From positions 2,749 to 66,748 of IMG/VR virus record IMGVR_UViG_3300035698_011651: 64,000 nucleotides of DNA; one strand, given 5' to 3'. Position 1 is the first letter of the stretch. Every line of letters starts with the position of its first letter. This stretch comes from a virus. The position numbers were made by a program, and so were the translations under genes. Under the pieces are notes generated by a model. That model did not search any database and was not told where the DNA came from. It saw nothing but the letters and a program-made list of their open reading frames with translations. Positions 1 through 64,000 of this stretch are shown here, in pieces.

Positions 1-270
1 GCTCTTAATACCAGGATCATAAGTCTCGAGCTGTTTAGATACGTAACCTTTACTCCGGGAACAAAGATTCAAAATATGTTGTAACTTCTTCGCATCATCA
101 GAGATAGACATATCTAACTGATCGACATGCATATCCACTACTGTAACCGGCTTCTTCTTCTCCGGATCGTCATGCTTCAGATTCGGTACACCATTACGTG
201 TCCTATAAGGAATACCATCAATACCTGGAAATACCTGTTGACCAAGAACTCCCTCTTCTTGCTCATGCAT
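1..270 (-). CDS. hypothetical protein, partial (mirror of 60983..61342)
   Basis: Mirror copy truncated by the window edge. Confidence 0.7.
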   Translation of the reverse strand, partial: MHEQEEGVLGQQVFPGIDGIPYRTRNGVPNLKHDDPEKKKPVTVVDMHVDQLDMSISDDAKKLQHILNLCSRSKGYVSKQLETYDPGIKS

Positions 271-640
271 AAAGATCCTCCTCCTTCTGGGCTTCCTGCT
301 TACGTTTAAACAACTTACGCCAATTGCGTTGCTCACTACGCTGCGTAATACGCTTAGCCTGCCTCTTGTACTCAGAGATAAGCTCATTACGCTTCATTGC
401 CTCAACATCCGTAGGCGTTACATCATTCATCATAGAATGCGCCTTACCAGTGTATATACCGCCAAGCATGGGAACACCTAAGCCCAATAACAGCCCATAC
501 GAACCCAAACTCTTGACACCACGTAATGCCTCAGCAGCAATACCACCCTCTGCTAACTTGCGGAATGTCGCTGGAGTGTGCCCAAGCTCGGCAACCTTTG
601 TGTAATATCCAACCCGGAATGCATCTCGTCTATCCATCAT
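263..640 (-). CDS. Gly-rich putative virion protein (mirror of 60613..60990)
   Basis: Identical mirror ORF. Confidence 0.7.
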   Translation of the reverse strand: MMDRRDAFRVGYYTKVAELGHTPATFRKLAEGGIAAEALRGVKSLGSYGLLLGLGVPMLGGIYTGKAHSMMNDVTPTDVEAMKRNELISEYKRQAKRITQRSEQRNWRKLFKRKQEAQKEEDLYA

Positions 641-1398
641 ATCACTCCTGCTCCACGTAGTAAGCCGGCAACAGCTCCAATCCTTGATAAAGTAGACTGA
701 GCCTGTGGCCTCAAACCAAATACCGCTCCCATAACTTTGCTGCCCATAGCAGCAGCGCCATAACCTAACCCAGCCCCAAGCATTCCCCCAAACAACTTAC
801 GGCCTGGATTACTAAGCAGCCCTGAGTCCTGACCATGAGTGGCCCGGCTCATGTAACCCAGAGTACGTACCTTCTCGCTAACACTCATAGCTGGATCGGC
901 ATATATAGTACCTTGCGCCTGCGCAATACCTATAGGTGGCATGTTGCCAGATGGTAACGATGGCAGAGCGCCAAAACCACCCTCCTTCTCCTGCGTAGTA
1001 GTAACTTGGGCTTTAACAGCAGGAGCCGCGGGGGCCTTGGTGAACGGATAAGCATCTCCAGTTGTACTGTATAACGGCTCCTTATGCTTCCGCGCTGAGC
1101 TGATAGCAGGCCAGGCAGCTAAGCCACCAAGCAATGCCCCGCCCAAGCCAAGACCAATACGTAACCGCCTTGGGTCAAACCTATTGGGGAATAAAGCGTT
1201 TAATAGTGGGGCAGCAACCATAGACCCCATACCTGCTCCCAATGCAGACTGACCAATAGCCCCTGGCAGTACTCCAGTAGGAATACCCTTAGGCCAGAAG
1301 CCTCTCTTAAAACCAGTTGCCTGGAAATACTTATTAAGCAGATTTATCATCCCAGCTGGTTTAGCCTGAGCCTTTGGTTGTACGACGTCAGCAGACAC
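637..1398 (-). CDS. Gly-zipper putative virion protein (mirror of 59855..60616)
   Basis: Identical mirror ORF. Confidence 0.7.
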   Translation of the reverse strand: MSADVVQPKAQAKPAGMINLLNKYFQATGFKRGFWPKGIPTGVLPGAIGQSALGAGMGSMVAAPLLNALFPNRFDPRRLRIGLGLGGALLGGLAAWPAISSARKHKEPLYSTTGDAYPFTKAPAAPAVKAQVTTTQEKEGGFGALPSLPSGNMPPIGIAQAQGTIYADPAMSVSEKVRTLGYMSRATHGQDSGLLSNPGRKLFGGMLGAGLGYGAAAMGSKVMGAVFGLRPQAQSTLSRIGAVAGLLRGAGVI

Positions 1399-1420
1399 TA
1401 TATAACCTCCGTATACATGA

Positions 1421-2002
1421 TCAACGCTTTGCAGCTGGAACTACAGGGGCTTTCTTTTTCTTGGGACTTGCTGCGCCAATAGCGCCACCGGCCGCGCCAG
1501 CTGCCGTAGCCGCACCAGCTGCAATAGCTGGGGCCACGGGCTTAGCTTTTGGCTTACTAACTGCTGTGGGCGAAACTGCAGAGGCTGCCAAGGGTGACAG
1601 ACCTCTCAAGGCAGCCAATAATGGTGATGTCACTGAATTAGCTGCCCCCATTACGCCTTCAGCAACAGGCCTCTTAGCTGCAGGCTTCTTAGCTGCAGGC
1701 GCGGGCGCGGGCGCAGGCGCTGGTTTAGTTACTTTAGCTGCTGGAGGAGTACCCCCGCCCGTGATAGTCATTGGACTAAACTTGGGGGGCTTAGAAGAAG
1801 TACCAGTCGGCCCACTCATTAAATGTCTAGCACCCAAAGCAGCTGGTATACTCATAGCTGTAGTGGCCGCTGCAGTAGGGGCTGTTAGCCTTACCAACGG
1901 ATTCTTACGGATCTTACGGGACCCTCGGCTCATCATACGGAGGATATCACCAATGCCTGACTTCTTGTATATACACCCACTCCTAGATTTACTGGTAGTC
2001 AT
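1421..2002 (-). CDS. Ala/Pro/Lys-rich protein (mirror of 59251..59832)
   Basis: Identical mirror ORF. Confidence 0.7.
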   Translation of the reverse strand: MTTSKSRSGCIYKKSGIGDILRMMSRGSRKIRKNPLVRLTAPTAAATTAMSIPAALGARHLMSGPTGTSSKPPKFSPMTITGGGTPPAAKVTKPAPAPAPAPAAKKPAAKRPVAEGVMGAANSVTSPLLAALRGLSPLAASAVSPTAVSKPKAKPVAPAIAAGAATAAGAAGGAIGAASPKKKKAPVVPAAKR

Positions 2003-2069
2003 GACGCCTCCTACAAGGTTATTGCCTTCATAAGCTGTTCAAGCTGCTTGAAGACTTAAAAGATTGCAA

Positions 2070-2438
2070 TCAAGAAGATGAACTACTTGAGCTTTCAGAT
2101 GACTCACTGCTTTCTGACGACTCACTGCTTTCTGACGACTCCGGCTGCAATGACGATTCACTGCTCTCAGACGACTCCGATGAATTTATTGAAGAAGATG
2201 ACTCCAATGAACTTACTGAAGAAGACTCTATCGGTTGTATGTCATCAGGCCCTGTAGCCCAGGCCGCGCGGCCACGCCTAATAGTTCCACGATTAGGATC
2301 GCCAGGGGTGCACTCACGCCACTCAGCCGCTCTATCCGCCGACTTATTGTTAACATAGGCGTTACGGCCAGCCGGAACAACGTTCTTTACGTCAGTCCCA
2401 ACAAGACCCCACTTTGAATACTTTCCTTTGTCAGCCAT
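2070..2438 (-). CDS. Ser/Glu-tail protein (mirror of 58815..59183)
   Basis: Identical mirror ORF. Confidence 0.7.
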   Translation of the reverse strand: MADKGKYSKWGLVGTDVKNVVPAGRNAYVNNKSADRAAEWRECTPGDPNRGTIRRGRAAWATGPDDIQPIESSSVSSLESSSSINSSESSESSESSLQPESSESSESSESSESSESSSSSSS

Positions 2439-2480
2439 TGTAAACTCCTTATCTGTAAATCAATAAAATAGATTAATATA

Positions 2481-3116
2481 TTAGAACCCGCCAGAGGCGC
2501 CACTACAACCTCCGCCAGCAATAGGTGGCTTAGGTGCAGGTTTAGCTACAGGAGCCGGCTTCCTCTTGCCACCTAAAGTAGATGCATAATAGCCGCCGCC
2601 AGCAATAGGTGGCTTAGGTGCAGGTTTAGCTACAGGAGCCGGCTTCTTCTTGCCACCTAAAGTAGATGCATAATAGCCGCCGCCAGCCAATAATGGAAGT
2701 AAAAGGCTGCTAAGAGACATACCACCGCCGCCCCCGCGGGAACGATCTCCGCCGCCGCCGCCAAATAGTGAAGAAAGCAAAGATCCACCAACGCCGGTTC
2801 CGGTACCTACCAACAGGGCCCGCTGCCACGCTGGCATACTGCTGAAAGTTTTGCTTATATCACCCCACCAATCAGTCTTTTTGGCCTGCGCAGGGGCTAG
2901 CTGTCTGGCCGTAGCGGGAACTTGAGGCTGAGGAACCGCAGCGGGAACTTGAGGCTGAGAAACCGCAGCGGGAACTCGGGGCTGCACGCCAGGTGAGACA
3001 GTTCCAGGAAGCTGAACTCCTCCAATTTGGTTGAGGGCTACGGGTGGGGCCTTTGCCACCGGGACTGGCTCAGCTGATAGTTTAGTCATATTTTCCCAAG
3101 CTTCTTTTGCTTCCAT
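2481..3116 (-). CDS. Gly/Pro-rich repeat protein (mirror of 58137..58772)
   Basis: Identical mirror ORF. Confidence 0.7.
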   Translation of the reverse strand: MEAKEAWENMTKLSAEPVPVAKAPPVALNQIGGVQLPGTVSPGVQPRVPAAVSQPQVPAAVPQPQVPATARQLAPAQAKKTDWWGDISKTFSSMPAWQRALLVGTGTGVGGSLLSSLFGGGGGDRSRGGGGGMSLSSLLLPLLAGGGYYASTLGGKKKPAPVAKPAPKPPIAGGGYYASTLGGKRKPAPVAKPAPKPPIAGGGCSGASGGF

Positions 3117-3127
3117 GGTATTCTCCT

Positions 3128-4435
3128 TTATGCGTCATCCCAATCGGCGATACCGCCAATACGCTGCAGTACCCGCAAGCGTTCAACGGGGGCGGCAAGC
3201 CCGCCAATCATTGTGTATACTACAGGGCGCGGGTTATTACCTGCGTATATCCCTCTATGCACGGCGCTGCCAGAACTTAGCATTCTACCTAACATAGAGA
3301 AACCATCGTCCAGCGCATCCTGCTTTACACTCCTCAAAACGTCCTTATTAGCTACAAGGACACAGCCAGCAACCGACCCACTAGAAAGATCAAGACCACC
3401 TACCAGCACGTTCCTTTTAAGATTATCTCTTATGGCTACGCCCATGTCTTCCCGGGCGTCCCACTTTGCCATAGGTGTTGCGCCGAAGACCAGTAAACCA
3501 GACTGAAGAATAGTCTCAAGATCGGCTTTATCAAACGAAGTGTACTCAGAGTGCCTAGCTGACACAACATTGATAAGATGGAAGATTGAACAAATGGTCT
3601 GATTTGAACGGGTCCAAAACTCTTCCACACTTAAATCAGGGTACAGTTTACTGATACGCTGGTTATCTATTACAATGAGTGGGCTGATCTTATCTGGAAG
3701 CATAGAATACAGTTTAGTGAACGTATTAAATGCATTGTAATGCGCATGCTTACCGTCAGATTCCTTCGGTAAAGCCAGTATAACTCCAACCTTAGGGTCG
3801 CCGCCGTGCTTCCTCAGTTCCAGTTTATCCATAAACTCGCCGCAGATATCAACCAGCTCTGCAGCACTACCAGACCCTGTACCGCCACCAGCCGTGGCAG
3901 TTATGAGGATTCGATCAAAATCAGTGCCAAACTTTCTGCGCATGATATCATGTATATCTTCATGATGCTGCTTCGCAGCCTTAAATCCGTCTTCCAGCTT
4001 ACCGCCAGCTCCGGACGTACCTATTATTAACTTGTTCTCTTCAGGCAGCTGCAAGGGCTTTATATCTGTCTGCGCTGTATTAACAGCCACGACGCGCCGA
4101 TAACCCATATTCCAGAACTGGTGGGCAAGCCTTCCGCCGCCCTGCCCAGAACCAAGTATAGCCCAATTAAAGGCAACTGGTTTACCTATTTCATCCTCCA
4201 CTTTCTCTTTCACCTCTTGCGGTGGTAACGGAACATCAGACACATCAAGTAGATCCAGTACCTCTGGCTCAGCAGGAACTTCTACAACTGGCGCTGCAGG
4301 TGGCTCTTGTGATACCGGCTGTGCTACAGGTTTCTGTTCTTCTGGCATTGGTTTATCCTTTCTCCTCCGGCCGGCGTATTTGTTACCCGGCGCTTTACTA
4401 CGATCATGAACTAAAAATGATTTTATCTCTGGCAT
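3128..4435 (-). CDS. Tubulin/FtsZ-superfamily GTPase (mirror of 56818..58125)
   Basis: GSGQGGGRLA, AVNTA and GGGTGSG motifs. Confidence 0.9.
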   Translation of the reverse strand: MPEIKSFLVHDRSKAPGNKYAGRRRKDKPMPEEQKPVAQPVSQEPPAAPVVEVPAEPEVLDLLDVSDVPLPPQEVKEKVEDEIGKPVAFNWAILGSGQGGGRLAHQFWNMGYRRVVAVNTAQTDIKPLQLPEENKLIIGTSGAGGKLEDGFKAAKQHHEDIHDIMRRKFGTDFDRILITATAGGGTGSGSAAELVDICGEFMDKLELRKHGGDPKVGVILALPKESDGKHAHYNAFNTFTKLYSMLPDKISPLIVIDNQRISKLYPDLSVEEFWTRSNQTICSIFHLINVVSARHSEYTSFDKADLETILQSGLLVFGATPMAKWDAREDMGVAIRDNLKRNVLVGGLDLSSGSVAGCVLVANKDVLRSVKQDALDDGFSMLGRMLSSGSAVHRGIYAGNNPRPVVYTMIGGLAAPVERLRVLQRIGGIADWDDA

Positions 4436-4445
4436 AATCTCTATT

Positions 4446-6230
4446 TTAAAACATACTTTTTAATTTACTATGTATAGTTTGTATATTTTCAAATGGTTGC
4501 TTCCATGGGAGCATGGTATTACCTATGGATTTAAGCCCCTGTAACTTCCAATTCTGCTCAGCTCCAGGAGATGGCGCCTGCCCACTCAATACGCGTTGAT
4601 ACGTCTCCGGCTGTGTAGAGTACTGCTTCTTAGCATTAGCAAGCCACGCCTGAGGTGTAACACCAGCCTTCTGCCAGTTAACAAGATTCATCCAATTAGG
4701 CCTGCCAGATGTGGTTCCAGGATTCTTACGCTTAGCATATGCTGGCACCCTATTAGGGTGGGAATATCTGTAACCAGACTGCTGTTCTGCTATATCAGCA
4801 GTGCCTTCAGCCCTACCCTGAGCAGCATTAGCAAGGTCCAGCGCATTAGTAGAGCGACCTATAGTTTTACTAAGCGTACTAGGCGCTGTAGTAAGGGCGG
4901 AGAGTGCTGCTAATGGGTGCCGTCCGGCTCTTAAAGCTGTGGCCAGAGAGTTTGGCTCTCTATCGGTAGCTTCGGTAAAGGCTCTGGCTGGAGCAAAGTG
5001 AGTAGCTTCTGCTACATAAGGTGCCGAGCCTAAATTCTCATACCCATGCACAGGGCCGGCCTTATTATAAAGATCAACAGCCCTGCCGGTAGCCCCAATA
5101 CGCTTACCAATCTCCCCTGCCAGACTAAATCGGGGGGTAGCAAACTCTAACCCACCAACCCCAGTCTGGATTGCATCATCCACGCTGGATATACCTGGAA
5201 GATGCTCAGATAAAGTTCTGCTGTGTGCCCCTGATGGGTCTGACAAAGCTGTCTGGGCTACTTCTTTTTGCCTGTCAATAAGTCCTGCCTTAGAGCCTGC
5301 TCCCCGCCCCATGAGGGTTCTACGCCCGGCAGGGCTTATCATACCTAGACGTTTAAGCATCTGTATATCTGATCCAGCTTGCTGCGCTGCAGGCTGGCTG
5401 CCTACGTAATCAAGTGCTCCCTCTGCGAGAGCTTCCACCGGTAACGCCGCCCCGCCAATGGCATTTACTATAGCAGGTGGTGCTTTAAATAGGTGCTTAG
5501 CTATAATCCCTGATACCTCAGGGGCGAAGTTCAACCCCATGAGCCCGATTCCTTTATTCCGGTTTAATCCAATATTGCCTGCTTCAATATCCTTATCTAT
5601 ACCCGTTCTCTCGGCTGCAAGCTGATTATACCTATGTAGGTTGCGATAATCCGAAGTAGTCATGCCGTGTGCGTCTGCAGGCGCTGCCGTAGGTTCGGCT
5701 GCGGGCACTGCCGTAGGTTCGACTTGTGGTTGAGCCTGTACAGGTGCATCGCCCTGTTGAAGCTGTTCTGGAGACGGCTGCTGTACCTGAACTTGTGGAG
5801 TCTGAGTAGTAGAGCCTGGGCTCCGGCCTGTAGAGGAGGAGCCGCCTACAGAACCTGAAGCCCCGGCAAATAACTTTGATGCCCAGTCCCTTACTTTAGG
5901 TGAAGATGCCCCACCAAGGAGGGCGCCAACTAATGCGCCTATAACTCCTCCACGACCCCCCTTTAATACTGTTCCTAAACCTCCACCAACAAGTGATGAA
6001 AGAATTAGGCGTATCCATTCGTCTCTGCCCATCTCGGCAGCTTTGACCCTCTCACGCCTATTACGTATATGGCAACCCAACCCACTGCTGCGGCCGATAT
6101 CTCCAACTCCACGGCGTGGACGCTGACGGTTAGTGTTTGCTTTACGCCCATGTATAGGCTCACTCCAGCTCGCAGTTAGATCCTTCGTTAGGTGTGATAT
6201 GTTGTGCGGCACAGGGGCCTCCATAAGCAT
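4446..6230 (-). CDS. Gly/Ala-rich putative virion protein (mirror of 55023..56807)
   Basis: Identical mirror ORF. Confidence 0.7.
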   Translation of the reverse strand: MLMEAPVPHNISHLTKDLTASWSEPIHGRKANTNRQRPRRGVGDIGRSSGLGCHIRNRRERVKAAEMGRDEWIRLILSSLVGGGLGTVLKGGRGGVIGALVGALLGGASSPKVRDWASKLFAGASGSVGGSSSTGRSPGSTTQTPQVQVQQPSPEQLQQGDAPVQAQPQVEPTAVPAAEPTAAPADAHGMTTSDYRNLHRYNQLAAERTGIDKDIEAGNIGLNRNKGIGLMGLNFAPEVSGIIAKHLFKAPPAIVNAIGGAALPVEALAEGALDYVGSQPAAQQAGSDIQMLKRLGMISPAGRRTLMGRGAGSKAGLIDRQKEVAQTALSDPSGAHSRTLSEHLPGISSVDDAIQTGVGGLEFATPRFSLAGEIGKRIGATGRAVDLYNKAGPVHGYENLGSAPYVAEATHFAPARAFTEATDREPNSLATALRAGRHPLAALSALTTAPSTLSKTIGRSTNALDLANAAQGRAEGTADIAEQQSGYRYSHPNRVPAYAKRKNPGTTSGRPNWMNLVNWQKAGVTPQAWLANAKKQYSTQPETYQRVLSGQAPSPGAEQNWKLQGLKSIGNTMLPWKQPFENIQTIHSKLKSMF

Positions 6231-6281
6231 AACAAGATCAATCCAAAGACATTATGCGGTTGTAGCAGTCCTTGGTCAAGT

Positions 6282-8138
6282 CTAACCTGGGGATCCCCCC
6301 TGTAATATCTGATATCCACCAATCGACTGAGCCTGCTGCCTAATTGATTCCATCTTTGATTTAACCAAGGCATGTAGCGCCTCATTAGACTTCTTCAATT
6401 GCAGCATCTGACTCTTACGCTGCTCATATGGCATTTGTAGCAACTGGTTAGCAATCTGTTCAGCCTGTACAAGCATATCTTGCGGAGTATTGTTACCTCC
6501 ACCCCCACCCATAGGCGCTCCACCCATAGGCGCTCCGCCCATTGCTGGGTCACCCATAGGCATTCCACCCCCCATAGGCATACCTGCGCCGCCAGGCGGC
6601 ATAGCGCCCGCTGCACCCCGCTCCATAGTGGCGATACGCTCTTCCATTTGTTGCTGTTCAGACATCTCTCTCTGTGCATCACGTTCAAGTTCGGAAGTTT
6701 CCTTCTGCTCGTCAAAGATTCGCCTAGTCTCCTCGGCAACATCAATGCCGAGTGGGGCGTAGGCTGTCTGCTTACTAATCTGATTGCCGGCAGCCAGCTG
6801 CATGAGAATATTCTTCTTCTCAAGATCATCAGCAAGAGTGACTGGCTGCAACTGTACACGCGGCGGCTCCCAATTCTTGATACGAGCAGTTTGCTGTACA
6901 AACCAGGTAAGCCAGCCATTAAACCCAGATATTAGCTGAGGCCACGTCTGTTGAAATAACCTAAGAGCTGTAGGGGCAGCTTGTAAGGTCATAGTCCCTT
7001 TATAGAAATCTATAGGGACACCCTGGGCGTTCAACATCTCATCAAGAGCGTTGTTAATCATCTCAGAGGGAACCATAGTGGCTCCTTCACCTCCAAGAGA
7101 GCTGTAATTTATAGGGAATGGAAGGAAATGCCATGTTGCAGGATCTTTCCTGTGCTCTGCCACCATGTTCATAACCTTACTATTATACGCCCCAAGATTC
7201 TGATGCAGAATGGGGTCAGCTTCACGACTACTGCCAGCAGACGGTGTTAATACCCTGAATGGTACAATATAGTCAAGAGCCAAAGCCTCATTATATCTCT
7301 TCAACACCTGGATATAATAAGCCTGCTTGAAATTACTTACCAGCCTTGGTATACCCCACCCCATTACCCTTATACCGGATAAAGTCTCTTCCTTAAAATG
7401 ATGAAACATCTTGTCATTAAACCTGAACAATTTATCATCCCTGACCGCCTCTATGAACTCCCAATGGGTTGTTCTAAGGTAGAACGGATTGCCGTCCCTT
7501 ATCTCCCTCTTGAAGCTCTCAGGAATACGCCACCTATACTCTACGTCATGGGATAGAGGGTTATACTGAATGATTATAGAGTGGGGATCCCACCTTATAA
7601 TGCGTAGGGTCTCATCTTCTGCAGCCCTGCGATCGCGGCGTTCAAAGATACCCTTATGCTTACACTTAGGGCAGGTACCTGTAAACTGATAATTCTTACC
7701 AAACGTATAGTCAACCTTCTGGATTGGCCGTTCAAGACCGCACTTCTTACATATCAAGAACCGATCGAATGGTACATAGAGGCTGCTGAAGACATTTCCA
7801 TAACACATGAAGTCGTCACCCAAGTTAGCCAGCAGATCAATAACATTAACTGACTCATTAAGGTACTCTCTCCACTTCTTAGCCTCTTGATCCGATACAT
7901 CCTTAATCTCAATTTGAGTTAAGAAGTACCTGACTGTACGCTCGCAAGCTGTTCTAAAGGTGCCGTTATTAAGCCAGATATGCTCACACCACTGCAACAC
8001 ATTACGCAGCGTCCGCGGCATCTCCAGCGATGCATAATCGCACCAAGGATCCGGGAAGTATCCCTTACCAGCTTGGTTGATGTAACCCATACCTGTTATT
8101 TTGGAAGTGTTATACACTTCATTGGTGTCACACTGCAT
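6282..8138 (-). CDS. putative portal protein (mirror of 53115..54971)
   Basis: Identical mirror ORF. Confidence 0.55.
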   Translation of the reverse strand: MQCDTNEVYNTSKITGMGYINQAGKGYFPDPWCDYASLEMPRTLRNVLQWCEHIWLNNGTFRTACERTVRYFLTQIEIKDVSDQEAKKWREYLNESVNVIDLLANLGDDFMCYGNVFSSLYVPFDRFLICKKCGLERPIQKVDYTFGKNYQFTGTCPKCKHKGIFERRDRRAAEDETLRIIRWDPHSIIIQYNPLSHDVEYRWRIPESFKREIRDGNPFYLRTTHWEFIEAVRDDKLFRFNDKMFHHFKEETLSGIRVMGWGIPRLVSNFKQAYYIQVLKRYNEALALDYIVPFRVLTPSAGSSREADPILHQNLGAYNSKVMNMVAEHRKDPATWHFLPFPINYSSLGGEGATMVPSEMINNALDEMLNAQGVPIDFYKGTMTLQAAPTALRLFQQTWPQLISGFNGWLTWFVQQTARIKNWEPPRVQLQPVTLADDLEKKNILMQLAAGNQISKQTAYAPLGIDVAEETRRIFDEQKETSELERDAQREMSEQQQMEERIATMERGAAGAMPPGGAGMPMGGGMPMGDPAMGGAPMGGAPMGGGGGNNTPQDMLVQAEQIANQLLQMPYEQRKSQMLQLKKSNEALHALVKSKMESIRQQAQSIGGYQILQGGSPG

Positions 8139-8139
8139 T

Positions 8140-8355
8140 CTAAATCCTCGTGTGTAATGGGGTTAGCGTATCCAGTTGCTGGTCCATAGACTTAATCGCC
8201 TCATCAGCTTTCTTCTCAGATATTCCCTGCTTGTCGGACGTAATATAATGAGTCATGCATACAGCTTCCCCAGCCTTGTTGATAGTCTCAGACTTTCTGC
8301 CGCAGTAAGCGCAAGGAGTTACACCCTCTACCACTGAATTATTCTTGGTCGCCAT
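8140..8355 (-). CDS. small Zn-finger-like protein (mirror of 52898..53113)
   Basis: Identical mirror ORF. Confidence 0.65.
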   Translation of the reverse strand: MATKNNSVVEGVTPCAYCGRKSETINKAGEAVCMTHYITSDKQGISEKKADEAIKSMDQQLDTLTPLHTRI

Positions 8356-9073
8356 CTGCTATATCCTTTATCAAAAGAACGATAAGCTCTAGATTGTACG
8401 AACTCAGGGAGAACGCCATACCTGTAGAAAGCACATGATGAACGTCAGCTTCACTACCTACAGTAACTTCAACCGGCTCGGGCATAATAGATGGCTCAAA
8501 CTTTGCACCCTTTTTATACCTAGAATCCCATACCAGTACAAGGAACATATCTTCCCTGACAATGTTATGATAGTAAGTAGTTATCTTACCAAAGGGTAGG
8601 CCAAAGTTGAAGACTATGCGCTTATCGGGCTCAGCAACAACAGCGGCAGTGCCAGGCTCCGTAGCTTTAATTCGCTCCGCCAGCTCCGCTCGAGCTCTCA
8701 TAAGCTCAAGCTGCTTTACCAAAGATGCCATTGAATGTTCTTCAATAGACTTCGCTGCCGGCAGAGTAGTCTTCTCTACCTCACAGGCGGGCTCCACCTC
8801 CGTGTCCTGCACGCCTTTAATAATAGTTTCAGCAGACTCTCCAGGTATTTTTACTGGCTTACCTGCCTTTAAATCGTTGGCATCAAAGACATAAGAAGAT
8901 GGGAAGTCAGGATCCACCACAACAGGTACTGTGTCGTTAGGGGTGAATACCGGAGACCCGCCACCCATTGTGGCCTCTGGAATCTGAGTACCAAACTCAT
9001 TTACAGAATACTCGGTGCGCTTCTCTTTCATAATACCTGACCTACTGTCCTTCTTAAATTCTGTCTCTCCCAT
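8339..9073 (-). CDS. hypothetical protein (mirror of 52180..52914)
   Basis: Identical mirror ORF. Confidence 0.75.
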   Translation of the reverse strand: MGETEFKKDSRSGIMKEKRTEYSVNEFGTQIPEATMGGGSPVFTPNDTVPVVVDPDFPSSYVFDANDLKAGKPVKIPGESAETIIKGVQDTEVEPACEVEKTTLPAAKSIEEHSMASLVKQLELMRARAELAERIKATEPGTAAVVAEPDKRIVFNFGLPFGKITTYYHNIVREDMFLVLVWDSRYKKGAKFEPSIMPEPVEVTVGSEADVHHVLSTGMAFSLSSYNLELIVLLIKDIADGDQE

Positions 9074-9099
9074 GATACTCCTCCTGTGGGCTGATAGCT

Positions 9100-9126
9100 A
9101 AAAAGAAGCCTATTTACATAGGCTTC
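9100..9126 (-). terminator. intrinsic terminator (mirror of 52127..52153)
   Basis: 9-bp stem plus U-tract. Confidence 0.7.
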
Positions 9127-9142
9127 CTCTGAAATAATCTCC

Positions 9143-10213
9143 CTAGGCTACAATGCCTGCAGCCTCCAACCGGTTAGAGCTGGTAGCAATGTGGTTAAGC
9201 CGCTTACGATAATGCGGCTCCACGACTGTAGCTGGGACTGTGTCCCTGCTGCTGACGTGCCACCCTGTACTCTTCAAGTACAGGTCGTACTTATTACCCG
9301 ACAAACCAAGTACATCAGCTCGTAGGTAATCTCCCGAATACGTAGCAGCCTCTACTATCTTTGAGACTTCGTATTCGAACAAGGAAAGTTCCTCCCCCTC
9401 AGGTGGAAACTCTCCTTTCTTTGCTGCTGGCCACGCGAGCAACGACCCCTCGTATACTCGTGTACCAGGCATTACAGTTGGGGCCAGGAACCCGGGTATA
9501 CTCCAAGTTCCCGCATGATTACCGTCATTCCAGACAATAATCCAATCCGCCCCTACGCGAGTAACCGCCGTCACTTCAGCAGTCTTCTCGCATCGTAGTA
9601 AGGATCCATGAGCTGGCTTTATCTCCCGTGCCAGCAGCTTGCTCCCTACTTCTTCAATAATATTCGATTCATTGGCAGCGTTGACCCTAACAAAGGCCTG
9701 CGCATGAATACCCCTCAGCGGGGCGGTGTCGAGGGCTTTAACGCCCTCAGTAAGCAACCTTGCCATCGGCTTATTTTTACCAATAGCAAATTGCCCGTGC
9801 TTAGAGAGAGCGAGCTTAAGATACGCCCCCTTACCATTTTGCAGTTCCTTGAAAACGGGATGTCCATCTTCAATCCCTGCAGGGTTCAGAGCAGTAATAC
9901 TGTGCCCCAAACCATTCTCCTGTTGGATCATCACCAGGAGAACCCTACTACTGGGCGCCAACCCATGGCGGTGCCCATAGGGTCGCAGATCTTGAACTGA
10001 CCATGCGACCATTTTACGCTCCCGTTCAACTGCTTGCCTTAACTCTGGGTTAAGACCTTCCAAAAATCTGTTCACAATACTCCTCCTGTAAATGGCCCTA
10101 CCCGGGCGGGCCGTTGAGGATATAACCTGAACCTGCCGGGTAACAGGTTCCAAGTTATAATAACGCATTATAGAGTATTTTTTAGCGCAGTATTCCACCG
10201 GTCTTCCCCACAT
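9143..10213 (-). CDS. hypothetical protein (mirror of 51040..52110)
   Basis: Identical mirror ORF. Confidence 0.75.
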   Translation of the reverse strand: MWGRPVEYCAKKYSIMRYYNLEPVTRQVQVISSTARPGRAIYRRSIVNRFLEGLNPELRQAVERERKMVAWSVQDLRPYGHRHGLAPSSRVLLVMIQQENGLGHSITALNPAGIEDGHPVFKELQNGKGAYLKLALSKHGQFAIGKNKPMARLLTEGVKALDTAPLRGIHAQAFVRVNAANESNIIEEVGSKLLAREIKPAHGSLLRCEKTAEVTAVTRVGADWIIVWNDGNHAGTWSIPGFLAPTVMPGTRVYEGSLLAWPAAKKGEFPPEGEELSLFEYEVSKIVEAATYSGDYLRADVLGLSGNKYDLYLKSTGWHVSSRDTVPATVVEPHYRKRLNHIATSSNRLEAAGIVA

Positions 10214-10556
10214 ATTCGTCCGGATCTTCTCCAGACATCCTTAATTCATTATTACCTATCCGCAATTTGTACGTACTAATTGGTACTGTGTAATCAATGA
10301 TGTACCCCTTAAAGGCCCACACCCTACCCAAAAACTCTCCGCGTCTCTGCTTCTCAAGATACTGATGGAAAGTATATAAGCCCTCCTTAAGATCAGTAAA
10401 CTCACGTACCTCTGGGGAGCCCATTGGGCCGTTCTTTACTACAACAATGTATAGCTTCTCACCAGTAACCTGCAATGGCTGAGGTACTGATTCCTCCGCT
10501 GATAAGGAAGATGAGCTACCTTCACACATTGCTAGCTCCCCTGAAGAAGCTACCAT
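10182..10556 (-). CDS. hypothetical protein (mirror of 50697..51071)
   Basis: Identical mirror ORF. Confidence 0.7.
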   Translation of the reverse strand: MVASSGELAMCEGSSSSLSAEESVPQPLQVTGEKLYIVVVKNGPMGSPEVREFTDLKEGLYTFHQYLEKQRRGEFLGRVWAFKGYIIDYTVPISTYKLRIGNNELRMSGEDPDEYVGKTGGILR

Positions 10557-11016
10557 CCTCTGAATCTAGCGTCTCAATACCGGGAGGGCCCCCAGCGTTA
10601 CTCACTACAGGATTGGGTGGCTCCATCAACACTGGTGGTGGTAAGGCTGGTTCGGCCTCTTGTATTGCTGCTGGAACGAATACAGGCTGCGAGGTATCCC
10701 CAAGCATAGCCATCTTACGTACCTTAGCTTCTGACTCAAAGTATTCTTCCTCGTCAGTATAAACGACTACATACCTCATTATGGCTCTACGCACCAACCT
10801 GCCATCTTTGAGTGGATCCTGCATCTGAGACCAGCTAGGACTGACTTGCAGAATTACAGCTCCCTCCTTCTCAACCCACTGATTTACTTGCTCATCAATA
10901 GGAGTATCGTTGTCTAACTTCCACGCCCCCTGATCTGACCCTGGATGTGTGGGCGTGAACGTCTTAGTTACTACTTCTGTGAATGTCTTTATTTTACGTC
11001 TATCAGCGAGACCCAT
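10522..11016 (-). CDS. hypothetical protein (mirror of 50237..50731)
   Basis: Identical mirror ORF. Confidence 0.7.
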   Translation of the reverse strand: MGLADRRKIKTFTEVVTKTFTPTHPGSDQGAWKLDNDTPIDEQVNQWVEKEGAVILQVSPSWSQMQDPLKDGRLVRRAIMRYVVVYTDEEEYFESEAKVRKMAMLGDTSQPVFVPAAIQEAEPALPPPVLMEPPNPVVSNAGGPPGIETLDSEDGSFFRGASNV

Positions 11017-11025
11017 GAATATCTC

Positions 11026-11286
11026 CTATTCGTCTATAGGGGCAGTTATAGGCTCTAACGGTTGGTGCTTCAAGACAATCTTTCCAGTCTCCCCGTCAAC
11101 CATAAGTACAGCCATGTCAAGGAGTACCCCCTTATTGTCCTGACTGACTACGCGCATACCAGTGTGCATGATCTTACCGCTGCTGCGTTGCTTAAAGAAC
11201 AATGGTTCGTAAACAAGGGCCTCCATTGTTCCCTGCTTCTGTTCTTTTAAATGCCATGCTGCTGCTGGGTTTATATTAATAAGCAT
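11026..11286 (-). CDS. hypothetical protein (mirror of 49967..50227)
   Basis: Identical mirror ORF. Confidence 0.7.
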   Translation of the reverse strand: MLININPAAAWHLKEQKQGTMEALVYEPLFFKQRSSGKIMHTGMRVVSQDNKGVLLDMAVLMVDGETGKIVLKHQPLEPITAPIDE

Positions 11287-11936
11287 TATTTTCCTTCCTG
11301 CGAGTAAAATTCCAAAGCCCGAGCGCGGATCTTAGGGTCGGGCGGCAGCTTTACAAAACCAATCTCTCCGTTAGCTTGCACTACAGTAGACACACTATAG
11401 TCACAACCTGTTGGTACGTATACATCTATAGGCACAACTGAAGATACAACTCCAGGAGTACAGATGCGTACTATCTCCCTGTTGATGGCCCAATACCTGC
11501 GCTGTTTGCCCTCACTTGGCAGCTGGTCTATCTCCATAGTAAGAACATATGCCTTAAACAAGTTGTTATTAGAATCCATAGTGCTACGCACCAAAGACCA
11601 CGGTAGGCCCTGAATAACGTGGCACCATTGATCCTTGCCATAAAACACTGGATGAGAATCTTTACTGACAAACGAGATGCAGTGTGCATCCGCGGTCCCC
11701 ACCTCGTTCATGAACTGCCTGATTATATCGTGAGGAAATCCTGTAACATAATACACTGGCGCTACAGAAAACAGGTAGTAATCCTTGGCCAGCACATCCA
11801 GCTTGTGATCAACCTCCTGTGCCTGTACTTTATCAGTATCCGCCTTGGTTTCTACTACAGACCCGGGTTCAGCTAATACAGGCTCCCTGCCAGTATCGCT
11901 AACATGTGTTGCTTTCAATAAATCAACGTTACTCAT
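11286..11936 (-). CDS. hypothetical protein (mirror of 49317..49967)
   Basis: Identical mirror ORF. Confidence 0.7.
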   Translation of the reverse strand: MSNVDLLKATHVSDTGREPVLAEPGSVVETKADTDKVQAQEVDHKLDVLAKDYYLFSVAPVYYVTGFPHDIIRQFMNEVGTADAHCISFVSKDSHPVFYGKDQWCHVIQGLPWSLVRSTMDSNNNLFKAYVLTMEIDQLPSEGKQRRYWAINREIVRICTPGVVSSVVPIDVYVPTGCDYSVSTVVQANGEIGFVKLPPDPKIRARALEFYSQEGK

Positions 11937-12008
11937 AGTTCCTCCCTCTCTAGTAGGCTGTCTGATAGCTAACAAGTTCCACCACCTAGATGGTGGAACT
12001 TGTAGCTG

Positions 12009-12596
12009 CTATGACCCAAGCTTCATATAAGCTGCCTCTATTACTTCAGCACGTCCCTCAGCACTCTCAGCCCTGGAGTAGTCTATGTTCTTAAGGCCAA
12101 GGAAAGACAATACCGTCTCCTCGGACATCACTGTCCTGAATCCACTGACTAACATATCAATGGGATCAAAGAGTACTTCAGAATACATTTCACCGTTAAA
12201 AGACTGATGATCATACCACAAGTCAGTATTACATGACTCAAAGCTGTCATTACGCATCAACTCATACGCAACAGACCGTATCACAGTCTTTATCTTTCGT
12301 CCTACAAATATGGCGTTAGGAGCTCCCGCTATAAACCTAACAAGATTTGCACCAGCATTGCTGGTCATAATAGTAGGACTCTCTGTATCGGGGCGAATCA
12401 CGCAACACTCGTCAAGCTCGAACGCCAACGGGCAGTCATACACCCCTCCTTCAGCTAGACGCGCCCAATGGCCCTCTATCTTTGCTGCTATCTTCTCCGG
12501 ATCCTTCAGGTTGCCCAGCTTGGGCTGCTCCATGTAATCCTTCCAATTCTTTCTCAGCTTCAGGCTGAACCCCAGAAAGTACACTGTCTTCTGCAT
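12009..12596 (-). CDS. degenerate 3'-5' exonuclease-like protein (mirror of 48657..49244)
   Basis: Identical mirror ORF. Confidence 0.45.
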   Translation of the reverse strand: MQKTVYFLGFSLKLRKNWKDYMEQPKLGNLKDPEKIAAKIEGHWARLAEGGVYDCPLAFELDECCVIRPDTESPTIMTSNAGANLVRFIAGAPNAIFVGRKIKTVIRSVAYELMRNDSFESCNTDLWYDHQSFNGEMYSEVLFDPIDMLVSGFRTVMSEETVLSFLGLKNIDYSRAESAEGRAEVIEAAYMKLGS

Positions 12597-13542
12597 CTTT
12601 TACTCCCCCAAGTTTTTGACCAGCAACAAACAACTGGCCGTCTTTAATCTCTACATCCACAAGGTGTACAGACTCTTGATGAGTAGTAGGCGAGTCTCCC
12701 CCCAATGGCTGCTTCAACCCCATTACTACACACTGTTTCTTTTTAGGTATCGCGCGTAACACACGTCGTATTATGACGTTAAGCCTTCGGCCCCTATCCT
12801 CTTCCATGCCTAGACAACATGCCTCCATGTCATCTATTATAATAGCCTTTGAATTGATGAATGGCCGAAACACATCCTTTGCGCCCGCCTTCCTGACGGC
12901 ACAATTACCCCACCATATACGCCCAATCAAACGCTTGTCCTCTTTGACTGGAGAGCTCATAACAAACCTGCTGTATTCTACCTTCTGCTTTGACAGATTA
13001 ATAGTTACAGCTTCCAAAGCCTTCTTCACTGCTTCCTCAAGACCTTGCAATACAAGTATCTTGCCAGCCTTTAAACCTCCACCAATATGCTCATTTAAAT
13101 ATGGAAATGGTAAAGGTATGCCATTCTCCCTGGCTTCGGCCGCTTTGGCCGCTACGGTGCTATAAATTCTTTTCTTATCAGCAGCCAATACTGGCATCAC
13201 GTAATTAGCCACCAACTGCTTAAGATGGGCTACCGTGGAGCCCTTCTGCGCCTCCTCATACATACGCTGCATTATGCCGCGCACCGTCTCAACAGGAAGA
13301 TTAAGCTTCTCTAGATGCGCCTTAACCTTCAGCGTTGAATACATGCACAGACATTGCCCGGCATAAAATATAGCTGAATACTTCTTTACCTCATTATCAG
13401 ACATAAGAAGCTTGTCTGATCTCTTCATCAACTCCTCAGCGTACTGCTTCTGTTTCTTCGCTTCTTCTGGGCTAACTTTCTCCAACTGCTTCTTAACCTC
13501 TTCTTCATTAACCTTTTTGCTCCCAATGTCATCGGCGTCCAT
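12451..13542 (-). CDS. degenerate RecA/DnaB-fold protein (mirror of 47711..48802)
   Basis: Identical mirror ORF. Confidence 0.5.
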   Translation of the reverse strand: MDADDIGSKKVNEEEVKKQLEKVSPEEAKKQKQYAEELMKRSDKLLMSDNEVKKYSAIFYAGQCLCMYSTLKVKAHLEKLNLPVETVRGIMQRMYEEAQKGSTVAHLKQLVANYVMPVLAADKKRIYSTVAAKAAEARENGIPLPFPYLNEHIGGGLKAGKILVLQGLEEAVKKALEAVTINLSKQKVEYSRFVMSSPVKEDKRLIGRIWWGNCAVRKAGAKDVFRPFINSKAIIIDDMEACCLGMEEDRGRRLNVIIRRVLRAIPKKKQCVVMGLKQPLGGDSPTTHQESVHLVDVEIKDGQLFVAGQKLGGVKDAEDSVLSGVQPEAEKELEGLHGAAQAGQPEGSGEDSSKDRGPLGASS

Positions 13543-13544
13543 AG

Positions 13545-14102
13545 TTACTCCTGTTTCATAACCAATAATTTGTAAATATCAGTGTCCCTGGCTACTATCA
13601 AAGCCGCGGCGGCATCTGCTACATGCTCTCTACTCTTCTCTACTGTTGGCAATTCAAAGTCTGGAAACAACTCCCTGATCGAGTTCTGGATGTCTTTCTT
13701 TGAGGCGTTCCCTGCGCCTCCAACTTTCTTCTTTATGTCTTCAGGCCGTACCCACACAACAGGCAGCCGTTTTATCTCCGTATATGCGGCTATCATACCG
13801 GAGGCCATACCCATACACCTAAGTGCGCGCGCCCCCTTACCTCCGCCAGACGGCATCTCTACTGCCAGGGCTGCTACTTCGTGTAATGAAATCATCTCAT
13901 CAAGCTTATTTATCATTTCTTGACAACATCGTACATCGTCATCAGATACATAAACCTTATGTTTCTTGTCAGCTTTCTCAGTATGAATACACAATGAATT
14001 AATCACCTCGTATCCAGACAGGGTTAACTTAACTGGATCCCCAATTACTATGCCGGTATGCCTGAATCCCAGATCTATACCAGCGATGCACCGCTTTAAC
14101 AT
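13545..14102 (-). CDS. ruvC: RuvC-like Holliday junction resolvase (mirror of 47151..47708)
   Basis: GIDLG, AVE and HVADA motifs. Confidence 0.85.
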   Translation of the reverse strand: MLKRCIAGIDLGFRHTGIVIGDPVKLTLSGYEVINSLCIHTEKADKKHKVYVSDDDVRCCQEMINKLDEMISLHEVAALAVEMPSGGGKGARALRCMGMASGMIAAYTEIKRLPVVWVRPEDIKKKVGGAGNASKKDIQNSIRELFPDFELPTVEKSREHVADAAAALIVARDTDIYKLLVMKQE

Positions 14103-14737
14103 AGTAGCTCCTCAAACCAGCCACGCTCACGCATGGCTTCAAGAATACGATAAACATACTGACAGTCCTCTTCGGCATCGTGATGCCCGCGAACCTCTCC
14201 CGCGTTGAGTGTAGAAGCACATAAATTCAAATTCCACTTTATACTTAACCGCCTATTAACAATACGCTTCTCGTAAGAATAAAGTGTCTCACTGGCACGC
14301 ATAAAATGATTTCCAAGCTTCTGCTTAGCTATCTGTCGGGCTTTATACAGGCCTCCGGTATCAATTACTGAAGCCTTATCCTGGAAATCTATAGTTGGCA
14401 GCCCATACCGTAAAAAGTTCTCATTTAAAATACGACTGTCAAACCTAATAATATTGTGCCCCGCGATATCCGAGCTCTCACTCACAAACTCATGAATAGC
14501 TGCTATAGTCTCCTTAGGATCTTTACCCTCAGCCGCTAACTTCTCAATAGAAAGATTATGAACATCCTGCGCCCCGGGAGACATGGACGCCCCTGTAGGT
14601 AGACGTATCATTACAGCGCCAGAAGACTTTAATTTCCTGCCCTCAATACTTGCCCATCCAAACTGAACTATGTGTGCCCTCCTGCCCAGTCCGTTTGTCT
14701 CCAAGTCAATAACTAGATAATTATCAGGAATCATCAC
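14096..14737 (-). CDS. DEDDh 3'-5' exonuclease (mirror of 46516..47157)
   Basis: DLET, GHN..FD and HDAEED motifs. Confidence 0.9.
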   Translation of the reverse strand: MMIPDNYLVIDLETNGLGRRAHIVQFGWASIEGRKLKSSGAVMIRLPTGASMSPGAQDVHNLSIEKLAAEGKDPKETIAAIHEFVSESSDIAGHNIIRFDSRILNENFLRYGLPTIDFQDKASVIDTGGLYKARQIAKQKLGNHFMRASETLYSYEKRIVNRRLSIKWNLNLCASTLNAGEVRGHHDAEEDCQYVYRILEAMRERGWFEELLC

Positions 14738-15275
14738 TTGTAAGCCTCCTTACAATCCACTTCCTACATCTGTCCCAATGCCGAGCCATCCTACGTTTCC
14801 ATGGAGGCATCTTCATATAACGTATTATAGTGGACGCTTTATCAGCCAAGAGTGCCTCGCTATAACACGTAATCTCATCATCCGTCTTAAGGGTCACGTC
14901 GCGGATACCCCACCAGAAAGCGCCAAACACCTCCTCACCAATCATACTAAACATAACCATACGTAATAAAACAGGTATATCATCTAAACCACTGCGTATG
15001 AAAGCATCCTCTACCGATGTAGACTCCTTAACACAGTCAATGCTAAAATAATCAGCCAGGGCCTCAGCCAGCCGTCCAACATCATCATCGGAGTACATAG
15101 CCTTATGGTCTATTAGCAACCACCGATAAGGAGAGGAATCCTTCTCCCACTCTATTAAAGCACGATGAACAAGCGCTGGTAGTAACGCAGTAATATCACG
15201 CGCCGGCGCATACCATCTCGGCTGCCCCTTGGGCCTGCACTGCTGCGACGGCATTATCGGGCTTTTGGGGTCCAT
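14724..15275 (-). CDS. hypothetical protein (mirror of 45978..46529)
   Basis: Identical mirror ORF. Confidence 0.7.
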   Translation of the reverse strand: MDPKSPIMPSQQCRPKGQPRWYAPARDITALLPALVHRALIEWEKDSSPYRWLLIDHKAMYSDDDVGRLAEALADYFSIDCVKESTSVEDAFIRSGLDDIPVLLRMVMFSMIGEEVFGAFWWGIRDVTLKTDDEITCYSEALLADKASTIIRYMKMPPWKRRMARHWDRCRKWIVRRLTSDDS

Positions 15276-16119
15276 TAGATCTCTCCTTGGTATATACCTT
15301 AACGGCTAGCTCACAGAATTCACCGGGACCTACTTTTGGTCCGCTGTAGCCACAGTGACAGTCCATACATGTTTCATATCTGCCAGGCTTATACCCGTGG
15401 GGGCAGCTGCTGTCATTAAACCTAGCTTTAAGCCTCTTTCTATTTTCATTGCTAAGAGTTCCTACATTGTAGCTACGCTTATATTCTGCTATCCACTCGT
15501 CCTTCCTTGGCGGGTACAACTTTATGTATGAGTACATACCCAGCAAATAGGGGGCTTCAAACCAGTCCATATTCTTTCTAGGCAGACCCCACCAACGCGC
15601 TACAGTAGGGGCGTACCCTTCAACCCACTCTTTCACAAATGTACGTCCAGCCAAATGTCCAGTATATACAAAATACTTTATTGCAAACCCAGGCGATTTA
15701 CTCCAACCAACCTTTGACAGAAGGCGTGTCGCTATAACACGACCAAGAACCCACTCCACTTCTGGCTGCGCCTTTAACCTACGTATTGCCTCACCTTCCG
15801 CAAGTCTTGGTTTGTTGCCAGGGAACTGCCAGCTTATCTCATCAATTACATCTACAGTGAGATCTGATCCCTCATAATAACTAAGACTATCGCTAATAGA
15901 AAAACTATTATATAGCCTTAAAGTTTTGCATATAGCCTCTATTACCTCTAACCGTGTTTCTCCCTCAATCCTAAGTCCAGCAAAATCAGACAAAACAGTA
16001 CGCAGCTTATGGCGCATCCTGCGCAGCTCTTTACGGTTCCAAAATATAGCTGGTTTATATGGATTTACAGGAGCTACTTCTAACGGCTCCCAATCAGGGT
16101 CGTAAGTTAACTCAGACAT
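15196..16119 (-). CDS. hypothetical protein (mirror of 45134..46057)
   Basis: Identical mirror ORF. Confidence 0.75.
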   Translation of the reverse strand: MSELTYDPDWEPLEVAPVNPYKPAIFWNRKELRRMRHKLRTVLSDFAGLRIEGETRLEVIEAICKTLRLYNSFSISDSLSYYEGSDLTVDVIDEISWQFPGNKPRLAEGEAIRRLKAQPEVEWVLGRVIATRLLSKVGWSKSPGFAIKYFVYTGHLAGRTFVKEWVEGYAPTVARWWGLPRKNMDWFEAPYLLGMYSYIKLYPPRKDEWIAEYKRSYNVGTLSNENRKRLKARFNDSSCPHGYKPGRYETCMDCHCGYSGPKVGPGEFCELAVKVYTKERSNGPQKPDNAVAAVQAQGAAEMVCAGA

Positions 16120-16145
16120 TCACTCCTCCAGCGGTCTGTATTATA

Positions 16146-16520
16146 TTATTCTTTGGATGAATAATCAACATCCAAGTTATTATTTTCTTTAACAACAACA
16201 ACAGGATTTATTGGCGCCTTATTATTTAGAATCTTCTTCTGCCTAGACTCCCTCAACTTATCATCGTGCTTCTTCTCTCTATGTCGCCTATCCGACATGT
16301 CATCATCAAAATCACTAAGAAACTCCTTTAACAACTCCCTGCGATCGCTATCCATTGAGAAAGGCCGAGCTCTCGCTTCGGCCTCACGCTTTAAACAAAC
16401 AATACAGTAACGGTTTGCTGATCCTGTGCTTGCAAACTCTATGCCGCAGCAAACACATAACCGCAGTCTCCGGTGCTCTGTGATACGCCACTTTGACCGT
16501 ACAGGTTTCTCGTTTGTCAT
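16146..16520 (-). CDS. Zn-ribbon protein (mirror of 44733..45107)
   Basis: Identical mirror ORF. Confidence 0.7.
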   Translation of the reverse strand: MTNEKPVRSKWRITEHRRLRLCVCCGIEFASTGSANRYCIVCLKREAEARARPFSMDSDRRELLKEFLSDFDDDMSDRRHREKKHDDKLRESRQKKILNNKAPINPVVVVKENNNLDVDYSSKE

Positions 16521-16526
16521 AATAGT

Positions 16527-17351
16527 TTACCGAACTGCGATAGCCCACACATATAATGGCCACCGCGGGTCGTGCTCGTTAAGCACTTCTTTAAGGGTGT
16601 CAGGATGCATAGGGTCCCACCCGCCATTACTCATGACGGTGTGCATTAAAGCTCTAGGGCCGCCCCATGTATTTAGATATATCTCTCTGAACCCCTCAAG
16701 CATCTTCCTAAGCATACTTGGGGTGAGGCGCCACCAGGTGCGACCAGTAACCGGCCCAAACAACTGTTCAGTTATGATTAGGTGACCGCCACGCTGCAAT
16801 ACACGTTTAGCAGACAATATAGCCTCATGTGGGTTAGTACAATCAAACAGCACATTGTCATAAACTACGTAGTCATATATATTTGCAGGTAGAGGCAGGT
16901 CGCAACAGTCTACATCAGGACCTAAAGCATCAATATCCGCATCCATGGCAAAGAACGTAAGCAATGGCGATACCTTAGGACACAACACACGGCCAGTGCG
17001 CTGTACGTTGAAAAAGTTCTTACGAATCTTATCATACAACATAGCATGATGCGGTAATGCCTCTACCACTTTATCCACCACACCATACTTAGCTGCTTCA
17101 TCAAGCATTATATACTGAATGATAGCCACGTGGCATGGAAAACATTCTGTCGCTTTCATATCTTCTATGCCGGCAACAAAATCATGCAGCTTGAAATTTA
17201 CAATCTTAACCGACCGCTTAGAGGTCTCGCTGTCCAGCCTCCAACGGTCAAACTGACTCATTATAGACTCAGAGTAACCCACGCGGCGCCATCCAGTACC
17301 GTCTCGCACCATGTGTTTTCTATCAATGAGAGTTTTTATATAACGTTTCAC
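16527..17351 (-). CDS. SAM methyltransferase-like protein (mirror of 43902..44726)
   Basis: Identical mirror ORF. Confidence 0.65.
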   Translation of the reverse strand: MKRYIKTLIDRKHMVRDGTGWRRVGYSESIMSQFDRWRLDSETSKRSVKIVNFKLHDFVAGIEDMKATECFPCHVAIIQYIMLDEAAKYGVVDKVVEALPHHAMLYDKIRKNFFNVQRTGRVLCPKVSPLLTFFAMDADIDALGPDVDCCDLPLPANIYDYVVYDNVLFDCTNPHEAILSAKRVLQRGGHLIITEQLFGPVTGRTWWRLTPSMLRKMLEGFREIYLNTWGGPRALMHTVMSNGGWDPMHPDTLKEVLNEHDPRWPLYVWAIAVR

Positions 17352-17527
17352 TATGCCACCGGCAGTAATGAGATAAGCTTATCTATATTAGCTTTTATAG
17401 ACTTTGCGTGGTCAACAATGTCAGCTCGCTTATCCTCCATTGACTCTACGCTATCCTCACTAAACTTCATTGTCCTGCTGGCGAGGTGGCCTGTCTCAAT
17501 CCAGATGTCACACAATACTGTATTCAT
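17351..17527 (-). CDS. 58-aa hypothetical protein (mirror of 43726..43902)
   Basis: Mirror of a manually translated ORF. Confidence 0.55.
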   Translation of the reverse strand: MNTVLCDIWIETGHLASRTMKFSEDSVESMEDKRADIVDHAKSIKANIDKLISLLPVA

Positions 17528-17528
17528 T

Positions 17529-18527
17529 TTAAACCCCTTTCACGTAAGTCATTACAGCCTCTAATACCTGTGTAGGCGTTATCCGCTTCATACACAATGC
17601 CAGGTTTATACTGGGGCCCGCGTACTTATCTTTCAACACCACATTAGAACACGGACGATCATTCTTATCGATTAGACTTGCTTTCCAACACCCGTCATCC
17701 TTACAACATGGAAGTTTACCAAGAGTATCTAGATAAATGTGGGGAATCATAGTGTTGATTAAATGTTTAAATTTGTCAGGTACATCAGGAAGGAATCGTT
17801 TAAGCATACGCTTATCATAACTGTCCCACCACCAAGGCTCTCTACCACCAGCTACAACAACACACGGTTTTTGAAACGCCGCGGCTAAGTGCATGATCAT
17901 AGTTACCCCGCATATTACACCAGAAGAGTGCGCCACCAACCATATCAAATTTCTCAGAGTGCTCCTATCTCTATAATCCATGGCGCTCTTAACACACGGA
18001 TGGAAGGCATCATCTGTCTTGCCAACTTGTATAAGCCGCGGAACTGATGGCTCAAATGCCAGCATTAACCCAAGCTTTTGCCACGACTCTGGGTCCCACC
18101 ACTTAGGAGTATAATCGTATTTACCCCCCGTACAGATAAGCCAATAAGGCTCCCCGCGTAACGGCCTGGCCTCCTTCTCTTCCTCCTTCAACTGAATGCA
18201 CGGCCGGAGCTCAGTAAGTGGCAATGACGTTATACCGTGGGGCTTCAACATATCCACAGCTTTCTGCAGATACGCATGCATAAAGTGATGCCTACCTGTG
18301 TGTGCTAACTTAACATCGTATGCGATTTTTACCACCTTAGCGGTAGAAGGGAGTGTAGCCTTGGCCCCGAAGTGTCTGGTAATAAATGGATTGCCACTCC
18401 AGATATCTGGGTGGTTGGTCTGCACAGCTATCTCAAACTTACCAGGATACTGCCTATAAATCTCCCTGGGCACTACCGTCATAACAGCAATATCGCCTGG
18501 ACATAGTATGTGCTTTAAAACTATCAT
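17529..18527 (-). CDS. GT9 heptosyltransferase-like glycosyltransferase (mirror of 42726..43724)
   Basis: PGD and MHLAAA..KP motifs. Confidence 0.8.
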   Translation of the reverse strand: MIVLKHILCPGDIAVMTVVPREIYRQYPGKFEIAVQTNHPDIWSGNPFITRHFGAKATLPSTAKVVKIAYDVKLAHTGRHHFMHAYLQKAVDMLKPHGITSLPLTELRPCIQLKEEEKEARPLRGEPYWLICTGGKYDYTPKWWDPESWQKLGLMLAFEPSVPRLIQVGKTDDAFHPCVKSAMDYRDRSTLRNLIWLVAHSSGVICGVTMIMHLAAAFQKPCVVVAGGREPWWWDSYDKRMLKRFLPDVPDKFKHLINTMIPHIYLDTLGKLPCCKDDGCWKASLIDKNDRPCSNVVLKDKYAGPSINLALCMKRITPTQVLEAVMTYVKGV

Positions 18528-19147
18528 GTAGCCTGTGAGTCCCGTCTGCTTACTTCCATCTTCTTAAACGTATCAACTTTAACAAGCTTTAACATATTTA
18601 CACGGTTCTTAGCAAACATATTATAATCCAGACTGTTAAGATCGCAGGACAGCACCGCTTGAGTCCCAATACGTATAATGCCAACGCCCTCATCCGTATT
18701 TACAGTGTACATAGCCAGGTCTGGACGCCTAACACGCAGCTTTACAAATGCTCGCCACACGGTGCCGTTCCAGTGCCCCCCGGAACGTCTGTATTTCTCG
18801 TAAGATCTCTGCCGATGTTCATCCACCGGGTTGCAATCGTGCATCACAATAGTGCCGTTATCGGACAAGTGATCCAACGAGTTTAGCACATCCTCATATG
18901 CCGATTCCTCAGTGTGCATACCGTCTATAAAGATTAGATCATATTTTATAGCCTTATCAAGACCCTTAAAAAAACTATTAGACGTCATAACGTATGTAGC
19001 CTTAGCCTTGGGATTAGGGTCAATACCATGCTTCAACTTACATACTACCTTGTTGAAATTAACAATTAACTTCCGTACACCAATCTCCAGATACGATTCA
19101 TACCCATACAATGAAATCAAGAAATTTATAATCTTTGATCTATTCAT
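18524..19147 (-). CDS. class I SAM methyltransferase (mirror of 42106..42729)
   Basis: YLEIG and DLIFIDGMH motifs. Confidence 0.85.
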   Translation of the reverse strand: MNRSKIINFLISLYGYESYLEIGVRKLIVNFNKVVCKLKHGIDPNPKAKATYVMTSNSFFKGLDKAIKYDLIFIDGMHTEESAYEDVLNSLDHLSDNGTIVMHDCNPVDEHRQRSYEKYRRSGGHWNGTVWRAFVKLRVRRPDLAMYTVNTDEGVGIIRIGTQAVLSCDLNSLDYNMFAKNRVNMLKLVKVDTFKKMEVSRRDSQAT

Positions 19148-19159
19148 TTTATTTTCCTA

Positions 19160-19717
19160 TCATCCACCAGTCCCGCTGCCTGCGGCCCCGCCTGCCCCGC
19201 TAACTGTGAAGCCATCGTCGAAGAAAGCATTAAGCTCGCTAGGTGGCGGTATATTAGTTGATGGAGGGGTTATCACTCCAGGCTCGGACTTGGGCTCTTC
19301 AACCGGAGCTGCCTTAGCCTCCAAGCCTTCAGACATCTCCGTTATTTCCTCCGAAGTTATGCCAATCTGCGCAGTCTCAGGCCCCTCAGGCTCCTTAGGC
19401 TCTCCAATCTCCTCAGACTCTTCAGGCTCCTCGGGCCTCACTTCCTCCTGTGGTGCATTCCTGCGCTCCATGTCCTTCTGCACCTCTTTTATCTTCTTAT
19501 CCAATATAGTCTCGGTGGGGACCTTCTCTTTCTCCGGCACCAGCTTAATCGGCTCGAGGTCTCCAGGAGAAACATCGTTGTCAGGAACTGTCAACGGAAT
19601 TACCACGTCCTCTGGAATAGGTGGAAGGTCTATGATCTCGTTAACAACCGATGGCGCGGTTTCCTTGAACAACTTACGGGTGTGGCTGTACCGCCCTCTT
19701 TCATAACGATCACTCAT
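19160..19717 (-). CDS. Pro/Glu-rich protein (mirror of 41536..42093)
   Basis: Identical mirror ORF. Confidence 0.7.
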   Translation of the reverse strand: MSDRYERGRYSHTRKLFKETAPSVVNEIIDLPPIPEDVVIPLTVPDNDVSPGDLEPIKLVPEKEKVPTETILDKKIKEVQKDMERRNAPQEEVRPEEPEESEEIGEPKEPEGPETAQIGITSEEITEMSEGLEAKAAPVEEPKSEPGVITPPSTNIPPPSELNAFFDDGFTVSGAGGAAGSGTGG

Positions 19718-19722
19718 TGTAC

Positions 19723-20094
19723 TTATCTCCTCTTATGCCTAGTGACTTTAGACGTCTTACATGCCGCCATCGTCTGGTCTGCCAATTCAGCGTATGTCAC
19801 CCCCTTACCATAAGGGGATATCCTCGTAGTCCGTTTTGTGGTGTACTCTGAAGGGGTATTCGAGTTATGCTTACAATACTCTAAAAGAGCATCACAGCGT
19901 CTAAGCGCAGCTAGCCTGCTGGCGCCTGGAGTAGACCCAAGTGGAATAGACGCAGCCCCCTCCCGTTCGTAGCACACTATTCCAACCTCATCACAATATA
20001 CCTTTGTGACTGGACAACCCTCAGCGTAGGCAGTCGGTTCCGCATTATCATCAAACTTCTTACCACTAATATCTACTATTTCACCCACGGTCAT
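19723..20094 (-). CDS. hypothetical protein (mirror of 41159..41530)
   Basis: Identical mirror ORF. Confidence 0.65.
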   Translation of the reverse strand: MTVGEIVDISGKKFDDNAEPTAYAEGCPVTKVYCDEVGIVCYEREGAASIPLGSTPGASRLAALRRCDALLEYCKHNSNTPSEYTTKRTTRISPYGKGVTYAELADQTMAACKTSKVTRHKRR

Positions 20095-20351
20095 TCCCCC
20101 TTATACATAACAAATGGTGACACCTCTTGCAGTGCACACACCTTACTCTCCCCCACCGTACCGTCTGGTAAGAAAATAAATACCTTCATCTCCCCAAACG
20201 TACTCTTAAGAAGGGTATCGACCTCGTTTTTATATTTGTAAAGAAGTTCTGCCCCCTTAATAGTCATGTACCCCCACCTAGACCTTGGAGTTACTGTGTG
20301 CGCCGTTGTTACTGTCGGAGCCTCGGTATACGCAACTACTAAATATTTCAT
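20091..20351 (-). CDS. hypothetical protein (mirror of 40902..41162)
   Basis: Identical mirror ORF. Confidence 0.65.
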   Translation of the reverse strand: MKYLVVAYTEAPTVTTAHTVTPRSRWGYMTIKGAELLYKYKNEVDTLLKSTFGEMKVFIFLPDGTVGESKVCALQEVSPFVMYKGE

Positions 20352-20361
20352 AACCTCTCCC

Positions 20362-20793
20362 TCATAATCCATCAATATCTAATATGCCATTTAGCTCAAA
20401 TAATACTTCAGGATCACCCCTAAAGAAATATGGCAAATGATACAGCCGTAACTGAAACTCTTCATCAATATTAAACACAATCCCAAACTCAGCCATATCG
20501 CCAAGAGAGAGATCAGCTGCACAAGTTCTTATCTCCCGTAACACTCTATCATGTAATTCAAATATTTCAACCTTTGAATTTAATTTAGAATCAAGTATTT
20601 TAATGTTGCCCAGATCAATTCTTATGGGGAGTAACGGTGTGTCGTCTGACGGTAGACGTAGATGGCACTCATCACTTAGTATAAGCCACAGCACGTCATC
20701 ACCAATAACGGCGGCGCGGGCTATTAACCCTGCTACATCCTTAGCGGAAAATGCGATATAAGAGTCTTCCAGCTTCCCCATAAACAGCCTCAT
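20362..20793 (-). CDS. hypothetical protein (mirror of 40460..40891)
   Basis: Identical mirror ORF. Confidence 0.7.
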   Translation of the reverse strand: MRLFMGKLEDSYIAFSAKDVAGLIARAAVIGDDVLWLILSDECHLRLPSDDTPLLPIRIDLGNIKILDSKLNSKVEIFELHDRVLREIRTCAADLSLGDMAEFGIVFNIDEEFQLRLYHLPYFFRGDPEVLFELNGILDIDGL

Positions 20794-20872
20794 AGCTAGA
20801 ACATACTTGGGAAATTTTATTTACTATAGTAATAATACAGATCAAAGTTGATTTGTCAACAACTATTTTAGA

Positions 20873-20902
20873 ATAAAATGAGCCCGGCCGAAACCGGGCT
20901 CA
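20873..20902 (-). terminator. intrinsic terminator (mirror of 40351..40380)
   Basis: 10-bp stem, TTCG loop, U-tract. Confidence 0.75.
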
Positions 20903-20945
20903 CCAGGGAACGGACGCAGTGGGGGAGCACTGCGAGCGAAAGGGA

Positions 20946-21392
20946 TTAATCTTTTTTTATATACTTGCAGGCTGTTTCTACCCCAAAGCCAACTACCAAG
21001 TCCAGAATCTTCATCTCGATCCTAGTTTCCCAGGGCTCAGGAATAAATGGAATATTGATTCGATTCTTGTCTCCGGCCACGCCCTTATCAATAAGGCGGT
21101 AAACTTCCTTCGCCATACTGACAACAAATACCTTCTTGTCGGTCCCATCAACCTTGCTGCTTTCAGCTATGGCCATCAAGGCCCCTACCGCCTTACCAAA
21201 GATTTTAGGAAGGTCTGACAGCTGAAGGCCGTCCTTCGTCTCATCTTCAACGGTCTGCGCTAGGGCAGTAAACGCTACGAACCTGTTGTAATCCTCAGGG
21301 CCTACTGAGGCGTCGGCTATACCGATCTTCGATAGGATATCATATTTTCCTATCATTTTCTTAACAAATTCTACTACAGTGTTGTCTGCCAT
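20946..21392 (-). CDS. hypothetical phage protein (mirror of 39861..40307)
   Basis: Identical mirror ORF. Confidence 0.7.
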   Translation of the reverse strand: MADNTVVEFVKKMIGKYDILSKIGIADASVGPEDYNRFVAFTALAQTVEDETKDGLQLSDLPKIFGKAVGALMAIAESSKVDGTDKKVFVVSMAKEVYRLIDKGVAGDKNRINIPFIPEPWETRIEMKILDLVVGFGVETACKYIKKD

Positions 21393-21438
21393 AATCTCTC
21401 CTACTAAACAGAAATAATACCTAGATACTGACAGTATA

Positions 21439-21966
21439 TTAAACCGCGGTAGCTGTGTCAACTTCTAAAGAATCTGACCACTCATCTATTTCTGCTCGAT
21501 TACCATCATATTTAGCGCGGACGGTCTGCATCATAAGTATCCTGTCCAAAGCCTTCAACCTTGATCTGGACGTTTCATCCCCTCTGGCTGCTATTGTACC
21601 AGCCAATATATCATAATGATACTGTGTGACGTGTAACTGCCTAAAACAGATAGGACGCTGGCCACGGCTACATAAAGACGAATCCATTAAGAAGCACGAT
21701 TGACCGTCCTTGTGCCTAGATGACGCCGCCATAGCCTTTGAACTTGCCCACACAGTGTGGCCCCCGATAAACGATGGATCAGCAAGCACCTTGGCCCTGC
21801 GACTTATCGTTTTCAGCCATCTATGCTCTCCGCGTACCACTAAATACGCCATACTTTTGCCGTACTTACGGATAGGCCCAGTATGCATTACTAAACCTAT
21901 AACTACGCGTTTATTAGGTGATGTTACCGAAACTCTAGAGCCTAGCCTTACCTTCTCGGTGCGCAT
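21439..21966 (-). CDS. hypothetical protein (mirror of 39287..39814)
   Basis: Identical mirror ORF. Confidence 0.7.
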   Translation of the reverse strand: MRTEKVRLGSRVSVTSPNKRVVIGLVMHTGPIRKYGKSMAYLVVRGEHRWLKTISRRAKVLADPSFIGGHTVWASSKAMAASSRHKDGQSCFLMDSSLCSRGQRPICFRQLHVTQYHYDILAGTIAARGDETSRSRLKALDRILMMQTVRAKYDGNRAEIDEWSDSLEVDTATAV

Positions 21967-21991
21967 CTCGACTCCTACATAGTAGAAGGTC

Positions 21992-22177
21992 TCATGTGTA
22001 TTGCCCCTTTAACATCTCTATAATCTTATTTTTCCACTTATTCAGTTTTAATGCTCTTTTCAGCAACTTCTCCGTCTCCAGACACTTGTCGCATATCGGG
22101 AGCTGTGTACCGTTCGTCGGTACTTCCACCCCGCACAGGTAGCACGCCTCCTCTGGTATCTGATTTGATGCACTCAT
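21992..22177 (-). CDS. small Zn-finger protein (mirror of 39076..39261)
   Basis: Two CxxC pairs. Confidence 0.6.
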   Translation of the reverse strand: MSASNQIPEEACYLCGVEVPTNGTQLPICDKCLETEKLLKRALKLNKWKNKIIEMLKGQYT

Positions 22178-22319
22178 TATTATTACCTTCCTTAGAGCTA
22201 TCACTAATATCCTGGCGCTTAGCATTATCTATAGCCATTAACGTGCTAAACAATAAAATGCAGCCACTAGAACATAGACAAAACACCCCAAGTATACTAC
22301 ATAACAACATAGTCCGCAT
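22038..22319 (-). CDS. putative lipoprotein (mirror of 38934..39215)
   Basis: Identical mirror ORF. Confidence 0.5.
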   Translation of the reverse strand: MRTMLLCSILGVFCLCSSGCILLFSTLMAIDNAKRQDISDSSKEGNNNECIKSDTRGGVLPVRGGSTDERYTAPDMRQVSGDGEVAEKSIKTE

Positions 22320-22327
22320 TAATACTC

Positions 22328-23371
22328 CTACAAAAAGTTTATATGAGTTGGCTGGCCTTGCATAACCTTCAGCATCTCATTTATCCCATCACACCTGCAC
22401 AGCGGTGGACAGTCCTTTGAAACATCTAAATTAGATATTACATACCGCCTACGTTCCCCGTTCCATATGTCTTTGAAAGTAGTATCTTTAATATTACCCA
22501 AGACAAACTTATCTTTTCCACGCAGAACGCAGCACAAAGCAACATCACCAGTTGCCGTTATAACCGCGCAGAACTGCTGCCCGTGACATACTGTATAACC
22601 CCTGCGTATGTCGCCAGACGCTATTTTATCAAACTTCGGCCCGCTATGAAGTGTGTTAAATTTATCAGTCTGTAGCTTCCTGGCAGTCTCAAACAAATAA
22701 CTATATTTTTCAATGTTTATAGACTCCGGACCATCAAACCATCCTCCTATGTAGTAAGGCCTATATTGTAAATAATCTACCTCCAACGAGTTACACAGCT
22801 TAGCAGCTTCAATCATCTCATCTAGCACATCGTTATCTACAAGAAATCCAACGCCAATAGTGCATTTAGACTCCTGAGACTTCTTAGCCCCGACAAGACG
22901 TCCAATATTAGCAACAACACTATTAAATTCTTCTTCAGATCCTCCGTGACTGTGTTTATAGCCGGAAGGGCCCCCGGCATCTAAGCTCACACGCACCCAA
23001 GTGCAGTATCTAGCAACGGCGTGAACCTGGTCGTCAGACATAAATACTCCATTAGTGATCAAAGAACAATCCATATCCTTACTGCGCACATAAGCCATGA
23101 GTGTATGAAGATCTTCATGTAAAGTAGGCTCCCCGCCACCAGTGAATATTACAGCGCGGGCGCCGTTCTCTGCCAAATCGTCAATAACCCCTCTGACTGT
23201 CTCTGAATCCAACTTGCCGCGCCGCTCTCCGCCGGCACATCTCGGGCAGTGACTATTGCAAGCCCCGGTAAGGTCTACCTCCACGGTTACAGGGTATGCG
23301 TTCTCTCCCTGCTGCCATGCGCGCACCTTATCACCGTGCCACAATAGTTTGTCGACTACAAAGATATCCAT
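22328..23371 (-). CDS. radical SAM/SPASM-domain protein (mirror of 37882..38925)
   Basis: CNSHCPRC and GGGEP motifs. Confidence 0.92.
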   Translation of the reverse strand: MDIFVVDKLLWHGDKVRAWQQGENAYPVTVEVDLTGACNSHCPRCAGGERRGKLDSETVRGVIDDLAENGARAVIFTGGGEPTLHEDLHTLMAYVRSKDMDCSLITNGVFMSDDQVHAVARYCTWVRVSLDAGGPSGYKHSHGGSEEEFNSVVANIGRLVGAKKSQESKCTIGVGFLVDNDVLDEMIEAAKLCNSLEVDYLQYRPYYIGGWFDGPESINIEKYSYLFETARKLQTDKFNTLHSGPKFDKIASGDIRRGYTVCHGQQFCAVITATGDVALCCVLRGKDKFVLGNIKDTTFKDIWNGERRRYVISNLDVSKDCPPLCRCDGINEMLKVMQGQPTHINFL

Positions 23372-23382
23372 ACAATCTCCTG

Positions 23383-24318
23383 CTAATTGAAGTACCTCTG
23401 AAAGATACCGGTCCACGTCTCCGCAGCCGCCGTCATTCCATATTTGCATTCTTTTACATATGTACGAACACATTCTTTATGAGTTCCTGTAGCCCACCTA
23501 CCTGAACACACGAACGCCTTATCAATCGCGCCACGTATTGATTCATTTCCACAGGCAGCATCATAAAAGAATACCCCACCTGTACCAACTGAAAGTTCAC
23601 GTACCTCCGGGTTGTCCTCTGTTACTACTGGTATTCCCATATGCAGCGCCAAGGATGTTCTATTACAACTCTTATATCGAGCCTCTTCACTTGTTCGATA
23701 CAATACAAGCGCCACAGCTGCATCCATAAGACTACTCGCTAACGTATCCCAAGTCCACGATCTTATTTCTAGCTGATCTCTAAAAATAGGTCTAAGCTCG
23801 CGTTCTGCCAAATCCTGGTACTTCTTTTCAGGGTTAGTAACTATTACAACCTTATCTGCCCCCTCAAGGACACTATGTAACCCCTTAACACGTAACACAT
23901 TATAATAAGTCCCGGGCACTACAACAGTCCTGGCCGCTGGGGCTGCCAGCGGCCAGTCCATTGAATACTCATGTACATCTGGAGCTGTGTGTATTGGCTT
24001 CACTAAATGCTTACTGCGTATATAGTTACGCATAGTCTCAGTTGGTACTGTTACTACGTCTGTGTCCAAAAGCGCCTTGGTCTCCCCGGGTGTGCGCTCT
24101 TTAAAGTTGCAAGTATCTACTATGCACTTAGCTCCAGCAGCCTTTATCCTACGAATTAGCCGGCAGTCAAAAACTTTCTGAAGCAATACGGCATCATATT
24201 GTACACCCTCTTTGTACAACGAGCAGAACGATATATTCCTGATTAACGCATACGCCCTAGAGCCGGCGCTGTAAGAGTATTCAGCGCCCCGTATGCTTGG
24301 TACTATCCCTATGTGCAC
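23383..24318 (-). CDS. GT-B glycosyltransferase-like protein (mirror of 36935..37870)
   Basis: Identical mirror ORF. Confidence 0.65.
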   Translation of the reverse strand: MHIGIVPSIRGAEYSYSAGSRAYALIRNISFCSLYKEGVQYDAVLLQKVFDCRLIRRIKAAGAKCIVDTCNFKERTPGETKALLDTDVVTVPTETMRNYIRSKHLVKPIHTAPDVHEYSMDWPLAAPAARTVVVPGTYYNVLRVKGLHSVLEGADKVVIVTNPEKKYQDLAERELRPIFRDQLEIRSWTWDTLASSLMDAAVALVLYRTSEEARYKSCNRTSLALHMGIPVVTEDNPEVRELSVGTGGVFFYDAACGNESIRGAIDKAFVCSGRWATGTHKECVRTYVKECKYGMTAAAETWTGIFQRYFN

Positions 24319-24790
24319 GTTTAGTCTCCGCTGGATCATGATACTGACATACTTTGACGTGCCCCCTAAACTCCAGGCTGCTAATGTCCATTTCATCGCT
24401 TGCTGTAGACAGCTCTATCCATCCCCAATCAGAACTGGCCTTGTTGATAATAGTCTTGCCATCCTCTGATAACCTAGTAAGGATAGGCTTCTCAAAACAT
24501 AACGGACCGATACCTTTACGGTACGCCTTCTCAGCCACAAGCACCGATGTTAAACGTGACTCCTTAAACACAGGTATGGTTATATTATAGAACTCCCCGG
24601 AATACTTTTTAAGGTCTGTAGGCGGTCCAGCAGCGGCAGCTAGATCAGCTGTCCCGCCATGATCAGCCATCTCAACGATAGGTCCGCTAATGAACTTGTG
24701 TATACGCTTGCCAAAAATCAACCCAAAGCTGCAGCCAAACACAAACACACAAAACAATATACCATAACGTAGTGACATACTATTAGACAT
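24281..24790 (-). CDS. LptC-like membrane-anchored protein (mirror of 36463..36972)
   Basis: Identical mirror ORF. Confidence 0.5.
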   Translation of the reverse strand: MSNSMSLRYGILFCVFVFGCSFGLIFGKRIHKFISGPIVEMADHGGTADLAAAAGPPTDLKKYSGEFYNITIPVFKESRLTSVLVAEKAYRKGIGPLCFEKPILTRLSEDGKTIINKASSDWGWIELSTASDEMDISSLEFRGHVKVCQYHDPAETKRAHRDSTKHTGR

Positions 24791-24847
24791 GAGCTCCTCC
24801 TACAATAAAAATTGTAAGAGGAGTCTCTCTACAAATCAACAACAAAA

Positions 24848-25609
24848 TTATGCTGCTTCTTGCAGCAACAATGAACGCATGCCATTCATGCCATCCATTT
24901 GACGGTTGGGGCTAAGCCTGGGGCGCTCACTACCTTCTGCACCTATAGGAGCAGACATAACTTGAGTATACGCATTATACAAGCTCCACGCATTCTGCCC
25001 TTCAAACTCCTTAAATGAAGGTTGACTATATTCTTTGTCAACCAAACCTACGTGTCCCCACGCCATCATACCGCGCCTGGCTGCTTCCATAAGAAGATGA
25101 TCCTTACGTCTGCTAGAAAGAAACATACCCTTCATAGCGTCCACAGTACCAGACACGTTACGGATATCGCCGAGCCATCGCTCAACCCCGTTATTAACAG
25201 CACTATTAACATCCAGGTTGAGTGTATGCTTCTTACTAAGCACAAACTCCCCGGTTATTACACCGTTGGAACACACCATAACAGTACCGCCCACAGCCAT
25301 CTTAATGGCGTAACGCTGCGCATTAGAGCTGCGTATCCCCAAAGCATACTTCATACCCTCTGGCTCCGGAATACCATAGCGGTCAGGAAGAGTGACGTCA
25401 AAGCCGCCAAACAGGTCCTGTCTATCATTACTTAAAGACCATACCGACCTAGCCACCTGTATATCCCTGCTACCCAAAGCACCCTCCACAGACCGTGCCA
25501 AAGTATGATGATCTACACCCTTCCATCTTGGACCAGCACTCTTCGGCCCAGTAATCTCTATGCCCTCAAGATCCTCGATTGTTAAATTACCACCACATAC
25601 ATTTATCAT
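24848..25609 (-). CDS. DUF932-family protein (mirror of 35644..36405)
   Basis: VCSNG..KKHT motif. Confidence 0.75.
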   Translation of the reverse strand: MINVCGGNLTIEDLEGIEITGPKSAGPRWKGVDHHTLARSVEGALGSRDIQVARSVWSLSNDRQDLFGGFDVTLPDRYGIPEPEGMKYALGIRSSNAQRYAIKMAVGGTVMVCSNGVITGEFVLSKKHTLNLDVNSAVNNGVERWLGDIRNVSGTVDAMKGMFLSSRRKDHLLMEAARRGMMAWGHVGLVDKEYSQPSFKEFEGQNAWSLYNAYTQVMSAPIGAEGSERPRLSPNRQMDGMNGMRSLLLQEAA

Positions 25610-26718
25610 CGCTTCTTACCACCTTTCTTTATGAAAGCATGCTCACCTTCAAGCCATTTACCAAACCACTTAAACGCTTCAATATCCTGTAAACTTACTT
25701 TAGAGTCATCTTTGTCTGTATTATAACTTATAACAAACGGCACGCCGTTACTTCCAGCCTTAAGATACAACTTCCTATCCATAGCCAATGTACATATGGA
25801 CTTGCGTACCGTAGCCATGGCCTTGCCCCCGCCATAACACACTTTACGTGACCAATAATTATTACGTATTTTACTGCGCCCGCCGCCAATCTCCCTAAGT
25901 ATTTTCAAAGTATCCTGCAAAGTTGAAACATACTGACCCTCATCCATATGATAACTAATAGTAGAATCACGCCAATGAGCTCGCAATATAAACGTTGGAA
26001 TAATCTCTGATATAGTCAGACGGACGTACTGCAGTATCGCTGCAATCTTATCGATTCTATTAGCCGAAGCAGCTTTCGACGCTGTTACAACAGCCTCCCA
26101 CCTCAACCGTTTACGGTCAGACTCCTTCTGCGCCTCCAGCTTAATGCGTTTCTTCTCTAACAAATTACTAACTTTAGTATTTAAAGACTTTGCAAGCCTG
26201 GCATTCACTAACACTAGCCCCATATCCTTTAAAGCCCTCGGGGGCCTAAACGTAATATCCTTAGCAACAGAAGCCGAACACTCCCAATCAGCTATCCACC
26301 CGTTCACACCAGATAAATGTTTATACATATCCCTAGTGATATTTACCTTACCAAGCTGGCGTACGGTATTTAACAGCGCATCATACTCCGCTTCCGGCTC
26401 AGTACCACCGCCGACAAATGTAGGAAGCTTCGACACTAAAATACAGTTTATCCTGCTATTATACTTACGCCCCTCGTGGCGCGTGTAACCATGCGGTATG
26501 TAAGTACAGTAGTCAGGGGCTGAGTACCTAGCTTCCAGCTCGCCTAAAATATCCTCATGTGTATCCCCTATCATCACCTCATTATCAATATTAGAGATCT
26601 CTTCCATACTGTTAGTCATCTTCCATGCTTCACGGTATGTAGTCCTAACCCATTTATCCCACTTATCGGGTTCTTCCTGTATATCTATACGCACAGCGCC
26701 TTTACAAAAATTGTCCAT
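25606..26718 (-). CDS. hypothetical protein (mirror of 34535..35647)
   Basis: Identical mirror ORF. Confidence 0.75.
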   Translation of the reverse strand: MDNFCKGAVRIDIQEEPDKWDKWVRTTYREAWKMTNSMEEISNIDNEVMIGDTHEDILGELEARYSAPDYCTYIPHGYTRHEGRKYNSRINCILVSKLPTFVGGGTEPEAEYDALLNTVRQLGKVNITRDMYKHLSGVNGWIADWECSASVAKDITFRPPRALKDMGLVLVNARLAKSLNTKVSNLLEKKRIKLEAQKESDRKRLRWEAVVTASKAASANRIDKIAAILQYVRLTISEIIPTFILRAHWRDSTISYHMDEGQYVSTLQDTLKILREIGGGRSKIRNNYWSRKVCYGGGKAMATVRKSICTLAMDRKLYLKAGSNGVPFVISYNTDKDDSKVSLQDIEAFKWFGKWLEGEHAFIKKGGKKR

Positions 26719-26729
26719 CAATCCTCCAT

Positions 26730-26756
26730 AAAAATAGGCGCCCCGAAGGGCGCCTA
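26730..26756 (-). terminator. intrinsic terminator (mirror of 34497..34523)
   Basis: 9-bp stem, TTCG loop, U-tract. Confidence 0.8.
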
Positions 26757-26777
26757 ATTATTCCATTTACTCCAACA

Positions 26778-27554
26778 CTACTTCTTAGGCGCTGGAAGAT
26801 ACTTCTTATTCGGCTTAGGCAGTGGACGATACTGCACCTCCTGCAGCGACTCCATAAGACCCTGACTGCATTCACTCTGGGACATTATCTTGGCAGAAAG
26901 GCTTCCACGCAACCTGCGCTCATACGCACCAAGATTTTGTTTACGGCGACGCAATTCCCGTATGCCCTTCTCCAAATCGGTACGCTCCTTAGCTACAGCG
27001 ATTACAGCCTGCTGCGCTTTACGGATGGCATCGCTAGGATTAACTGTACAGACGATTTCAGTCCGTGAATGATAACCATTTTCACCAAATGCTATCTTAA
27101 ACCTAAATACGTCATCGAACGTAACATCGGAAGGCTTAAACTGCGGAATCTCCATACTTTTTAGCTTGATAGTATCCACTCCCTTAATTCTGTACAGCTG
27201 AGCTGCAATACGCTTGGCGTCCTTAACTGCAGCGACGGCTTTCTTGTTGACAACCTTCTTCTGGAAAGAAGCGATAGTGGATTCCACAGTCTTCTTTACC
27301 TTAGCCGCAGCCTCGTCACAGGATTCCAGTGCCCTATCATATTCTCCGAGAGACTCCTCAAGCTGGCCCTCAAGAGCAGAAACCAGAACGTTAATACCAT
27401 GTTCGCCCAGCCGTTCACTCTGTTCCACTGCAAGCTCTGCAGTAACTATAGAGGCGTTAGCCTTAACAAGACCTCGTTCCTCAATAATACCTTCAACAAC
27501 ACTGTCAGCTAGCTTATCTTTGGCCTTCGCACTTACTGCTTCTTTATTACTCAT
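26778..27554 (-). CDS. coiled-coil protein (mirror of 33699..34475)
   Basis: Identical mirror ORF. Confidence 0.75.
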   Translation of the reverse strand: MSNKEAVSAKAKDKLADSVVEGIIEERGLVKANASIVTAELAVEQSERLGEHGINVLVSALEGQLEESLGEYDRALESCDEAAAKVKKTVESTIASFQKKVVNKKAVAAVKDAKRIAAQLYRIKGVDTIKLKSMEIPQFKPSDVTFDDVFRFKIAFGENGYHSRTEIVCTVNPSDAIRKAQQAVIAVAKERTDLEKGIRELRRRKQNLGAYERRLRGSLSAKIMSQSECSQGLMESLQEVQYRPLPKPNKKYLPAPKK

Positions 27555-28110
27555 TGATCATTTCTCCTCTGAGACTTACACACCGTATTCCAAGCTCACG
27601 GTTGAGAACCTCGTCGATTCCGGTGGATACCGCCCCCACGGGCGATGTAGTTCCACATTTCTTACAAAATACTTCAGATACTGCTTTCACCCAACTACGC
27701 ATTAACTTGCCAGTAGACCTATCTACCATCCAGATAGCCTCTCCCATCTCAGTGGAGAAACCTTCTTTACTGACAATAAACACTTTGCCGTCTGTTGGCT
27801 CTATGGCAAAGCACCGAGGACATATAAGACTGCCCTTATGGACTATAATGGTGCTGATAGTCTCCGTTCCCCTACAAACTTGCAAATTCACCCCCGCAGA
27901 CTGCTTCGCTATACCAAAGGTGAGCGCAGCATACAAACACTGCCTACCCGCAAGCTCGGCCGCGCACGGAGTAGAAAAGTCATAATGGTCTGGGAATGGG
28001 GCACCATTGTCCATCTCGCCGACACTGCCTGCAAGATAGTCCATGGTTTGTGGCACTCTACCGAGAAGCTCATCGATAGTAAACGGCTGCATCTTAAAAT
28101 AGAACGACAT
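27547..28110 (-). CDS. Zn-binding hypothetical protein (mirror of 33143..33706)
   Basis: Identical mirror ORF. Confidence 0.7.
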   Translation of the reverse strand: MSFYFKMQPFTIDELLGRVPQTMDYLAGSVGEMDNGAPFPDHYDFSTPCAAELAGRQCLYAALTFGIAKQSAGVNLQVCRGTETISTIIVHKGSLICPRCFAIEPTDGKVFIVSKEGFSTEMGEAIWMVDRSTGKLMRSWVKAVSEVFCKKCGTTSPVGAVSTGIDEVLNRELGIRCVSLRGEMINE

Positions 28111-28136
28111 TGGCTCCTCCAATGCTGCCTATATCA

Positions 28137-28283
28137 CTAGTCAGTGTCTATTCGTTCACTCTCTAATGAAATATTTCCACACTCGGAACAACGCAGCCAG
28201 GTATACATCTTATTCCCCTCCGTGGCCTTGTGTAATTCTTGCTGGTTGTCTTCTTCACGACAACACTCGTTGTCAATAATCAC
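28137..28283 (-). CDS. 48-aa Zn-ribbon-like protein (mirror of 32970..33116)
   Basis: Mirror of a manually translated ORF. Confidence 0.5.
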   Translation of the reverse strand: MIIDNECCREEDNQQELHKATEGNKMYTWLRCSECGNISLESERIDTD

Positions 28284-28768
28284 AGAATCATCTCCTCTAC
28301 ATAGTCGTCGTCACACGTCTTTTTATGACATTTACCAAAATCGTAATCAGCATCATAGACTTTCCATGGGCCATAATCCAGTAACTCCCCTGCACATTCT
28401 ACTAATAAATGGCCGTTATCACTAAATCTATGTGGAAGCTTTGATCCCTCTACGCTATATACCGCACATAAACTCACCTCACATAGCATAAGCCTTAACG
28501 GCTTCCCTATGGATGTTATAACTGACAACATCCTGCCGTCACTGCCCGCAAGAAAACAAGCCCTACGCCCACAGCCAAGCATCCGCTCAGCTCTGGTACG
28601 GTGAGCTGGGAGTAACTCAATACATAGGTGTTTATCACGTAAACCTTCAAGCATTAGCCTTAAAATCTCCACATGGCGTACTGCTTTATCATTCTCAAGC
28701 ATTAAATGCATGATAATCAAAAGCAGTACGCACAGGAACAACGGTGATATGGCCTCGACTATGCTCAA
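28280..28768 (-). CDS. membrane-anchored hypothetical protein (mirror of 32485..32973)
   Basis: Identical mirror ORF. Confidence 0.65.
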   Translation of the reverse strand: MSIVEAISPLFLCVLLLIIMHLMLENDKAVRHVEILRLMLEGLRDKHLCIELLPAHRTRAERMLGCGRRACFLAGSDGRMLSVITSIGKPLRLMLCEVSLCAVYSVEGSKLPHRFSDNGHLLVECAGELLDYGPWKVYDADYDFGKCHKKTCDDDYVEEMIL

Positions 28769-28771
28769 GAG

Positions 28772-29608
28772 CTATCCTTTACTCTTCTTGCCTTTGAGAG
28801 CCTTCTCTGCCTTATCAATTTTCCCCTCGGCTGCCTTCAACTCTTTTAGCAGTACATCGATAACCTTAGCATTCTCTGCTGCCAACTCAAGCGCTTCTTT
28901 TACCGCACTCTTATGCAAAACAATGCCTTCATTATCACACTTTTGAAGAAGCTTTATGCCGATAGTAGCCATGCCGATAGACTCAGAGTAATCCTTTGTC
29001 TTGGCCATAAACAACTGCAAGCCCTTAGCTGGGTCCTCTGCTTGCTTATCCCTAGCTTTACGCTTTGCACTGCGCGTACTCTTGGCCCTCTTGGTAAGGA
29101 ACCCTGGCTTCTGCGTGGATTCCTCTTCAATAGCAGTAATTAATCCAGCCACAGTAAGCTTCTCTGACACCACCCTGTTGGCCATGTCTTTGCGGTCCTC
29201 GTTACTACGCACAGCCACAAGCCTAACAATATGAGACAGCGTTAGACCTCGATTAATTAGCTTTCCGAACTCGCCTTTGGTCCAGGCCCGAACAATGAGT
29301 AAAGTGTTATAGATATAGGTGACATTAGTATTGCAGTCCCCAGCAAAACGCTTTATATTACGTTCATCATTCTGATCCGCAAACAGCCTCTTAGCATATA
29401 AACCTACGTCATACAACTTAGGTAATGCCTCCTTGTTGGCTTTATCAGAGATAGCCATATACTCACGCATTACTAATCGCGCGCCTTCTACACAGGCTTT
29501 GTACTCCTTCTCATCCATATTCTTAGGAACAAGAAGCTTACTTCCTCCGGCCGTCGTCGTGGCTGCAGCCGCTTGACGTACCAGATTATCATTTTCTTTT
29601 TCCATCAT
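28772..29608 (-). CDS. helical DNA-binding-like protein (mirror of 31645..32481)
   Basis: Identical mirror ORF. Confidence 0.6.
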   Translation of the reverse strand: MMEKENDNLVRQAAAATTTAGGSKLLVPKNMDEKEYKACVEGARLVMREYMAISDKANKEALPKLYDVGLYAKRLFADQNDERNIKRFAGDCNTNVTYIYNTLLIVRAWTKGEFGKLINRGLTLSHIVRLVAVRSNEDRKDMANRVVSEKLTVAGLITAIEEESTQKPGFLTKRAKSTRSAKRKARDKQAEDPAKGLQLFMAKTKDYSESIGMATIGIKLLQKCDNEGIVLHKSAVKEALELAAENAKVIDVLLKELKAAEGKIDKAEKALKGKKSKG

Positions 29609-30541
29609 TTACCTCCCTATATTAATACAATCTTTTACGGACAGCATCCCATTCAGCTGATCCTGTATAATCACTGTTTCATTGATAATACTTTCACACT
29701 GCTCCAGCAAATCTCCAATCTCAGATACTGGTAATTGCCCGCTTGTAGCCTTCTTAACCGCGTACAGCTTAGACCTCACACCGTCAATCATGACGTTATA
29801 AGAACTAGGTATCAACGAAGGCCGTGGGTTATCAATAGCTTCCTTGGACTCCTCATCCAAAGGCTTCATCGGGAAAGCATAACTACCTGAACATACCTTC
29901 AGTTTGTCAGGAGTGGAGGGCTTAGACATCTCAGCTTCAAAGCTACTGGCGTTATCAACCATTTTATCTTCATGCCACCCCAAGCCTCGGTTCAGATCCT
30001 CCCAGGCAATCTCCTTCTCAGAACTGGAATAATTTATTTTATACCAATTCCTGACATACAGCTGATATTGCGCCCTGATCAAAGGATCACACTTGGATAA
30101 CGGTATATGATGTATGACCGTACTCTCCCTGTGCTGATAGTCCATCGTGGCAAACACCCAATACGTGTGTAATGTCTTACCACAGAAAGTCCTGCCCTCA
30201 TCCCTTTCAGACACCAACGCCAGAGCATCAATACATCTGGAATGGTCCTGCGGAGTCCAGCAACCTGATAGCAGCTTATCGACTTGGCCACACACTGACA
30301 AACCAAATACGTATCGTTGCTCCCTTGCCGTGGCAAAATCAGCTAATACTTTACTGGGCTTACCACCGGTAGTAGCAATCATCTGTGACACTTCGGATAT
30401 CTTAAGGTTATCCCAGTTTAACCTGAGCTGATCAACACACCGCTTAACATCCAACTCATAGAACGTAGCTACAGCCGTCTGCGACGTCCAGGTTGGCGGT
30501 ACCCACCTGTATTTCCTCTGTTTAATTAGCTCATTCGCCAT
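29609..30541 (-). CDS. axis-proximal hypothetical protein (mirror of 30712..31644)
   Basis: Identical mirror ORF. Confidence 0.7.
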   Translation of the reverse strand: MANELIKQRKYRWVPPTWTSQTAVATFYELDVKRCVDQLRLNWDNLKISEVSQMIATTGGKPSKVLADFATAREQRYVFGLSVCGQVDKLLSGCWTPQDHSRCIDALALVSERDEGRTFCGKTLHTYWVFATMDYQHRESTVIHHIPLSKCDPLIRAQYQLYVRNWYKINYSSSEKEIAWEDLNRGLGWHEDKMVDNASSFEAEMSKPSTPDKLKVCSGSYAFPMKPLDEESKEAIDNPRPSLIPSSYNVMIDGVRSKLYAVKKATSGQLPVSEIGDLLEQCESIINETVIIQDQLNGMLSVKDCINIGR

Positions 30542-30607
30542 CAGGTATTTCCCCCCTGAACCGTCTACACTTAAACCTATTATAAATGGGCCTAAGAGTA
30601 TCAACAA

Positions 30608-30645
30608 GCTCCTGTCGCTCTTTAATATTAAAGAGCGACAGGAGC
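30608..30645. other. Palindrome axis, candidate hairpin telomere tip
   Basis: gctcctgtcgctcTTTAAT|ATTAAAgagcgacaggagc: AT-rich core, zero spacer, intergenic, just upstream of a promoter. Confidence 0.5.
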
Positions 30646-30674
30646 TTGTTGATACTCTTAGGCCCATTTATAAT
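30646..30674 (+). promoter_or_regulatory. sigma70-like promoter (mirror 30579..30607)
   Basis: TTGTTG-17bp-TATAAT, upstream of a G-rich RBS and ATG 30712. Confidence 0.55.
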
Positions 30675-30711
30675 AGGTTTAAGTGTAGACGGTTCAGGGG
30701 GGAAATACCTG

Positions 30712-31644
30712 ATGGCGAATGAGCTAATTAAACAGAGGAAATACAGGTGGGTACCGCCAACCTGGACGTCGCAGACGGCTGTAGCTACGTTCTATGAGTT
30801 GGATGTTAAGCGGTGTGTTGATCAGCTCAGGTTAAACTGGGATAACCTTAAGATATCCGAAGTGTCACAGATGATTGCTACTACCGGTGGTAAGCCCAGT
30901 AAAGTATTAGCTGATTTTGCCACGGCAAGGGAGCAACGATACGTATTTGGTTTGTCAGTGTGTGGCCAAGTCGATAAGCTGCTATCAGGTTGCTGGACTC
31001 CGCAGGACCATTCCAGATGTATTGATGCTCTGGCGTTGGTGTCTGAAAGGGATGAGGGCAGGACTTTCTGTGGTAAGACATTACACACGTATTGGGTGTT
31101 TGCCACGATGGACTATCAGCACAGGGAGAGTACGGTCATACATCATATACCGTTATCCAAGTGTGATCCTTTGATCAGGGCGCAATATCAGCTGTATGTC
31201 AGGAATTGGTATAAAATAAATTATTCCAGTTCTGAGAAGGAGATTGCCTGGGAGGATCTGAACCGAGGCTTGGGGTGGCATGAAGATAAAATGGTTGATA
31301 ACGCCAGTAGCTTTGAAGCTGAGATGTCTAAGCCCTCCACTCCTGACAAACTGAAGGTATGTTCAGGTAGTTATGCTTTCCCGATGAAGCCTTTGGATGA
31401 GGAGTCCAAGGAAGCTATTGATAACCCACGGCCTTCGTTGATACCTAGTTCTTATAACGTCATGATTGACGGTGTGAGGTCTAAGCTGTACGCGGTTAAG
31501 AAGGCTACAAGCGGGCAATTACCAGTATCTGAGATTGGAGATTTGCTGGAGCAGTGTGAAAGTATTATCAATGAAACAGTGATTATACAGGATCAGCTGA
31601 ATGGGATGCTGTCCGTAAAAGATTGTATTAATATAGGGAGGTAA
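30712..31644 (+). CDS. axis-proximal 310-aa protein, possibly a degenerate telomere resolvase fold
   Basis: Start moved to MANEL after promoter and RBS. The gene is well supported; the function is speculative (TGGKP, GQ, RAQY, LGWH motif layout). Confidence 0.7.
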   Translation: MANELIKQRKYRWVPPTWTSQTAVATFYELDVKRCVDQLRLNWDNLKISEVSQMIATTGGKPSKVLADFATAREQRYVFGLSVCGQVDKLLSGCWTPQDHSRCIDALALVSERDEGRTFCGKTLHTYWVFATMDYQHRESTVIHHIPLSKCDPLIRAQYQLYVRNWYKINYSSSEKEIAWEDLNRGLGWHEDKMVDNASSFEAEMSKPSTPDKLKVCSGSYAFPMKPLDEESKEAIDNPRPSLIPSSYNVMIDGVRSKLYAVKKATSGQLPVSEIGDLLEQCESIINETVIIQDQLNGMLSVKDCINIGR

Positions 31645-32481
31645 ATGATGGAAAAAGAAAATGATAATCTGGTACGTCAAGCGGCTGCAGCCACGACGAC
31701 GGCCGGAGGAAGTAAGCTTCTTGTTCCTAAGAATATGGATGAGAAGGAGTACAAAGCCTGTGTAGAAGGCGCGCGATTAGTAATGCGTGAGTATATGGCT
31801 ATCTCTGATAAAGCCAACAAGGAGGCATTACCTAAGTTGTATGACGTAGGTTTATATGCTAAGAGGCTGTTTGCGGATCAGAATGATGAACGTAATATAA
31901 AGCGTTTTGCTGGGGACTGCAATACTAATGTCACCTATATCTATAACACTTTACTCATTGTTCGGGCCTGGACCAAAGGCGAGTTCGGAAAGCTAATTAA
32001 TCGAGGTCTAACGCTGTCTCATATTGTTAGGCTTGTGGCTGTGCGTAGTAACGAGGACCGCAAAGACATGGCCAACAGGGTGGTGTCAGAGAAGCTTACT
32101 GTGGCTGGATTAATTACTGCTATTGAAGAGGAATCCACGCAGAAGCCAGGGTTCCTTACCAAGAGGGCCAAGAGTACGCGCAGTGCAAAGCGTAAAGCTA
32201 GGGATAAGCAAGCAGAGGACCCAGCTAAGGGCTTGCAGTTGTTTATGGCCAAGACAAAGGATTACTCTGAGTCTATCGGCATGGCTACTATCGGCATAAA
32301 GCTTCTTCAAAAGTGTGATAATGAAGGCATTGTTTTGCATAAGAGTGCGGTAAAAGAAGCGCTTGAGTTGGCAGCAGAGAATGCTAAGGTTATCGATGTA
32401 CTGCTAAAAGAGTTGAAGGCAGCCGAGGGGAAAATTGATAAGGCAGAGAAGGCTCTCAAAGGCAAGAAGAGTAAAGGATAG
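31645..32481 (+). CDS. helical DNA-binding-like protein (DUF1016-N/ParB-C-like segment)
   Basis: GGAGG RBS; LTLSH..L..V....R...KLTVAGL resembles the LSWSH...R...WSVREL motif; basic linker and coiled coil. Confidence 0.6.
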   Translation: MMEKENDNLVRQAAAATTTAGGSKLLVPKNMDEKEYKACVEGARLVMREYMAISDKANKEALPKLYDVGLYAKRLFADQNDERNIKRFAGDCNTNVTYIYNTLLIVRAWTKGEFGKLINRGLTLSHIVRLVAVRSNEDRKDMANRVVSEKLTVAGLITAIEEESTQKPGFLTKRAKSTRSAKRKARDKQAEDPAKGLQLFMAKTKDYSESIGMATIGIKLLQKCDNEGIVLHKSAVKEALELAAENAKVIDVLLKELKAAEGKIDKAEKALKGKKSKG

Positions 32482-32484
32482 CTC

Positions 32485-32973
32485 TTGAGCATAGTCGAGG
32501 CCATATCACCGTTGTTCCTGTGCGTACTGCTTTTGATTATCATGCATTTAATGCTTGAGAATGATAAAGCAGTACGCCATGTGGAGATTTTAAGGCTAAT
32601 GCTTGAAGGTTTACGTGATAAACACCTATGTATTGAGTTACTCCCAGCTCACCGTACCAGAGCTGAGCGGATGCTTGGCTGTGGGCGTAGGGCTTGTTTT
32701 CTTGCGGGCAGTGACGGCAGGATGTTGTCAGTTATAACATCCATAGGGAAGCCGTTAAGGCTTATGCTATGTGAGGTGAGTTTATGTGCGGTATATAGCG
32801 TAGAGGGATCAAAGCTTCCACATAGATTTAGTGATAACGGCCATTTATTAGTAGAATGTGCAGGGGAGTTACTGGATTATGGCCCATGGAAAGTCTATGA
32901 TGCTGATTACGATTTTGGTAAATGTCATAAAAAGACGTGTGACGACGACTATGTAGAGGAGATGATTCTGTGA
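32485..32973 (+). CDS. membrane-anchored hypothetical protein
   Basis: N-terminal hydrophobic helix; tightly packed with neighbours. Confidence 0.65.
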   Translation: MSIVEAISPLFLCVLLLIIMHLMLENDKAVRHVEILRLMLEGLRDKHLCIELLPAHRTRAERMLGCGRRACFLAGSDGRMLSVITSIGKPLRLMLCEVSLCAVYSVEGSKLPHRFSDNGHLLVECAGELLDYGPWKVYDADYDFGKCHKKTCDDDYVEEMIL

Positions 32974-33116
32974 TTATTGACAACGAGTGTTGTCGTGAAG
33001 AAGACAACCAGCAAGAATTACACAAGGCCACGGAGGGGAATAAGATGTATACCTGGCTGCGTTGTTCCGAGTGTGGAAATATTTCATTAGAGAGTGAACG
33101 AATAGACACTGACTAG
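32970..33116 (+). CDS. 48-aa Zn-ribbon-like protein (not in ORF track)
   Basis: GTGA overlap with upstream stop; VIIDNECC...LRCSECGN; fills the intergenic gap. Confidence 0.5.
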   Translation: MIIDNECCREEDNQQELHKATEGNKMYTWLRCSECGNISLESERIDTD

Positions 33117-33142
33117 TGATATAGGCAGCATTGGAGGAGCCA

Positions 33143-33706
33143 ATGTCGTTCTATTTTAAGATGCAGCCGTTTACTATCGATGAGCTTCTCGGTAGAGTGC
33201 CACAAACCATGGACTATCTTGCAGGCAGTGTCGGCGAGATGGACAATGGTGCCCCATTCCCAGACCATTATGACTTTTCTACTCCGTGCGCGGCCGAGCT
33301 TGCGGGTAGGCAGTGTTTGTATGCTGCGCTCACCTTTGGTATAGCGAAGCAGTCTGCGGGGGTGAATTTGCAAGTTTGTAGGGGAACGGAGACTATCAGC
33401 ACCATTATAGTCCATAAGGGCAGTCTTATATGTCCTCGGTGCTTTGCCATAGAGCCAACAGACGGCAAAGTGTTTATTGTCAGTAAAGAAGGTTTCTCCA
33501 CTGAGATGGGAGAGGCTATCTGGATGGTAGATAGGTCTACTGGCAAGTTAATGCGTAGTTGGGTGAAAGCAGTATCTGAAGTATTTTGTAAGAAATGTGG
33601 AACTACATCGCCCGTGGGGGCGGTATCCACCGGAATCGACGAGGTTCTCAACCGTGAGCTTGGAATACGGTGTGTAAGTCTCAGAGGAGAAATGATCAAT
33701 GAGTAA
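33143..33706 (+). CDS. Zn-binding hypothetical protein
   Basis: GGAGG RBS before ATG 33143; CPRC and CKKC. Confidence 0.7.
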   Translation: MSFYFKMQPFTIDELLGRVPQTMDYLAGSVGEMDNGAPFPDHYDFSTPCAAELAGRQCLYAALTFGIAKQSAGVNLQVCRGTETISTIIVHKGSLICPRCFAIEPTDGKVFIVSKEGFSTEMGEAIWMVDRSTGKLMRSWVKAVSEVFCKKCGTTSPVGAVSTGIDEVLNRELGIRCVSLRGEMINE

Positions 33707-34475
33707 TAAAGAAGCAGTAAGTGCGAAGGCCAAAGATAAGCTAGCTGACAGTGTTGTTGAAGGTATTATTGAGGAACGAGGTCTTGTTAAGGCTAACGCC
33801 TCTATAGTTACTGCAGAGCTTGCAGTGGAACAGAGTGAACGGCTGGGCGAACATGGTATTAACGTTCTGGTTTCTGCTCTTGAGGGCCAGCTTGAGGAGT
33901 CTCTCGGAGAATATGATAGGGCACTGGAATCCTGTGACGAGGCTGCGGCTAAGGTAAAGAAGACTGTGGAATCCACTATCGCTTCTTTCCAGAAGAAGGT
34001 TGTCAACAAGAAAGCCGTCGCTGCAGTTAAGGACGCCAAGCGTATTGCAGCTCAGCTGTACAGAATTAAGGGAGTGGATACTATCAAGCTAAAAAGTATG
34101 GAGATTCCGCAGTTTAAGCCTTCCGATGTTACGTTCGATGACGTATTTAGGTTTAAGATAGCATTTGGTGAAAATGGTTATCATTCACGGACTGAAATCG
34201 TCTGTACAGTTAATCCTAGCGATGCCATCCGTAAAGCGCAGCAGGCTGTAATCGCTGTAGCTAAGGAGCGTACCGATTTGGAGAAGGGCATACGGGAATT
34301 GCGTCGCCGTAAACAAAATCTTGGTGCGTATGAGCGCAGGTTGCGTGGAAGCCTTTCTGCCAAGATAATGTCCCAGAGTGAATGCAGTCAGGGTCTTATG
34401 GAGTCGCTGCAGGAGGTGCAGTATCGTCCACTGCCTAAGCCGAATAAGAAGTATCTTCCAGCGCCTAAGAAGTAG
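33699..34475 (+). CDS. coiled-coil protein
   Basis: Ala/Glu/Lys heptad-like helices; RBS; followed by a terminator. Confidence 0.75.
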   Translation: MSNKEAVSAKAKDKLADSVVEGIIEERGLVKANASIVTAELAVEQSERLGEHGINVLVSALEGQLEESLGEYDRALESCDEAAAKVKKTVESTIASFQKKVVNKKAVAAVKDAKRIAAQLYRIKGVDTIKLKSMEIPQFKPSDVTFDDVFRFKIAFGENGYHSRTEIVCTVNPSDAIRKAQQAVIAVAKERTDLEKGIRELRRRKQNLGAYERRLRGSLSAKIMSQSECSQGLMESLQEVQYRPLPKPNKKYLPAPKK

Positions 34476-34496
34476 TGTTGGAGTAAATGGAATAAT

Positions 34497-34523
34497 TAGG
34501 CGCCCTTCGGGGCGCCTATTTTT
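34497..34523 (+). terminator. intrinsic terminator
   Basis: TAGGCGCCC-TTCG-GGGCGCCTA-TTTTT. Confidence 0.8.
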
Positions 34524-34534
34524 ATGGAGGATTG

Positions 34535-35647
34535 ATGGACAATTTTTGTAAAGGCGCTGTGCGTATAGATATACAGGAAGAACCCGATAAGTGGGATAAA
34601 TGGGTTAGGACTACATACCGTGAAGCATGGAAGATGACTAACAGTATGGAAGAGATCTCTAATATTGATAATGAGGTGATGATAGGGGATACACATGAGG
34701 ATATTTTAGGCGAGCTGGAAGCTAGGTACTCAGCCCCTGACTACTGTACTTACATACCGCATGGTTACACGCGCCACGAGGGGCGTAAGTATAATAGCAG
34801 GATAAACTGTATTTTAGTGTCGAAGCTTCCTACATTTGTCGGCGGTGGTACTGAGCCGGAAGCGGAGTATGATGCGCTGTTAAATACCGTACGCCAGCTT
34901 GGTAAGGTAAATATCACTAGGGATATGTATAAACATTTATCTGGTGTGAACGGGTGGATAGCTGATTGGGAGTGTTCGGCTTCTGTTGCTAAGGATATTA
35001 CGTTTAGGCCCCCGAGGGCTTTAAAGGATATGGGGCTAGTGTTAGTGAATGCCAGGCTTGCAAAGTCTTTAAATACTAAAGTTAGTAATTTGTTAGAGAA
35101 GAAACGCATTAAGCTGGAGGCGCAGAAGGAGTCTGACCGTAAACGGTTGAGGTGGGAGGCTGTTGTAACAGCGTCGAAAGCTGCTTCGGCTAATAGAATC
35201 GATAAGATTGCAGCGATACTGCAGTACGTCCGTCTGACTATATCAGAGATTATTCCAACGTTTATATTGCGAGCTCATTGGCGTGATTCTACTATTAGTT
35301 ATCATATGGATGAGGGTCAGTATGTTTCAACTTTGCAGGATACTTTGAAAATACTTAGGGAGATTGGCGGCGGGCGCAGTAAAATACGTAATAATTATTG
35401 GTCACGTAAAGTGTGTTATGGCGGGGGCAAGGCCATGGCTACGGTACGCAAGTCCATATGTACATTGGCTATGGATAGGAAGTTGTATCTTAAGGCTGGA
35501 AGTAACGGCGTGCCGTTTGTTATAAGTTATAATACAGACAAAGATGACTCTAAAGTAAGTTTACAGGATATTGAAGCGTTTAAGTGGTTTGGTAAATGGC
35601 TTGAAGGTGAGCATGCTTTCATAAAGAAAGGTGGTAAGAAGCGATGA
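34535..35647 (+). CDS. hypothetical protein
   Basis: GGAGG RBS; 370-aa ORF; no recognised motif. Confidence 0.75.
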   Translation: MDNFCKGAVRIDIQEEPDKWDKWVRTTYREAWKMTNSMEEISNIDNEVMIGDTHEDILGELEARYSAPDYCTYIPHGYTRHEGRKYNSRINCILVSKLPTFVGGGTEPEAEYDALLNTVRQLGKVNITRDMYKHLSGVNGWIADWECSASVAKDITFRPPRALKDMGLVLVNARLAKSLNTKVSNLLEKKRIKLEAQKESDRKRLRWEAVVTASKAASANRIDKIAAILQYVRLTISEIIPTFILRAHWRDSTISYHMDEGQYVSTLQDTLKILREIGGGRSKIRNNYWSRKVCYGGGKAMATVRKSICTLAMDRKLYLKAGSNGVPFVISYNTDKDDSKVSLQDIEAFKWFGKWLEGEHAFIKKGGKKR

Positions 35648-36405
35648 TAAATGTATGTGGTGGTAATTTAACAATCGAGGATCTTGAGGGCATAGAGATT
35701 ACTGGGCCGAAGAGTGCTGGTCCAAGATGGAAGGGTGTAGATCATCATACTTTGGCACGGTCTGTGGAGGGTGCTTTGGGTAGCAGGGATATACAGGTGG
35801 CTAGGTCGGTATGGTCTTTAAGTAATGATAGACAGGACCTGTTTGGCGGCTTTGACGTCACTCTTCCTGACCGCTATGGTATTCCGGAGCCAGAGGGTAT
35901 GAAGTATGCTTTGGGGATACGCAGCTCTAATGCGCAGCGTTACGCCATTAAGATGGCTGTGGGCGGTACTGTTATGGTGTGTTCCAACGGTGTAATAACC
36001 GGGGAGTTTGTGCTTAGTAAGAAGCATACACTCAACCTGGATGTTAATAGTGCTGTTAATAACGGGGTTGAGCGATGGCTCGGCGATATCCGTAACGTGT
36101 CTGGTACTGTGGACGCTATGAAGGGTATGTTTCTTTCTAGCAGACGTAAGGATCATCTTCTTATGGAAGCAGCCAGGCGCGGTATGATGGCGTGGGGACA
36201 CGTAGGTTTGGTTGACAAAGAATATAGTCAACCTTCATTTAAGGAGTTTGAAGGGCAGAATGCGTGGAGCTTGTATAATGCGTATACTCAAGTTATGTCT
36301 GCTCCTATAGGTGCAGAAGGTAGTGAGCGCCCCAGGCTTAGCCCCAACCGTCAAATGGATGGCATGAATGGCATGCGTTCATTGTTGCTGCAAGAAGCAG
36401 CATAA
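35644..36405 (+). CDS. DUF932-family protein
   Basis: GIRSSN...AVGGTVMVCSNG...KKHT and AWSLYNAYT match the DUF932 pattern. Confidence 0.75.
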   Translation: MINVCGGNLTIEDLEGIEITGPKSAGPRWKGVDHHTLARSVEGALGSRDIQVARSVWSLSNDRQDLFGGFDVTLPDRYGIPEPEGMKYALGIRSSNAQRYAIKMAVGGTVMVCSNGVITGEFVLSKKHTLNLDVNSAVNNGVERWLGDIRNVSGTVDAMKGMFLSSRRKDHLLMEAARRGMMAWGHVGLVDKEYSQPSFKEFEGQNAWSLYNAYTQVMSAPIGAEGSERPRLSPNRQMDGMNGMRSLLLQEAA

Positions 36406-36413
36406 TTTTGTTG

Positions 36414-36442
36414 TTGATTTGTAGAGAGACTCCTCTTACAAT
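36414..36442 (+). promoter_or_regulatory. sigma70-like promoter (mirror 24811..24839)
   Basis: TTGATT-17bp-TACAAT, then AGGAGG RBS. Confidence 0.65.
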
Positions 36443-36462
36443 TTTTATTGTAGGAGGAGCTC

Positions 36463-36972
36463 ATGTCTAATAGTATGTCACTACGTTATGGTATATTGTT
36501 TTGTGTGTTTGTGTTTGGCTGCAGCTTTGGGTTGATTTTTGGCAAGCGTATACACAAGTTCATTAGCGGACCTATCGTTGAGATGGCTGATCATGGCGGG
36601 ACAGCTGATCTAGCTGCCGCTGCTGGACCGCCTACAGACCTTAAAAAGTATTCCGGGGAGTTCTATAATATAACCATACCTGTGTTTAAGGAGTCACGTT
36701 TAACATCGGTGCTTGTGGCTGAGAAGGCGTACCGTAAAGGTATCGGTCCGTTATGTTTTGAGAAGCCTATCCTTACTAGGTTATCAGAGGATGGCAAGAC
36801 TATTATCAACAAGGCCAGTTCTGATTGGGGATGGATAGAGCTGTCTACAGCAAGCGATGAAATGGACATTAGCAGCCTGGAGTTTAGGGGGCACGTCAAA
36901 GTATGTCAGTATCATGATCCAGCGGAGACTAAACGTGCACATAGGGATAGTACCAAGCATACGGGGCGCTGA
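36463..36972 (+). CDS. LptC-like single-TM beta-jellyroll protein
   Basis: N-terminal TM helix, then LVAEKA..FEKPIL..ASSDWG..LEFRGHVKV as in the LptC/OstA jellyroll pattern. Confidence 0.5.
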   Translation: MSNSMSLRYGILFCVFVFGCSFGLIFGKRIHKFISGPIVEMADHGGTADLAAAAGPPTDLKKYSGEFYNITIPVFKESRLTSVLVAEKAYRKGIGPLCFEKPILTRLSEDGKTIINKASSDWGWIELSTASDEMDISSLEFRGHVKVCQYHDPAETKRAHRDSTKHTGR

Positions 36973-37870
36973 ATACTCTTACAGCGCCGGCTCTAGGGCG
37001 TATGCGTTAATCAGGAATATATCGTTCTGCTCGTTGTACAAAGAGGGTGTACAATATGATGCCGTATTGCTTCAGAAAGTTTTTGACTGCCGGCTAATTC
37101 GTAGGATAAAGGCTGCTGGAGCTAAGTGCATAGTAGATACTTGCAACTTTAAAGAGCGCACACCCGGGGAGACCAAGGCGCTTTTGGACACAGACGTAGT
37201 AACAGTACCAACTGAGACTATGCGTAACTATATACGCAGTAAGCATTTAGTGAAGCCAATACACACAGCTCCAGATGTACATGAGTATTCAATGGACTGG
37301 CCGCTGGCAGCCCCAGCGGCCAGGACTGTTGTAGTGCCCGGGACTTATTATAATGTGTTACGTGTTAAGGGGTTACATAGTGTCCTTGAGGGGGCAGATA
37401 AGGTTGTAATAGTTACTAACCCTGAAAAGAAGTACCAGGATTTGGCAGAACGCGAGCTTAGACCTATTTTTAGAGATCAGCTAGAAATAAGATCGTGGAC
37501 TTGGGATACGTTAGCGAGTAGTCTTATGGATGCAGCTGTGGCGCTTGTATTGTATCGAACAAGTGAAGAGGCTCGATATAAGAGTTGTAATAGAACATCC
37601 TTGGCGCTGCATATGGGAATACCAGTAGTAACAGAGGACAACCCGGAGGTACGTGAACTTTCAGTTGGTACAGGTGGGGTATTCTTTTATGATGCTGCCT
37701 GTGGAAATGAATCAATACGTGGCGCGATTGATAAGGCGTTCGTGTGTTCAGGTAGGTGGGCTACAGGAACTCATAAAGAATGTGTTCGTACATATGTAAA
37801 AGAATGCAAATATGGAATGACGGCGGCTGCGGAGACGTGGACCGGTATCTTTCAGAGGTACTTCAATTAG
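36935..37870 (+). CDS. GT-B (GT4-like) glycosyltransferase
   Basis: Probable GTG start; LLQK, DVVTVPTE and KSCNR..ALHMGIPVV motifs. Confidence 0.65.
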   Translation: MHIGIVPSIRGAEYSYSAGSRAYALIRNISFCSLYKEGVQYDAVLLQKVFDCRLIRRIKAAGAKCIVDTCNFKERTPGETKALLDTDVVTVPTETMRNYIRSKHLVKPIHTAPDVHEYSMDWPLAAPAARTVVVPGTYYNVLRVKGLHSVLEGADKVVIVTNPEKKYQDLAERELRPIFRDQLEIRSWTWDTLASSLMDAAVALVLYRTSEEARYKSCNRTSLALHMGIPVVTEDNPEVRELSVGTGGVFFYDAACGNESIRGAIDKAFVCSGRWATGTHKECVRTYVKECKYGMTAAAETWTGIFQRYFN

Positions 37871-37881
37871 CAGGAGATTGT

Positions 37882-38925
37882 ATGGATATCTTTGTAGTCG
37901 ACAAACTATTGTGGCACGGTGATAAGGTGCGCGCATGGCAGCAGGGAGAGAACGCATACCCTGTAACCGTGGAGGTAGACCTTACCGGGGCTTGCAATAG
38001 TCACTGCCCGAGATGTGCCGGCGGAGAGCGGCGCGGCAAGTTGGATTCAGAGACAGTCAGAGGGGTTATTGACGATTTGGCAGAGAACGGCGCCCGCGCT
38101 GTAATATTCACTGGTGGCGGGGAGCCTACTTTACATGAAGATCTTCATACACTCATGGCTTATGTGCGCAGTAAGGATATGGATTGTTCTTTGATCACTA
38201 ATGGAGTATTTATGTCTGACGACCAGGTTCACGCCGTTGCTAGATACTGCACTTGGGTGCGTGTGAGCTTAGATGCCGGGGGCCCTTCCGGCTATAAACA
38301 CAGTCACGGAGGATCTGAAGAAGAATTTAATAGTGTTGTTGCTAATATTGGACGTCTTGTCGGGGCTAAGAAGTCTCAGGAGTCTAAATGCACTATTGGC
38401 GTTGGATTTCTTGTAGATAACGATGTGCTAGATGAGATGATTGAAGCTGCTAAGCTGTGTAACTCGTTGGAGGTAGATTATTTACAATATAGGCCTTACT
38501 ACATAGGAGGATGGTTTGATGGTCCGGAGTCTATAAACATTGAAAAATATAGTTATTTGTTTGAGACTGCCAGGAAGCTACAGACTGATAAATTTAACAC
38601 ACTTCATAGCGGGCCGAAGTTTGATAAAATAGCGTCTGGCGACATACGCAGGGGTTATACAGTATGTCACGGGCAGCAGTTCTGCGCGGTTATAACGGCA
38701 ACTGGTGATGTTGCTTTGTGCTGCGTTCTGCGTGGAAAAGATAAGTTTGTCTTGGGTAATATTAAAGATACTACTTTCAAAGACATATGGAACGGGGAAC
38801 GTAGGCGGTATGTAATATCTAATTTAGATGTTTCAAAGGACTGTCCACCGCTGTGCAGGTGTGATGGGATAAATGAGATGCTGAAGGTTATGCAAGGCCA
38901 GCCAACTCATATAAACTTTTTGTAG
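37882..38925 (+). CDS. radical SAM/SPASM-domain protein
   Basis: CxxxCxxC (CNSHCPRC), FTGGGEPTL, ITNG, VRVSLDA, C-terminal Cys cluster with LGNI..IW; AGGAG RBS. Confidence 0.92.
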   Translation: MDIFVVDKLLWHGDKVRAWQQGENAYPVTVEVDLTGACNSHCPRCAGGERRGKLDSETVRGVIDDLAENGARAVIFTGGGEPTLHEDLHTLMAYVRSKDMDCSLITNGVFMSDDQVHAVARYCTWVRVSLDAGGPSGYKHSHGGSEEEFNSVVANIGRLVGAKKSQESKCTIGVGFLVDNDVLDEMIEAAKLCNSLEVDYLQYRPYYIGGWFDGPESINIEKYSYLFETARKLQTDKFNTLHSGPKFDKIASGDIRRGYTVCHGQQFCAVITATGDVALCCVLRGKDKFVLGNIKDTTFKDIWNGERRRYVISNLDVSKDCPPLCRCDGINEMLKVMQGQPTHINFL

Positions 38926-38933
38926 GAGTATTA

Positions 38934-39215
38934 ATGCGGACTATGTTGTTATGTAGTATACTTGGGGTGTTTTGTCTATGTTCTAGTGGCTGCATTTTAT
39001 TGTTTAGCACGTTAATGGCTATAGATAATGCTAAGCGCCAGGATATTAGTGATAGCTCTAAGGAAGGTAATAATAATGAGTGCATCAAATCAGATACCAG
39101 AGGAGGCGTGCTACCTGTGCGGGGTGGAAGTACCGACGAACGGTACACAGCTCCCGATATGCGACAAGTGTCTGGAGACGGAGAAGTTGCTGAAAAGAGC
39201 ATTAAAACTGAATAA
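38934..39215 (+). CDS. putative lipoprotein or secreted peptide
   Basis: AGGAG RBS; signal-like N-terminus with LCSSG/C. Confidence 0.5.
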   Translation: MRTMLLCSILGVFCLCSSGCILLFSTLMAIDNAKRQDISDSSKEGNNNECIKSDTRGGVLPVRGGSTDERYTAPDMRQVSGDGEVAEKSIKTE

Positions 39216-39261
39216 GTGGAAAAATAAGATTATAGAGATGTTAAAGGGGCAATACACATGA
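39076..39261 (+). CDS. small Zn-finger protein
   Basis: CYLC...CDKC; RBS-like GGAAGG. Confidence 0.6.
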   Translation: MSASNQIPEEACYLCGVEVPTNGTQLPICDKCLETEKLLKRALKLNKWKNKIIEMLKGQYT

Positions 39262-39286
39262 GACCTTCTACTATGTAGGAGTCGAG

Positions 39287-39814
39287 ATGCGCACCGAGAA
39301 GGTAAGGCTAGGCTCTAGAGTTTCGGTAACATCACCTAATAAACGCGTAGTTATAGGTTTAGTAATGCATACTGGGCCTATCCGTAAGTACGGCAAAAGT
39401 ATGGCGTATTTAGTGGTACGCGGAGAGCATAGATGGCTGAAAACGATAAGTCGCAGGGCCAAGGTGCTTGCTGATCCATCGTTTATCGGGGGCCACACTG
39501 TGTGGGCAAGTTCAAAGGCTATGGCGGCGTCATCTAGGCACAAGGACGGTCAATCGTGCTTCTTAATGGATTCGTCTTTATGTAGCCGTGGCCAGCGTCC
39601 TATCTGTTTTAGGCAGTTACACGTCACACAGTATCATTATGATATATTGGCTGGTACAATAGCAGCCAGAGGGGATGAAACGTCCAGATCAAGGTTGAAG
39701 GCTTTGGACAGGATACTTATGATGCAGACCGTCCGCGCTAAATATGATGGTAATCGAGCAGAAATAGATGAGTGGTCAGATTCTTTAGAAGTTGACACAG
39801 CTACCGCGGTTTAA
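39287..39814 (+). CDS. hypothetical protein
   Basis: AGGAG RBS; basic 175-aa ORF. Confidence 0.7.
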   Translation: MRTEKVRLGSRVSVTSPNKRVVIGLVMHTGPIRKYGKSMAYLVVRGEHRWLKTISRRAKVLADPSFIGGHTVWASSKAMAASSRHKDGQSCFLMDSSLCSRGQRPICFRQLHVTQYHYDILAGTIAARGDETSRSRLKALDRILMMQTVRAKYDGNRAEIDEWSDSLEVDTATAV

Positions 39815-39860
39815 TATACTGTCAGTATCTAGGTATTATTTCTGTTTAGTAGGAGAGATT

Positions 39861-40307
39861 ATGGCAGACAACACTGTAGTAGAATTTGTTAAGAAAATGA
39901 TAGGAAAATATGATATCCTATCGAAGATCGGTATAGCCGACGCCTCAGTAGGCCCTGAGGATTACAACAGGTTCGTAGCGTTTACTGCCCTAGCGCAGAC
40001 CGTTGAAGATGAGACGAAGGACGGCCTTCAGCTGTCAGACCTTCCTAAAATCTTTGGTAAGGCGGTAGGGGCCTTGATGGCCATAGCTGAAAGCAGCAAG
40101 GTTGATGGGACCGACAAGAAGGTATTTGTTGTCAGTATGGCGAAGGAAGTTTACCGCCTTATTGATAAGGGCGTGGCCGGAGACAAGAATCGAATCAATA
40201 TTCCATTTATTCCTGAGCCCTGGGAAACTAGGATCGAGATGAAGATTCTGGACTTGGTAGTTGGCTTTGGGGTAGAAACAGCCTGCAAGTATATAAAAAA
40301 AGATTAA
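39861..40307 (+). CDS. hypothetical phage protein with GxxKK motif (possibly holin-like)
   Basis: AGGAG RBS; DGLQLSD...DGTDKK...INIPFIP; followed by a terminator. Confidence 0.65.
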   Translation: MADNTVVEFVKKMIGKYDILSKIGIADASVGPEDYNRFVAFTALAQTVEDETKDGLQLSDLPKIFGKAVGALMAIAESSKVDGTDKKVFVVSMAKEVYRLIDKGVAGDKNRINIPFIPEPWETRIEMKILDLVVGFGVETACKYIKKD

Positions 40308-40350
40308 TCCCTTTCGCTCGCAGTGCTCCCCCACTGCGTCCGTTCCCTGG

Positions 40351-40380
40351 TGAGCCCGGTTTCGGCCGGGCTCATTTTAT
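40351..40380 (+). terminator. intrinsic terminator
   Basis: TGAGCCCGGT-TTCG-GCCGGGCTCA-TTTTAT. Confidence 0.75.
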
Positions 40381-40393
40381 TCTAAAATAGTTG

Positions 40394-40421
40394 TTGACAA
40401 ATCAACTTTGATCTGTATTAT
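40394..40421 (+). promoter_or_regulatory. sigma70-like promoter with overlapping inverted repeat (mirror 20832..20859)
   Basis: TTGACA-16bp-TATTAT; GTTGA-caaa-TCAAC overlaps the -35. Confidence 0.55.
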
Positions 40422-40459
40422 TACTATAGTAAATAAAATTTCCCAAGTATGTTCTAGCT

Positions 40460-40891
40460 ATGAGGCTGTTTATGGGGAAGCTGGAAGACTCTTATATCGC
40501 ATTTTCCGCTAAGGATGTAGCAGGGTTAATAGCCCGCGCCGCCGTTATTGGTGATGACGTGCTGTGGCTTATACTAAGTGATGAGTGCCATCTACGTCTA
40601 CCGTCAGACGACACACCGTTACTCCCCATAAGAATTGATCTGGGCAACATTAAAATACTTGATTCTAAATTAAATTCAAAGGTTGAAATATTTGAATTAC
40701 ATGATAGAGTGTTACGGGAGATAAGAACTTGTGCAGCTGATCTCTCTCTTGGCGATATGGCTGAGTTTGGGATTGTGTTTAATATTGATGAAGAGTTTCA
40801 GTTACGGCTGTATCATTTGCCATATTTCTTTAGGGGTGATCCTGAAGTATTATTTGAGCTAAATGGCATATTAGATATTGATGGATTATGA
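40460..40891 (+). CDS. hypothetical protein
   Basis: ORF following the promoter. Confidence 0.7.
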   Translation: MRLFMGKLEDSYIAFSAKDVAGLIARAAVIGDDVLWLILSDECHLRLPSDDTPLLPIRIDLGNIKILDSKLNSKVEIFELHDRVLREIRTCAADLSLGDMAEFGIVFNIDEEFQLRLYHLPYFFRGDPEVLFELNGILDIDGL

Positions 40892-40901
40892 GGGAGAGGT
40901 T

Positions 40902-41162
40902 ATGAAATATTTAGTAGTTGCGTATACCGAGGCTCCGACAGTAACAACGGCGCACACAGTAACTCCAAGGTCTAGGTGGGGGTACATGACTATTAAGGGG
41001 GCAGAACTTCTTTACAAATATAAAAACGAGGTCGATACCCTTCTTAAGAGTACGTTTGGGGAGATGAAGGTATTTATTTTCTTACCAGACGGTACGGTGG
41101 GGGAGAGTAAGGTGTGTGCACTGCAAGAGGTGTCACCATTTGTTATGTATAAGGGGGAATGA
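40902..41162 (+). CDS. hypothetical protein
   Basis: GAGGT RBS before ATG 40902. Confidence 0.65.
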   Translation: MKYLVVAYTEAPTVTTAHTVTPRSRWGYMTIKGAELLYKYKNEVDTLLKSTFGEMKVFIFLPDGTVGESKVCALQEVSPFVMYKGE

Positions 41163-41530
41163 CCGTGGGTGAAATAGTAGATATTAGTGGTAAGAAGTTT
41201 GATGATAATGCGGAACCGACTGCCTACGCTGAGGGTTGTCCAGTCACAAAGGTATATTGTGATGAGGTTGGAATAGTGTGCTACGAACGGGAGGGGGCTG
41301 CGTCTATTCCACTTGGGTCTACTCCAGGCGCCAGCAGGCTAGCTGCGCTTAGACGCTGTGATGCTCTTTTAGAGTATTGTAAGCATAACTCGAATACCCC
41401 TTCAGAGTACACCACAAAACGGACTACGAGGATATCCCCTTATGGTAAGGGGGTGACATACGCTGAATTGGCAGACCAGACGATGGCGGCATGTAAGACG
41501 TCTAAAGTCACTAGGCATAAGAGGAGATAA
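41159..41530 (+). CDS. hypothetical protein
   Basis: ATGA overlap. Confidence 0.65.
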   Translation: MTVGEIVDISGKKFDDNAEPTAYAEGCPVTKVYCDEVGIVCYEREGAASIPLGSTPGASRLAALRRCDALLEYCKHNSNTPSEYTTKRTTRISPYGKGVTYAELADQTMAACKTSKVTRHKRR

Positions 41531-41535
41531 GTACA

Positions 41536-42093
41536 ATGAGTGATCGTTATGAAAGAGGGCGGTACAGCCACACCCGTAAGTTGTTCAAGGAAACCGCGCC
41601 ATCGGTTGTTAACGAGATCATAGACCTTCCACCTATTCCAGAGGACGTGGTAATTCCGTTGACAGTTCCTGACAACGATGTTTCTCCTGGAGACCTCGAG
41701 CCGATTAAGCTGGTGCCGGAGAAAGAGAAGGTCCCCACCGAGACTATATTGGATAAGAAGATAAAAGAGGTGCAGAAGGACATGGAGCGCAGGAATGCAC
41801 CACAGGAGGAAGTGAGGCCCGAGGAGCCTGAAGAGTCTGAGGAGATTGGAGAGCCTAAGGAGCCTGAGGGGCCTGAGACTGCGCAGATTGGCATAACTTC
41901 GGAGGAAATAACGGAGATGTCTGAAGGCTTGGAGGCTAAGGCAGCTCCGGTTGAAGAGCCCAAGTCCGAGCCTGGAGTGATAACCCCTCCATCAACTAAT
42001 ATACCGCCACCTAGCGAGCTTAATGCTTTCTTCGACGATGGCTTCACAGTTAGCGGGGCAGGCGGGGCCGCAGGCAGCGGGACTGGTGGATGA
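41536..42093 (+). CDS. acidic Pro/Glu-rich, probably disordered protein
   Basis: GAGGAG RBS; composition. Confidence 0.7.
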   Translation: MSDRYERGRYSHTRKLFKETAPSVVNEIIDLPPIPEDVVIPLTVPDNDVSPGDLEPIKLVPEKEKVPTETILDKKIKEVQKDMERRNAPQEEVRPEEPEESEEIGEPKEPEGPETAQIGITSEEITEMSEGLEAKAAPVEEPKSEPGVITPPSTNIPPPSELNAFFDDGFTVSGAGGAAGSGTGG

Positions 42094-42105
42094 TAGGAAA
42101 ATAAA

Positions 42106-42729
42106 ATGAATAGATCAAAGATTATAAATTTCTTGATTTCATTGTATGGGTATGAATCGTATCTGGAGATTGGTGTACGGAAGTTAATTGTTAATTTCAA
42201 CAAGGTAGTATGTAAGTTGAAGCATGGTATTGACCCTAATCCCAAGGCTAAGGCTACATACGTTATGACGTCTAATAGTTTTTTTAAGGGTCTTGATAAG
42301 GCTATAAAATATGATCTAATCTTTATAGACGGTATGCACACTGAGGAATCGGCATATGAGGATGTGCTAAACTCGTTGGATCACTTGTCCGATAACGGCA
42401 CTATTGTGATGCACGATTGCAACCCGGTGGATGAACATCGGCAGAGATCTTACGAGAAATACAGACGTTCCGGGGGGCACTGGAACGGCACCGTGTGGCG
42501 AGCATTTGTAAAGCTGCGTGTTAGGCGTCCAGACCTGGCTATGTACACTGTAAATACGGATGAGGGCGTTGGCATTATACGTATTGGGACTCAAGCGGTG
42601 CTGTCCTGCGATCTTAACAGTCTGGATTATAATATGTTTGCTAAGAACCGTGTAAATATGTTAAAGCTTGTTAAAGTTGATACGTTTAAGAAGATGGAAG
42701 TAAGCAGACGGGACTCACAGGCTACATGA
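42106..42729 (+). CDS. class I SAM-dependent methyltransferase (Methyltransf_24-like)
   Basis: YLEIGV, GIDP, YDLIFIDGMH, GTIVMHD, WNGTVW. Confidence 0.85.
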   Translation: MNRSKIINFLISLYGYESYLEIGVRKLIVNFNKVVCKLKHGIDPNPKAKATYVMTSNSFFKGLDKAIKYDLIFIDGMHTEESAYEDVLNSLDHLSDNGTIVMHDCNPVDEHRQRSYEKYRRSGGHWNGTVWRAFVKLRVRRPDLAMYTVNTDEGVGIIRIGTQAVLSCDLNSLDYNMFAKNRVNMLKLVKVDTFKKMEVSRRDSQAT

Positions 42730-43724
42730 TAGTTTTAAAGCACATACTATGTCCAGGCGATATTGCTGTTATGACGGTAGTGCCCAGGGAGATTTATAGG
42801 CAGTATCCTGGTAAGTTTGAGATAGCTGTGCAGACCAACCACCCAGATATCTGGAGTGGCAATCCATTTATTACCAGACACTTCGGGGCCAAGGCTACAC
42901 TCCCTTCTACCGCTAAGGTGGTAAAAATCGCATACGATGTTAAGTTAGCACACACAGGTAGGCATCACTTTATGCATGCGTATCTGCAGAAAGCTGTGGA
43001 TATGTTGAAGCCCCACGGTATAACGTCATTGCCACTTACTGAGCTCCGGCCGTGCATTCAGTTGAAGGAGGAAGAGAAGGAGGCCAGGCCGTTACGCGGG
43101 GAGCCTTATTGGCTTATCTGTACGGGGGGTAAATACGATTATACTCCTAAGTGGTGGGACCCAGAGTCGTGGCAAAAGCTTGGGTTAATGCTGGCATTTG
43201 AGCCATCAGTTCCGCGGCTTATACAAGTTGGCAAGACAGATGATGCCTTCCATCCGTGTGTTAAGAGCGCCATGGATTATAGAGATAGGAGCACTCTGAG
43301 AAATTTGATATGGTTGGTGGCGCACTCTTCTGGTGTAATATGCGGGGTAACTATGATCATGCACTTAGCCGCGGCGTTTCAAAAACCGTGTGTTGTTGTA
43401 GCTGGTGGTAGAGAGCCTTGGTGGTGGGACAGTTATGATAAGCGTATGCTTAAACGATTCCTTCCTGATGTACCTGACAAATTTAAACATTTAATCAACA
43501 CTATGATTCCCCACATTTATCTAGATACTCTTGGTAAACTTCCATGTTGTAAGGATGACGGGTGTTGGAAAGCAAGTCTAATCGATAAGAATGATCGTCC
43601 GTGTTCTAATGTGGTGTTGAAAGATAAGTACGCGGGCCCCAGTATAAACCTGGCATTGTGTATGAAGCGGATAACGCCTACACAGGTATTAGAGGCTGTA
43701 ATGACTTACGTGAAAGGGGTTTAA
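42726..43724 (+). CDS. GT9 (ADP-heptose:LPS heptosyltransferase-like) glycosyltransferase
   Basis: CPGDI, NPFI, KWW, QVG, TMIMHLAAAFQKPCVVVAGG, CMKRITPTQV. Confidence 0.8.
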   Translation: MIVLKHILCPGDIAVMTVVPREIYRQYPGKFEIAVQTNHPDIWSGNPFITRHFGAKATLPSTAKVVKIAYDVKLAHTGRHHFMHAYLQKAVDMLKPHGITSLPLTELRPCIQLKEEEKEARPLRGEPYWLICTGGKYDYTPKWWDPESWQKLGLMLAFEPSVPRLIQVGKTDDAFHPCVKSAMDYRDRSTLRNLIWLVAHSSGVICGVTMIMHLAAAFQKPCVVVAGGREPWWWDSYDKRMLKRFLPDVPDKFKHLINTMIPHIYLDTLGKLPCCKDDGCWKASLIDKNDRPCSNVVLKDKYAGPSINLALCMKRITPTQVLEAVMTYVKGV

Positions 43725-43725
43725 A

Positions 43726-43902
43726 ATGAATACAGTATTGTGTGACATCTGGATTGAGACAGGCCACCTCGCCAGCAGGACAATGAAGTTTAGTGAGGAT
43801 AGCGTAGAGTCAATGGAGGATAAGCGAGCTGACATTGTTGACCACGCAAAGTCTATAAAAGCTAATATAGATAAGCTTATCTCATTACTGCCGGTGGCAT
43901 AG
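43726..43902 (+). CDS. 58-aa hypothetical protein (not in ORF track)
   Basis: MNTVLCDIW...LLPVA; exactly fills the gap between neighbours. Confidence 0.55.
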   Translation: MNTVLCDIWIETGHLASRTMKFSEDSVESMEDKRADIVDHAKSIKANIDKLISLLPVA

Positions 43903-44726
43903 TGAAACGTTATATAAAAACTCTCATTGATAGAAAACACATGGTGCGAGACGGTACTGGATGGCGCCGCGTGGGTTACTCTGAGTCTATAATGAGTCAG
44001 TTTGACCGTTGGAGGCTGGACAGCGAGACCTCTAAGCGGTCGGTTAAGATTGTAAATTTCAAGCTGCATGATTTTGTTGCCGGCATAGAAGATATGAAAG
44101 CGACAGAATGTTTTCCATGCCACGTGGCTATCATTCAGTATATAATGCTTGATGAAGCAGCTAAGTATGGTGTGGTGGATAAAGTGGTAGAGGCATTACC
44201 GCATCATGCTATGTTGTATGATAAGATTCGTAAGAACTTTTTCAACGTACAGCGCACTGGCCGTGTGTTGTGTCCTAAGGTATCGCCATTGCTTACGTTC
44301 TTTGCCATGGATGCGGATATTGATGCTTTAGGTCCTGATGTAGACTGTTGCGACCTGCCTCTACCTGCAAATATATATGACTACGTAGTTTATGACAATG
44401 TGCTGTTTGATTGTACTAACCCACATGAGGCTATATTGTCTGCTAAACGTGTATTGCAGCGTGGCGGTCACCTAATCATAACTGAACAGTTGTTTGGGCC
44501 GGTTACTGGTCGCACCTGGTGGCGCCTCACCCCAAGTATGCTTAGGAAGATGCTTGAGGGGTTCAGAGAGATATATCTAAATACATGGGGCGGCCCTAGA
44601 GCTTTAATGCACACCGTCATGAGTAATGGCGGGTGGGACCCTATGCATCCTGACACCCTTAAAGAAGTGCTTAACGAGCACGACCCGCGGTGGCCATTAT
44701 ATGTGTGGGCTATCGCAGTTCGGTAA
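43902..44726 (+). CDS. SAM methyltransferase-like protein
   Basis: DLPLPANIYDYVV..PHEAI...RVLQRGGHLII (type 11-like C-terminal half); motif I degenerate. Confidence 0.65.
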   Translation: MKRYIKTLIDRKHMVRDGTGWRRVGYSESIMSQFDRWRLDSETSKRSVKIVNFKLHDFVAGIEDMKATECFPCHVAIIQYIMLDEAAKYGVVDKVVEALPHHAMLYDKIRKNFFNVQRTGRVLCPKVSPLLTFFAMDADIDALGPDVDCCDLPLPANIYDYVVYDNVLFDCTNPHEAILSAKRVLQRGGHLIITEQLFGPVTGRTWWRLTPSMLRKMLEGFREIYLNTWGGPRALMHTVMSNGGWDPMHPDTLKEVLNEHDPRWPLYVWAIAVR

Positions 44727-44732
44727 ACTATT

Positions 44733-45107
44733 ATGACAAACGAGAAACCTGTACGGTCAAAGTGGCGTATCACAGAGCACCGGAGACTGCGGTTATGTGT
44801 TTGCTGCGGCATAGAGTTTGCAAGCACAGGATCAGCAAACCGTTACTGTATTGTTTGTTTAAAGCGTGAGGCCGAAGCGAGAGCTCGGCCTTTCTCAATG
44901 GATAGCGATCGCAGGGAGTTGTTAAAGGAGTTTCTTAGTGATTTTGATGATGACATGTCGGATAGGCGACATAGAGAGAAGAAGCACGATGATAAGTTGA
45001 GGGAGTCTAGGCAGAAGAAGATTCTAAATAATAAGGCGCCAATAAATCCTGTTGTTGTTGTTAAAGAAAATAATAACTTGGATGTTGATTATTCATCCAA
45101 AGAATAA
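44733..45107 (+). CDS. Zn-ribbon protein
   Basis: CVCCGIEF...NRYCIVC. Confidence 0.7.
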   Translation: MTNEKPVRSKWRITEHRRLRLCVCCGIEFASTGSANRYCIVCLKREAEARARPFSMDSDRRELLKEFLSDFDDDMSDRRHREKKHDDKLRESRQKKILNNKAPINPVVVVKENNNLDVDYSSKE

Positions 45108-45113
45108 TATAAT
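45085..45113 (+). promoter_or_regulatory. sigma70-like promoter (mirror 16140..16168)
   Basis: TTGATT-17bp-TATAAT, then GGAGG RBS and ATG 45134. Confidence 0.7.
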
Positions 45114-45133
45114 ACAGACCGCTGGAGGAGTGA

Positions 45134-46057
45134 ATGTCTGAGTTAACTTACGACCCTGATTGGGAGCCGTTAGAAGTAGCTCCTGTAAATCCATATAAAC
45201 CAGCTATATTTTGGAACCGTAAAGAGCTGCGCAGGATGCGCCATAAGCTGCGTACTGTTTTGTCTGATTTTGCTGGACTTAGGATTGAGGGAGAAACACG
45301 GTTAGAGGTAATAGAGGCTATATGCAAAACTTTAAGGCTATATAATAGTTTTTCTATTAGCGATAGTCTTAGTTATTATGAGGGATCAGATCTCACTGTA
45401 GATGTAATTGATGAGATAAGCTGGCAGTTCCCTGGCAACAAACCAAGACTTGCGGAAGGTGAGGCAATACGTAGGTTAAAGGCGCAGCCAGAAGTGGAGT
45501 GGGTTCTTGGTCGTGTTATAGCGACACGCCTTCTGTCAAAGGTTGGTTGGAGTAAATCGCCTGGGTTTGCAATAAAGTATTTTGTATATACTGGACATTT
45601 GGCTGGACGTACATTTGTGAAAGAGTGGGTTGAAGGGTACGCCCCTACTGTAGCGCGTTGGTGGGGTCTGCCTAGAAAGAATATGGACTGGTTTGAAGCC
45701 CCCTATTTGCTGGGTATGTACTCATACATAAAGTTGTACCCGCCAAGGAAGGACGAGTGGATAGCAGAATATAAGCGTAGCTACAATGTAGGAACTCTTA
45801 GCAATGAAAATAGAAAGAGGCTTAAAGCTAGGTTTAATGACAGCAGCTGCCCCCACGGGTATAAGCCTGGCAGATATGAAACATGTATGGACTGTCACTG
45901 TGGCTACAGCGGACCAAAAGTAGGTCCCGGTGAATTCTGTGAGCTAGCCGTTAAGGTATATACCAAGGAGAGATCTAATGGACCCCAAAAGCCCGATAAT
46001 GCCGTCGCAGCAGTGCAGGCCCAAGGGGCAGCCGAGATGGTATGCGCCGGCGCGTGA
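45134..46057 (+). CDS. hypothetical protein with C-terminal Cys cluster
   Basis: GGAGG RBS; CPHG..CMDC..C. Confidence 0.75.
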   Translation: MSELTYDPDWEPLEVAPVNPYKPAIFWNRKELRRMRHKLRTVLSDFAGLRIEGETRLEVIEAICKTLRLYNSFSISDSLSYYEGSDLTVDVIDEISWQFPGNKPRLAEGEAIRRLKAQPEVEWVLGRVIATRLLSKVGWSKSPGFAIKYFVYTGHLAGRTFVKEWVEGYAPTVARWWGLPRKNMDWFEAPYLLGMYSYIKLYPPRKDEWIAEYKRSYNVGTLSNENRKRLKARFNDSSCPHGYKPGRYETCMDCHCGYSGPKVGPGEFCELAVKVYTKERSNGPQKPDNAVAAVQAQGAAEMVCAGA

Positions 46058-46529
46058 TATTACTGCGTTACTACCAGCGCTTGTTCATCGTGCTTTAATA
46101 GAGTGGGAGAAGGATTCCTCTCCTTATCGGTGGTTGCTAATAGACCATAAGGCTATGTACTCCGATGATGATGTTGGACGGCTGGCTGAGGCCCTGGCTG
46201 ATTATTTTAGCATTGACTGTGTTAAGGAGTCTACATCGGTAGAGGATGCTTTCATACGCAGTGGTTTAGATGATATACCTGTTTTATTACGTATGGTTAT
46301 GTTTAGTATGATTGGTGAGGAGGTGTTTGGCGCTTTCTGGTGGGGTATCCGCGACGTGACCCTTAAGACGGATGATGAGATTACGTGTTATAGCGAGGCA
46401 CTCTTGGCTGATAAAGCGTCCACTATAATACGTTATATGAAGATGCCTCCATGGAAACGTAGGATGGCTCGGCATTGGGACAGATGTAGGAAGTGGATTG
46501 TAAGGAGGCTTACAAGTGATGATTCCTGA
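45978..46529 (+). CDS. hypothetical protein
   Basis: AAGGAG RBS. Confidence 0.7.
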   Translation: MDPKSPIMPSQQCRPKGQPRWYAPARDITALLPALVHRALIEWEKDSSPYRWLLIDHKAMYSDDDVGRLAEALADYFSIDCVKESTSVEDAFIRSGLDDIPVLLRMVMFSMIGEEVFGAFWWGIRDVTLKTDDEITCYSEALLADKASTIIRYMKMPPWKRRMARHWDRCRKWIVRRLTSDDS

Positions 46530-47157
46530 TAATTATCTAGTTATTGACTTGGAGACAAACGGACTGGGCAGGAGGGCACACATAGTTCAGTTTGGATGGG
46601 CAAGTATTGAGGGCAGGAAATTAAAGTCTTCTGGCGCTGTAATGATACGTCTACCTACAGGGGCGTCCATGTCTCCCGGGGCGCAGGATGTTCATAATCT
46701 TTCTATTGAGAAGTTAGCGGCTGAGGGTAAAGATCCTAAGGAGACTATAGCAGCTATTCATGAGTTTGTGAGTGAGAGCTCGGATATCGCGGGGCACAAT
46801 ATTATTAGGTTTGACAGTCGTATTTTAAATGAGAACTTTTTACGGTATGGGCTGCCAACTATAGATTTCCAGGATAAGGCTTCAGTAATTGATACCGGAG
46901 GCCTGTATAAAGCCCGACAGATAGCTAAGCAGAAGCTTGGAAATCATTTTATGCGTGCCAGTGAGACACTTTATTCTTACGAGAAGCGTATTGTTAATAG
47001 GCGGTTAAGTATAAAGTGGAATTTGAATTTATGTGCTTCTACACTCAACGCGGGAGAGGTTCGCGGGCATCACGATGCCGAAGAGGACTGTCAGTATGTT
47101 TATCGTATTCTTGAAGCCATGCGTGAGCGTGGCTGGTTTGAGGAGCTACTATGTTAA
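46516..47157 (+). CDS. DEDDh 3'-5' exonuclease (DnaQ-like)
   Basis: ExoI IDLETNG, ExoII GHNIIRFD, ExoIII HDAEED. Confidence 0.9.
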   Translation: MMIPDNYLVIDLETNGLGRRAHIVQFGWASIEGRKLKSSGAVMIRLPTGASMSPGAQDVHNLSIEKLAAEGKDPKETIAAIHEFVSESSDIAGHNIIRFDSRILNENFLRYGLPTIDFQDKASVIDTGGLYKARQIAKQKLGNHFMRASETLYSYEKRIVNRRLSIKWNLNLCASTLNAGEVRGHHDAEEDCQYVYRILEAMRERGWFEELLC

Positions 47158-47708
47158 AGCGGTGCATCGCTGGTATAGATCTGGGATTCAGGCATACCGG
47201 CATAGTAATTGGGGATCCAGTTAAGTTAACCCTGTCTGGATACGAGGTGATTAATTCATTGTGTATTCATACTGAGAAAGCTGACAAGAAACATAAGGTT
47301 TATGTATCTGATGACGATGTACGATGTTGTCAAGAAATGATAAATAAGCTTGATGAGATGATTTCATTACACGAAGTAGCAGCCCTGGCAGTAGAGATGC
47401 CGTCTGGCGGAGGTAAGGGGGCGCGCGCACTTAGGTGTATGGGTATGGCCTCCGGTATGATAGCCGCATATACGGAGATAAAACGGCTGCCTGTTGTGTG
47501 GGTACGGCCTGAAGACATAAAGAAGAAAGTTGGAGGCGCAGGGAACGCCTCAAAGAAAGACATCCAGAACTCGATCAGGGAGTTGTTTCCAGACTTTGAA
47601 TTGCCAACAGTAGAGAAGAGTAGAGAGCATGTAGCAGATGCCGCCGCGGCTTTGATAGTAGCCAGGGACACTGATATTTACAAATTATTGGTTATGAAAC
47701 AGGAGTAA
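47151..47708 (+). CDS. ruvC: RuvC-like Holliday junction resolvase
   Basis: GIDLG...TG, AVE, PEDIKK..G.GNASK, HVADA. Confidence 0.85.
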   Translation: MLKRCIAGIDLGFRHTGIVIGDPVKLTLSGYEVINSLCIHTEKADKKHKVYVSDDDVRCCQEMINKLDEMISLHEVAALAVEMPSGGGKGARALRCMGMASGMIAAYTEIKRLPVVWVRPEDIKKKVGGAGNASKKDIQNSIRELFPDFELPTVEKSREHVADAAAALIVARDTDIYKLLVMKQE

Positions 47709-47710
47709 CT

Positions 47711-48802
47711 ATGGACGCCGATGACATTGGGAGCAAAAAGGTTAATGAAGAAGAGGTTAAGAAGCAGTTGGAGAAAGTTAGCCCAGAAGAAGCGAAGAAA
47801 CAGAAGCAGTACGCTGAGGAGTTGATGAAGAGATCAGACAAGCTTCTTATGTCTGATAATGAGGTAAAGAAGTATTCAGCTATATTTTATGCCGGGCAAT
47901 GTCTGTGCATGTATTCAACGCTGAAGGTTAAGGCGCATCTAGAGAAGCTTAATCTTCCTGTTGAGACGGTGCGCGGCATAATGCAGCGTATGTATGAGGA
48001 GGCGCAGAAGGGCTCCACGGTAGCCCATCTTAAGCAGTTGGTGGCTAATTACGTGATGCCAGTATTGGCTGCTGATAAGAAAAGAATTTATAGCACCGTA
48101 GCGGCCAAAGCGGCCGAAGCCAGGGAGAATGGCATACCTTTACCATTTCCATATTTAAATGAGCATATTGGTGGAGGTTTAAAGGCTGGCAAGATACTTG
48201 TATTGCAAGGTCTTGAGGAAGCAGTGAAGAAGGCTTTGGAAGCTGTAACTATTAATCTGTCAAAGCAGAAGGTAGAATACAGCAGGTTTGTTATGAGCTC
48301 TCCAGTCAAAGAGGACAAGCGTTTGATTGGGCGTATATGGTGGGGTAATTGTGCCGTCAGGAAGGCGGGCGCAAAGGATGTGTTTCGGCCATTCATCAAT
48401 TCAAAGGCTATTATAATAGATGACATGGAGGCATGTTGTCTAGGCATGGAAGAGGATAGGGGCCGAAGGCTTAACGTCATAATACGACGTGTGTTACGCG
48501 CGATACCTAAAAAGAAACAGTGTGTAGTAATGGGGTTGAAGCAGCCATTGGGGGGAGACTCGCCTACTACTCATCAAGAGTCTGTACACCTTGTGGATGT
48601 AGAGATTAAAGACGGCCAGTTGTTTGTTGCTGGTCAAAAACTTGGGGGAGTAAAAGATGCAGAAGACAGTGTACTTTCTGGGGTTCAGCCTGAAGCTGAG
48701 AAAGAATTGGAAGGATTACATGGAGCAGCCCAAGCTGGGCAACCTGAAGGATCCGGAGAAGATAGCAGCAAAGATAGAGGGCCATTGGGCGCGTCTAGCT
48801 GA
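47711..48802 (+). CDS. degenerate RecA/DnaB-fold protein lacking Walker A
   Basis: PFPYLNEHIGGGLKAGKILVLQG and IIIDDM present, but no GK[TS]. Confidence 0.5.
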   Translation: MDADDIGSKKVNEEEVKKQLEKVSPEEAKKQKQYAEELMKRSDKLLMSDNEVKKYSAIFYAGQCLCMYSTLKVKAHLEKLNLPVETVRGIMQRMYEEAQKGSTVAHLKQLVANYVMPVLAADKKRIYSTVAAKAAEARENGIPLPFPYLNEHIGGGLKAGKILVLQGLEEAVKKALEAVTINLSKQKVEYSRFVMSSPVKEDKRLIGRIWWGNCAVRKAGAKDVFRPFINSKAIIIDDMEACCLGMEEDRGRRLNVIIRRVLRAIPKKKQCVVMGLKQPLGGDSPTTHQESVHLVDVEIKDGQLFVAGQKLGGVKDAEDSVLSGVQPEAEKELEGLHGAAQAGQPEGSGEDSSKDRGPLGASS

Positions 48803-49244
48803 AGGAGGGGTGTATGACTGCCCGTTGGCGTTCGAGCTTGACGAGTGTTGCGTGATTCGCCCCGATACAGAGAGTCCTACTATTATGACCAGCAATGCTG
48901 GTGCAAATCTTGTTAGGTTTATAGCGGGAGCTCCTAACGCCATATTTGTAGGACGAAAGATAAAGACTGTGATACGGTCTGTTGCGTATGAGTTGATGCG
49001 TAATGACAGCTTTGAGTCATGTAATACTGACTTGTGGTATGATCATCAGTCTTTTAACGGTGAAATGTATTCTGAAGTACTCTTTGATCCCATTGATATG
49101 TTAGTCAGTGGATTCAGGACAGTGATGTCCGAGGAGACGGTATTGTCTTTCCTTGGCCTTAAGAACATAGACTACTCCAGGGCTGAGAGTGCTGAGGGAC
49201 GTGCTGAAGTAATAGAGGCAGCTTATATGAAGCTTGGGTCATAG
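48657..49244 (+). CDS. degenerate PolB-type 3'-5' exonuclease-like protein
   Basis: GNLKDPEKIAAKI..PL..FVG resembles stand-alone phage PolB-exo proteins; ExoI DxE absent. Confidence 0.45.
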   Translation: MQKTVYFLGFSLKLRKNWKDYMEQPKLGNLKDPEKIAAKIEGHWARLAEGGVYDCPLAFELDECCVIRPDTESPTIMTSNAGANLVRFIAGAPNAIFVGRKIKTVIRSVAYELMRNDSFESCNTDLWYDHQSFNGEMYSEVLFDPIDMLVSGFRTVMSEETVLSFLGLKNIDYSRAESAEGRAEVIEAAYMKLGS

Positions 49245-49245
49245 C

Positions 49246-49286
49246 AGCTACAAGTTCCACCATCTAGGTGGTGGAACTTGTTAGCT
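49246..49286 (+). other. intergenic stem-loop without U-tract
   Basis: CAAGTTCCACCA-tctagg-TGGTGGAACTTG, 12-bp perfect stem, extendable. Confidence 0.6.
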
Positions 49287-49316
49287 ATCAGACAGCCTAC
49301 TAGAGAGGGAGGAACT

Positions 49317-49967
49317 ATGAGTAACGTTGATTTATTGAAAGCAACACATGTTAGCGATACTGGCAGGGAGCCTGTATTAGCTGAACCCGGGTCTGTAGTA
49401 GAAACCAAGGCGGATACTGATAAAGTACAGGCACAGGAGGTTGATCACAAGCTGGATGTGCTGGCCAAGGATTACTACCTGTTTTCTGTAGCGCCAGTGT
49501 ATTATGTTACAGGATTTCCTCACGATATAATCAGGCAGTTCATGAACGAGGTGGGGACCGCGGATGCACACTGCATCTCGTTTGTCAGTAAAGATTCTCA
49601 TCCAGTGTTTTATGGCAAGGATCAATGGTGCCACGTTATTCAGGGCCTACCGTGGTCTTTGGTGCGTAGCACTATGGATTCTAATAACAACTTGTTTAAG
49701 GCATATGTTCTTACTATGGAGATAGACCAGCTGCCAAGTGAGGGCAAACAGCGCAGGTATTGGGCCATCAACAGGGAGATAGTACGCATCTGTACTCCTG
49801 GAGTTGTATCTTCAGTTGTGCCTATAGATGTATACGTACCAACAGGTTGTGACTATAGTGTGTCTACTGTAGTGCAAGCTAACGGAGAGATTGGTTTTGT
49901 AAAGCTGCCGCCCGACCCTAAGATCCGCGCTCGGGCTTTGGAATTTTACTCGCAGGAAGGAAAATAA
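49317..49967 (+). CDS. hypothetical protein
   Basis: GGAGG RBS before ATG 49317. Confidence 0.7.
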   Translation: MSNVDLLKATHVSDTGREPVLAEPGSVVETKADTDKVQAQEVDHKLDVLAKDYYLFSVAPVYYVTGFPHDIIRQFMNEVGTADAHCISFVSKDSHPVFYGKDQWCHVIQGLPWSLVRSTMDSNNNLFKAYVLTMEIDQLPSEGKQRRYWAINREIVRICTPGVVSSVVPIDVYVPTGCDYSVSTVVQANGEIGFVKLPPDPKIRARALEFYSQEGK

Positions 49968-50227
49968 TGCTTATTAATATAAACCCAGCAGCAGCATGGC
50001 ATTTAAAAGAACAGAAGCAGGGAACAATGGAGGCCCTTGTTTACGAACCATTGTTCTTTAAGCAACGCAGCAGCGGTAAGATCATGCACACTGGTATGCG
50101 CGTAGTCAGTCAGGACAATAAGGGGGTACTCCTTGACATGGCTGTACTTATGGTTGACGGGGAGACTGGAAAGATTGTCTTGAAGCACCAACCGTTAGAG
50201 CCTATAACTGCCCCTATAGACGAATAG
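49967..50227 (+). CDS. hypothetical protein
   Basis: TAATG coupling. Confidence 0.7.
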   Translation: MLININPAAAWHLKEQKQGTMEALVYEPLFFKQRSSGKIMHTGMRVVSQDNKGVLLDMAVLMVDGETGKIVLKHQPLEPITAPIDE

Positions 50228-50236
50228 GAGATATTC

Positions 50237-50731
50237 ATGGGTCTCGCTGATAGACGTAAAATAAAGACATTCACAGAAGTAGTAACTAAGACGTTCACGC
50301 CCACACATCCAGGGTCAGATCAGGGGGCGTGGAAGTTAGACAACGATACTCCTATTGATGAGCAAGTAAATCAGTGGGTTGAGAAGGAGGGAGCTGTAAT
50401 TCTGCAAGTCAGTCCTAGCTGGTCTCAGATGCAGGATCCACTCAAAGATGGCAGGTTGGTGCGTAGAGCCATAATGAGGTATGTAGTCGTTTATACTGAC
50501 GAGGAAGAATACTTTGAGTCAGAAGCTAAGGTACGTAAGATGGCTATGCTTGGGGATACCTCGCAGCCTGTATTCGTTCCAGCAGCAATACAAGAGGCCG
50601 AACCAGCCTTACCACCACCAGTGTTGATGGAGCCACCCAATCCTGTAGTGAGTAACGCTGGGGGCCCTCCCGGTATTGAGACGCTAGATTCAGAGGATGG
50701 TAGCTTCTTCAGGGGAGCTAGCAATGTGTGA
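50237..50731 (+). CDS. hypothetical protein
   Basis: AGGAG RBS. Confidence 0.7.
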   Translation: MGLADRRKIKTFTEVVTKTFTPTHPGSDQGAWKLDNDTPIDEQVNQWVEKEGAVILQVSPSWSQMQDPLKDGRLVRRAIMRYVVVYTDEEEYFESEAKVRKMAMLGDTSQPVFVPAAIQEAEPALPPPVLMEPPNPVVSNAGGPPGIETLDSEDGSFFRGASNV

Positions 50732-51071
50732 AGGTAGCTCATCTTCCTTATCAGCGGAGGAATCAGTACCTCAGCCATTGCAGGTTACTGGTGAGAAGCT
50801 ATACATTGTTGTAGTAAAGAACGGCCCAATGGGCTCCCCAGAGGTACGTGAGTTTACTGATCTTAAGGAGGGCTTATATACTTTCCATCAGTATCTTGAG
50901 AAGCAGAGACGCGGAGAGTTTTTGGGTAGGGTGTGGGCCTTTAAGGGGTACATCATTGATTACACAGTACCAATTAGTACGTACAAATTGCGGATAGGTA
51001 ATAATGAATTAAGGATGTCTGGAGAAGATCCGGACGAATATGTGGGGAAGACCGGTGGAATACTGCGCTAA
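50697..51071 (+). CDS. hypothetical protein
   Basis: Operon packing; true start may be the downstream MCEG. Confidence 0.7.
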   Translation: MVASSGELAMCEGSSSSLSAEESVPQPLQVTGEKLYIVVVKNGPMGSPEVREFTDLKEGLYTFHQYLEKQRRGEFLGRVWAFKGYIIDYTVPISTYKLRIGNNELRMSGEDPDEYVGKTGGILR

Positions 51072-52110
51072 AAAATACTCTATAATGCGTTATTATAACT
51101 TGGAACCTGTTACCCGGCAGGTTCAGGTTATATCCTCAACGGCCCGCCCGGGTAGGGCCATTTACAGGAGGAGTATTGTGAACAGATTTTTGGAAGGTCT
51201 TAACCCAGAGTTAAGGCAAGCAGTTGAACGGGAGCGTAAAATGGTCGCATGGTCAGTTCAAGATCTGCGACCCTATGGGCACCGCCATGGGTTGGCGCCC
51301 AGTAGTAGGGTTCTCCTGGTGATGATCCAACAGGAGAATGGTTTGGGGCACAGTATTACTGCTCTGAACCCTGCAGGGATTGAAGATGGACATCCCGTTT
51401 TCAAGGAACTGCAAAATGGTAAGGGGGCGTATCTTAAGCTCGCTCTCTCTAAGCACGGGCAATTTGCTATTGGTAAAAATAAGCCGATGGCAAGGTTGCT
51501 TACTGAGGGCGTTAAAGCCCTCGACACCGCCCCGCTGAGGGGTATTCATGCGCAGGCCTTTGTTAGGGTCAACGCTGCCAATGAATCGAATATTATTGAA
51601 GAAGTAGGGAGCAAGCTGCTGGCACGGGAGATAAAGCCAGCTCATGGATCCTTACTACGATGCGAGAAGACTGCTGAAGTGACGGCGGTTACTCGCGTAG
51701 GGGCGGATTGGATTATTGTCTGGAATGACGGTAATCATGCGGGAACTTGGAGTATACCCGGGTTCCTGGCCCCAACTGTAATGCCTGGTACACGAGTATA
51801 CGAGGGGTCGTTGCTCGCGTGGCCAGCAGCAAAGAAAGGAGAGTTTCCACCTGAGGGGGAGGAACTTTCCTTGTTCGAATACGAAGTCTCAAAGATAGTA
51901 GAGGCTGCTACGTATTCGGGAGATTACCTACGAGCTGATGTACTTGGTTTGTCGGGTAATAAGTACGACCTGTACTTGAAGAGTACAGGGTGGCACGTCA
52001 GCAGCAGGGACACAGTCCCAGCTACAGTCGTGGAGCCGCATTATCGTAAGCGGCTTAACCACATTGCTACCAGCTCTAACCGGTTGGAGGCTGCAGGCAT
52101 TGTAGCCTAG
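51040..52110 (+). CDS. hypothetical protein with possible sandwich-barrel hybrid motif
   Basis: WSIPGFLAPTVMPGTRVYEGSLLA; followed by a terminator. Confidence 0.7.
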   Translation: MWGRPVEYCAKKYSIMRYYNLEPVTRQVQVISSTARPGRAIYRRSIVNRFLEGLNPELRQAVERERKMVAWSVQDLRPYGHRHGLAPSSRVLLVMIQQENGLGHSITALNPAGIEDGHPVFKELQNGKGAYLKLALSKHGQFAIGKNKPMARLLTEGVKALDTAPLRGIHAQAFVRVNAANESNIIEEVGSKLLAREIKPAHGSLLRCEKTAEVTAVTRVGADWIIVWNDGNHAGTWSIPGFLAPTVMPGTRVYEGSLLAWPAAKKGEFPPEGEELSLFEYEVSKIVEAATYSGDYLRADVLGLSGNKYDLYLKSTGWHVSSRDTVPATVVEPHYRKRLNHIATSSNRLEAAGIVA

Positions 52111-52126
52111 GGAGATTATTTCAGAG

Positions 52127-52153
52127 GAAGCCTATGTAAATAGGCTTCTTTTT
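52127..52153 (+). terminator. intrinsic terminator
   Basis: GAAGCCTAT-GTAA-ATAGGCTTC-TTTTT. Confidence 0.7.
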
Positions 52154-52179
52154 AGCTATCAGCCCACAGGAGGAGTATC

Positions 52180-52914
52180 ATGGGAGAGACAGAATTTAAG
52201 AAGGACAGTAGGTCAGGTATTATGAAAGAGAAGCGCACCGAGTATTCTGTAAATGAGTTTGGTACTCAGATTCCAGAGGCCACAATGGGTGGCGGGTCTC
52301 CGGTATTCACCCCTAACGACACAGTACCTGTTGTGGTGGATCCTGACTTCCCATCTTCTTATGTCTTTGATGCCAACGATTTAAAGGCAGGTAAGCCAGT
52401 AAAAATACCTGGAGAGTCTGCTGAAACTATTATTAAAGGCGTGCAGGACACGGAGGTGGAGCCCGCCTGTGAGGTAGAGAAGACTACTCTGCCGGCAGCG
52501 AAGTCTATTGAAGAACATTCAATGGCATCTTTGGTAAAGCAGCTTGAGCTTATGAGAGCTCGAGCGGAGCTGGCGGAGCGAATTAAAGCTACGGAGCCTG
52601 GCACTGCCGCTGTTGTTGCTGAGCCCGATAAGCGCATAGTCTTCAACTTTGGCCTACCCTTTGGTAAGATAACTACTTACTATCATAACATTGTCAGGGA
52701 AGATATGTTCCTTGTACTGGTATGGGATTCTAGGTATAAAAAGGGTGCAAAGTTTGAGCCATCTATTATGCCCGAGCCGGTTGAAGTTACTGTAGGTAGT
52801 GAAGCTGACGTTCATCATGTGCTTTCTACAGGTATGGCGTTCTCCCTGAGTTCGTACAATCTAGAGCTTATCGTTCTTTTGATAAAGGATATAGCAGATG
52901 GCGACCAAGAATAA
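52180..52914 (+). CDS. hypothetical protein
   Basis: AGGAGG RBS. Confidence 0.75.
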   Translation: MGETEFKKDSRSGIMKEKRTEYSVNEFGTQIPEATMGGGSPVFTPNDTVPVVVDPDFPSSYVFDANDLKAGKPVKIPGESAETIIKGVQDTEVEPACEVEKTTLPAAKSIEEHSMASLVKQLELMRARAELAERIKATEPGTAAVVAEPDKRIVFNFGLPFGKITTYYHNIVREDMFLVLVWDSRYKKGAKFEPSIMPEPVEVTVGSEADVHHVLSTGMAFSLSSYNLELIVLLIKDIADGDQE

Positions 52915-53113
52915 TTCAGTGGTAGAGGGTGTAACTCCTTGCGCTTACTGCGGCAGAAAGTCTGAGACTATCAACAAGGCTGGGGAAGCTGTATGCATGA
53001 CTCATTATATTACGTCCGACAAGCAGGGAATATCTGAGAAGAAAGCTGATGAGGCGATTAAGTCTATGGACCAGCAACTGGATACGCTAACCCCATTACA
53101 CACGAGGATTTAG
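52898..53113 (+). CDS. small Zn-finger-like protein
   Basis: CAYC...CMTH. Confidence 0.65.
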   Translation: MATKNNSVVEGVTPCAYCGRKSETINKAGEAVCMTHYITSDKQGISEKKADEAIKSMDQQLDTLTPLHTRI

Positions 53114-53114
53114 A

Positions 53115-54971
53115 ATGCAGTGTGACACCAATGAAGTGTATAACACTTCCAAAATAACAGGTATGGGTTACATCAACCAAGCTGGTAAGGGATACTTCCC
53201 GGATCCTTGGTGCGATTATGCATCGCTGGAGATGCCGCGGACGCTGCGTAATGTGTTGCAGTGGTGTGAGCATATCTGGCTTAATAACGGCACCTTTAGA
53301 ACAGCTTGCGAGCGTACAGTCAGGTACTTCTTAACTCAAATTGAGATTAAGGATGTATCGGATCAAGAGGCTAAGAAGTGGAGAGAGTACCTTAATGAGT
53401 CAGTTAATGTTATTGATCTGCTGGCTAACTTGGGTGACGACTTCATGTGTTATGGAAATGTCTTCAGCAGCCTCTATGTACCATTCGATCGGTTCTTGAT
53501 ATGTAAGAAGTGCGGTCTTGAACGGCCAATCCAGAAGGTTGACTATACGTTTGGTAAGAATTATCAGTTTACAGGTACCTGCCCTAAGTGTAAGCATAAG
53601 GGTATCTTTGAACGCCGCGATCGCAGGGCTGCAGAAGATGAGACCCTACGCATTATAAGGTGGGATCCCCACTCTATAATCATTCAGTATAACCCTCTAT
53701 CCCATGACGTAGAGTATAGGTGGCGTATTCCTGAGAGCTTCAAGAGGGAGATAAGGGACGGCAATCCGTTCTACCTTAGAACAACCCATTGGGAGTTCAT
53801 AGAGGCGGTCAGGGATGATAAATTGTTCAGGTTTAATGACAAGATGTTTCATCATTTTAAGGAAGAGACTTTATCCGGTATAAGGGTAATGGGGTGGGGT
53901 ATACCAAGGCTGGTAAGTAATTTCAAGCAGGCTTATTATATCCAGGTGTTGAAGAGATATAATGAGGCTTTGGCTCTTGACTATATTGTACCATTCAGGG
54001 TATTAACACCGTCTGCTGGCAGTAGTCGTGAAGCTGACCCCATTCTGCATCAGAATCTTGGGGCGTATAATAGTAAGGTTATGAACATGGTGGCAGAGCA
54101 CAGGAAAGATCCTGCAACATGGCATTTCCTTCCATTCCCTATAAATTACAGCTCTCTTGGAGGTGAAGGAGCCACTATGGTTCCCTCTGAGATGATTAAC
54201 AACGCTCTTGATGAGATGTTGAACGCCCAGGGTGTCCCTATAGATTTCTATAAAGGGACTATGACCTTACAAGCTGCCCCTACAGCTCTTAGGTTATTTC
54301 AACAGACGTGGCCTCAGCTAATATCTGGGTTTAATGGCTGGCTTACCTGGTTTGTACAGCAAACTGCTCGTATCAAGAATTGGGAGCCGCCGCGTGTACA
54401 GTTGCAGCCAGTCACTCTTGCTGATGATCTTGAGAAGAAGAATATTCTCATGCAGCTGGCTGCCGGCAATCAGATTAGTAAGCAGACAGCCTACGCCCCA
54501 CTCGGCATTGATGTTGCCGAGGAGACTAGGCGAATCTTTGACGAGCAGAAGGAAACTTCCGAACTTGAACGTGATGCACAGAGAGAGATGTCTGAACAGC
54601 AACAAATGGAAGAGCGTATCGCCACTATGGAGCGGGGTGCAGCGGGCGCTATGCCGCCTGGCGGCGCAGGTATGCCTATGGGGGGTGGAATGCCTATGGG
54701 TGACCCAGCAATGGGCGGAGCGCCTATGGGTGGAGCGCCTATGGGTGGGGGTGGAGGTAACAATACTCCGCAAGATATGCTTGTACAGGCTGAACAGATT
54801 GCTAACCAGTTGCTACAAATGCCATATGAGCAGCGTAAGAGTCAGATGCTGCAATTGAAGAAGTCTAATGAGGCGCTACATGCCTTGGTTAAATCAAAGA
54901 TGGAATCAATTAGGCAGCAGGCTCAGTCGATTGGTGGATATCAGATATTACAGGGGGGATCCCCAGGTTAG
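53115..54971 (+). CDS. putative portal protein with Zn-ribbon insertion
   Basis: Size and layout typical of portals (DFMCYGNVF, GWGIPRL, GVP.DF, helical C-terminus); CKKC..CPKC insertion; start of the structural-like block. Confidence 0.55.
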   Translation: MQCDTNEVYNTSKITGMGYINQAGKGYFPDPWCDYASLEMPRTLRNVLQWCEHIWLNNGTFRTACERTVRYFLTQIEIKDVSDQEAKKWREYLNESVNVIDLLANLGDDFMCYGNVFSSLYVPFDRFLICKKCGLERPIQKVDYTFGKNYQFTGTCPKCKHKGIFERRDRRAAEDETLRIIRWDPHSIIIQYNPLSHDVEYRWRIPESFKREIRDGNPFYLRTTHWEFIEAVRDDKLFRFNDKMFHHFKEETLSGIRVMGWGIPRLVSNFKQAYYIQVLKRYNEALALDYIVPFRVLTPSAGSSREADPILHQNLGAYNSKVMNMVAEHRKDPATWHFLPFPINYSSLGGEGATMVPSEMINNALDEMLNAQGVPIDFYKGTMTLQAAPTALRLFQQTWPQLISGFNGWLTWFVQQTARIKNWEPPRVQLQPVTLADDLEKKNILMQLAAGNQISKQTAYAPLGIDVAEETRRIFDEQKETSELERDAQREMSEQQQMEERIATMERGAAGAMPPGGAGMPMGGGMPMGDPAMGGAPMGGAPMGGGGGNNTPQDMLVQAEQIANQLLQMPYEQRKSQMLQLKKSNEALHALVKSKMESIRQQAQSIGGYQILQGGSPG

Positions 54972-55022
54972 ACTTGACCAAGGACTGCTACAACCGCATA
55001 ATGTCTTTGGATTGATCTTGTT

Positions 55023-56807
55023 ATGCTTATGGAGGCCCCTGTGCCGCACAACATATCACACCTAACGAAGGATCTAACTGCGAGCTGGAGTGAGCCTATA
55101 CATGGGCGTAAAGCAAACACTAACCGTCAGCGTCCACGCCGTGGAGTTGGAGATATCGGCCGCAGCAGTGGGTTGGGTTGCCATATACGTAATAGGCGTG
55201 AGAGGGTCAAAGCTGCCGAGATGGGCAGAGACGAATGGATACGCCTAATTCTTTCATCACTTGTTGGTGGAGGTTTAGGAACAGTATTAAAGGGGGGTCG
55301 TGGAGGAGTTATAGGCGCATTAGTTGGCGCCCTCCTTGGTGGGGCATCTTCACCTAAAGTAAGGGACTGGGCATCAAAGTTATTTGCCGGGGCTTCAGGT
55401 TCTGTAGGCGGCTCCTCCTCTACAGGCCGGAGCCCAGGCTCTACTACTCAGACTCCACAAGTTCAGGTACAGCAGCCGTCTCCAGAACAGCTTCAACAGG
55501 GCGATGCACCTGTACAGGCTCAACCACAAGTCGAACCTACGGCAGTGCCCGCAGCCGAACCTACGGCAGCGCCTGCAGACGCACACGGCATGACTACTTC
55601 GGATTATCGCAACCTACATAGGTATAATCAGCTTGCAGCCGAGAGAACGGGTATAGATAAGGATATTGAAGCAGGCAATATTGGATTAAACCGGAATAAA
55701 GGAATCGGGCTCATGGGGTTGAACTTCGCCCCTGAGGTATCAGGGATTATAGCTAAGCACCTATTTAAAGCACCACCTGCTATAGTAAATGCCATTGGCG
55801 GGGCGGCGTTACCGGTGGAAGCTCTCGCAGAGGGAGCACTTGATTACGTAGGCAGCCAGCCTGCAGCGCAGCAAGCTGGATCAGATATACAGATGCTTAA
55901 ACGTCTAGGTATGATAAGCCCTGCCGGGCGTAGAACCCTCATGGGGCGGGGAGCAGGCTCTAAGGCAGGACTTATTGACAGGCAAAAAGAAGTAGCCCAG
56001 ACAGCTTTGTCAGACCCATCAGGGGCACACAGCAGAACTTTATCTGAGCATCTTCCAGGTATATCCAGCGTGGATGATGCAATCCAGACTGGGGTTGGTG
56101 GGTTAGAGTTTGCTACCCCCCGATTTAGTCTGGCAGGGGAGATTGGTAAGCGTATTGGGGCTACCGGCAGGGCTGTTGATCTTTATAATAAGGCCGGCCC
56201 TGTGCATGGGTATGAGAATTTAGGCTCGGCACCTTATGTAGCAGAAGCTACTCACTTTGCTCCAGCCAGAGCCTTTACCGAAGCTACCGATAGAGAGCCA
56301 AACTCTCTGGCCACAGCTTTAAGAGCCGGACGGCACCCATTAGCAGCACTCTCCGCCCTTACTACAGCGCCTAGTACGCTTAGTAAAACTATAGGTCGCT
56401 CTACTAATGCGCTGGACCTTGCTAATGCTGCTCAGGGTAGGGCTGAAGGCACTGCTGATATAGCAGAACAGCAGTCTGGTTACAGATATTCCCACCCTAA
56501 TAGGGTGCCAGCATATGCTAAGCGTAAGAATCCTGGAACCACATCTGGCAGGCCTAATTGGATGAATCTTGTTAACTGGCAGAAGGCTGGTGTTACACCT
56601 CAGGCGTGGCTTGCTAATGCTAAGAAGCAGTACTCTACACAGCCGGAGACGTATCAACGCGTATTGAGTGGGCAGGCGCCATCTCCTGGAGCTGAGCAGA
56701 ATTGGAAGTTACAGGGGCTTAAATCCATAGGTAATACCATGCTCCCATGGAAGCAACCATTTGAAAATATACAAACTATACATAGTAAATTAAAAAGTAT
56801 GTTTTAA
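55023..56807 (+). CDS. Gly/Ala-rich putative internal virion protein
   Basis: Gly-zipper hydrophobic segments; VKAA motif. Confidence 0.7.
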   Translation: MLMEAPVPHNISHLTKDLTASWSEPIHGRKANTNRQRPRRGVGDIGRSSGLGCHIRNRRERVKAAEMGRDEWIRLILSSLVGGGLGTVLKGGRGGVIGALVGALLGGASSPKVRDWASKLFAGASGSVGGSSSTGRSPGSTTQTPQVQVQQPSPEQLQQGDAPVQAQPQVEPTAVPAAEPTAAPADAHGMTTSDYRNLHRYNQLAAERTGIDKDIEAGNIGLNRNKGIGLMGLNFAPEVSGIIAKHLFKAPPAIVNAIGGAALPVEALAEGALDYVGSQPAAQQAGSDIQMLKRLGMISPAGRRTLMGRGAGSKAGLIDRQKEVAQTALSDPSGAHSRTLSEHLPGISSVDDAIQTGVGGLEFATPRFSLAGEIGKRIGATGRAVDLYNKAGPVHGYENLGSAPYVAEATHFAPARAFTEATDREPNSLATALRAGRHPLAALSALTTAPSTLSKTIGRSTNALDLANAAQGRAEGTADIAEQQSGYRYSHPNRVPAYAKRKNPGTTSGRPNWMNLVNWQKAGVTPQAWLANAKKQYSTQPETYQRVLSGQAPSPGAEQNWKLQGLKSIGNTMLPWKQPFENIQTIHSKLKSMF

Positions 56808-56817
56808 AATAGAGATT

Positions 56818-58125
56818 ATGCCAGAGATAAAATCATTTTTAGTTCATGATCGTAGTAAAGCGCCGGGTAACAAATACGCCGGCCGGAGGAGAAAGGATAA
56901 ACCAATGCCAGAAGAACAGAAACCTGTAGCACAGCCGGTATCACAAGAGCCACCTGCAGCGCCAGTTGTAGAAGTTCCTGCTGAGCCAGAGGTACTGGAT
57001 CTACTTGATGTGTCTGATGTTCCGTTACCACCGCAAGAGGTGAAAGAGAAAGTGGAGGATGAAATAGGTAAACCAGTTGCCTTTAATTGGGCTATACTTG
57101 GTTCTGGGCAGGGCGGCGGAAGGCTTGCCCACCAGTTCTGGAATATGGGTTATCGGCGCGTCGTGGCTGTTAATACAGCGCAGACAGATATAAAGCCCTT
57201 GCAGCTGCCTGAAGAGAACAAGTTAATAATAGGTACGTCCGGAGCTGGCGGTAAGCTGGAAGACGGATTTAAGGCTGCGAAGCAGCATCATGAAGATATA
57301 CATGATATCATGCGCAGAAAGTTTGGCACTGATTTTGATCGAATCCTCATAACTGCCACGGCTGGTGGCGGTACAGGGTCTGGTAGTGCTGCAGAGCTGG
57401 TTGATATCTGCGGCGAGTTTATGGATAAACTGGAACTGAGGAAGCACGGCGGCGACCCTAAGGTTGGAGTTATACTGGCTTTACCGAAGGAATCTGACGG
57501 TAAGCATGCGCATTACAATGCATTTAATACGTTCACTAAACTGTATTCTATGCTTCCAGATAAGATCAGCCCACTCATTGTAATAGATAACCAGCGTATC
57601 AGTAAACTGTACCCTGATTTAAGTGTGGAAGAGTTTTGGACCCGTTCAAATCAGACCATTTGTTCAATCTTCCATCTTATCAATGTTGTGTCAGCTAGGC
57701 ACTCTGAGTACACTTCGTTTGATAAAGCCGATCTTGAGACTATTCTTCAGTCTGGTTTACTGGTCTTCGGCGCAACACCTATGGCAAAGTGGGACGCCCG
57801 GGAAGACATGGGCGTAGCCATAAGAGATAATCTTAAAAGGAACGTGCTGGTAGGTGGTCTTGATCTTTCTAGTGGGTCGGTTGCTGGCTGTGTCCTTGTA
57901 GCTAATAAGGACGTTTTGAGGAGTGTAAAGCAGGATGCGCTGGACGATGGTTTCTCTATGTTAGGTAGAATGCTAAGTTCTGGCAGCGCCGTGCATAGAG
58001 GGATATACGCAGGTAATAACCCGCGCCCTGTAGTATACACAATGATTGGCGGGCTTGCCGCCCCCGTTGAACGCTTGCGGGTACTGCAGCGTATTGGCGG
58101 TATCGCCGATTGGGATGACGCATAA
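56818..58125 (+). CDS. Tubulin/FtsZ-superfamily GTPase (PhuZ/TubZ/CetZ-like)
   Basis: T1 GSGQGGGRLA, AVNTA..D, GAGG, T4 AGGGTGSG, LP..D, IDN, T7-like FDKADL. Confidence 0.9.
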   Translation: MPEIKSFLVHDRSKAPGNKYAGRRRKDKPMPEEQKPVAQPVSQEPPAAPVVEVPAEPEVLDLLDVSDVPLPPQEVKEKVEDEIGKPVAFNWAILGSGQGGGRLAHQFWNMGYRRVVAVNTAQTDIKPLQLPEENKLIIGTSGAGGKLEDGFKAAKQHHEDIHDIMRRKFGTDFDRILITATAGGGTGSGSAAELVDICGEFMDKLELRKHGGDPKVGVILALPKESDGKHAHYNAFNTFTKLYSMLPDKISPLIVIDNQRISKLYPDLSVEEFWTRSNQTICSIFHLINVVSARHSEYTSFDKADLETILQSGLLVFGATPMAKWDAREDMGVAIRDNLKRNVLVGGLDLSSGSVAGCVLVANKDVLRSVKQDALDDGFSMLGRMLSSGSAVHRGIYAGNNPRPVVYTMIGGLAAPVERLRVLQRIGGIADWDDA

Positions 58126-58136
58126 AGGAGAATACC

Positions 58137-58772
58137 ATGGAAGCAAAAGAAGCTTGGGAAAATATGACTAAACTATCAGCTGAGCCAGTCCCGGTGGCAA
58201 AGGCCCCACCCGTAGCCCTCAACCAAATTGGAGGAGTTCAGCTTCCTGGAACTGTCTCACCTGGCGTGCAGCCCCGAGTTCCCGCTGCGGTTTCTCAGCC
58301 TCAAGTTCCCGCTGCGGTTCCTCAGCCTCAAGTTCCCGCTACGGCCAGACAGCTAGCCCCTGCGCAGGCCAAAAAGACTGATTGGTGGGGTGATATAAGC
58401 AAAACTTTCAGCAGTATGCCAGCGTGGCAGCGGGCCCTGTTGGTAGGTACCGGAACCGGCGTTGGTGGATCTTTGCTTTCTTCACTATTTGGCGGCGGCG
58501 GCGGAGATCGTTCCCGCGGGGGCGGCGGTGGTATGTCTCTTAGCAGCCTTTTACTTCCATTATTGGCTGGCGGCGGCTATTATGCATCTACTTTAGGTGG
58601 CAAGAAGAAGCCGGCTCCTGTAGCTAAACCTGCACCTAAGCCACCTATTGCTGGCGGCGGCTATTATGCATCTACTTTAGGTGGCAAGAGGAAGCCGGCT
58701 CCTGTAGCTAAACCTGCACCTAAGCCACCTATTGCTGGCGGAGGTTGTAGTGGCGCCTCTGGCGGGTTCTAA
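58137..58772 (+). CDS. Gly/Pro-rich protein with tandem repeats
   Basis: AAGGAG RBS; Gly-rich hydrophobic segments. Confidence 0.7.
   Translation: MEAKEAWENMTKLSAEPVPVAKAPPVALNQIGGVQLPGTVSPGVQPRVPAAVSQPQVPAAVPQPQVPATARQLAPAQAKKTDWWGDISKTFSSMPAWQRALLVGTGTGVGGSLLSSLFGGGGGDRSRGGGGGMSLSSLLLPLLAGGGYYASTLGGKKKPAPVAKPAPKPPIAGGGYYASTLGGKRKPAPVAKPAPKPPIAGGGCSGASGGF
58566..58741 (+). repeat. 84-bp tandem duplication, about 2.1 copies (mirror 2512..2687)
   Basis: AGGGYYASTLGGK[K/R]KPAPVAKPAPKPPI x2 with one nucleotide mismatch. Confidence 0.9.
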
Positions 58773-58814
58773 TATATTAATCTATTTTATTGATTTACAG
58801 ATAAGGAGTTTACA

Positions 58815-59183
58815 ATGGCTGACAAAGGAAAGTATTCAAAGTGGGGTCTTGTTGGGACTGACGTAAAGAACGTTGTTCCGGCTGGCCGTAACGCCTATGT
58901 TAACAATAAGTCGGCGGATAGAGCGGCTGAGTGGCGTGAGTGCACCCCTGGCGATCCTAATCGTGGAACTATTAGGCGTGGCCGCGCGGCCTGGGCTACA
59001 GGGCCTGATGACATACAACCGATAGAGTCTTCTTCAGTAAGTTCATTGGAGTCATCTTCTTCAATAAATTCATCGGAGTCGTCTGAGAGCAGTGAATCGT
59101 CATTGCAGCCGGAGTCGTCAGAAAGCAGTGAGTCGTCAGAAAGCAGTGAGTCATCTGAAAGCTCAAGTAGTTCATCTTCTTGA
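58815..59183 (+). CDS. small protein with (SSE)n tail
   Basis: AAGGAG RBS; Ser/Glu low-complexity C-terminus. Confidence 0.7.
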   Translation: MADKGKYSKWGLVGTDVKNVVPAGRNAYVNNKSADRAAEWRECTPGDPNRGTIRRGRAAWATGPDDIQPIESSSVSSLESSSSINSSESSESSESSLQPESSESSESSESSESSESSSSSSS

Positions 59184-59250
59184 TTGCAATCTTTTAAGTC
59201 TTCAAGCAGCTTGAACAGCTTATGAAGGCAATAACCTTGTAGGAGGCGTC

Positions 59251-59832
59251 ATGACTACCAGTAAATCTAGGAGTGGGTGTATATACAAGAAGTCAGGCAT
59301 TGGTGATATCCTCCGTATGATGAGCCGAGGGTCCCGTAAGATCCGTAAGAATCCGTTGGTAAGGCTAACAGCCCCTACTGCAGCGGCCACTACAGCTATG
59401 AGTATACCAGCTGCTTTGGGTGCTAGACATTTAATGAGTGGGCCGACTGGTACTTCTTCTAAGCCCCCCAAGTTTAGTCCAATGACTATCACGGGCGGGG
59501 GTACTCCTCCAGCAGCTAAAGTAACTAAACCAGCGCCTGCGCCCGCGCCCGCGCCTGCAGCTAAGAAGCCTGCAGCTAAGAGGCCTGTTGCTGAAGGCGT
59601 AATGGGGGCAGCTAATTCAGTGACATCACCATTATTGGCTGCCTTGAGAGGTCTGTCACCCTTGGCAGCCTCTGCAGTTTCGCCCACAGCAGTTAGTAAG
59701 CCAAAAGCTAAGCCCGTGGCCCCAGCTATTGCAGCTGGTGCGGCTACGGCAGCTGGCGCGGCCGGTGGCGCTATTGGCGCAGCAAGTCCCAAGAAAAAGA
59801 AAGCCCCTGTAGTTCCAGCTGCAAAGCGTTGA
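59251..59832 (+). CDS. basic Ala/Pro/Lys-rich protein
   Basis: AGGAGG RBS. Confidence 0.7.
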   Translation: MTTSKSRSGCIYKKSGIGDILRMMSRGSRKIRKNPLVRLTAPTAAATTAMSIPAALGARHLMSGPTGTSSKPPKFSPMTITGGGTPPAAKVTKPAPAPAPAPAAKKPAAKRPVAEGVMGAANSVTSPLLAALRGLSPLAASAVSPTAVSKPKAKPVAPAIAAGAATAAGAAGGAIGAASPKKKKAPVVPAAKR

Positions 59833-59854
59833 TCATGTATACGGAGGTTATATA

Positions 59855-60616
59855 GTGTCTGCTGACGTCGTACAACCAAAGGCTCAGGCTAAACCAGCTG
59901 GGATGATAAATCTGCTTAATAAGTATTTCCAGGCAACTGGTTTTAAGAGAGGCTTCTGGCCTAAGGGTATTCCTACTGGAGTACTGCCAGGGGCTATTGG
60001 TCAGTCTGCATTGGGAGCAGGTATGGGGTCTATGGTTGCTGCCCCACTATTAAACGCTTTATTCCCCAATAGGTTTGACCCAAGGCGGTTACGTATTGGT
60101 CTTGGCTTGGGCGGGGCATTGCTTGGTGGCTTAGCTGCCTGGCCTGCTATCAGCTCAGCGCGGAAGCATAAGGAGCCGTTATACAGTACAACTGGAGATG
60201 CTTATCCGTTCACCAAGGCCCCCGCGGCTCCTGCTGTTAAAGCCCAAGTTACTACTACGCAGGAGAAGGAGGGTGGTTTTGGCGCTCTGCCATCGTTACC
60301 ATCTGGCAACATGCCACCTATAGGTATTGCGCAGGCGCAAGGTACTATATATGCCGATCCAGCTATGAGTGTTAGCGAGAAGGTACGTACTCTGGGTTAC
60401 ATGAGCCGGGCCACTCATGGTCAGGACTCAGGGCTGCTTAGTAATCCAGGCCGTAAGTTGTTTGGGGGAATGCTTGGGGCTGGGTTAGGTTATGGCGCTG
60501 CTGCTATGGGCAGCAAAGTTATGGGAGCGGTATTTGGTTTGAGGCCACAGGCTCAGTCTACTTTATCAAGGATTGGAGCTGTTGCCGGCTTACTACGTGG
60601 AGCAGGAGTGATATGA
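59855..60616 (+). CDS. Gly-zipper putative virion protein
   Basis: GGAGGT RBS, GTG start; GxxxG helices; EKEG motif. Confidence 0.7.
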   Translation: MSADVVQPKAQAKPAGMINLLNKYFQATGFKRGFWPKGIPTGVLPGAIGQSALGAGMGSMVAAPLLNALFPNRFDPRRLRIGLGLGGALLGGLAAWPAISSARKHKEPLYSTTGDAYPFTKAPAAPAVKAQVTTTQEKEGGFGALPSLPSGNMPPIGIAQAQGTIYADPAMSVSEKVRTLGYMSRATHGQDSGLLSNPGRKLFGGMLGAGLGYGAAAMGSKVMGAVFGLRPQAQSTLSRIGAVAGLLRGAGVI

Positions 60617-60990
60617 TGGATAGACGAGATGCATTCCGGGTTGGATATTACACAAAGGTTGCCGAGCTTGGGCACACTCCAGCGACATTCCGCAAGTTAG
60701 CAGAGGGTGGTATTGCTGCTGAGGCATTACGTGGTGTCAAGAGTTTGGGTTCGTATGGGCTGTTATTGGGCTTAGGTGTTCCCATGCTTGGCGGTATATA
60801 CACTGGTAAGGCGCATTCTATGATGAATGATGTAACGCCTACGGATGTTGAGGCAATGAAGCGTAATGAGCTTATCTCTGAGTACAAGAGGCAGGCTAAG
60901 CGTATTACGCAGCGTAGTGAGCAACGCAATTGGCGTAAGTTGTTTAAACGTAAGCAGGAAGCCCAGAAGGAGGAGGATCTTTATGCATGA
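60613..60990 (+). CDS. Gly-rich putative virion protein
   Basis: AGGAG RBS; KVAELG and RKLA motifs. Confidence 0.7.
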   Translation: MMDRRDAFRVGYYTKVAELGHTPATFRKLAEGGIAAEALRGVKSLGSYGLLLGLGVPMLGGIYTGKAHSMMNDVTPTDVEAMKRNELISEYKRQAKRITQRSEQRNWRKLFKRKQEAQKEEDLYA

Positions 60991-61342
60991 GCAAGAAGAG
61001 GGAGTTCTTGGTCAACAGGTATTTCCAGGTATTGATGGTATTCCTTATAGGACACGTAATGGTGTACCGAATCTGAAGCATGACGATCCGGAGAAGAAGA
61101 AGCCGGTTACAGTAGTGGATATGCATGTCGATCAGTTAGATATGTCTATCTCTGATGATGCGAAGAAGTTACAACATATTTTGAATCTTTGTTCCCGGAG
61201 TAAAGGTTACGTATCTAAACAGCTCGAGACTTATGATCCTGGTATTAAGAGCTGGCGGGTACTATTAGTCTGGGGCGAGTTCTTTCTTGAAGACCCAGCG
61301 GAGGCACAAGACGATGCCGGACATAGAAGAATCTACCACTAA
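60983..61342 (+). CDS. hypothetical protein
   Basis: GGAGGAGG RBS before ATG 60983. Confidence 0.7.
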   Translation: MHEQEEGVLGQQVFPGIDGIPYRTRNGVPNLKHDDPEKKKPVTVVDMHVDQLDMSISDDAKKLQHILNLCSRSKGYVSKQLETYDPGIKSWRVLLVWGEFFLEDPAEAQDDAGHRRIYH

Positions 61343-62621
61343 TCCTGGATGGGATCAGGCGAAGGCTCAAGCGCTTCGTCTTGCTTTAGCTGGTGTAGCT
61401 TTTGGTGGTGGCGCCAGTATGTTTAAGGAGCTCATGCGTAGGATAAACCGACTACAGGCCGGGTCTGCATTCATGGGTGCTCCGGACAACACCGTTAAGC
61501 TCACCCTCCCTAATACTAGGAGTCGGTATAAGCGTGCTGCTGACGAGGCTAAGGCTAGTGACGCCGCGGCTATTGCTCCAGCTAAGACTACACCGGCGGT
61601 GCCTGTACCTCAGTCTAGTGTGGGTCATTTCCTTGAGTCTTCACCGTGGGCACTGCCCATGTTGTTAGGTGGGGGCAGTCTTGGGGCTTATGGCGGGTAT
61701 AAGGGTATGGAGTGGGTTATGTCTCAGTTGCGTGAGCGTGAGAACAAGCAGGAGCTTGCTTCTGCGCAGGCTGAGTTTGAGCGCGCTCTTCAGTCCAGTC
61801 ATTTGAAGAGGGGTTCTTTTGATCCTGACACTCTTTATGATGAGTTTGAGAAGTGTGCTGATTGGGCTGACTGGATTAAGTCAAAGGTCAGGTGGCGGGG
61901 TATGCCATCTCTTGCTAGTCCTTCTGTAGCTGCTGGCGGTGCTTTAGCTGGTGGCGGTCTTATTTGGCTGCTTACGCACATGATGGCTAAGAATTACTTT
62001 GGTAGTAAGGATCCGGAGAGGGCTAAGATTGAGGCGCTCAAGAAGCTACGGCAGCTTAGGAATGCTCAGCGGCTCGCTCCTATACCATTTGAGATGCCTG
62101 GCGAGGAGTTAGCTGAGTTGGAGGCGGAGGGCGCTACACCGCTTGAGATGCCTGGCGAGGAGTTAGCTGAGTTGGAGGCGGAGGGCGCTACACCGCCCCC
62201 TTTCACGCAGCCCCCCTTGAGTAAGGATGGGGGTTGGCTAGATGATATAAAGGGCCAGGGCATGAAAGCGTATCAGAAGGTCACAGGTACTAACCCTAAC
62301 ACCATGATACGGGACAAGTTACAAGCGGGCGTACAGAATCTCGATTCAAGTAAGCTTGTTGATTCCATAGTTAATCAGTCCCAGCCTGCTGCTTCTACAT
62401 TTGATGAGGGTGTAGCTGGCGGTGTGAGTACTGGTATTGGTCAGCACATGCAGCAGAACCCTAGTAGCACTTGGCAGAACTTTAGTTCTCCGGTTGCTCC
62501 TGCTATTATGAGTAGTTTACTTGGTTACCAGAAGGGTGGTATGAGTGGTGCGATGGAGGGTGGTGCGCAGGGTTTCCAGGGTGCTGGTGGTTTTGGCGCT
62601 CTTATGGGGGGCATGAAATGA
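61314..62621 (+). CDS. Gly/Ala-rich putative virion protein
   Basis: GGAGG RBS; several Gly-rich hydrophobic helices separated by KRAA, EKCA and KDG motifs. Confidence 0.75.
   Translation: MPDIEESTTNPGWDQAKAQALRLALAGVAFGGGASMFKELMRRINRLQAGSAFMGAPDNTVKLTLPNTRSRYKRAADEAKASDAAAIAPAKTTPAVPVPQSSVGHFLESSPWALPMLLGGGSLGAYGGYKGMEWVMSQLRERENKQELASAQAEFERALQSSHLKRGSFDPDTLYDEFEKCADWADWIKSKVRWRGMPSLASPSVAAGGALAGGGLIWLLTHMMAKNYFGSKDPERAKIEALKKLRQLRNAQRLAPIPFEMPGEELAELEAEGATPLEMPGEELAELEAEGATPPPFTQPPLSKDGGWLDDIKGQGMKAYQKVTGTNPNTMIRDKLQAGVQNLDSSKLVDSIVNQSQPAASTFDEGVAGGVSTGIGQHMQQNPSSTWQNFSSPVAPAIMSSLLGYQKGGMSGAMEGGAQGFQGAGGFGALMGGMK
62089..62196 (+). repeat. 54-bp perfect tandem duplication
   Basis: EMPGEELAELEAEGATP x2. 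Confidence 0.9.
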
Positions 62622-63199
62622 CTGCTCAGTTAGACGGTTCTACTCCCACGACTACTCCGCCTAAAAGTACTGGTATGTTTGACATGGATCCTACTATTAG
62701 GACCAGCGTTACTCAGGCTGCTAATGATGTATCTGGTGATCGTAACTTTGGCAAGCAGTTGGGTGAGCAGCTTACTACTAAGCTCAAGAGTGAGGGAGCT
62801 GATTTACAGGGTCGTTTAGCTGGTCTTATTAATAAGCGTATGAGTGATTGGACCACTAGTATGCCTAATTGGGCGCAGCCACTTGCTTCTACGATGTTTA
62901 AGGCAGGCACTGCTTGGGACAAGGATCCTAATTTTGGCCAGCAGATAGGTCAGACTATTGCCAAGCCTGGTTCTCCTTTTGCTGAGGGCGTATCTGGGGA
63001 GTTATCTTCTCTTATTACTCCGGAGAACCTTTCTGGGGTGATTAATAAGACTCAGTTCACTGGTCCCGCCAAGTCTATGCTTAATTTCATGGGTACTGGG
63101 AATCTAAGTGGCAAGGGCGGTCTTATGTCTGATATCTTTGGTAAGGATTACTGGGGCGCTATTACGGGGGAACAAGATGCAACTAAACCCACAGCTTAA
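62618..63199 (+). CDS. hypothetical protein
   Basis: ATGA overlap. Confidence 0.7.
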   Translation: MTAQLDGSTPTTTPPKSTGMFDMDPTIRTSVTQAANDVSGDRNFGKQLGEQLTTKLKSEGADLQGRLAGLINKRMSDWTTSMPNWAQPLASTMFKAGTAWDKDPNFGQQIGQTIAKPGSPFAEGVSGELSSLITPENLSGVINKTQFTGPAKSMLNFMGTGNLSGKGGLMSDIFGKDYWGAITGEQDATKPTA

Positions 63200-64000
63200 A
63201 CAGCCGGTAACATTCCGTAAGTTCAATGACCCAACTAAGATGCGGCAGATGATCTTTGATAATGTATTGGCATCTACTAAGGCCAGGTACCCTATGGAGA
63301 ACGAAAGGTACCGCCTGGAGCTCACAGACGTCCGTTACGACAAGCCTAAAGACTTTAGTCTCAAGGACCAGAAGTTGGCGTTGCTTTCAAGGAGAAGCCT
63401 GTACTGGCGACTACAGGGTACCTGGAAGCTCGTTGATAAGGCTACTGATGAAACAGTGGATAGTCGTAAGGCCACGGTAGCTAACGTACCATATATGACT
63501 CAGCGTGGTACATTCATCAATAAGGGGTCTGAGTACACTGTTGCTAACCAGATGAGGTTACGGCCGGGTGTATATGCCAGGAAGAAAGACAACGGGGACT
63601 TAGAGGCGCACTTCAATATCATGCCAGGGAGTGGTCGTTCATTCAGAATACACATGGATCCAGAGACCGGAGTGTTCAAAATGGGGGTAGGAAACGCTCA
63701 TCTCCCCTTGTACCCGATTCTTAAGGGAATTGGTTTATCTGACAATGACTTACAAGATTATTGGGGTAAGGATTTGCTCAATGCAAATAGGCAAAAGGTG
63801 GACAATTCCGCTATGGGTAATGCTTATAAGAAGTTTGTTGGTGGGACTGACACAGAGGGAGTGGCGCAGGTGAAGGCGCTGCAGGAGGCATTTAGTAAGA
63901 TGGGATTGGATCCAGACGTTGTTGATAGGTCCCTGGGTGGGTTTATTAAACCGGCTGTTGTACCTCCTGTTAGTGGGGGTGGGGCTCTTCCTACGCAGCC
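63177..64000 (+). CDS. rpoB: multi-subunit RNA polymerase beta-like subunit, N-terminal part (truncated by window edge)
   Basis: Manual translation, open to the end: MQLNPQ...VANVPYMTQRGTFINKGSEYTVANQMRLRPGVY matches RpoB region PxMTxxGTFxING.E...Q..RSPGV. Confidence 0.85.
   Translation, partial: MQLNPQLKQPVTFRKFNDPTKMRQMIFDNVLASTKARYPMENERYRLELTDVRYDKPKDFSLKDQKLALLSRRSLYWRLQGTWKLVDKATDETVDSRKATVANVPYMTQRGTFINKGSEYTVANQMRLRPGVYARKKDNGDLEAHFNIMPGSGRSFRIHMDPETGVFKMGVGNAHLPLYPILKGIGLSDNDLQDYWGKDLLNANRQKVDNSAMGNAYKKFVGGTDTEGVAQVKALQEAFSKMGLDPDVVDRSLGGFIKPAVVPPVSGGGALPTQ

What the first reader, a model, noticed from the sequence alone, without database searches (positions are those of the whole stretch)
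63177..64000. Unannotated RNA polymerase beta-like subunit at the window edge
Seen: an ORF absent from the supplied track, overlapping the upstream gene, with VPYMTQRGTFINKGSEYTVANQMRLRPGVY. After about 255 aa it turns low-complexity, suggesting an insertion or a split subunit. Established: this is a conserved RpoB N-terminal region, and a deep-branching clade of Caudovirales multi-subunit RNAPs (mReC) is known from metagenomes. Inference: the genome belongs to or near that clade, and its position among virion-like genes suggests a packaged RNAP.
Basis: partly seen in the sequence, partly recalled or inferred. Interest (0 to 1): 0.7.

Follow-up and report, generated by a model that had tools for sequence, protein, structure and literature searches.

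The report
Truncated phage RNA polymerase large-subunit gene
The open frame at the window's edge is the first 274 codons of a phage's own multisubunit RNA polymerase gene, cut off by the end of a mis-assembled (mirror-image) contig; it belongs to a large, already catalogued but biochemically unstudied family.

Summary
An ATG at 63177 opens a frame that runs off the window. Its first 255 residues are a bacterial-type RpoB N-terminal (beta1/beta2) module: PDB phmmer E 1.3e-11, NCBIfam rpoB E 5.8e-13, and all 50 listed fold matches are RNAP beta chains.

It is viral, not cellular. The best relatives (47-57% identity) are 1,425-3,350-aa phage proteins that fuse beta to the N-terminal half of beta-prime, with NADFDGD in the same chain. 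A separate ~620-aa beta-prime C-terminal protein lies a few kb downstream. Cultured members are Salmonella phage Arash gp206 and Vibrio phage D69.

The low-complexity tail is real. A second metagenome contig continues it as a P-x-Q repeat. It starts at an insertion hot spot where relatives carry peptidase C39, SET, 2H or HAD-like domains. An insertion is therefore more likely than a split subunit.

The gene cannot be completed here. The 66,748-nt contig is a perfect palindrome with only 33,374 unique bases, and it ends inside the repeat.

Virion packaging rests on Arash proteomics alone. mReC membership could not be tested. Verdict: a new member of a known kind, of moderate interest.

The parts
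63177..63941 (+). Codons 1-255 of the phage RNAP large-subunit gene. This is the conserved beta1/beta2 (protrusion/lobe) module of a bacterial-type beta subunit.
   Evidence: PDB phmmer: 49 of 49 matched sequences are RNAP beta subunits, best E 1.3e-11, query 58-197 against chain 54-198. NCBIfam NF001616 rpoB E 5.8e-13, query 13-213 against profile 26-228 of 1096. AF2 mean pLDDT 85.8. Foldseek: all 50 listed hits are bacterial RNAP beta chains, including the isolated Mtb B1-B2 domains 4kbj, at E about 1e-12, but with TM only 0.30-0.37. 47-57% identical to phage beta-beta'N fusion proteins.
63942..64000 (+). Codons 256-274 plus 2 nt: the start of a Pro/Gly/Gln-rich linker at the lobe insertion hot spot, cut by the contig end.
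   Evidence: Only this frame is open. pLDDT is below 50. L009 continues it for 18 more codons as a P-x-Q repeat with a 9-nt period. Relatives have inserts at the same profile position: 160-165 aa in P0075, P0077, P0080, P0081 and P0083, 11 aa in P0001. P0104 has a Peptidase_C39 domain right after the homologous LGGF motif.
62618..63199 (+). Upstream ORF of 193 aa, family unknown. It overlaps the RNAP start by 23 nt.
   Evidence: No Pfam or PHROG hit.
60866..62621 (+). Two ORFs (60866-61342, 158 aa; 61287-62621, 444 aa) whose homologues sit just upstream of the RNAP gene in relatives.
   Evidence: tblastn: the 158-aa ORF hits L003, L005 and L006 within 1.5 kb upstream of their RNAP genes (33-41% identity). 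The 444-aa ORF hits L003 9417-9893. No family hit.
53115..54971 (+). Portal protein gene, 8.2 kb upstream on the same strand.
   Evidence: 46% identical to G002, 31% to Vibrio phage D69 and 25% to Arash gp204, which is annotated as portal. Weak match to phrog_64 portal, E 4.8e-4.
56818..58125 (+). Tubulin/FtsZ-family GTPase gene lying between the portal and RNAP genes (context only).
   Evidence: Pfam PF00091 E 1.2e-15. PDB FtsZ 1e-9 and RepX 7.8e-9. 41% identical to a G002 gene.
1..30626 (.). Mirror copy of 30627-61252. It carries no independent sequence.
   Evidence: the repeat finder reports arms 1-30626 and 30627-61252, 100% complementary with 0 nt between them. The whole 66,748-nt record equals its own reverse complement.

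Best explanation
The frame 63177-64000 is the 5' end of the gene for the large catalytic subunit of a phage-encoded, bacterial-type multisubunit RNA polymerase.

Shown:
- Residues 1-255 are the beta1/beta2 (protrusion/lobe) module of an RpoB-like protein.
- The closest relatives are single polypeptides that continue through the beta fork and the beta double-psi barrel (Rpb2_3, Rpb2_6). They run straight into the N-terminal half of beta-prime (Rpb1_1, Rpb1_2) with the NADFDGD metal-binding loop.
- Each of 5 relatives' genomes has one such gene plus one separate ~620-aa beta-prime C-terminal gene (Rpb1_5) 5-7 kb downstream.

Inferred for this genome: the same two-polypeptide enzyme, with the rest of the gene and the beta-prime C gene lying beyond the contig end.

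Shown: at residue 255 the chain leaves the conserved fold and enters a flexible P-x-Q linker, at a profile position where relatives hold inserts.

Inferred: the linker leads into an inserted segment or domain in the lobe, a surface that tolerates lineage-specific insertions, and the chain then returns to the conserved LLRA..DDRDSL segment.

Inferred from one relative only: the enzyme is packed into the capsid and delivered with the DNA, so early genes are transcribed without the host polymerase, possibly directed by a phage sigma factor.

The gene is incomplete only because the assembly stops inside the repeat. The contig itself is a foldback artefact.
For: Identity of the module:
- 49 of 49 PDB matches are RNAP beta, best E 1.3e-11.
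- rpoB HMMs at 5.8e-13 and 7.8e-9, colinear at the N-terminus.
- pLDDT 85.8, and all 50 listed fold hits are RNAP beta.

Viral family:
- 595 representatives at E<=1e-30, 1,084 at <=1e-10 and 1,243 at <=0.001.
- 93 of 102 hits carry both PF00562 and PF00623.
- domain order Rpb2_3, Rpb2_6, Rpb1_1, Rpb1_2 in L003, L005 and Arash gp206. Arash gp216 carries Rpb1_5.
- NADFDGD lies in the same chain in 4 of 4 IMG/VR relatives.
- 5 of 5 relatives have exactly one Rpb2_6 gene and one Rpb1_5 gene of about 615-628 codons.
- tree of 103 N-terminal rows. The window falls inside the 89-row phage group, split from 14 bacterial rpoB rows with SH-aLRT 100. Its nearest row is P0001.

Phage context: portal, tubulin and conserved upstream neighbours.

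Tail and hot spot.

The locus continues in nature: a Logan contig of 8,908 nt in run X1 covers L009 694-2581 and reaches 7,020 nt past its end.

Packaging: in the passages read of PMC10585845, Arash gp206 had the most spectra of the proteins found in purified particles (3,516). gp216 had 1,210, and sigma factor gp10 was also detected.
Against: - Nothing beyond residue 292 was seen for this genome. The fusion to beta-prime, the catalytic motifs and the second subunit are all extrapolated from relatives at no more than 57% identity.
- Pfam gives no RNAP hit on the fragment.
- Foldseek TM-scores are low (0.30-0.37) with rmsd 13-20 A.
- 9 of 102 hits lack the beta-prime domain and are 493-985 aa. 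Shorter or split forms may therefore exist.
- Packaging: the Arash study counted 116 proteins as virion-associated, including ribonucleotide reductases. Its authors say abundant infection proteins may simply co-purify.
- Portal-RNAP adjacency is not conserved.
- A Sigma70_r2 domain was found in only 1 of 5 relatives, and none was found among the 40 window ORFs scanned with Pfam.
Confidence: 0.8

Rival explanations
1. Same enzyme, but not a virion protein. It would be made after infection as a middle/late polymerase, with early genes read by the host RNAP.
For: The Arash authors themselves allow that abundant enzymes co-purify with particles. 116 proteins, including ribonucleotide reductases and RNA ligases, were counted as virion-associated. 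In the complete relative G002 the RNAP gene (about 40 kb) lies far from the portal gene (about 163 kb).
Against: gp206 had the highest spectral count of the proteins found in the Arash particles, above the major capsid protein (3,516 against 1,333), and gp216 was also high. Only one RNAP gene set exists per genome in 5 of 5 relatives. A phage that brings its own polymerase for all classes would need it at entry, or else host-read early promoters.
Confidence: 0.3
2. Split subunit. The gene would end soon after the linker, giving a free ~300-aa beta N-terminal protein, with the rest of beta encoded separately as in phiKZ-type polymerases.
For: Short family members exist: P0068, P0078 and P0084 (493-495 aa), P0085 (633), P0026 (645) and P0045 (678). 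Many library representatives of 236-450 aa stop near this point.
Against: The 493-678-aa forms run on through the conserved segment up to DDRD. In the profile alignment they stop near position 460 or later, not at 259. The very short ones are probably contig-end fragments like this one, which could not be checked. The frame is still open 37 residues into the linker in L009. The nearest relatives in the tree (P0001, P0004, P0005, P0014, P0022, P0074) are all full fusions of 1,457-1,623 aa. P0104 and the P0075 group show in-frame inserts at this very site.
Confidence: 0.1
3. Cellular rpoB fragment: host DNA, contamination, or a recently captured host gene.
For: The only structural and curated-HMM matches are to bacterial RpoB.
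Against: Identity to bacterial RpoB is about 18-22% in the structural alignments, against 47-57% to phage proteins. The tree splits 14 bacterial rpoB rows from the phage group with SH-aLRT 100. The neighbours are a portal gene and phage-only ORFs, not rplL/rpoC. Relatives lie on 163-201-kb viral contigs.
Confidence: 0.01
4. The tail, or the whole end of the contig, is an assembly artefact, so the low-complexity turn means nothing.
For: The contig is demonstrably mis-assembled as a perfect palindrome. It ends in a short-period repeat.
Against: An independent metagenome contig (L009) has the same sequence and extends it in frame. Contigs from 4 runs of 4 coded studies laid on L009 with at most 2 differing letters and no gaps or joints. 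One of them bridges the repeat by 7 kb.
Confidence: 0.03

Closest known systems
Salmonella phage Arash gp206 plus gp216 ('Arashvirus', OQ632216.1; PMC10585845)
   Same: The N-terminal module aligns over 95% of the fragment. gp206 is a beta-beta'N fusion of 1,525 aa and gp216 is a beta' C-terminal protein of 606 aa. A homologous portal gene lies upstream on the same strand. Arash is the only relative with experimental data, namely virion mass spectrometry.
   Different: Identity is only 30%. Arash has no insert at the lobe hot spot and no tubulin gene. Its portal and RNAP genes are separated by one small ORF, against 8 kb and ten ORFs here. Arash came from hospital sewage on Salmonella. The holders of this sequence are labelled salt-lake metagenomes.
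Uncultivated 160-200-kb phages with beta-beta'N RNAP (IMG/VR loci L003-L006, especially G002, 200,903 nt with direct terminal repeats)
   Same: 47-52% identity in the module. G002 also shares the portal (46%), the tubulin (41%) and 6 other proteins, 9 of 42 window ORFs in all. There is one RNAP set per genome.
   Different: Gene order differs: in G002 the portal is more than 100 kb from the RNAP gene. Insert content at the hot spot differs: none in L004, SET + 2H in L003, HAD-like + 2H in L005, a Cys/His-rich segment (likely zinc-binding, not tested) in L006.
mReC, the multisubunit-RNAP-encoding Caudovirales (Weinheimer & Aylward 2020, PMC7481178)
   Same: Metagenomic tailed phages, some over 200 kb, encode beta and beta' homologues close enough to cellular ones to be found with COG0085/COG0086 HMMs. 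They carry the NADxDGD motif and form a clade apart from cells (sections 6, 7 and 12 read).
   Different: The paper sections I read do not mention a beta-beta' fusion and require each subunit to be at least 800 aa. Its 8 detected capsid proteins were all PF07068. PF07068 was found in 0 of 5 relatives here, with a silent control. The Arash capsid protein (307 aa) hits only PF05065, and weakly. No mReC sequences could be compared.
phiKZ/AR9-type jumbo-phage RNAPs (Chimalliviridae and relatives)
   Same: A phage-encoded multisubunit RNAP, with one form packaged in the virion. Tubulin genes occur in the same genomes (passages read in PMC7824862).
   Different: In that group beta and beta' are each split into two or three polypeptides, and two paralogous enzyme sets exist. 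Here beta is fused to beta'N and there is one set. No phiKZ-like phage was among the 7 records hit in 50,697 phage genomes. Sequence similarity to bacterial RpoB is direct.
Bacterial RpoB
   Same: The beta1/beta2 fold and colinear N-terminal motifs are shared. Lineage-specific insertions in the lobe are a known habit of bacterial beta subunits (recalled, not from a call).
   Different: Structural identity is 18-22%. The lobe is much shorter. In relatives the chain is fused to beta'N. The genes have a phage context and form a separate clade.

Membership tests
RpoB-type beta subunit, N-terminal beta1/beta2 module | Significant, colinear sequence match to RpoB N-termini | tested here: met
   PDB phmmer E 1.3e-11, query 58-197 against chain 54-198. 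NF001616 E 5.8e-13 and TIGR02013 E 7.8e-9. Scores lie far below the full-length cut-offs, as expected for a 274-aa piece.
RpoB-type beta subunit, N-terminal beta1/beta2 module | Pfam RNA_pol_Rpb2 domain hit | tested here: not met
   No RNAP family at E<=1. The only hit is DUF2780 at E 0.069. Pfam's N-terminal Rpb2 models do not reach this divergent module. Full-length relatives hit Rpb2_3 and Rpb2_6.
RpoB-type beta subunit, N-terminal beta1/beta2 module | Predicted fold matches solved beta1-beta2 domains | tested here: met
   All 50 listed Foldseek hits are RNAP beta chains, probability 1.00, E down to 1.3e-12, including 4kbj (Mtb B1-B2). TM is only 0.30-0.37.
Phage beta-beta'N fused RNAP large subunit (Arash gp206-like) | N-terminal module groups with the family rather than with cellular RpoB | tested here: met
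   47-57% identity. The window falls inside the 89-row phage group, which is split from 14 bacterial rows at SH-aLRT 100. The outgroup comes from one bacterial phylum only.
Phage beta-beta'N fused RNAP large subunit (Arash gp206-like) | Rpb2_6 and Rpb1_1/Rpb1_2 with NADFDGD in one polypeptide | not testable with these tools
   The contig ends at codon 274 and L009 adds only 18 codons. The feature is present in 4 of 4 IMG/VR relatives and in 93 of 102 hits by Pfam.
Phage beta-beta'N fused RNAP large subunit (Arash gp206-like) | Separate beta' C-terminal (Rpb1_5) gene nearby | not testable with these tools
   tblastn with Arash gp216 and the L004 616-aa protein found nothing in the window. It is present in 5 of 5 relatives, 5-7 kb downstream of the RNAP gene. 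Here that position lies off the contig.
mReC (PMC7481178) | RNAP clusters with the published mReC sequences | not testable with these tools
   The sequence and contig lists are in supplementary datasets, which are closed. No mReC sequence was available.
mReC (PMC7481178) | Major capsid protein of family PF07068 and TerL of family PF03237 (as reported for the mReC contigs where these were detected) | tested here: inconclusive
   The window has no capsid or terminase gene among the 40 ORFs scanned with Pfam. Relatives: PF07068 in 0 of 5 with a silent control, PF03237 in 1 of 5. The Arash MCP hits only PF05065, weakly, at E 0.0036.
phiKZ-type split RNAP | Beta and beta' each split into several polypeptides, and two paralogous sets (virion and non-virion) | tested here: not met
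   Relatives fuse beta to beta'N and have a single Rpb2_6 gene in 5 of 5. No phiKZ-like record is among the 7 tblastn hits. Not testable in the window itself.
Cellular rpoB operon | rplL-rpoB-rpoC synteny and placement within Bacteria | tested here: not met
   The upstream genes are phage ORFs, a portal gene and a tubulin gene. The tree keeps the window apart from bacterial rpoB.

The most novel reading that the evidence does not exclude
The P-x-Q linker leads into an accessory enzyme domain built into the lobe of a capsid-packaged polymerase. Relatives carry peptidase C39 (shown at this site), SET, 2H-phosphoesterase and HAD-like domains in this N-terminal region, and some carry a GNAT acetyltransferase whose position was not mapped. 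The injected RNAP would then double as a host-modifying effector.

Together with the phage tubulin next door, this salt-lake phage would belong to a lineage that evolved a host-independent, spatially organised infection programme. That would be separate from the nucleus-forming Chimalliviridae, using a fused rather than a split polymerase.
Probability: 0.15. Interest if true: 0.7.

Novelty: new member of a known kind. Interest (0 to 1): 0.4.

Why it matters
Phage-encoded multisubunit RNA polymerases serve as evolutionary markers and as models for minimal transcription machines. This beta-beta'N fusion type is very common in metagenomes: 595 clusters at 50% identity score E<=1e-30. In the papers I searched, its only experimental record is one virion proteome.

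The window adds a member from a saline habitat. More usefully, it points to a family-wide hot spot in the lobe where unrelated enzyme domains are grafted onto the polymerase. The searches (listings only) turned up no description of that hot spot.

The practical lesson is that the record is a foldback assembly. Half of the window is a mirror image, the 'inverted terminal repeats' label is an artefact, and any feature in 1-30626 duplicates one in 30627-61252.

Tried and rejected
- **Pfam on the fragment:** no RNAP hit. PHROGs gave only phrog_24349, of unknown function.
- **Extending the gene:** the exact 48-nt end was absent from viral contigs. The metagenome scan gave only L009, which adds 54 nt.
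- **Looking for the genome's own full-length protein:** a search with P0106 residues 1-260 listed 120 of 180 hits. None was more than 57% identical to the window.
- **Split forms:** Whether the 493-985-aa hits are truly split is therefore open.
- **mReC test:** the PF07068 search was silent in the controls too.
- **ESM Atlas on the 594-aa ORF after the portal gene:** best score 0.82, uninformative.
- **tRNA scan of 30627-64000:** none found.
- **Expression:** no RNA holder listed.
- **Literature:** searches for a description of the fusion architecture or of the accessory-domain inserts gave nothing pertinent (listings only; passages read).
- **Considered and rejected:** a hairpin-telomere origin for the palindrome. 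An open frame (30586-31644) runs through the centre. This argues against a true end but does not exclude one.
Full report
**What is in the sequence**

One search lists a + strand frame 63108..63998 that is still open at the window's end. Its 24th codon is the ATG at 63177, which follows a GGGGGA run. It overlaps the upstream ORF 62618..63199 by 23 nt. Of the three forward frames, only this one is open over the last 140 nt.

**The contig**

The window is the reverse strand of bases 1-64000 of a 66,748-nt virus record. The last 1,001 bases of the window match both ends of that record at 100%. The repeat finder reports one inverted repeat, 1-30626 against 30627-61252, 100% complementary with no spacer. 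A script confirmed that the whole record equals its own reverse complement.

So only 33,374 bases (window 30627-64000) are unique. The 'inverted terminal repeats' label is the foldback itself. Window base 64000 is a true contig end, so the gene cannot be extended within the genome held.

An ORF (30586-31644) runs through the palindrome centre. That speaks for an assembly or amplification foldback rather than a natural hairpin end, but does not prove it.

**Is it RpoB-like?**

Pfam gave no RNAP hit, and PHROGs gave only an unnamed 1,191-position family. Three other tests were positive:
- phmmer against PDB chains returned 49 sequences at E<=10. All are named RNA polymerase beta subunit or RpoB. 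The best is E 1.3e-11, with query 58-197 on chain residues 54-198.
- NCBIfam's rpoB models hit at 5.8e-13 and 7.8e-9, again colinearly at the N-terminus.
- An AlphaFold2 model built on a 31-row alignment reached mean pLDDT 85.8, with residues 257-274 below 50. All 50 listed Foldseek matches were bacterial RNAP beta chains, including the isolated beta1-beta2 domains of M. tuberculosis. TM-scores were low (0.30-0.37), as expected for a two-lobed fragment compared with 1,100-residue chains.

The observation and the 'RpoB N-terminus' reading are therefore confirmed.

**It is a phage gene of a large family**

tblastn against 50,697 phage records hit 7:
- Vibrio phages D69, D181 and D148 (34%).
- Salmonella phage Arash (30%).
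- Three small unannotated records.

IMG/VR gave four loci at 47-52% identity on contigs of 163-201 kb. The exhaustive search of 1.84 billion representatives found 1,243 proteins at E<=0.001, 1,084 at <=1e-10 and 595 at <=1e-30. Lengths ran up to 3,350 aa.

Full-length relatives have the domain order Rpb2_3, Rpb2_6, Rpb1_1, Rpb1_2 in one chain. 93 of 102 hits carry both PF00562 and PF00623. NADFDGD lies near the C-terminus of the same polypeptide in 4 of 4 IMG/VR relatives. My regular expression missed Arash and D69, and I did not pursue that.

Arash gp216 (606 aa) carries Rpb1_5. Each of 5 relatives' records has exactly one Rpb2_6 gene and one ~615-628-codon Rpb1_5 gene 5-7 kb downstream. The enzyme is thus a two-polypeptide core, beta-beta'N plus beta'C, in a single set per genome. 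The very long members owe their length to inteins and homing endonucleases.

**Tree**

I aligned the first 260-340 residues of the window protein, 101 of the 102 hits, Arash, D69, one MAG-borne relative and 14 bacterial rpoB genes.
- P0012 was left out for its 532-residue N-terminal extension.
- The 14 bacterial genes came from the phylum of genome G005.
- 16 near-duplicates were dropped before tree building, leaving 103 rows.

The bacterial rows and the 89 phage rows are separated by a branch with SH-aLRT 100. The window sits in a 7-row group (support 88, not starred) with P0001, P0004, P0005, P0014, P0022 and P0074, all full fusions of 1,457-1,623 aa.

The outgroup is one phylum. No archaeal, eukaryotic, phiKZ-type or mReC sequences were available. 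The tree therefore rejects 'nested in Bacteria' only within that limit, and says nothing about deep branching.

**The low-complexity turn**

A profile of 48 compact members (1,450-1,492 aa) aligns the window to model positions 6-259, ending at residue 255 (...DRSLGG). An independent metagenome contig, L009 (2,581 nt), is 99.92% identical over 2,527 nt. It continues the frame for 54 nt as PVQPVQPIKPMQPLQPVQ, with a 9-nt period. Both contigs stop in this repeat, which explains the assembly break.

In the family, hmmalign places inserts of at least 150 residues at model positions 236, 258 or 283 in 23 of the 102 hits. Some of those placed at 283 begin after the DDRDS motif, so the exact site varies.
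- At position 258, the window's own site, P0075, P0077, P0080, P0081 and P0083 have 160-165 extra residues, and the closest full-length relative P0001 has 11.
- P0104 (55% identical) follows the homologous ...NLGGF with a Peptidase_C39 domain, E 8.1e-11.
- Other members carry SET, 2H-phosphoesterase, HAD-like (LNS2) and GNAT domains.

An insertion at a tolerated surface of the lobe is therefore the best reading. The 493-678-aa family members run on through the conserved segment up to DDRD. In the profile alignment the 493-495-aa ones stop near model position 460, so they do not support a split at residue 255.

Contigs of four runs labelled salt-lake metagenome were laid on L009 with at most two differing letters. 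In run X1 an 8,908-nt contig covers L009 694-2581 and goes on for 7,020 nt beyond it. The remainder of the gene exists in public data, but no tool here can fetch it.

**Context**

All ORFs of the unique half lie on the + strand.
- 53115-54971 is the portal gene: 46% to G002, 31% to D69, 25% to Arash gp204.
- 56818-58125 is a tubulin/FtsZ-family GTPase, shared with G002 only. A PF00091 match appeared in 1 of 5 relatives.
- The two ORFs at 60866-62621 have homologues just upstream of the RNAP gene in L003, L005 and L006.
- Further upstream lie a radical SAM/SPASM protein, a family-9 glycosyltransferase, methyltransferases, a DEDD exonuclease and RuvC.

The portal gene directly precedes the RNAP gene in Arash and D69. 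It is not within 10 kb in L003-L006 and is over 100 kb away in G002. Gene position is therefore weak evidence for packaging.

**Packaging**

The evidence is a single paper, PMC10585845, of which I read passages. In sucrose-gradient-purified Arash particles, gp206 gave the most spectra (3,516). gp216 gave 1,210, and the sigma factor gp10 was also found. However, 116 proteins were counted, among them ribonucleotide reductases, and the authors allow co-purification. I rate packaging at about even odds for this genome.

**mReC**

I read the abstract and sections 6, 7, 8, 12 and 13 of PMC7481178. mReC contigs were found with COG0085/COG0086 HMMs. Each subunit had to be at least 800 aa and carry NADxDGD. 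The 8 detected capsid proteins were all PF07068, and all 17 TerL proteins with a Pfam hit (of 31 detected) matched PF03237. These sections do not mention a fusion.

Here PF07068 was found in 0 of 5 relatives, in a search whose controls were also silent. PF03237 was found in 1 of 5. The 307-aa Arash capsid protein hits only PF05065, below its cut-off. The mReC sequence lists are in supplements that I could not open. Membership is open. The family fits the general description but not the capsid marker.

**Verdict**

This is a real, truncated gene for the large subunit of a phage multisubunit RNAP of the beta-beta'N fusion type. It carries a linker at the family's lobe insertion hot spot and sits on a foldback contig. 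It is a new member of a known, catalogued kind. The family-wide grafting of enzyme domains onto the polymerase, and the neighbouring tubulin, are the points worth following.

Noticed in passing
window 1-61252 (centre 30626/30627): The whole 66,748-nt record is a perfect palindrome. Window 1-30626 mirrors 30627-61252, so only 33,374 nt are unique. The ORF 30586-31644 and its mirror 29609-30667 run through the centre.
   Followed up: partly
window 56818-58125: A tubulin/FtsZ-family GTPase (PF00091 E 1.2e-15) lies between the portal and RNAP genes. Its nearest solved relatives are FtsZ and TubZ/RepX-type proteins. A PF00091 match was found in only 1 of 5 related genomes.
   Followed up: partly
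window about 62089-62196 (L009 616-723): An exact 54-nt tandem duplication inside ORF 61287-62621 repeats an 18-residue PGEELAELEAEGATP-containing unit (read). Logan contigs of run X1 break there.
   Followed up: no
window 59855-62621: A run of Gly/Ala-rich ORFs upstream of the RNAP gene has no family hit, apart from ORF 60613-60990 there, which is not Gly/Ala-rich. Some have homologues next to the RNAP gene in relatives.
   Followed up: partly
window 37780-38925, 42106-44726: A radical SAM/SPASM protein, a family-9 glycosyltransferase and two methyltransferase-domain proteins cluster together. This may be a modification module.
   Followed up: no
G002 63078-63949 (L013 3060-3949): The homologue of the Arash major capsid protein lies in two reading frames in the complete relative G002. 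This is a frameshift or a sequencing error.
   Followed up: no
family-wide (P0105, P0185, P0242 and others): RNAP large subunits of 2,200-3,350 aa contain one or more inteins with LAGLIDADG homing endonucleases. Other members carry GNAT, SET, 2H, HAD-like and peptidase C39 domains.
   Followed up: partly
L022/L024 (G005 contig C2, 59,676 nt): A relative (46% identity, 1,478-codon open frame) lies on a contig binned into a MAG titled Methylococcales, which also has its own normal rpoB. It is probably a phage contig in the bin, and at best a weak host hint for that relative.
   Followed up: no
L009 laid with runs X1-X4: The sequence recurs, nearly identical, in runs labelled salt-lake metagenome from 2017-2019. 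Three runs hold at least half of the sampled words.
   Followed up: partly
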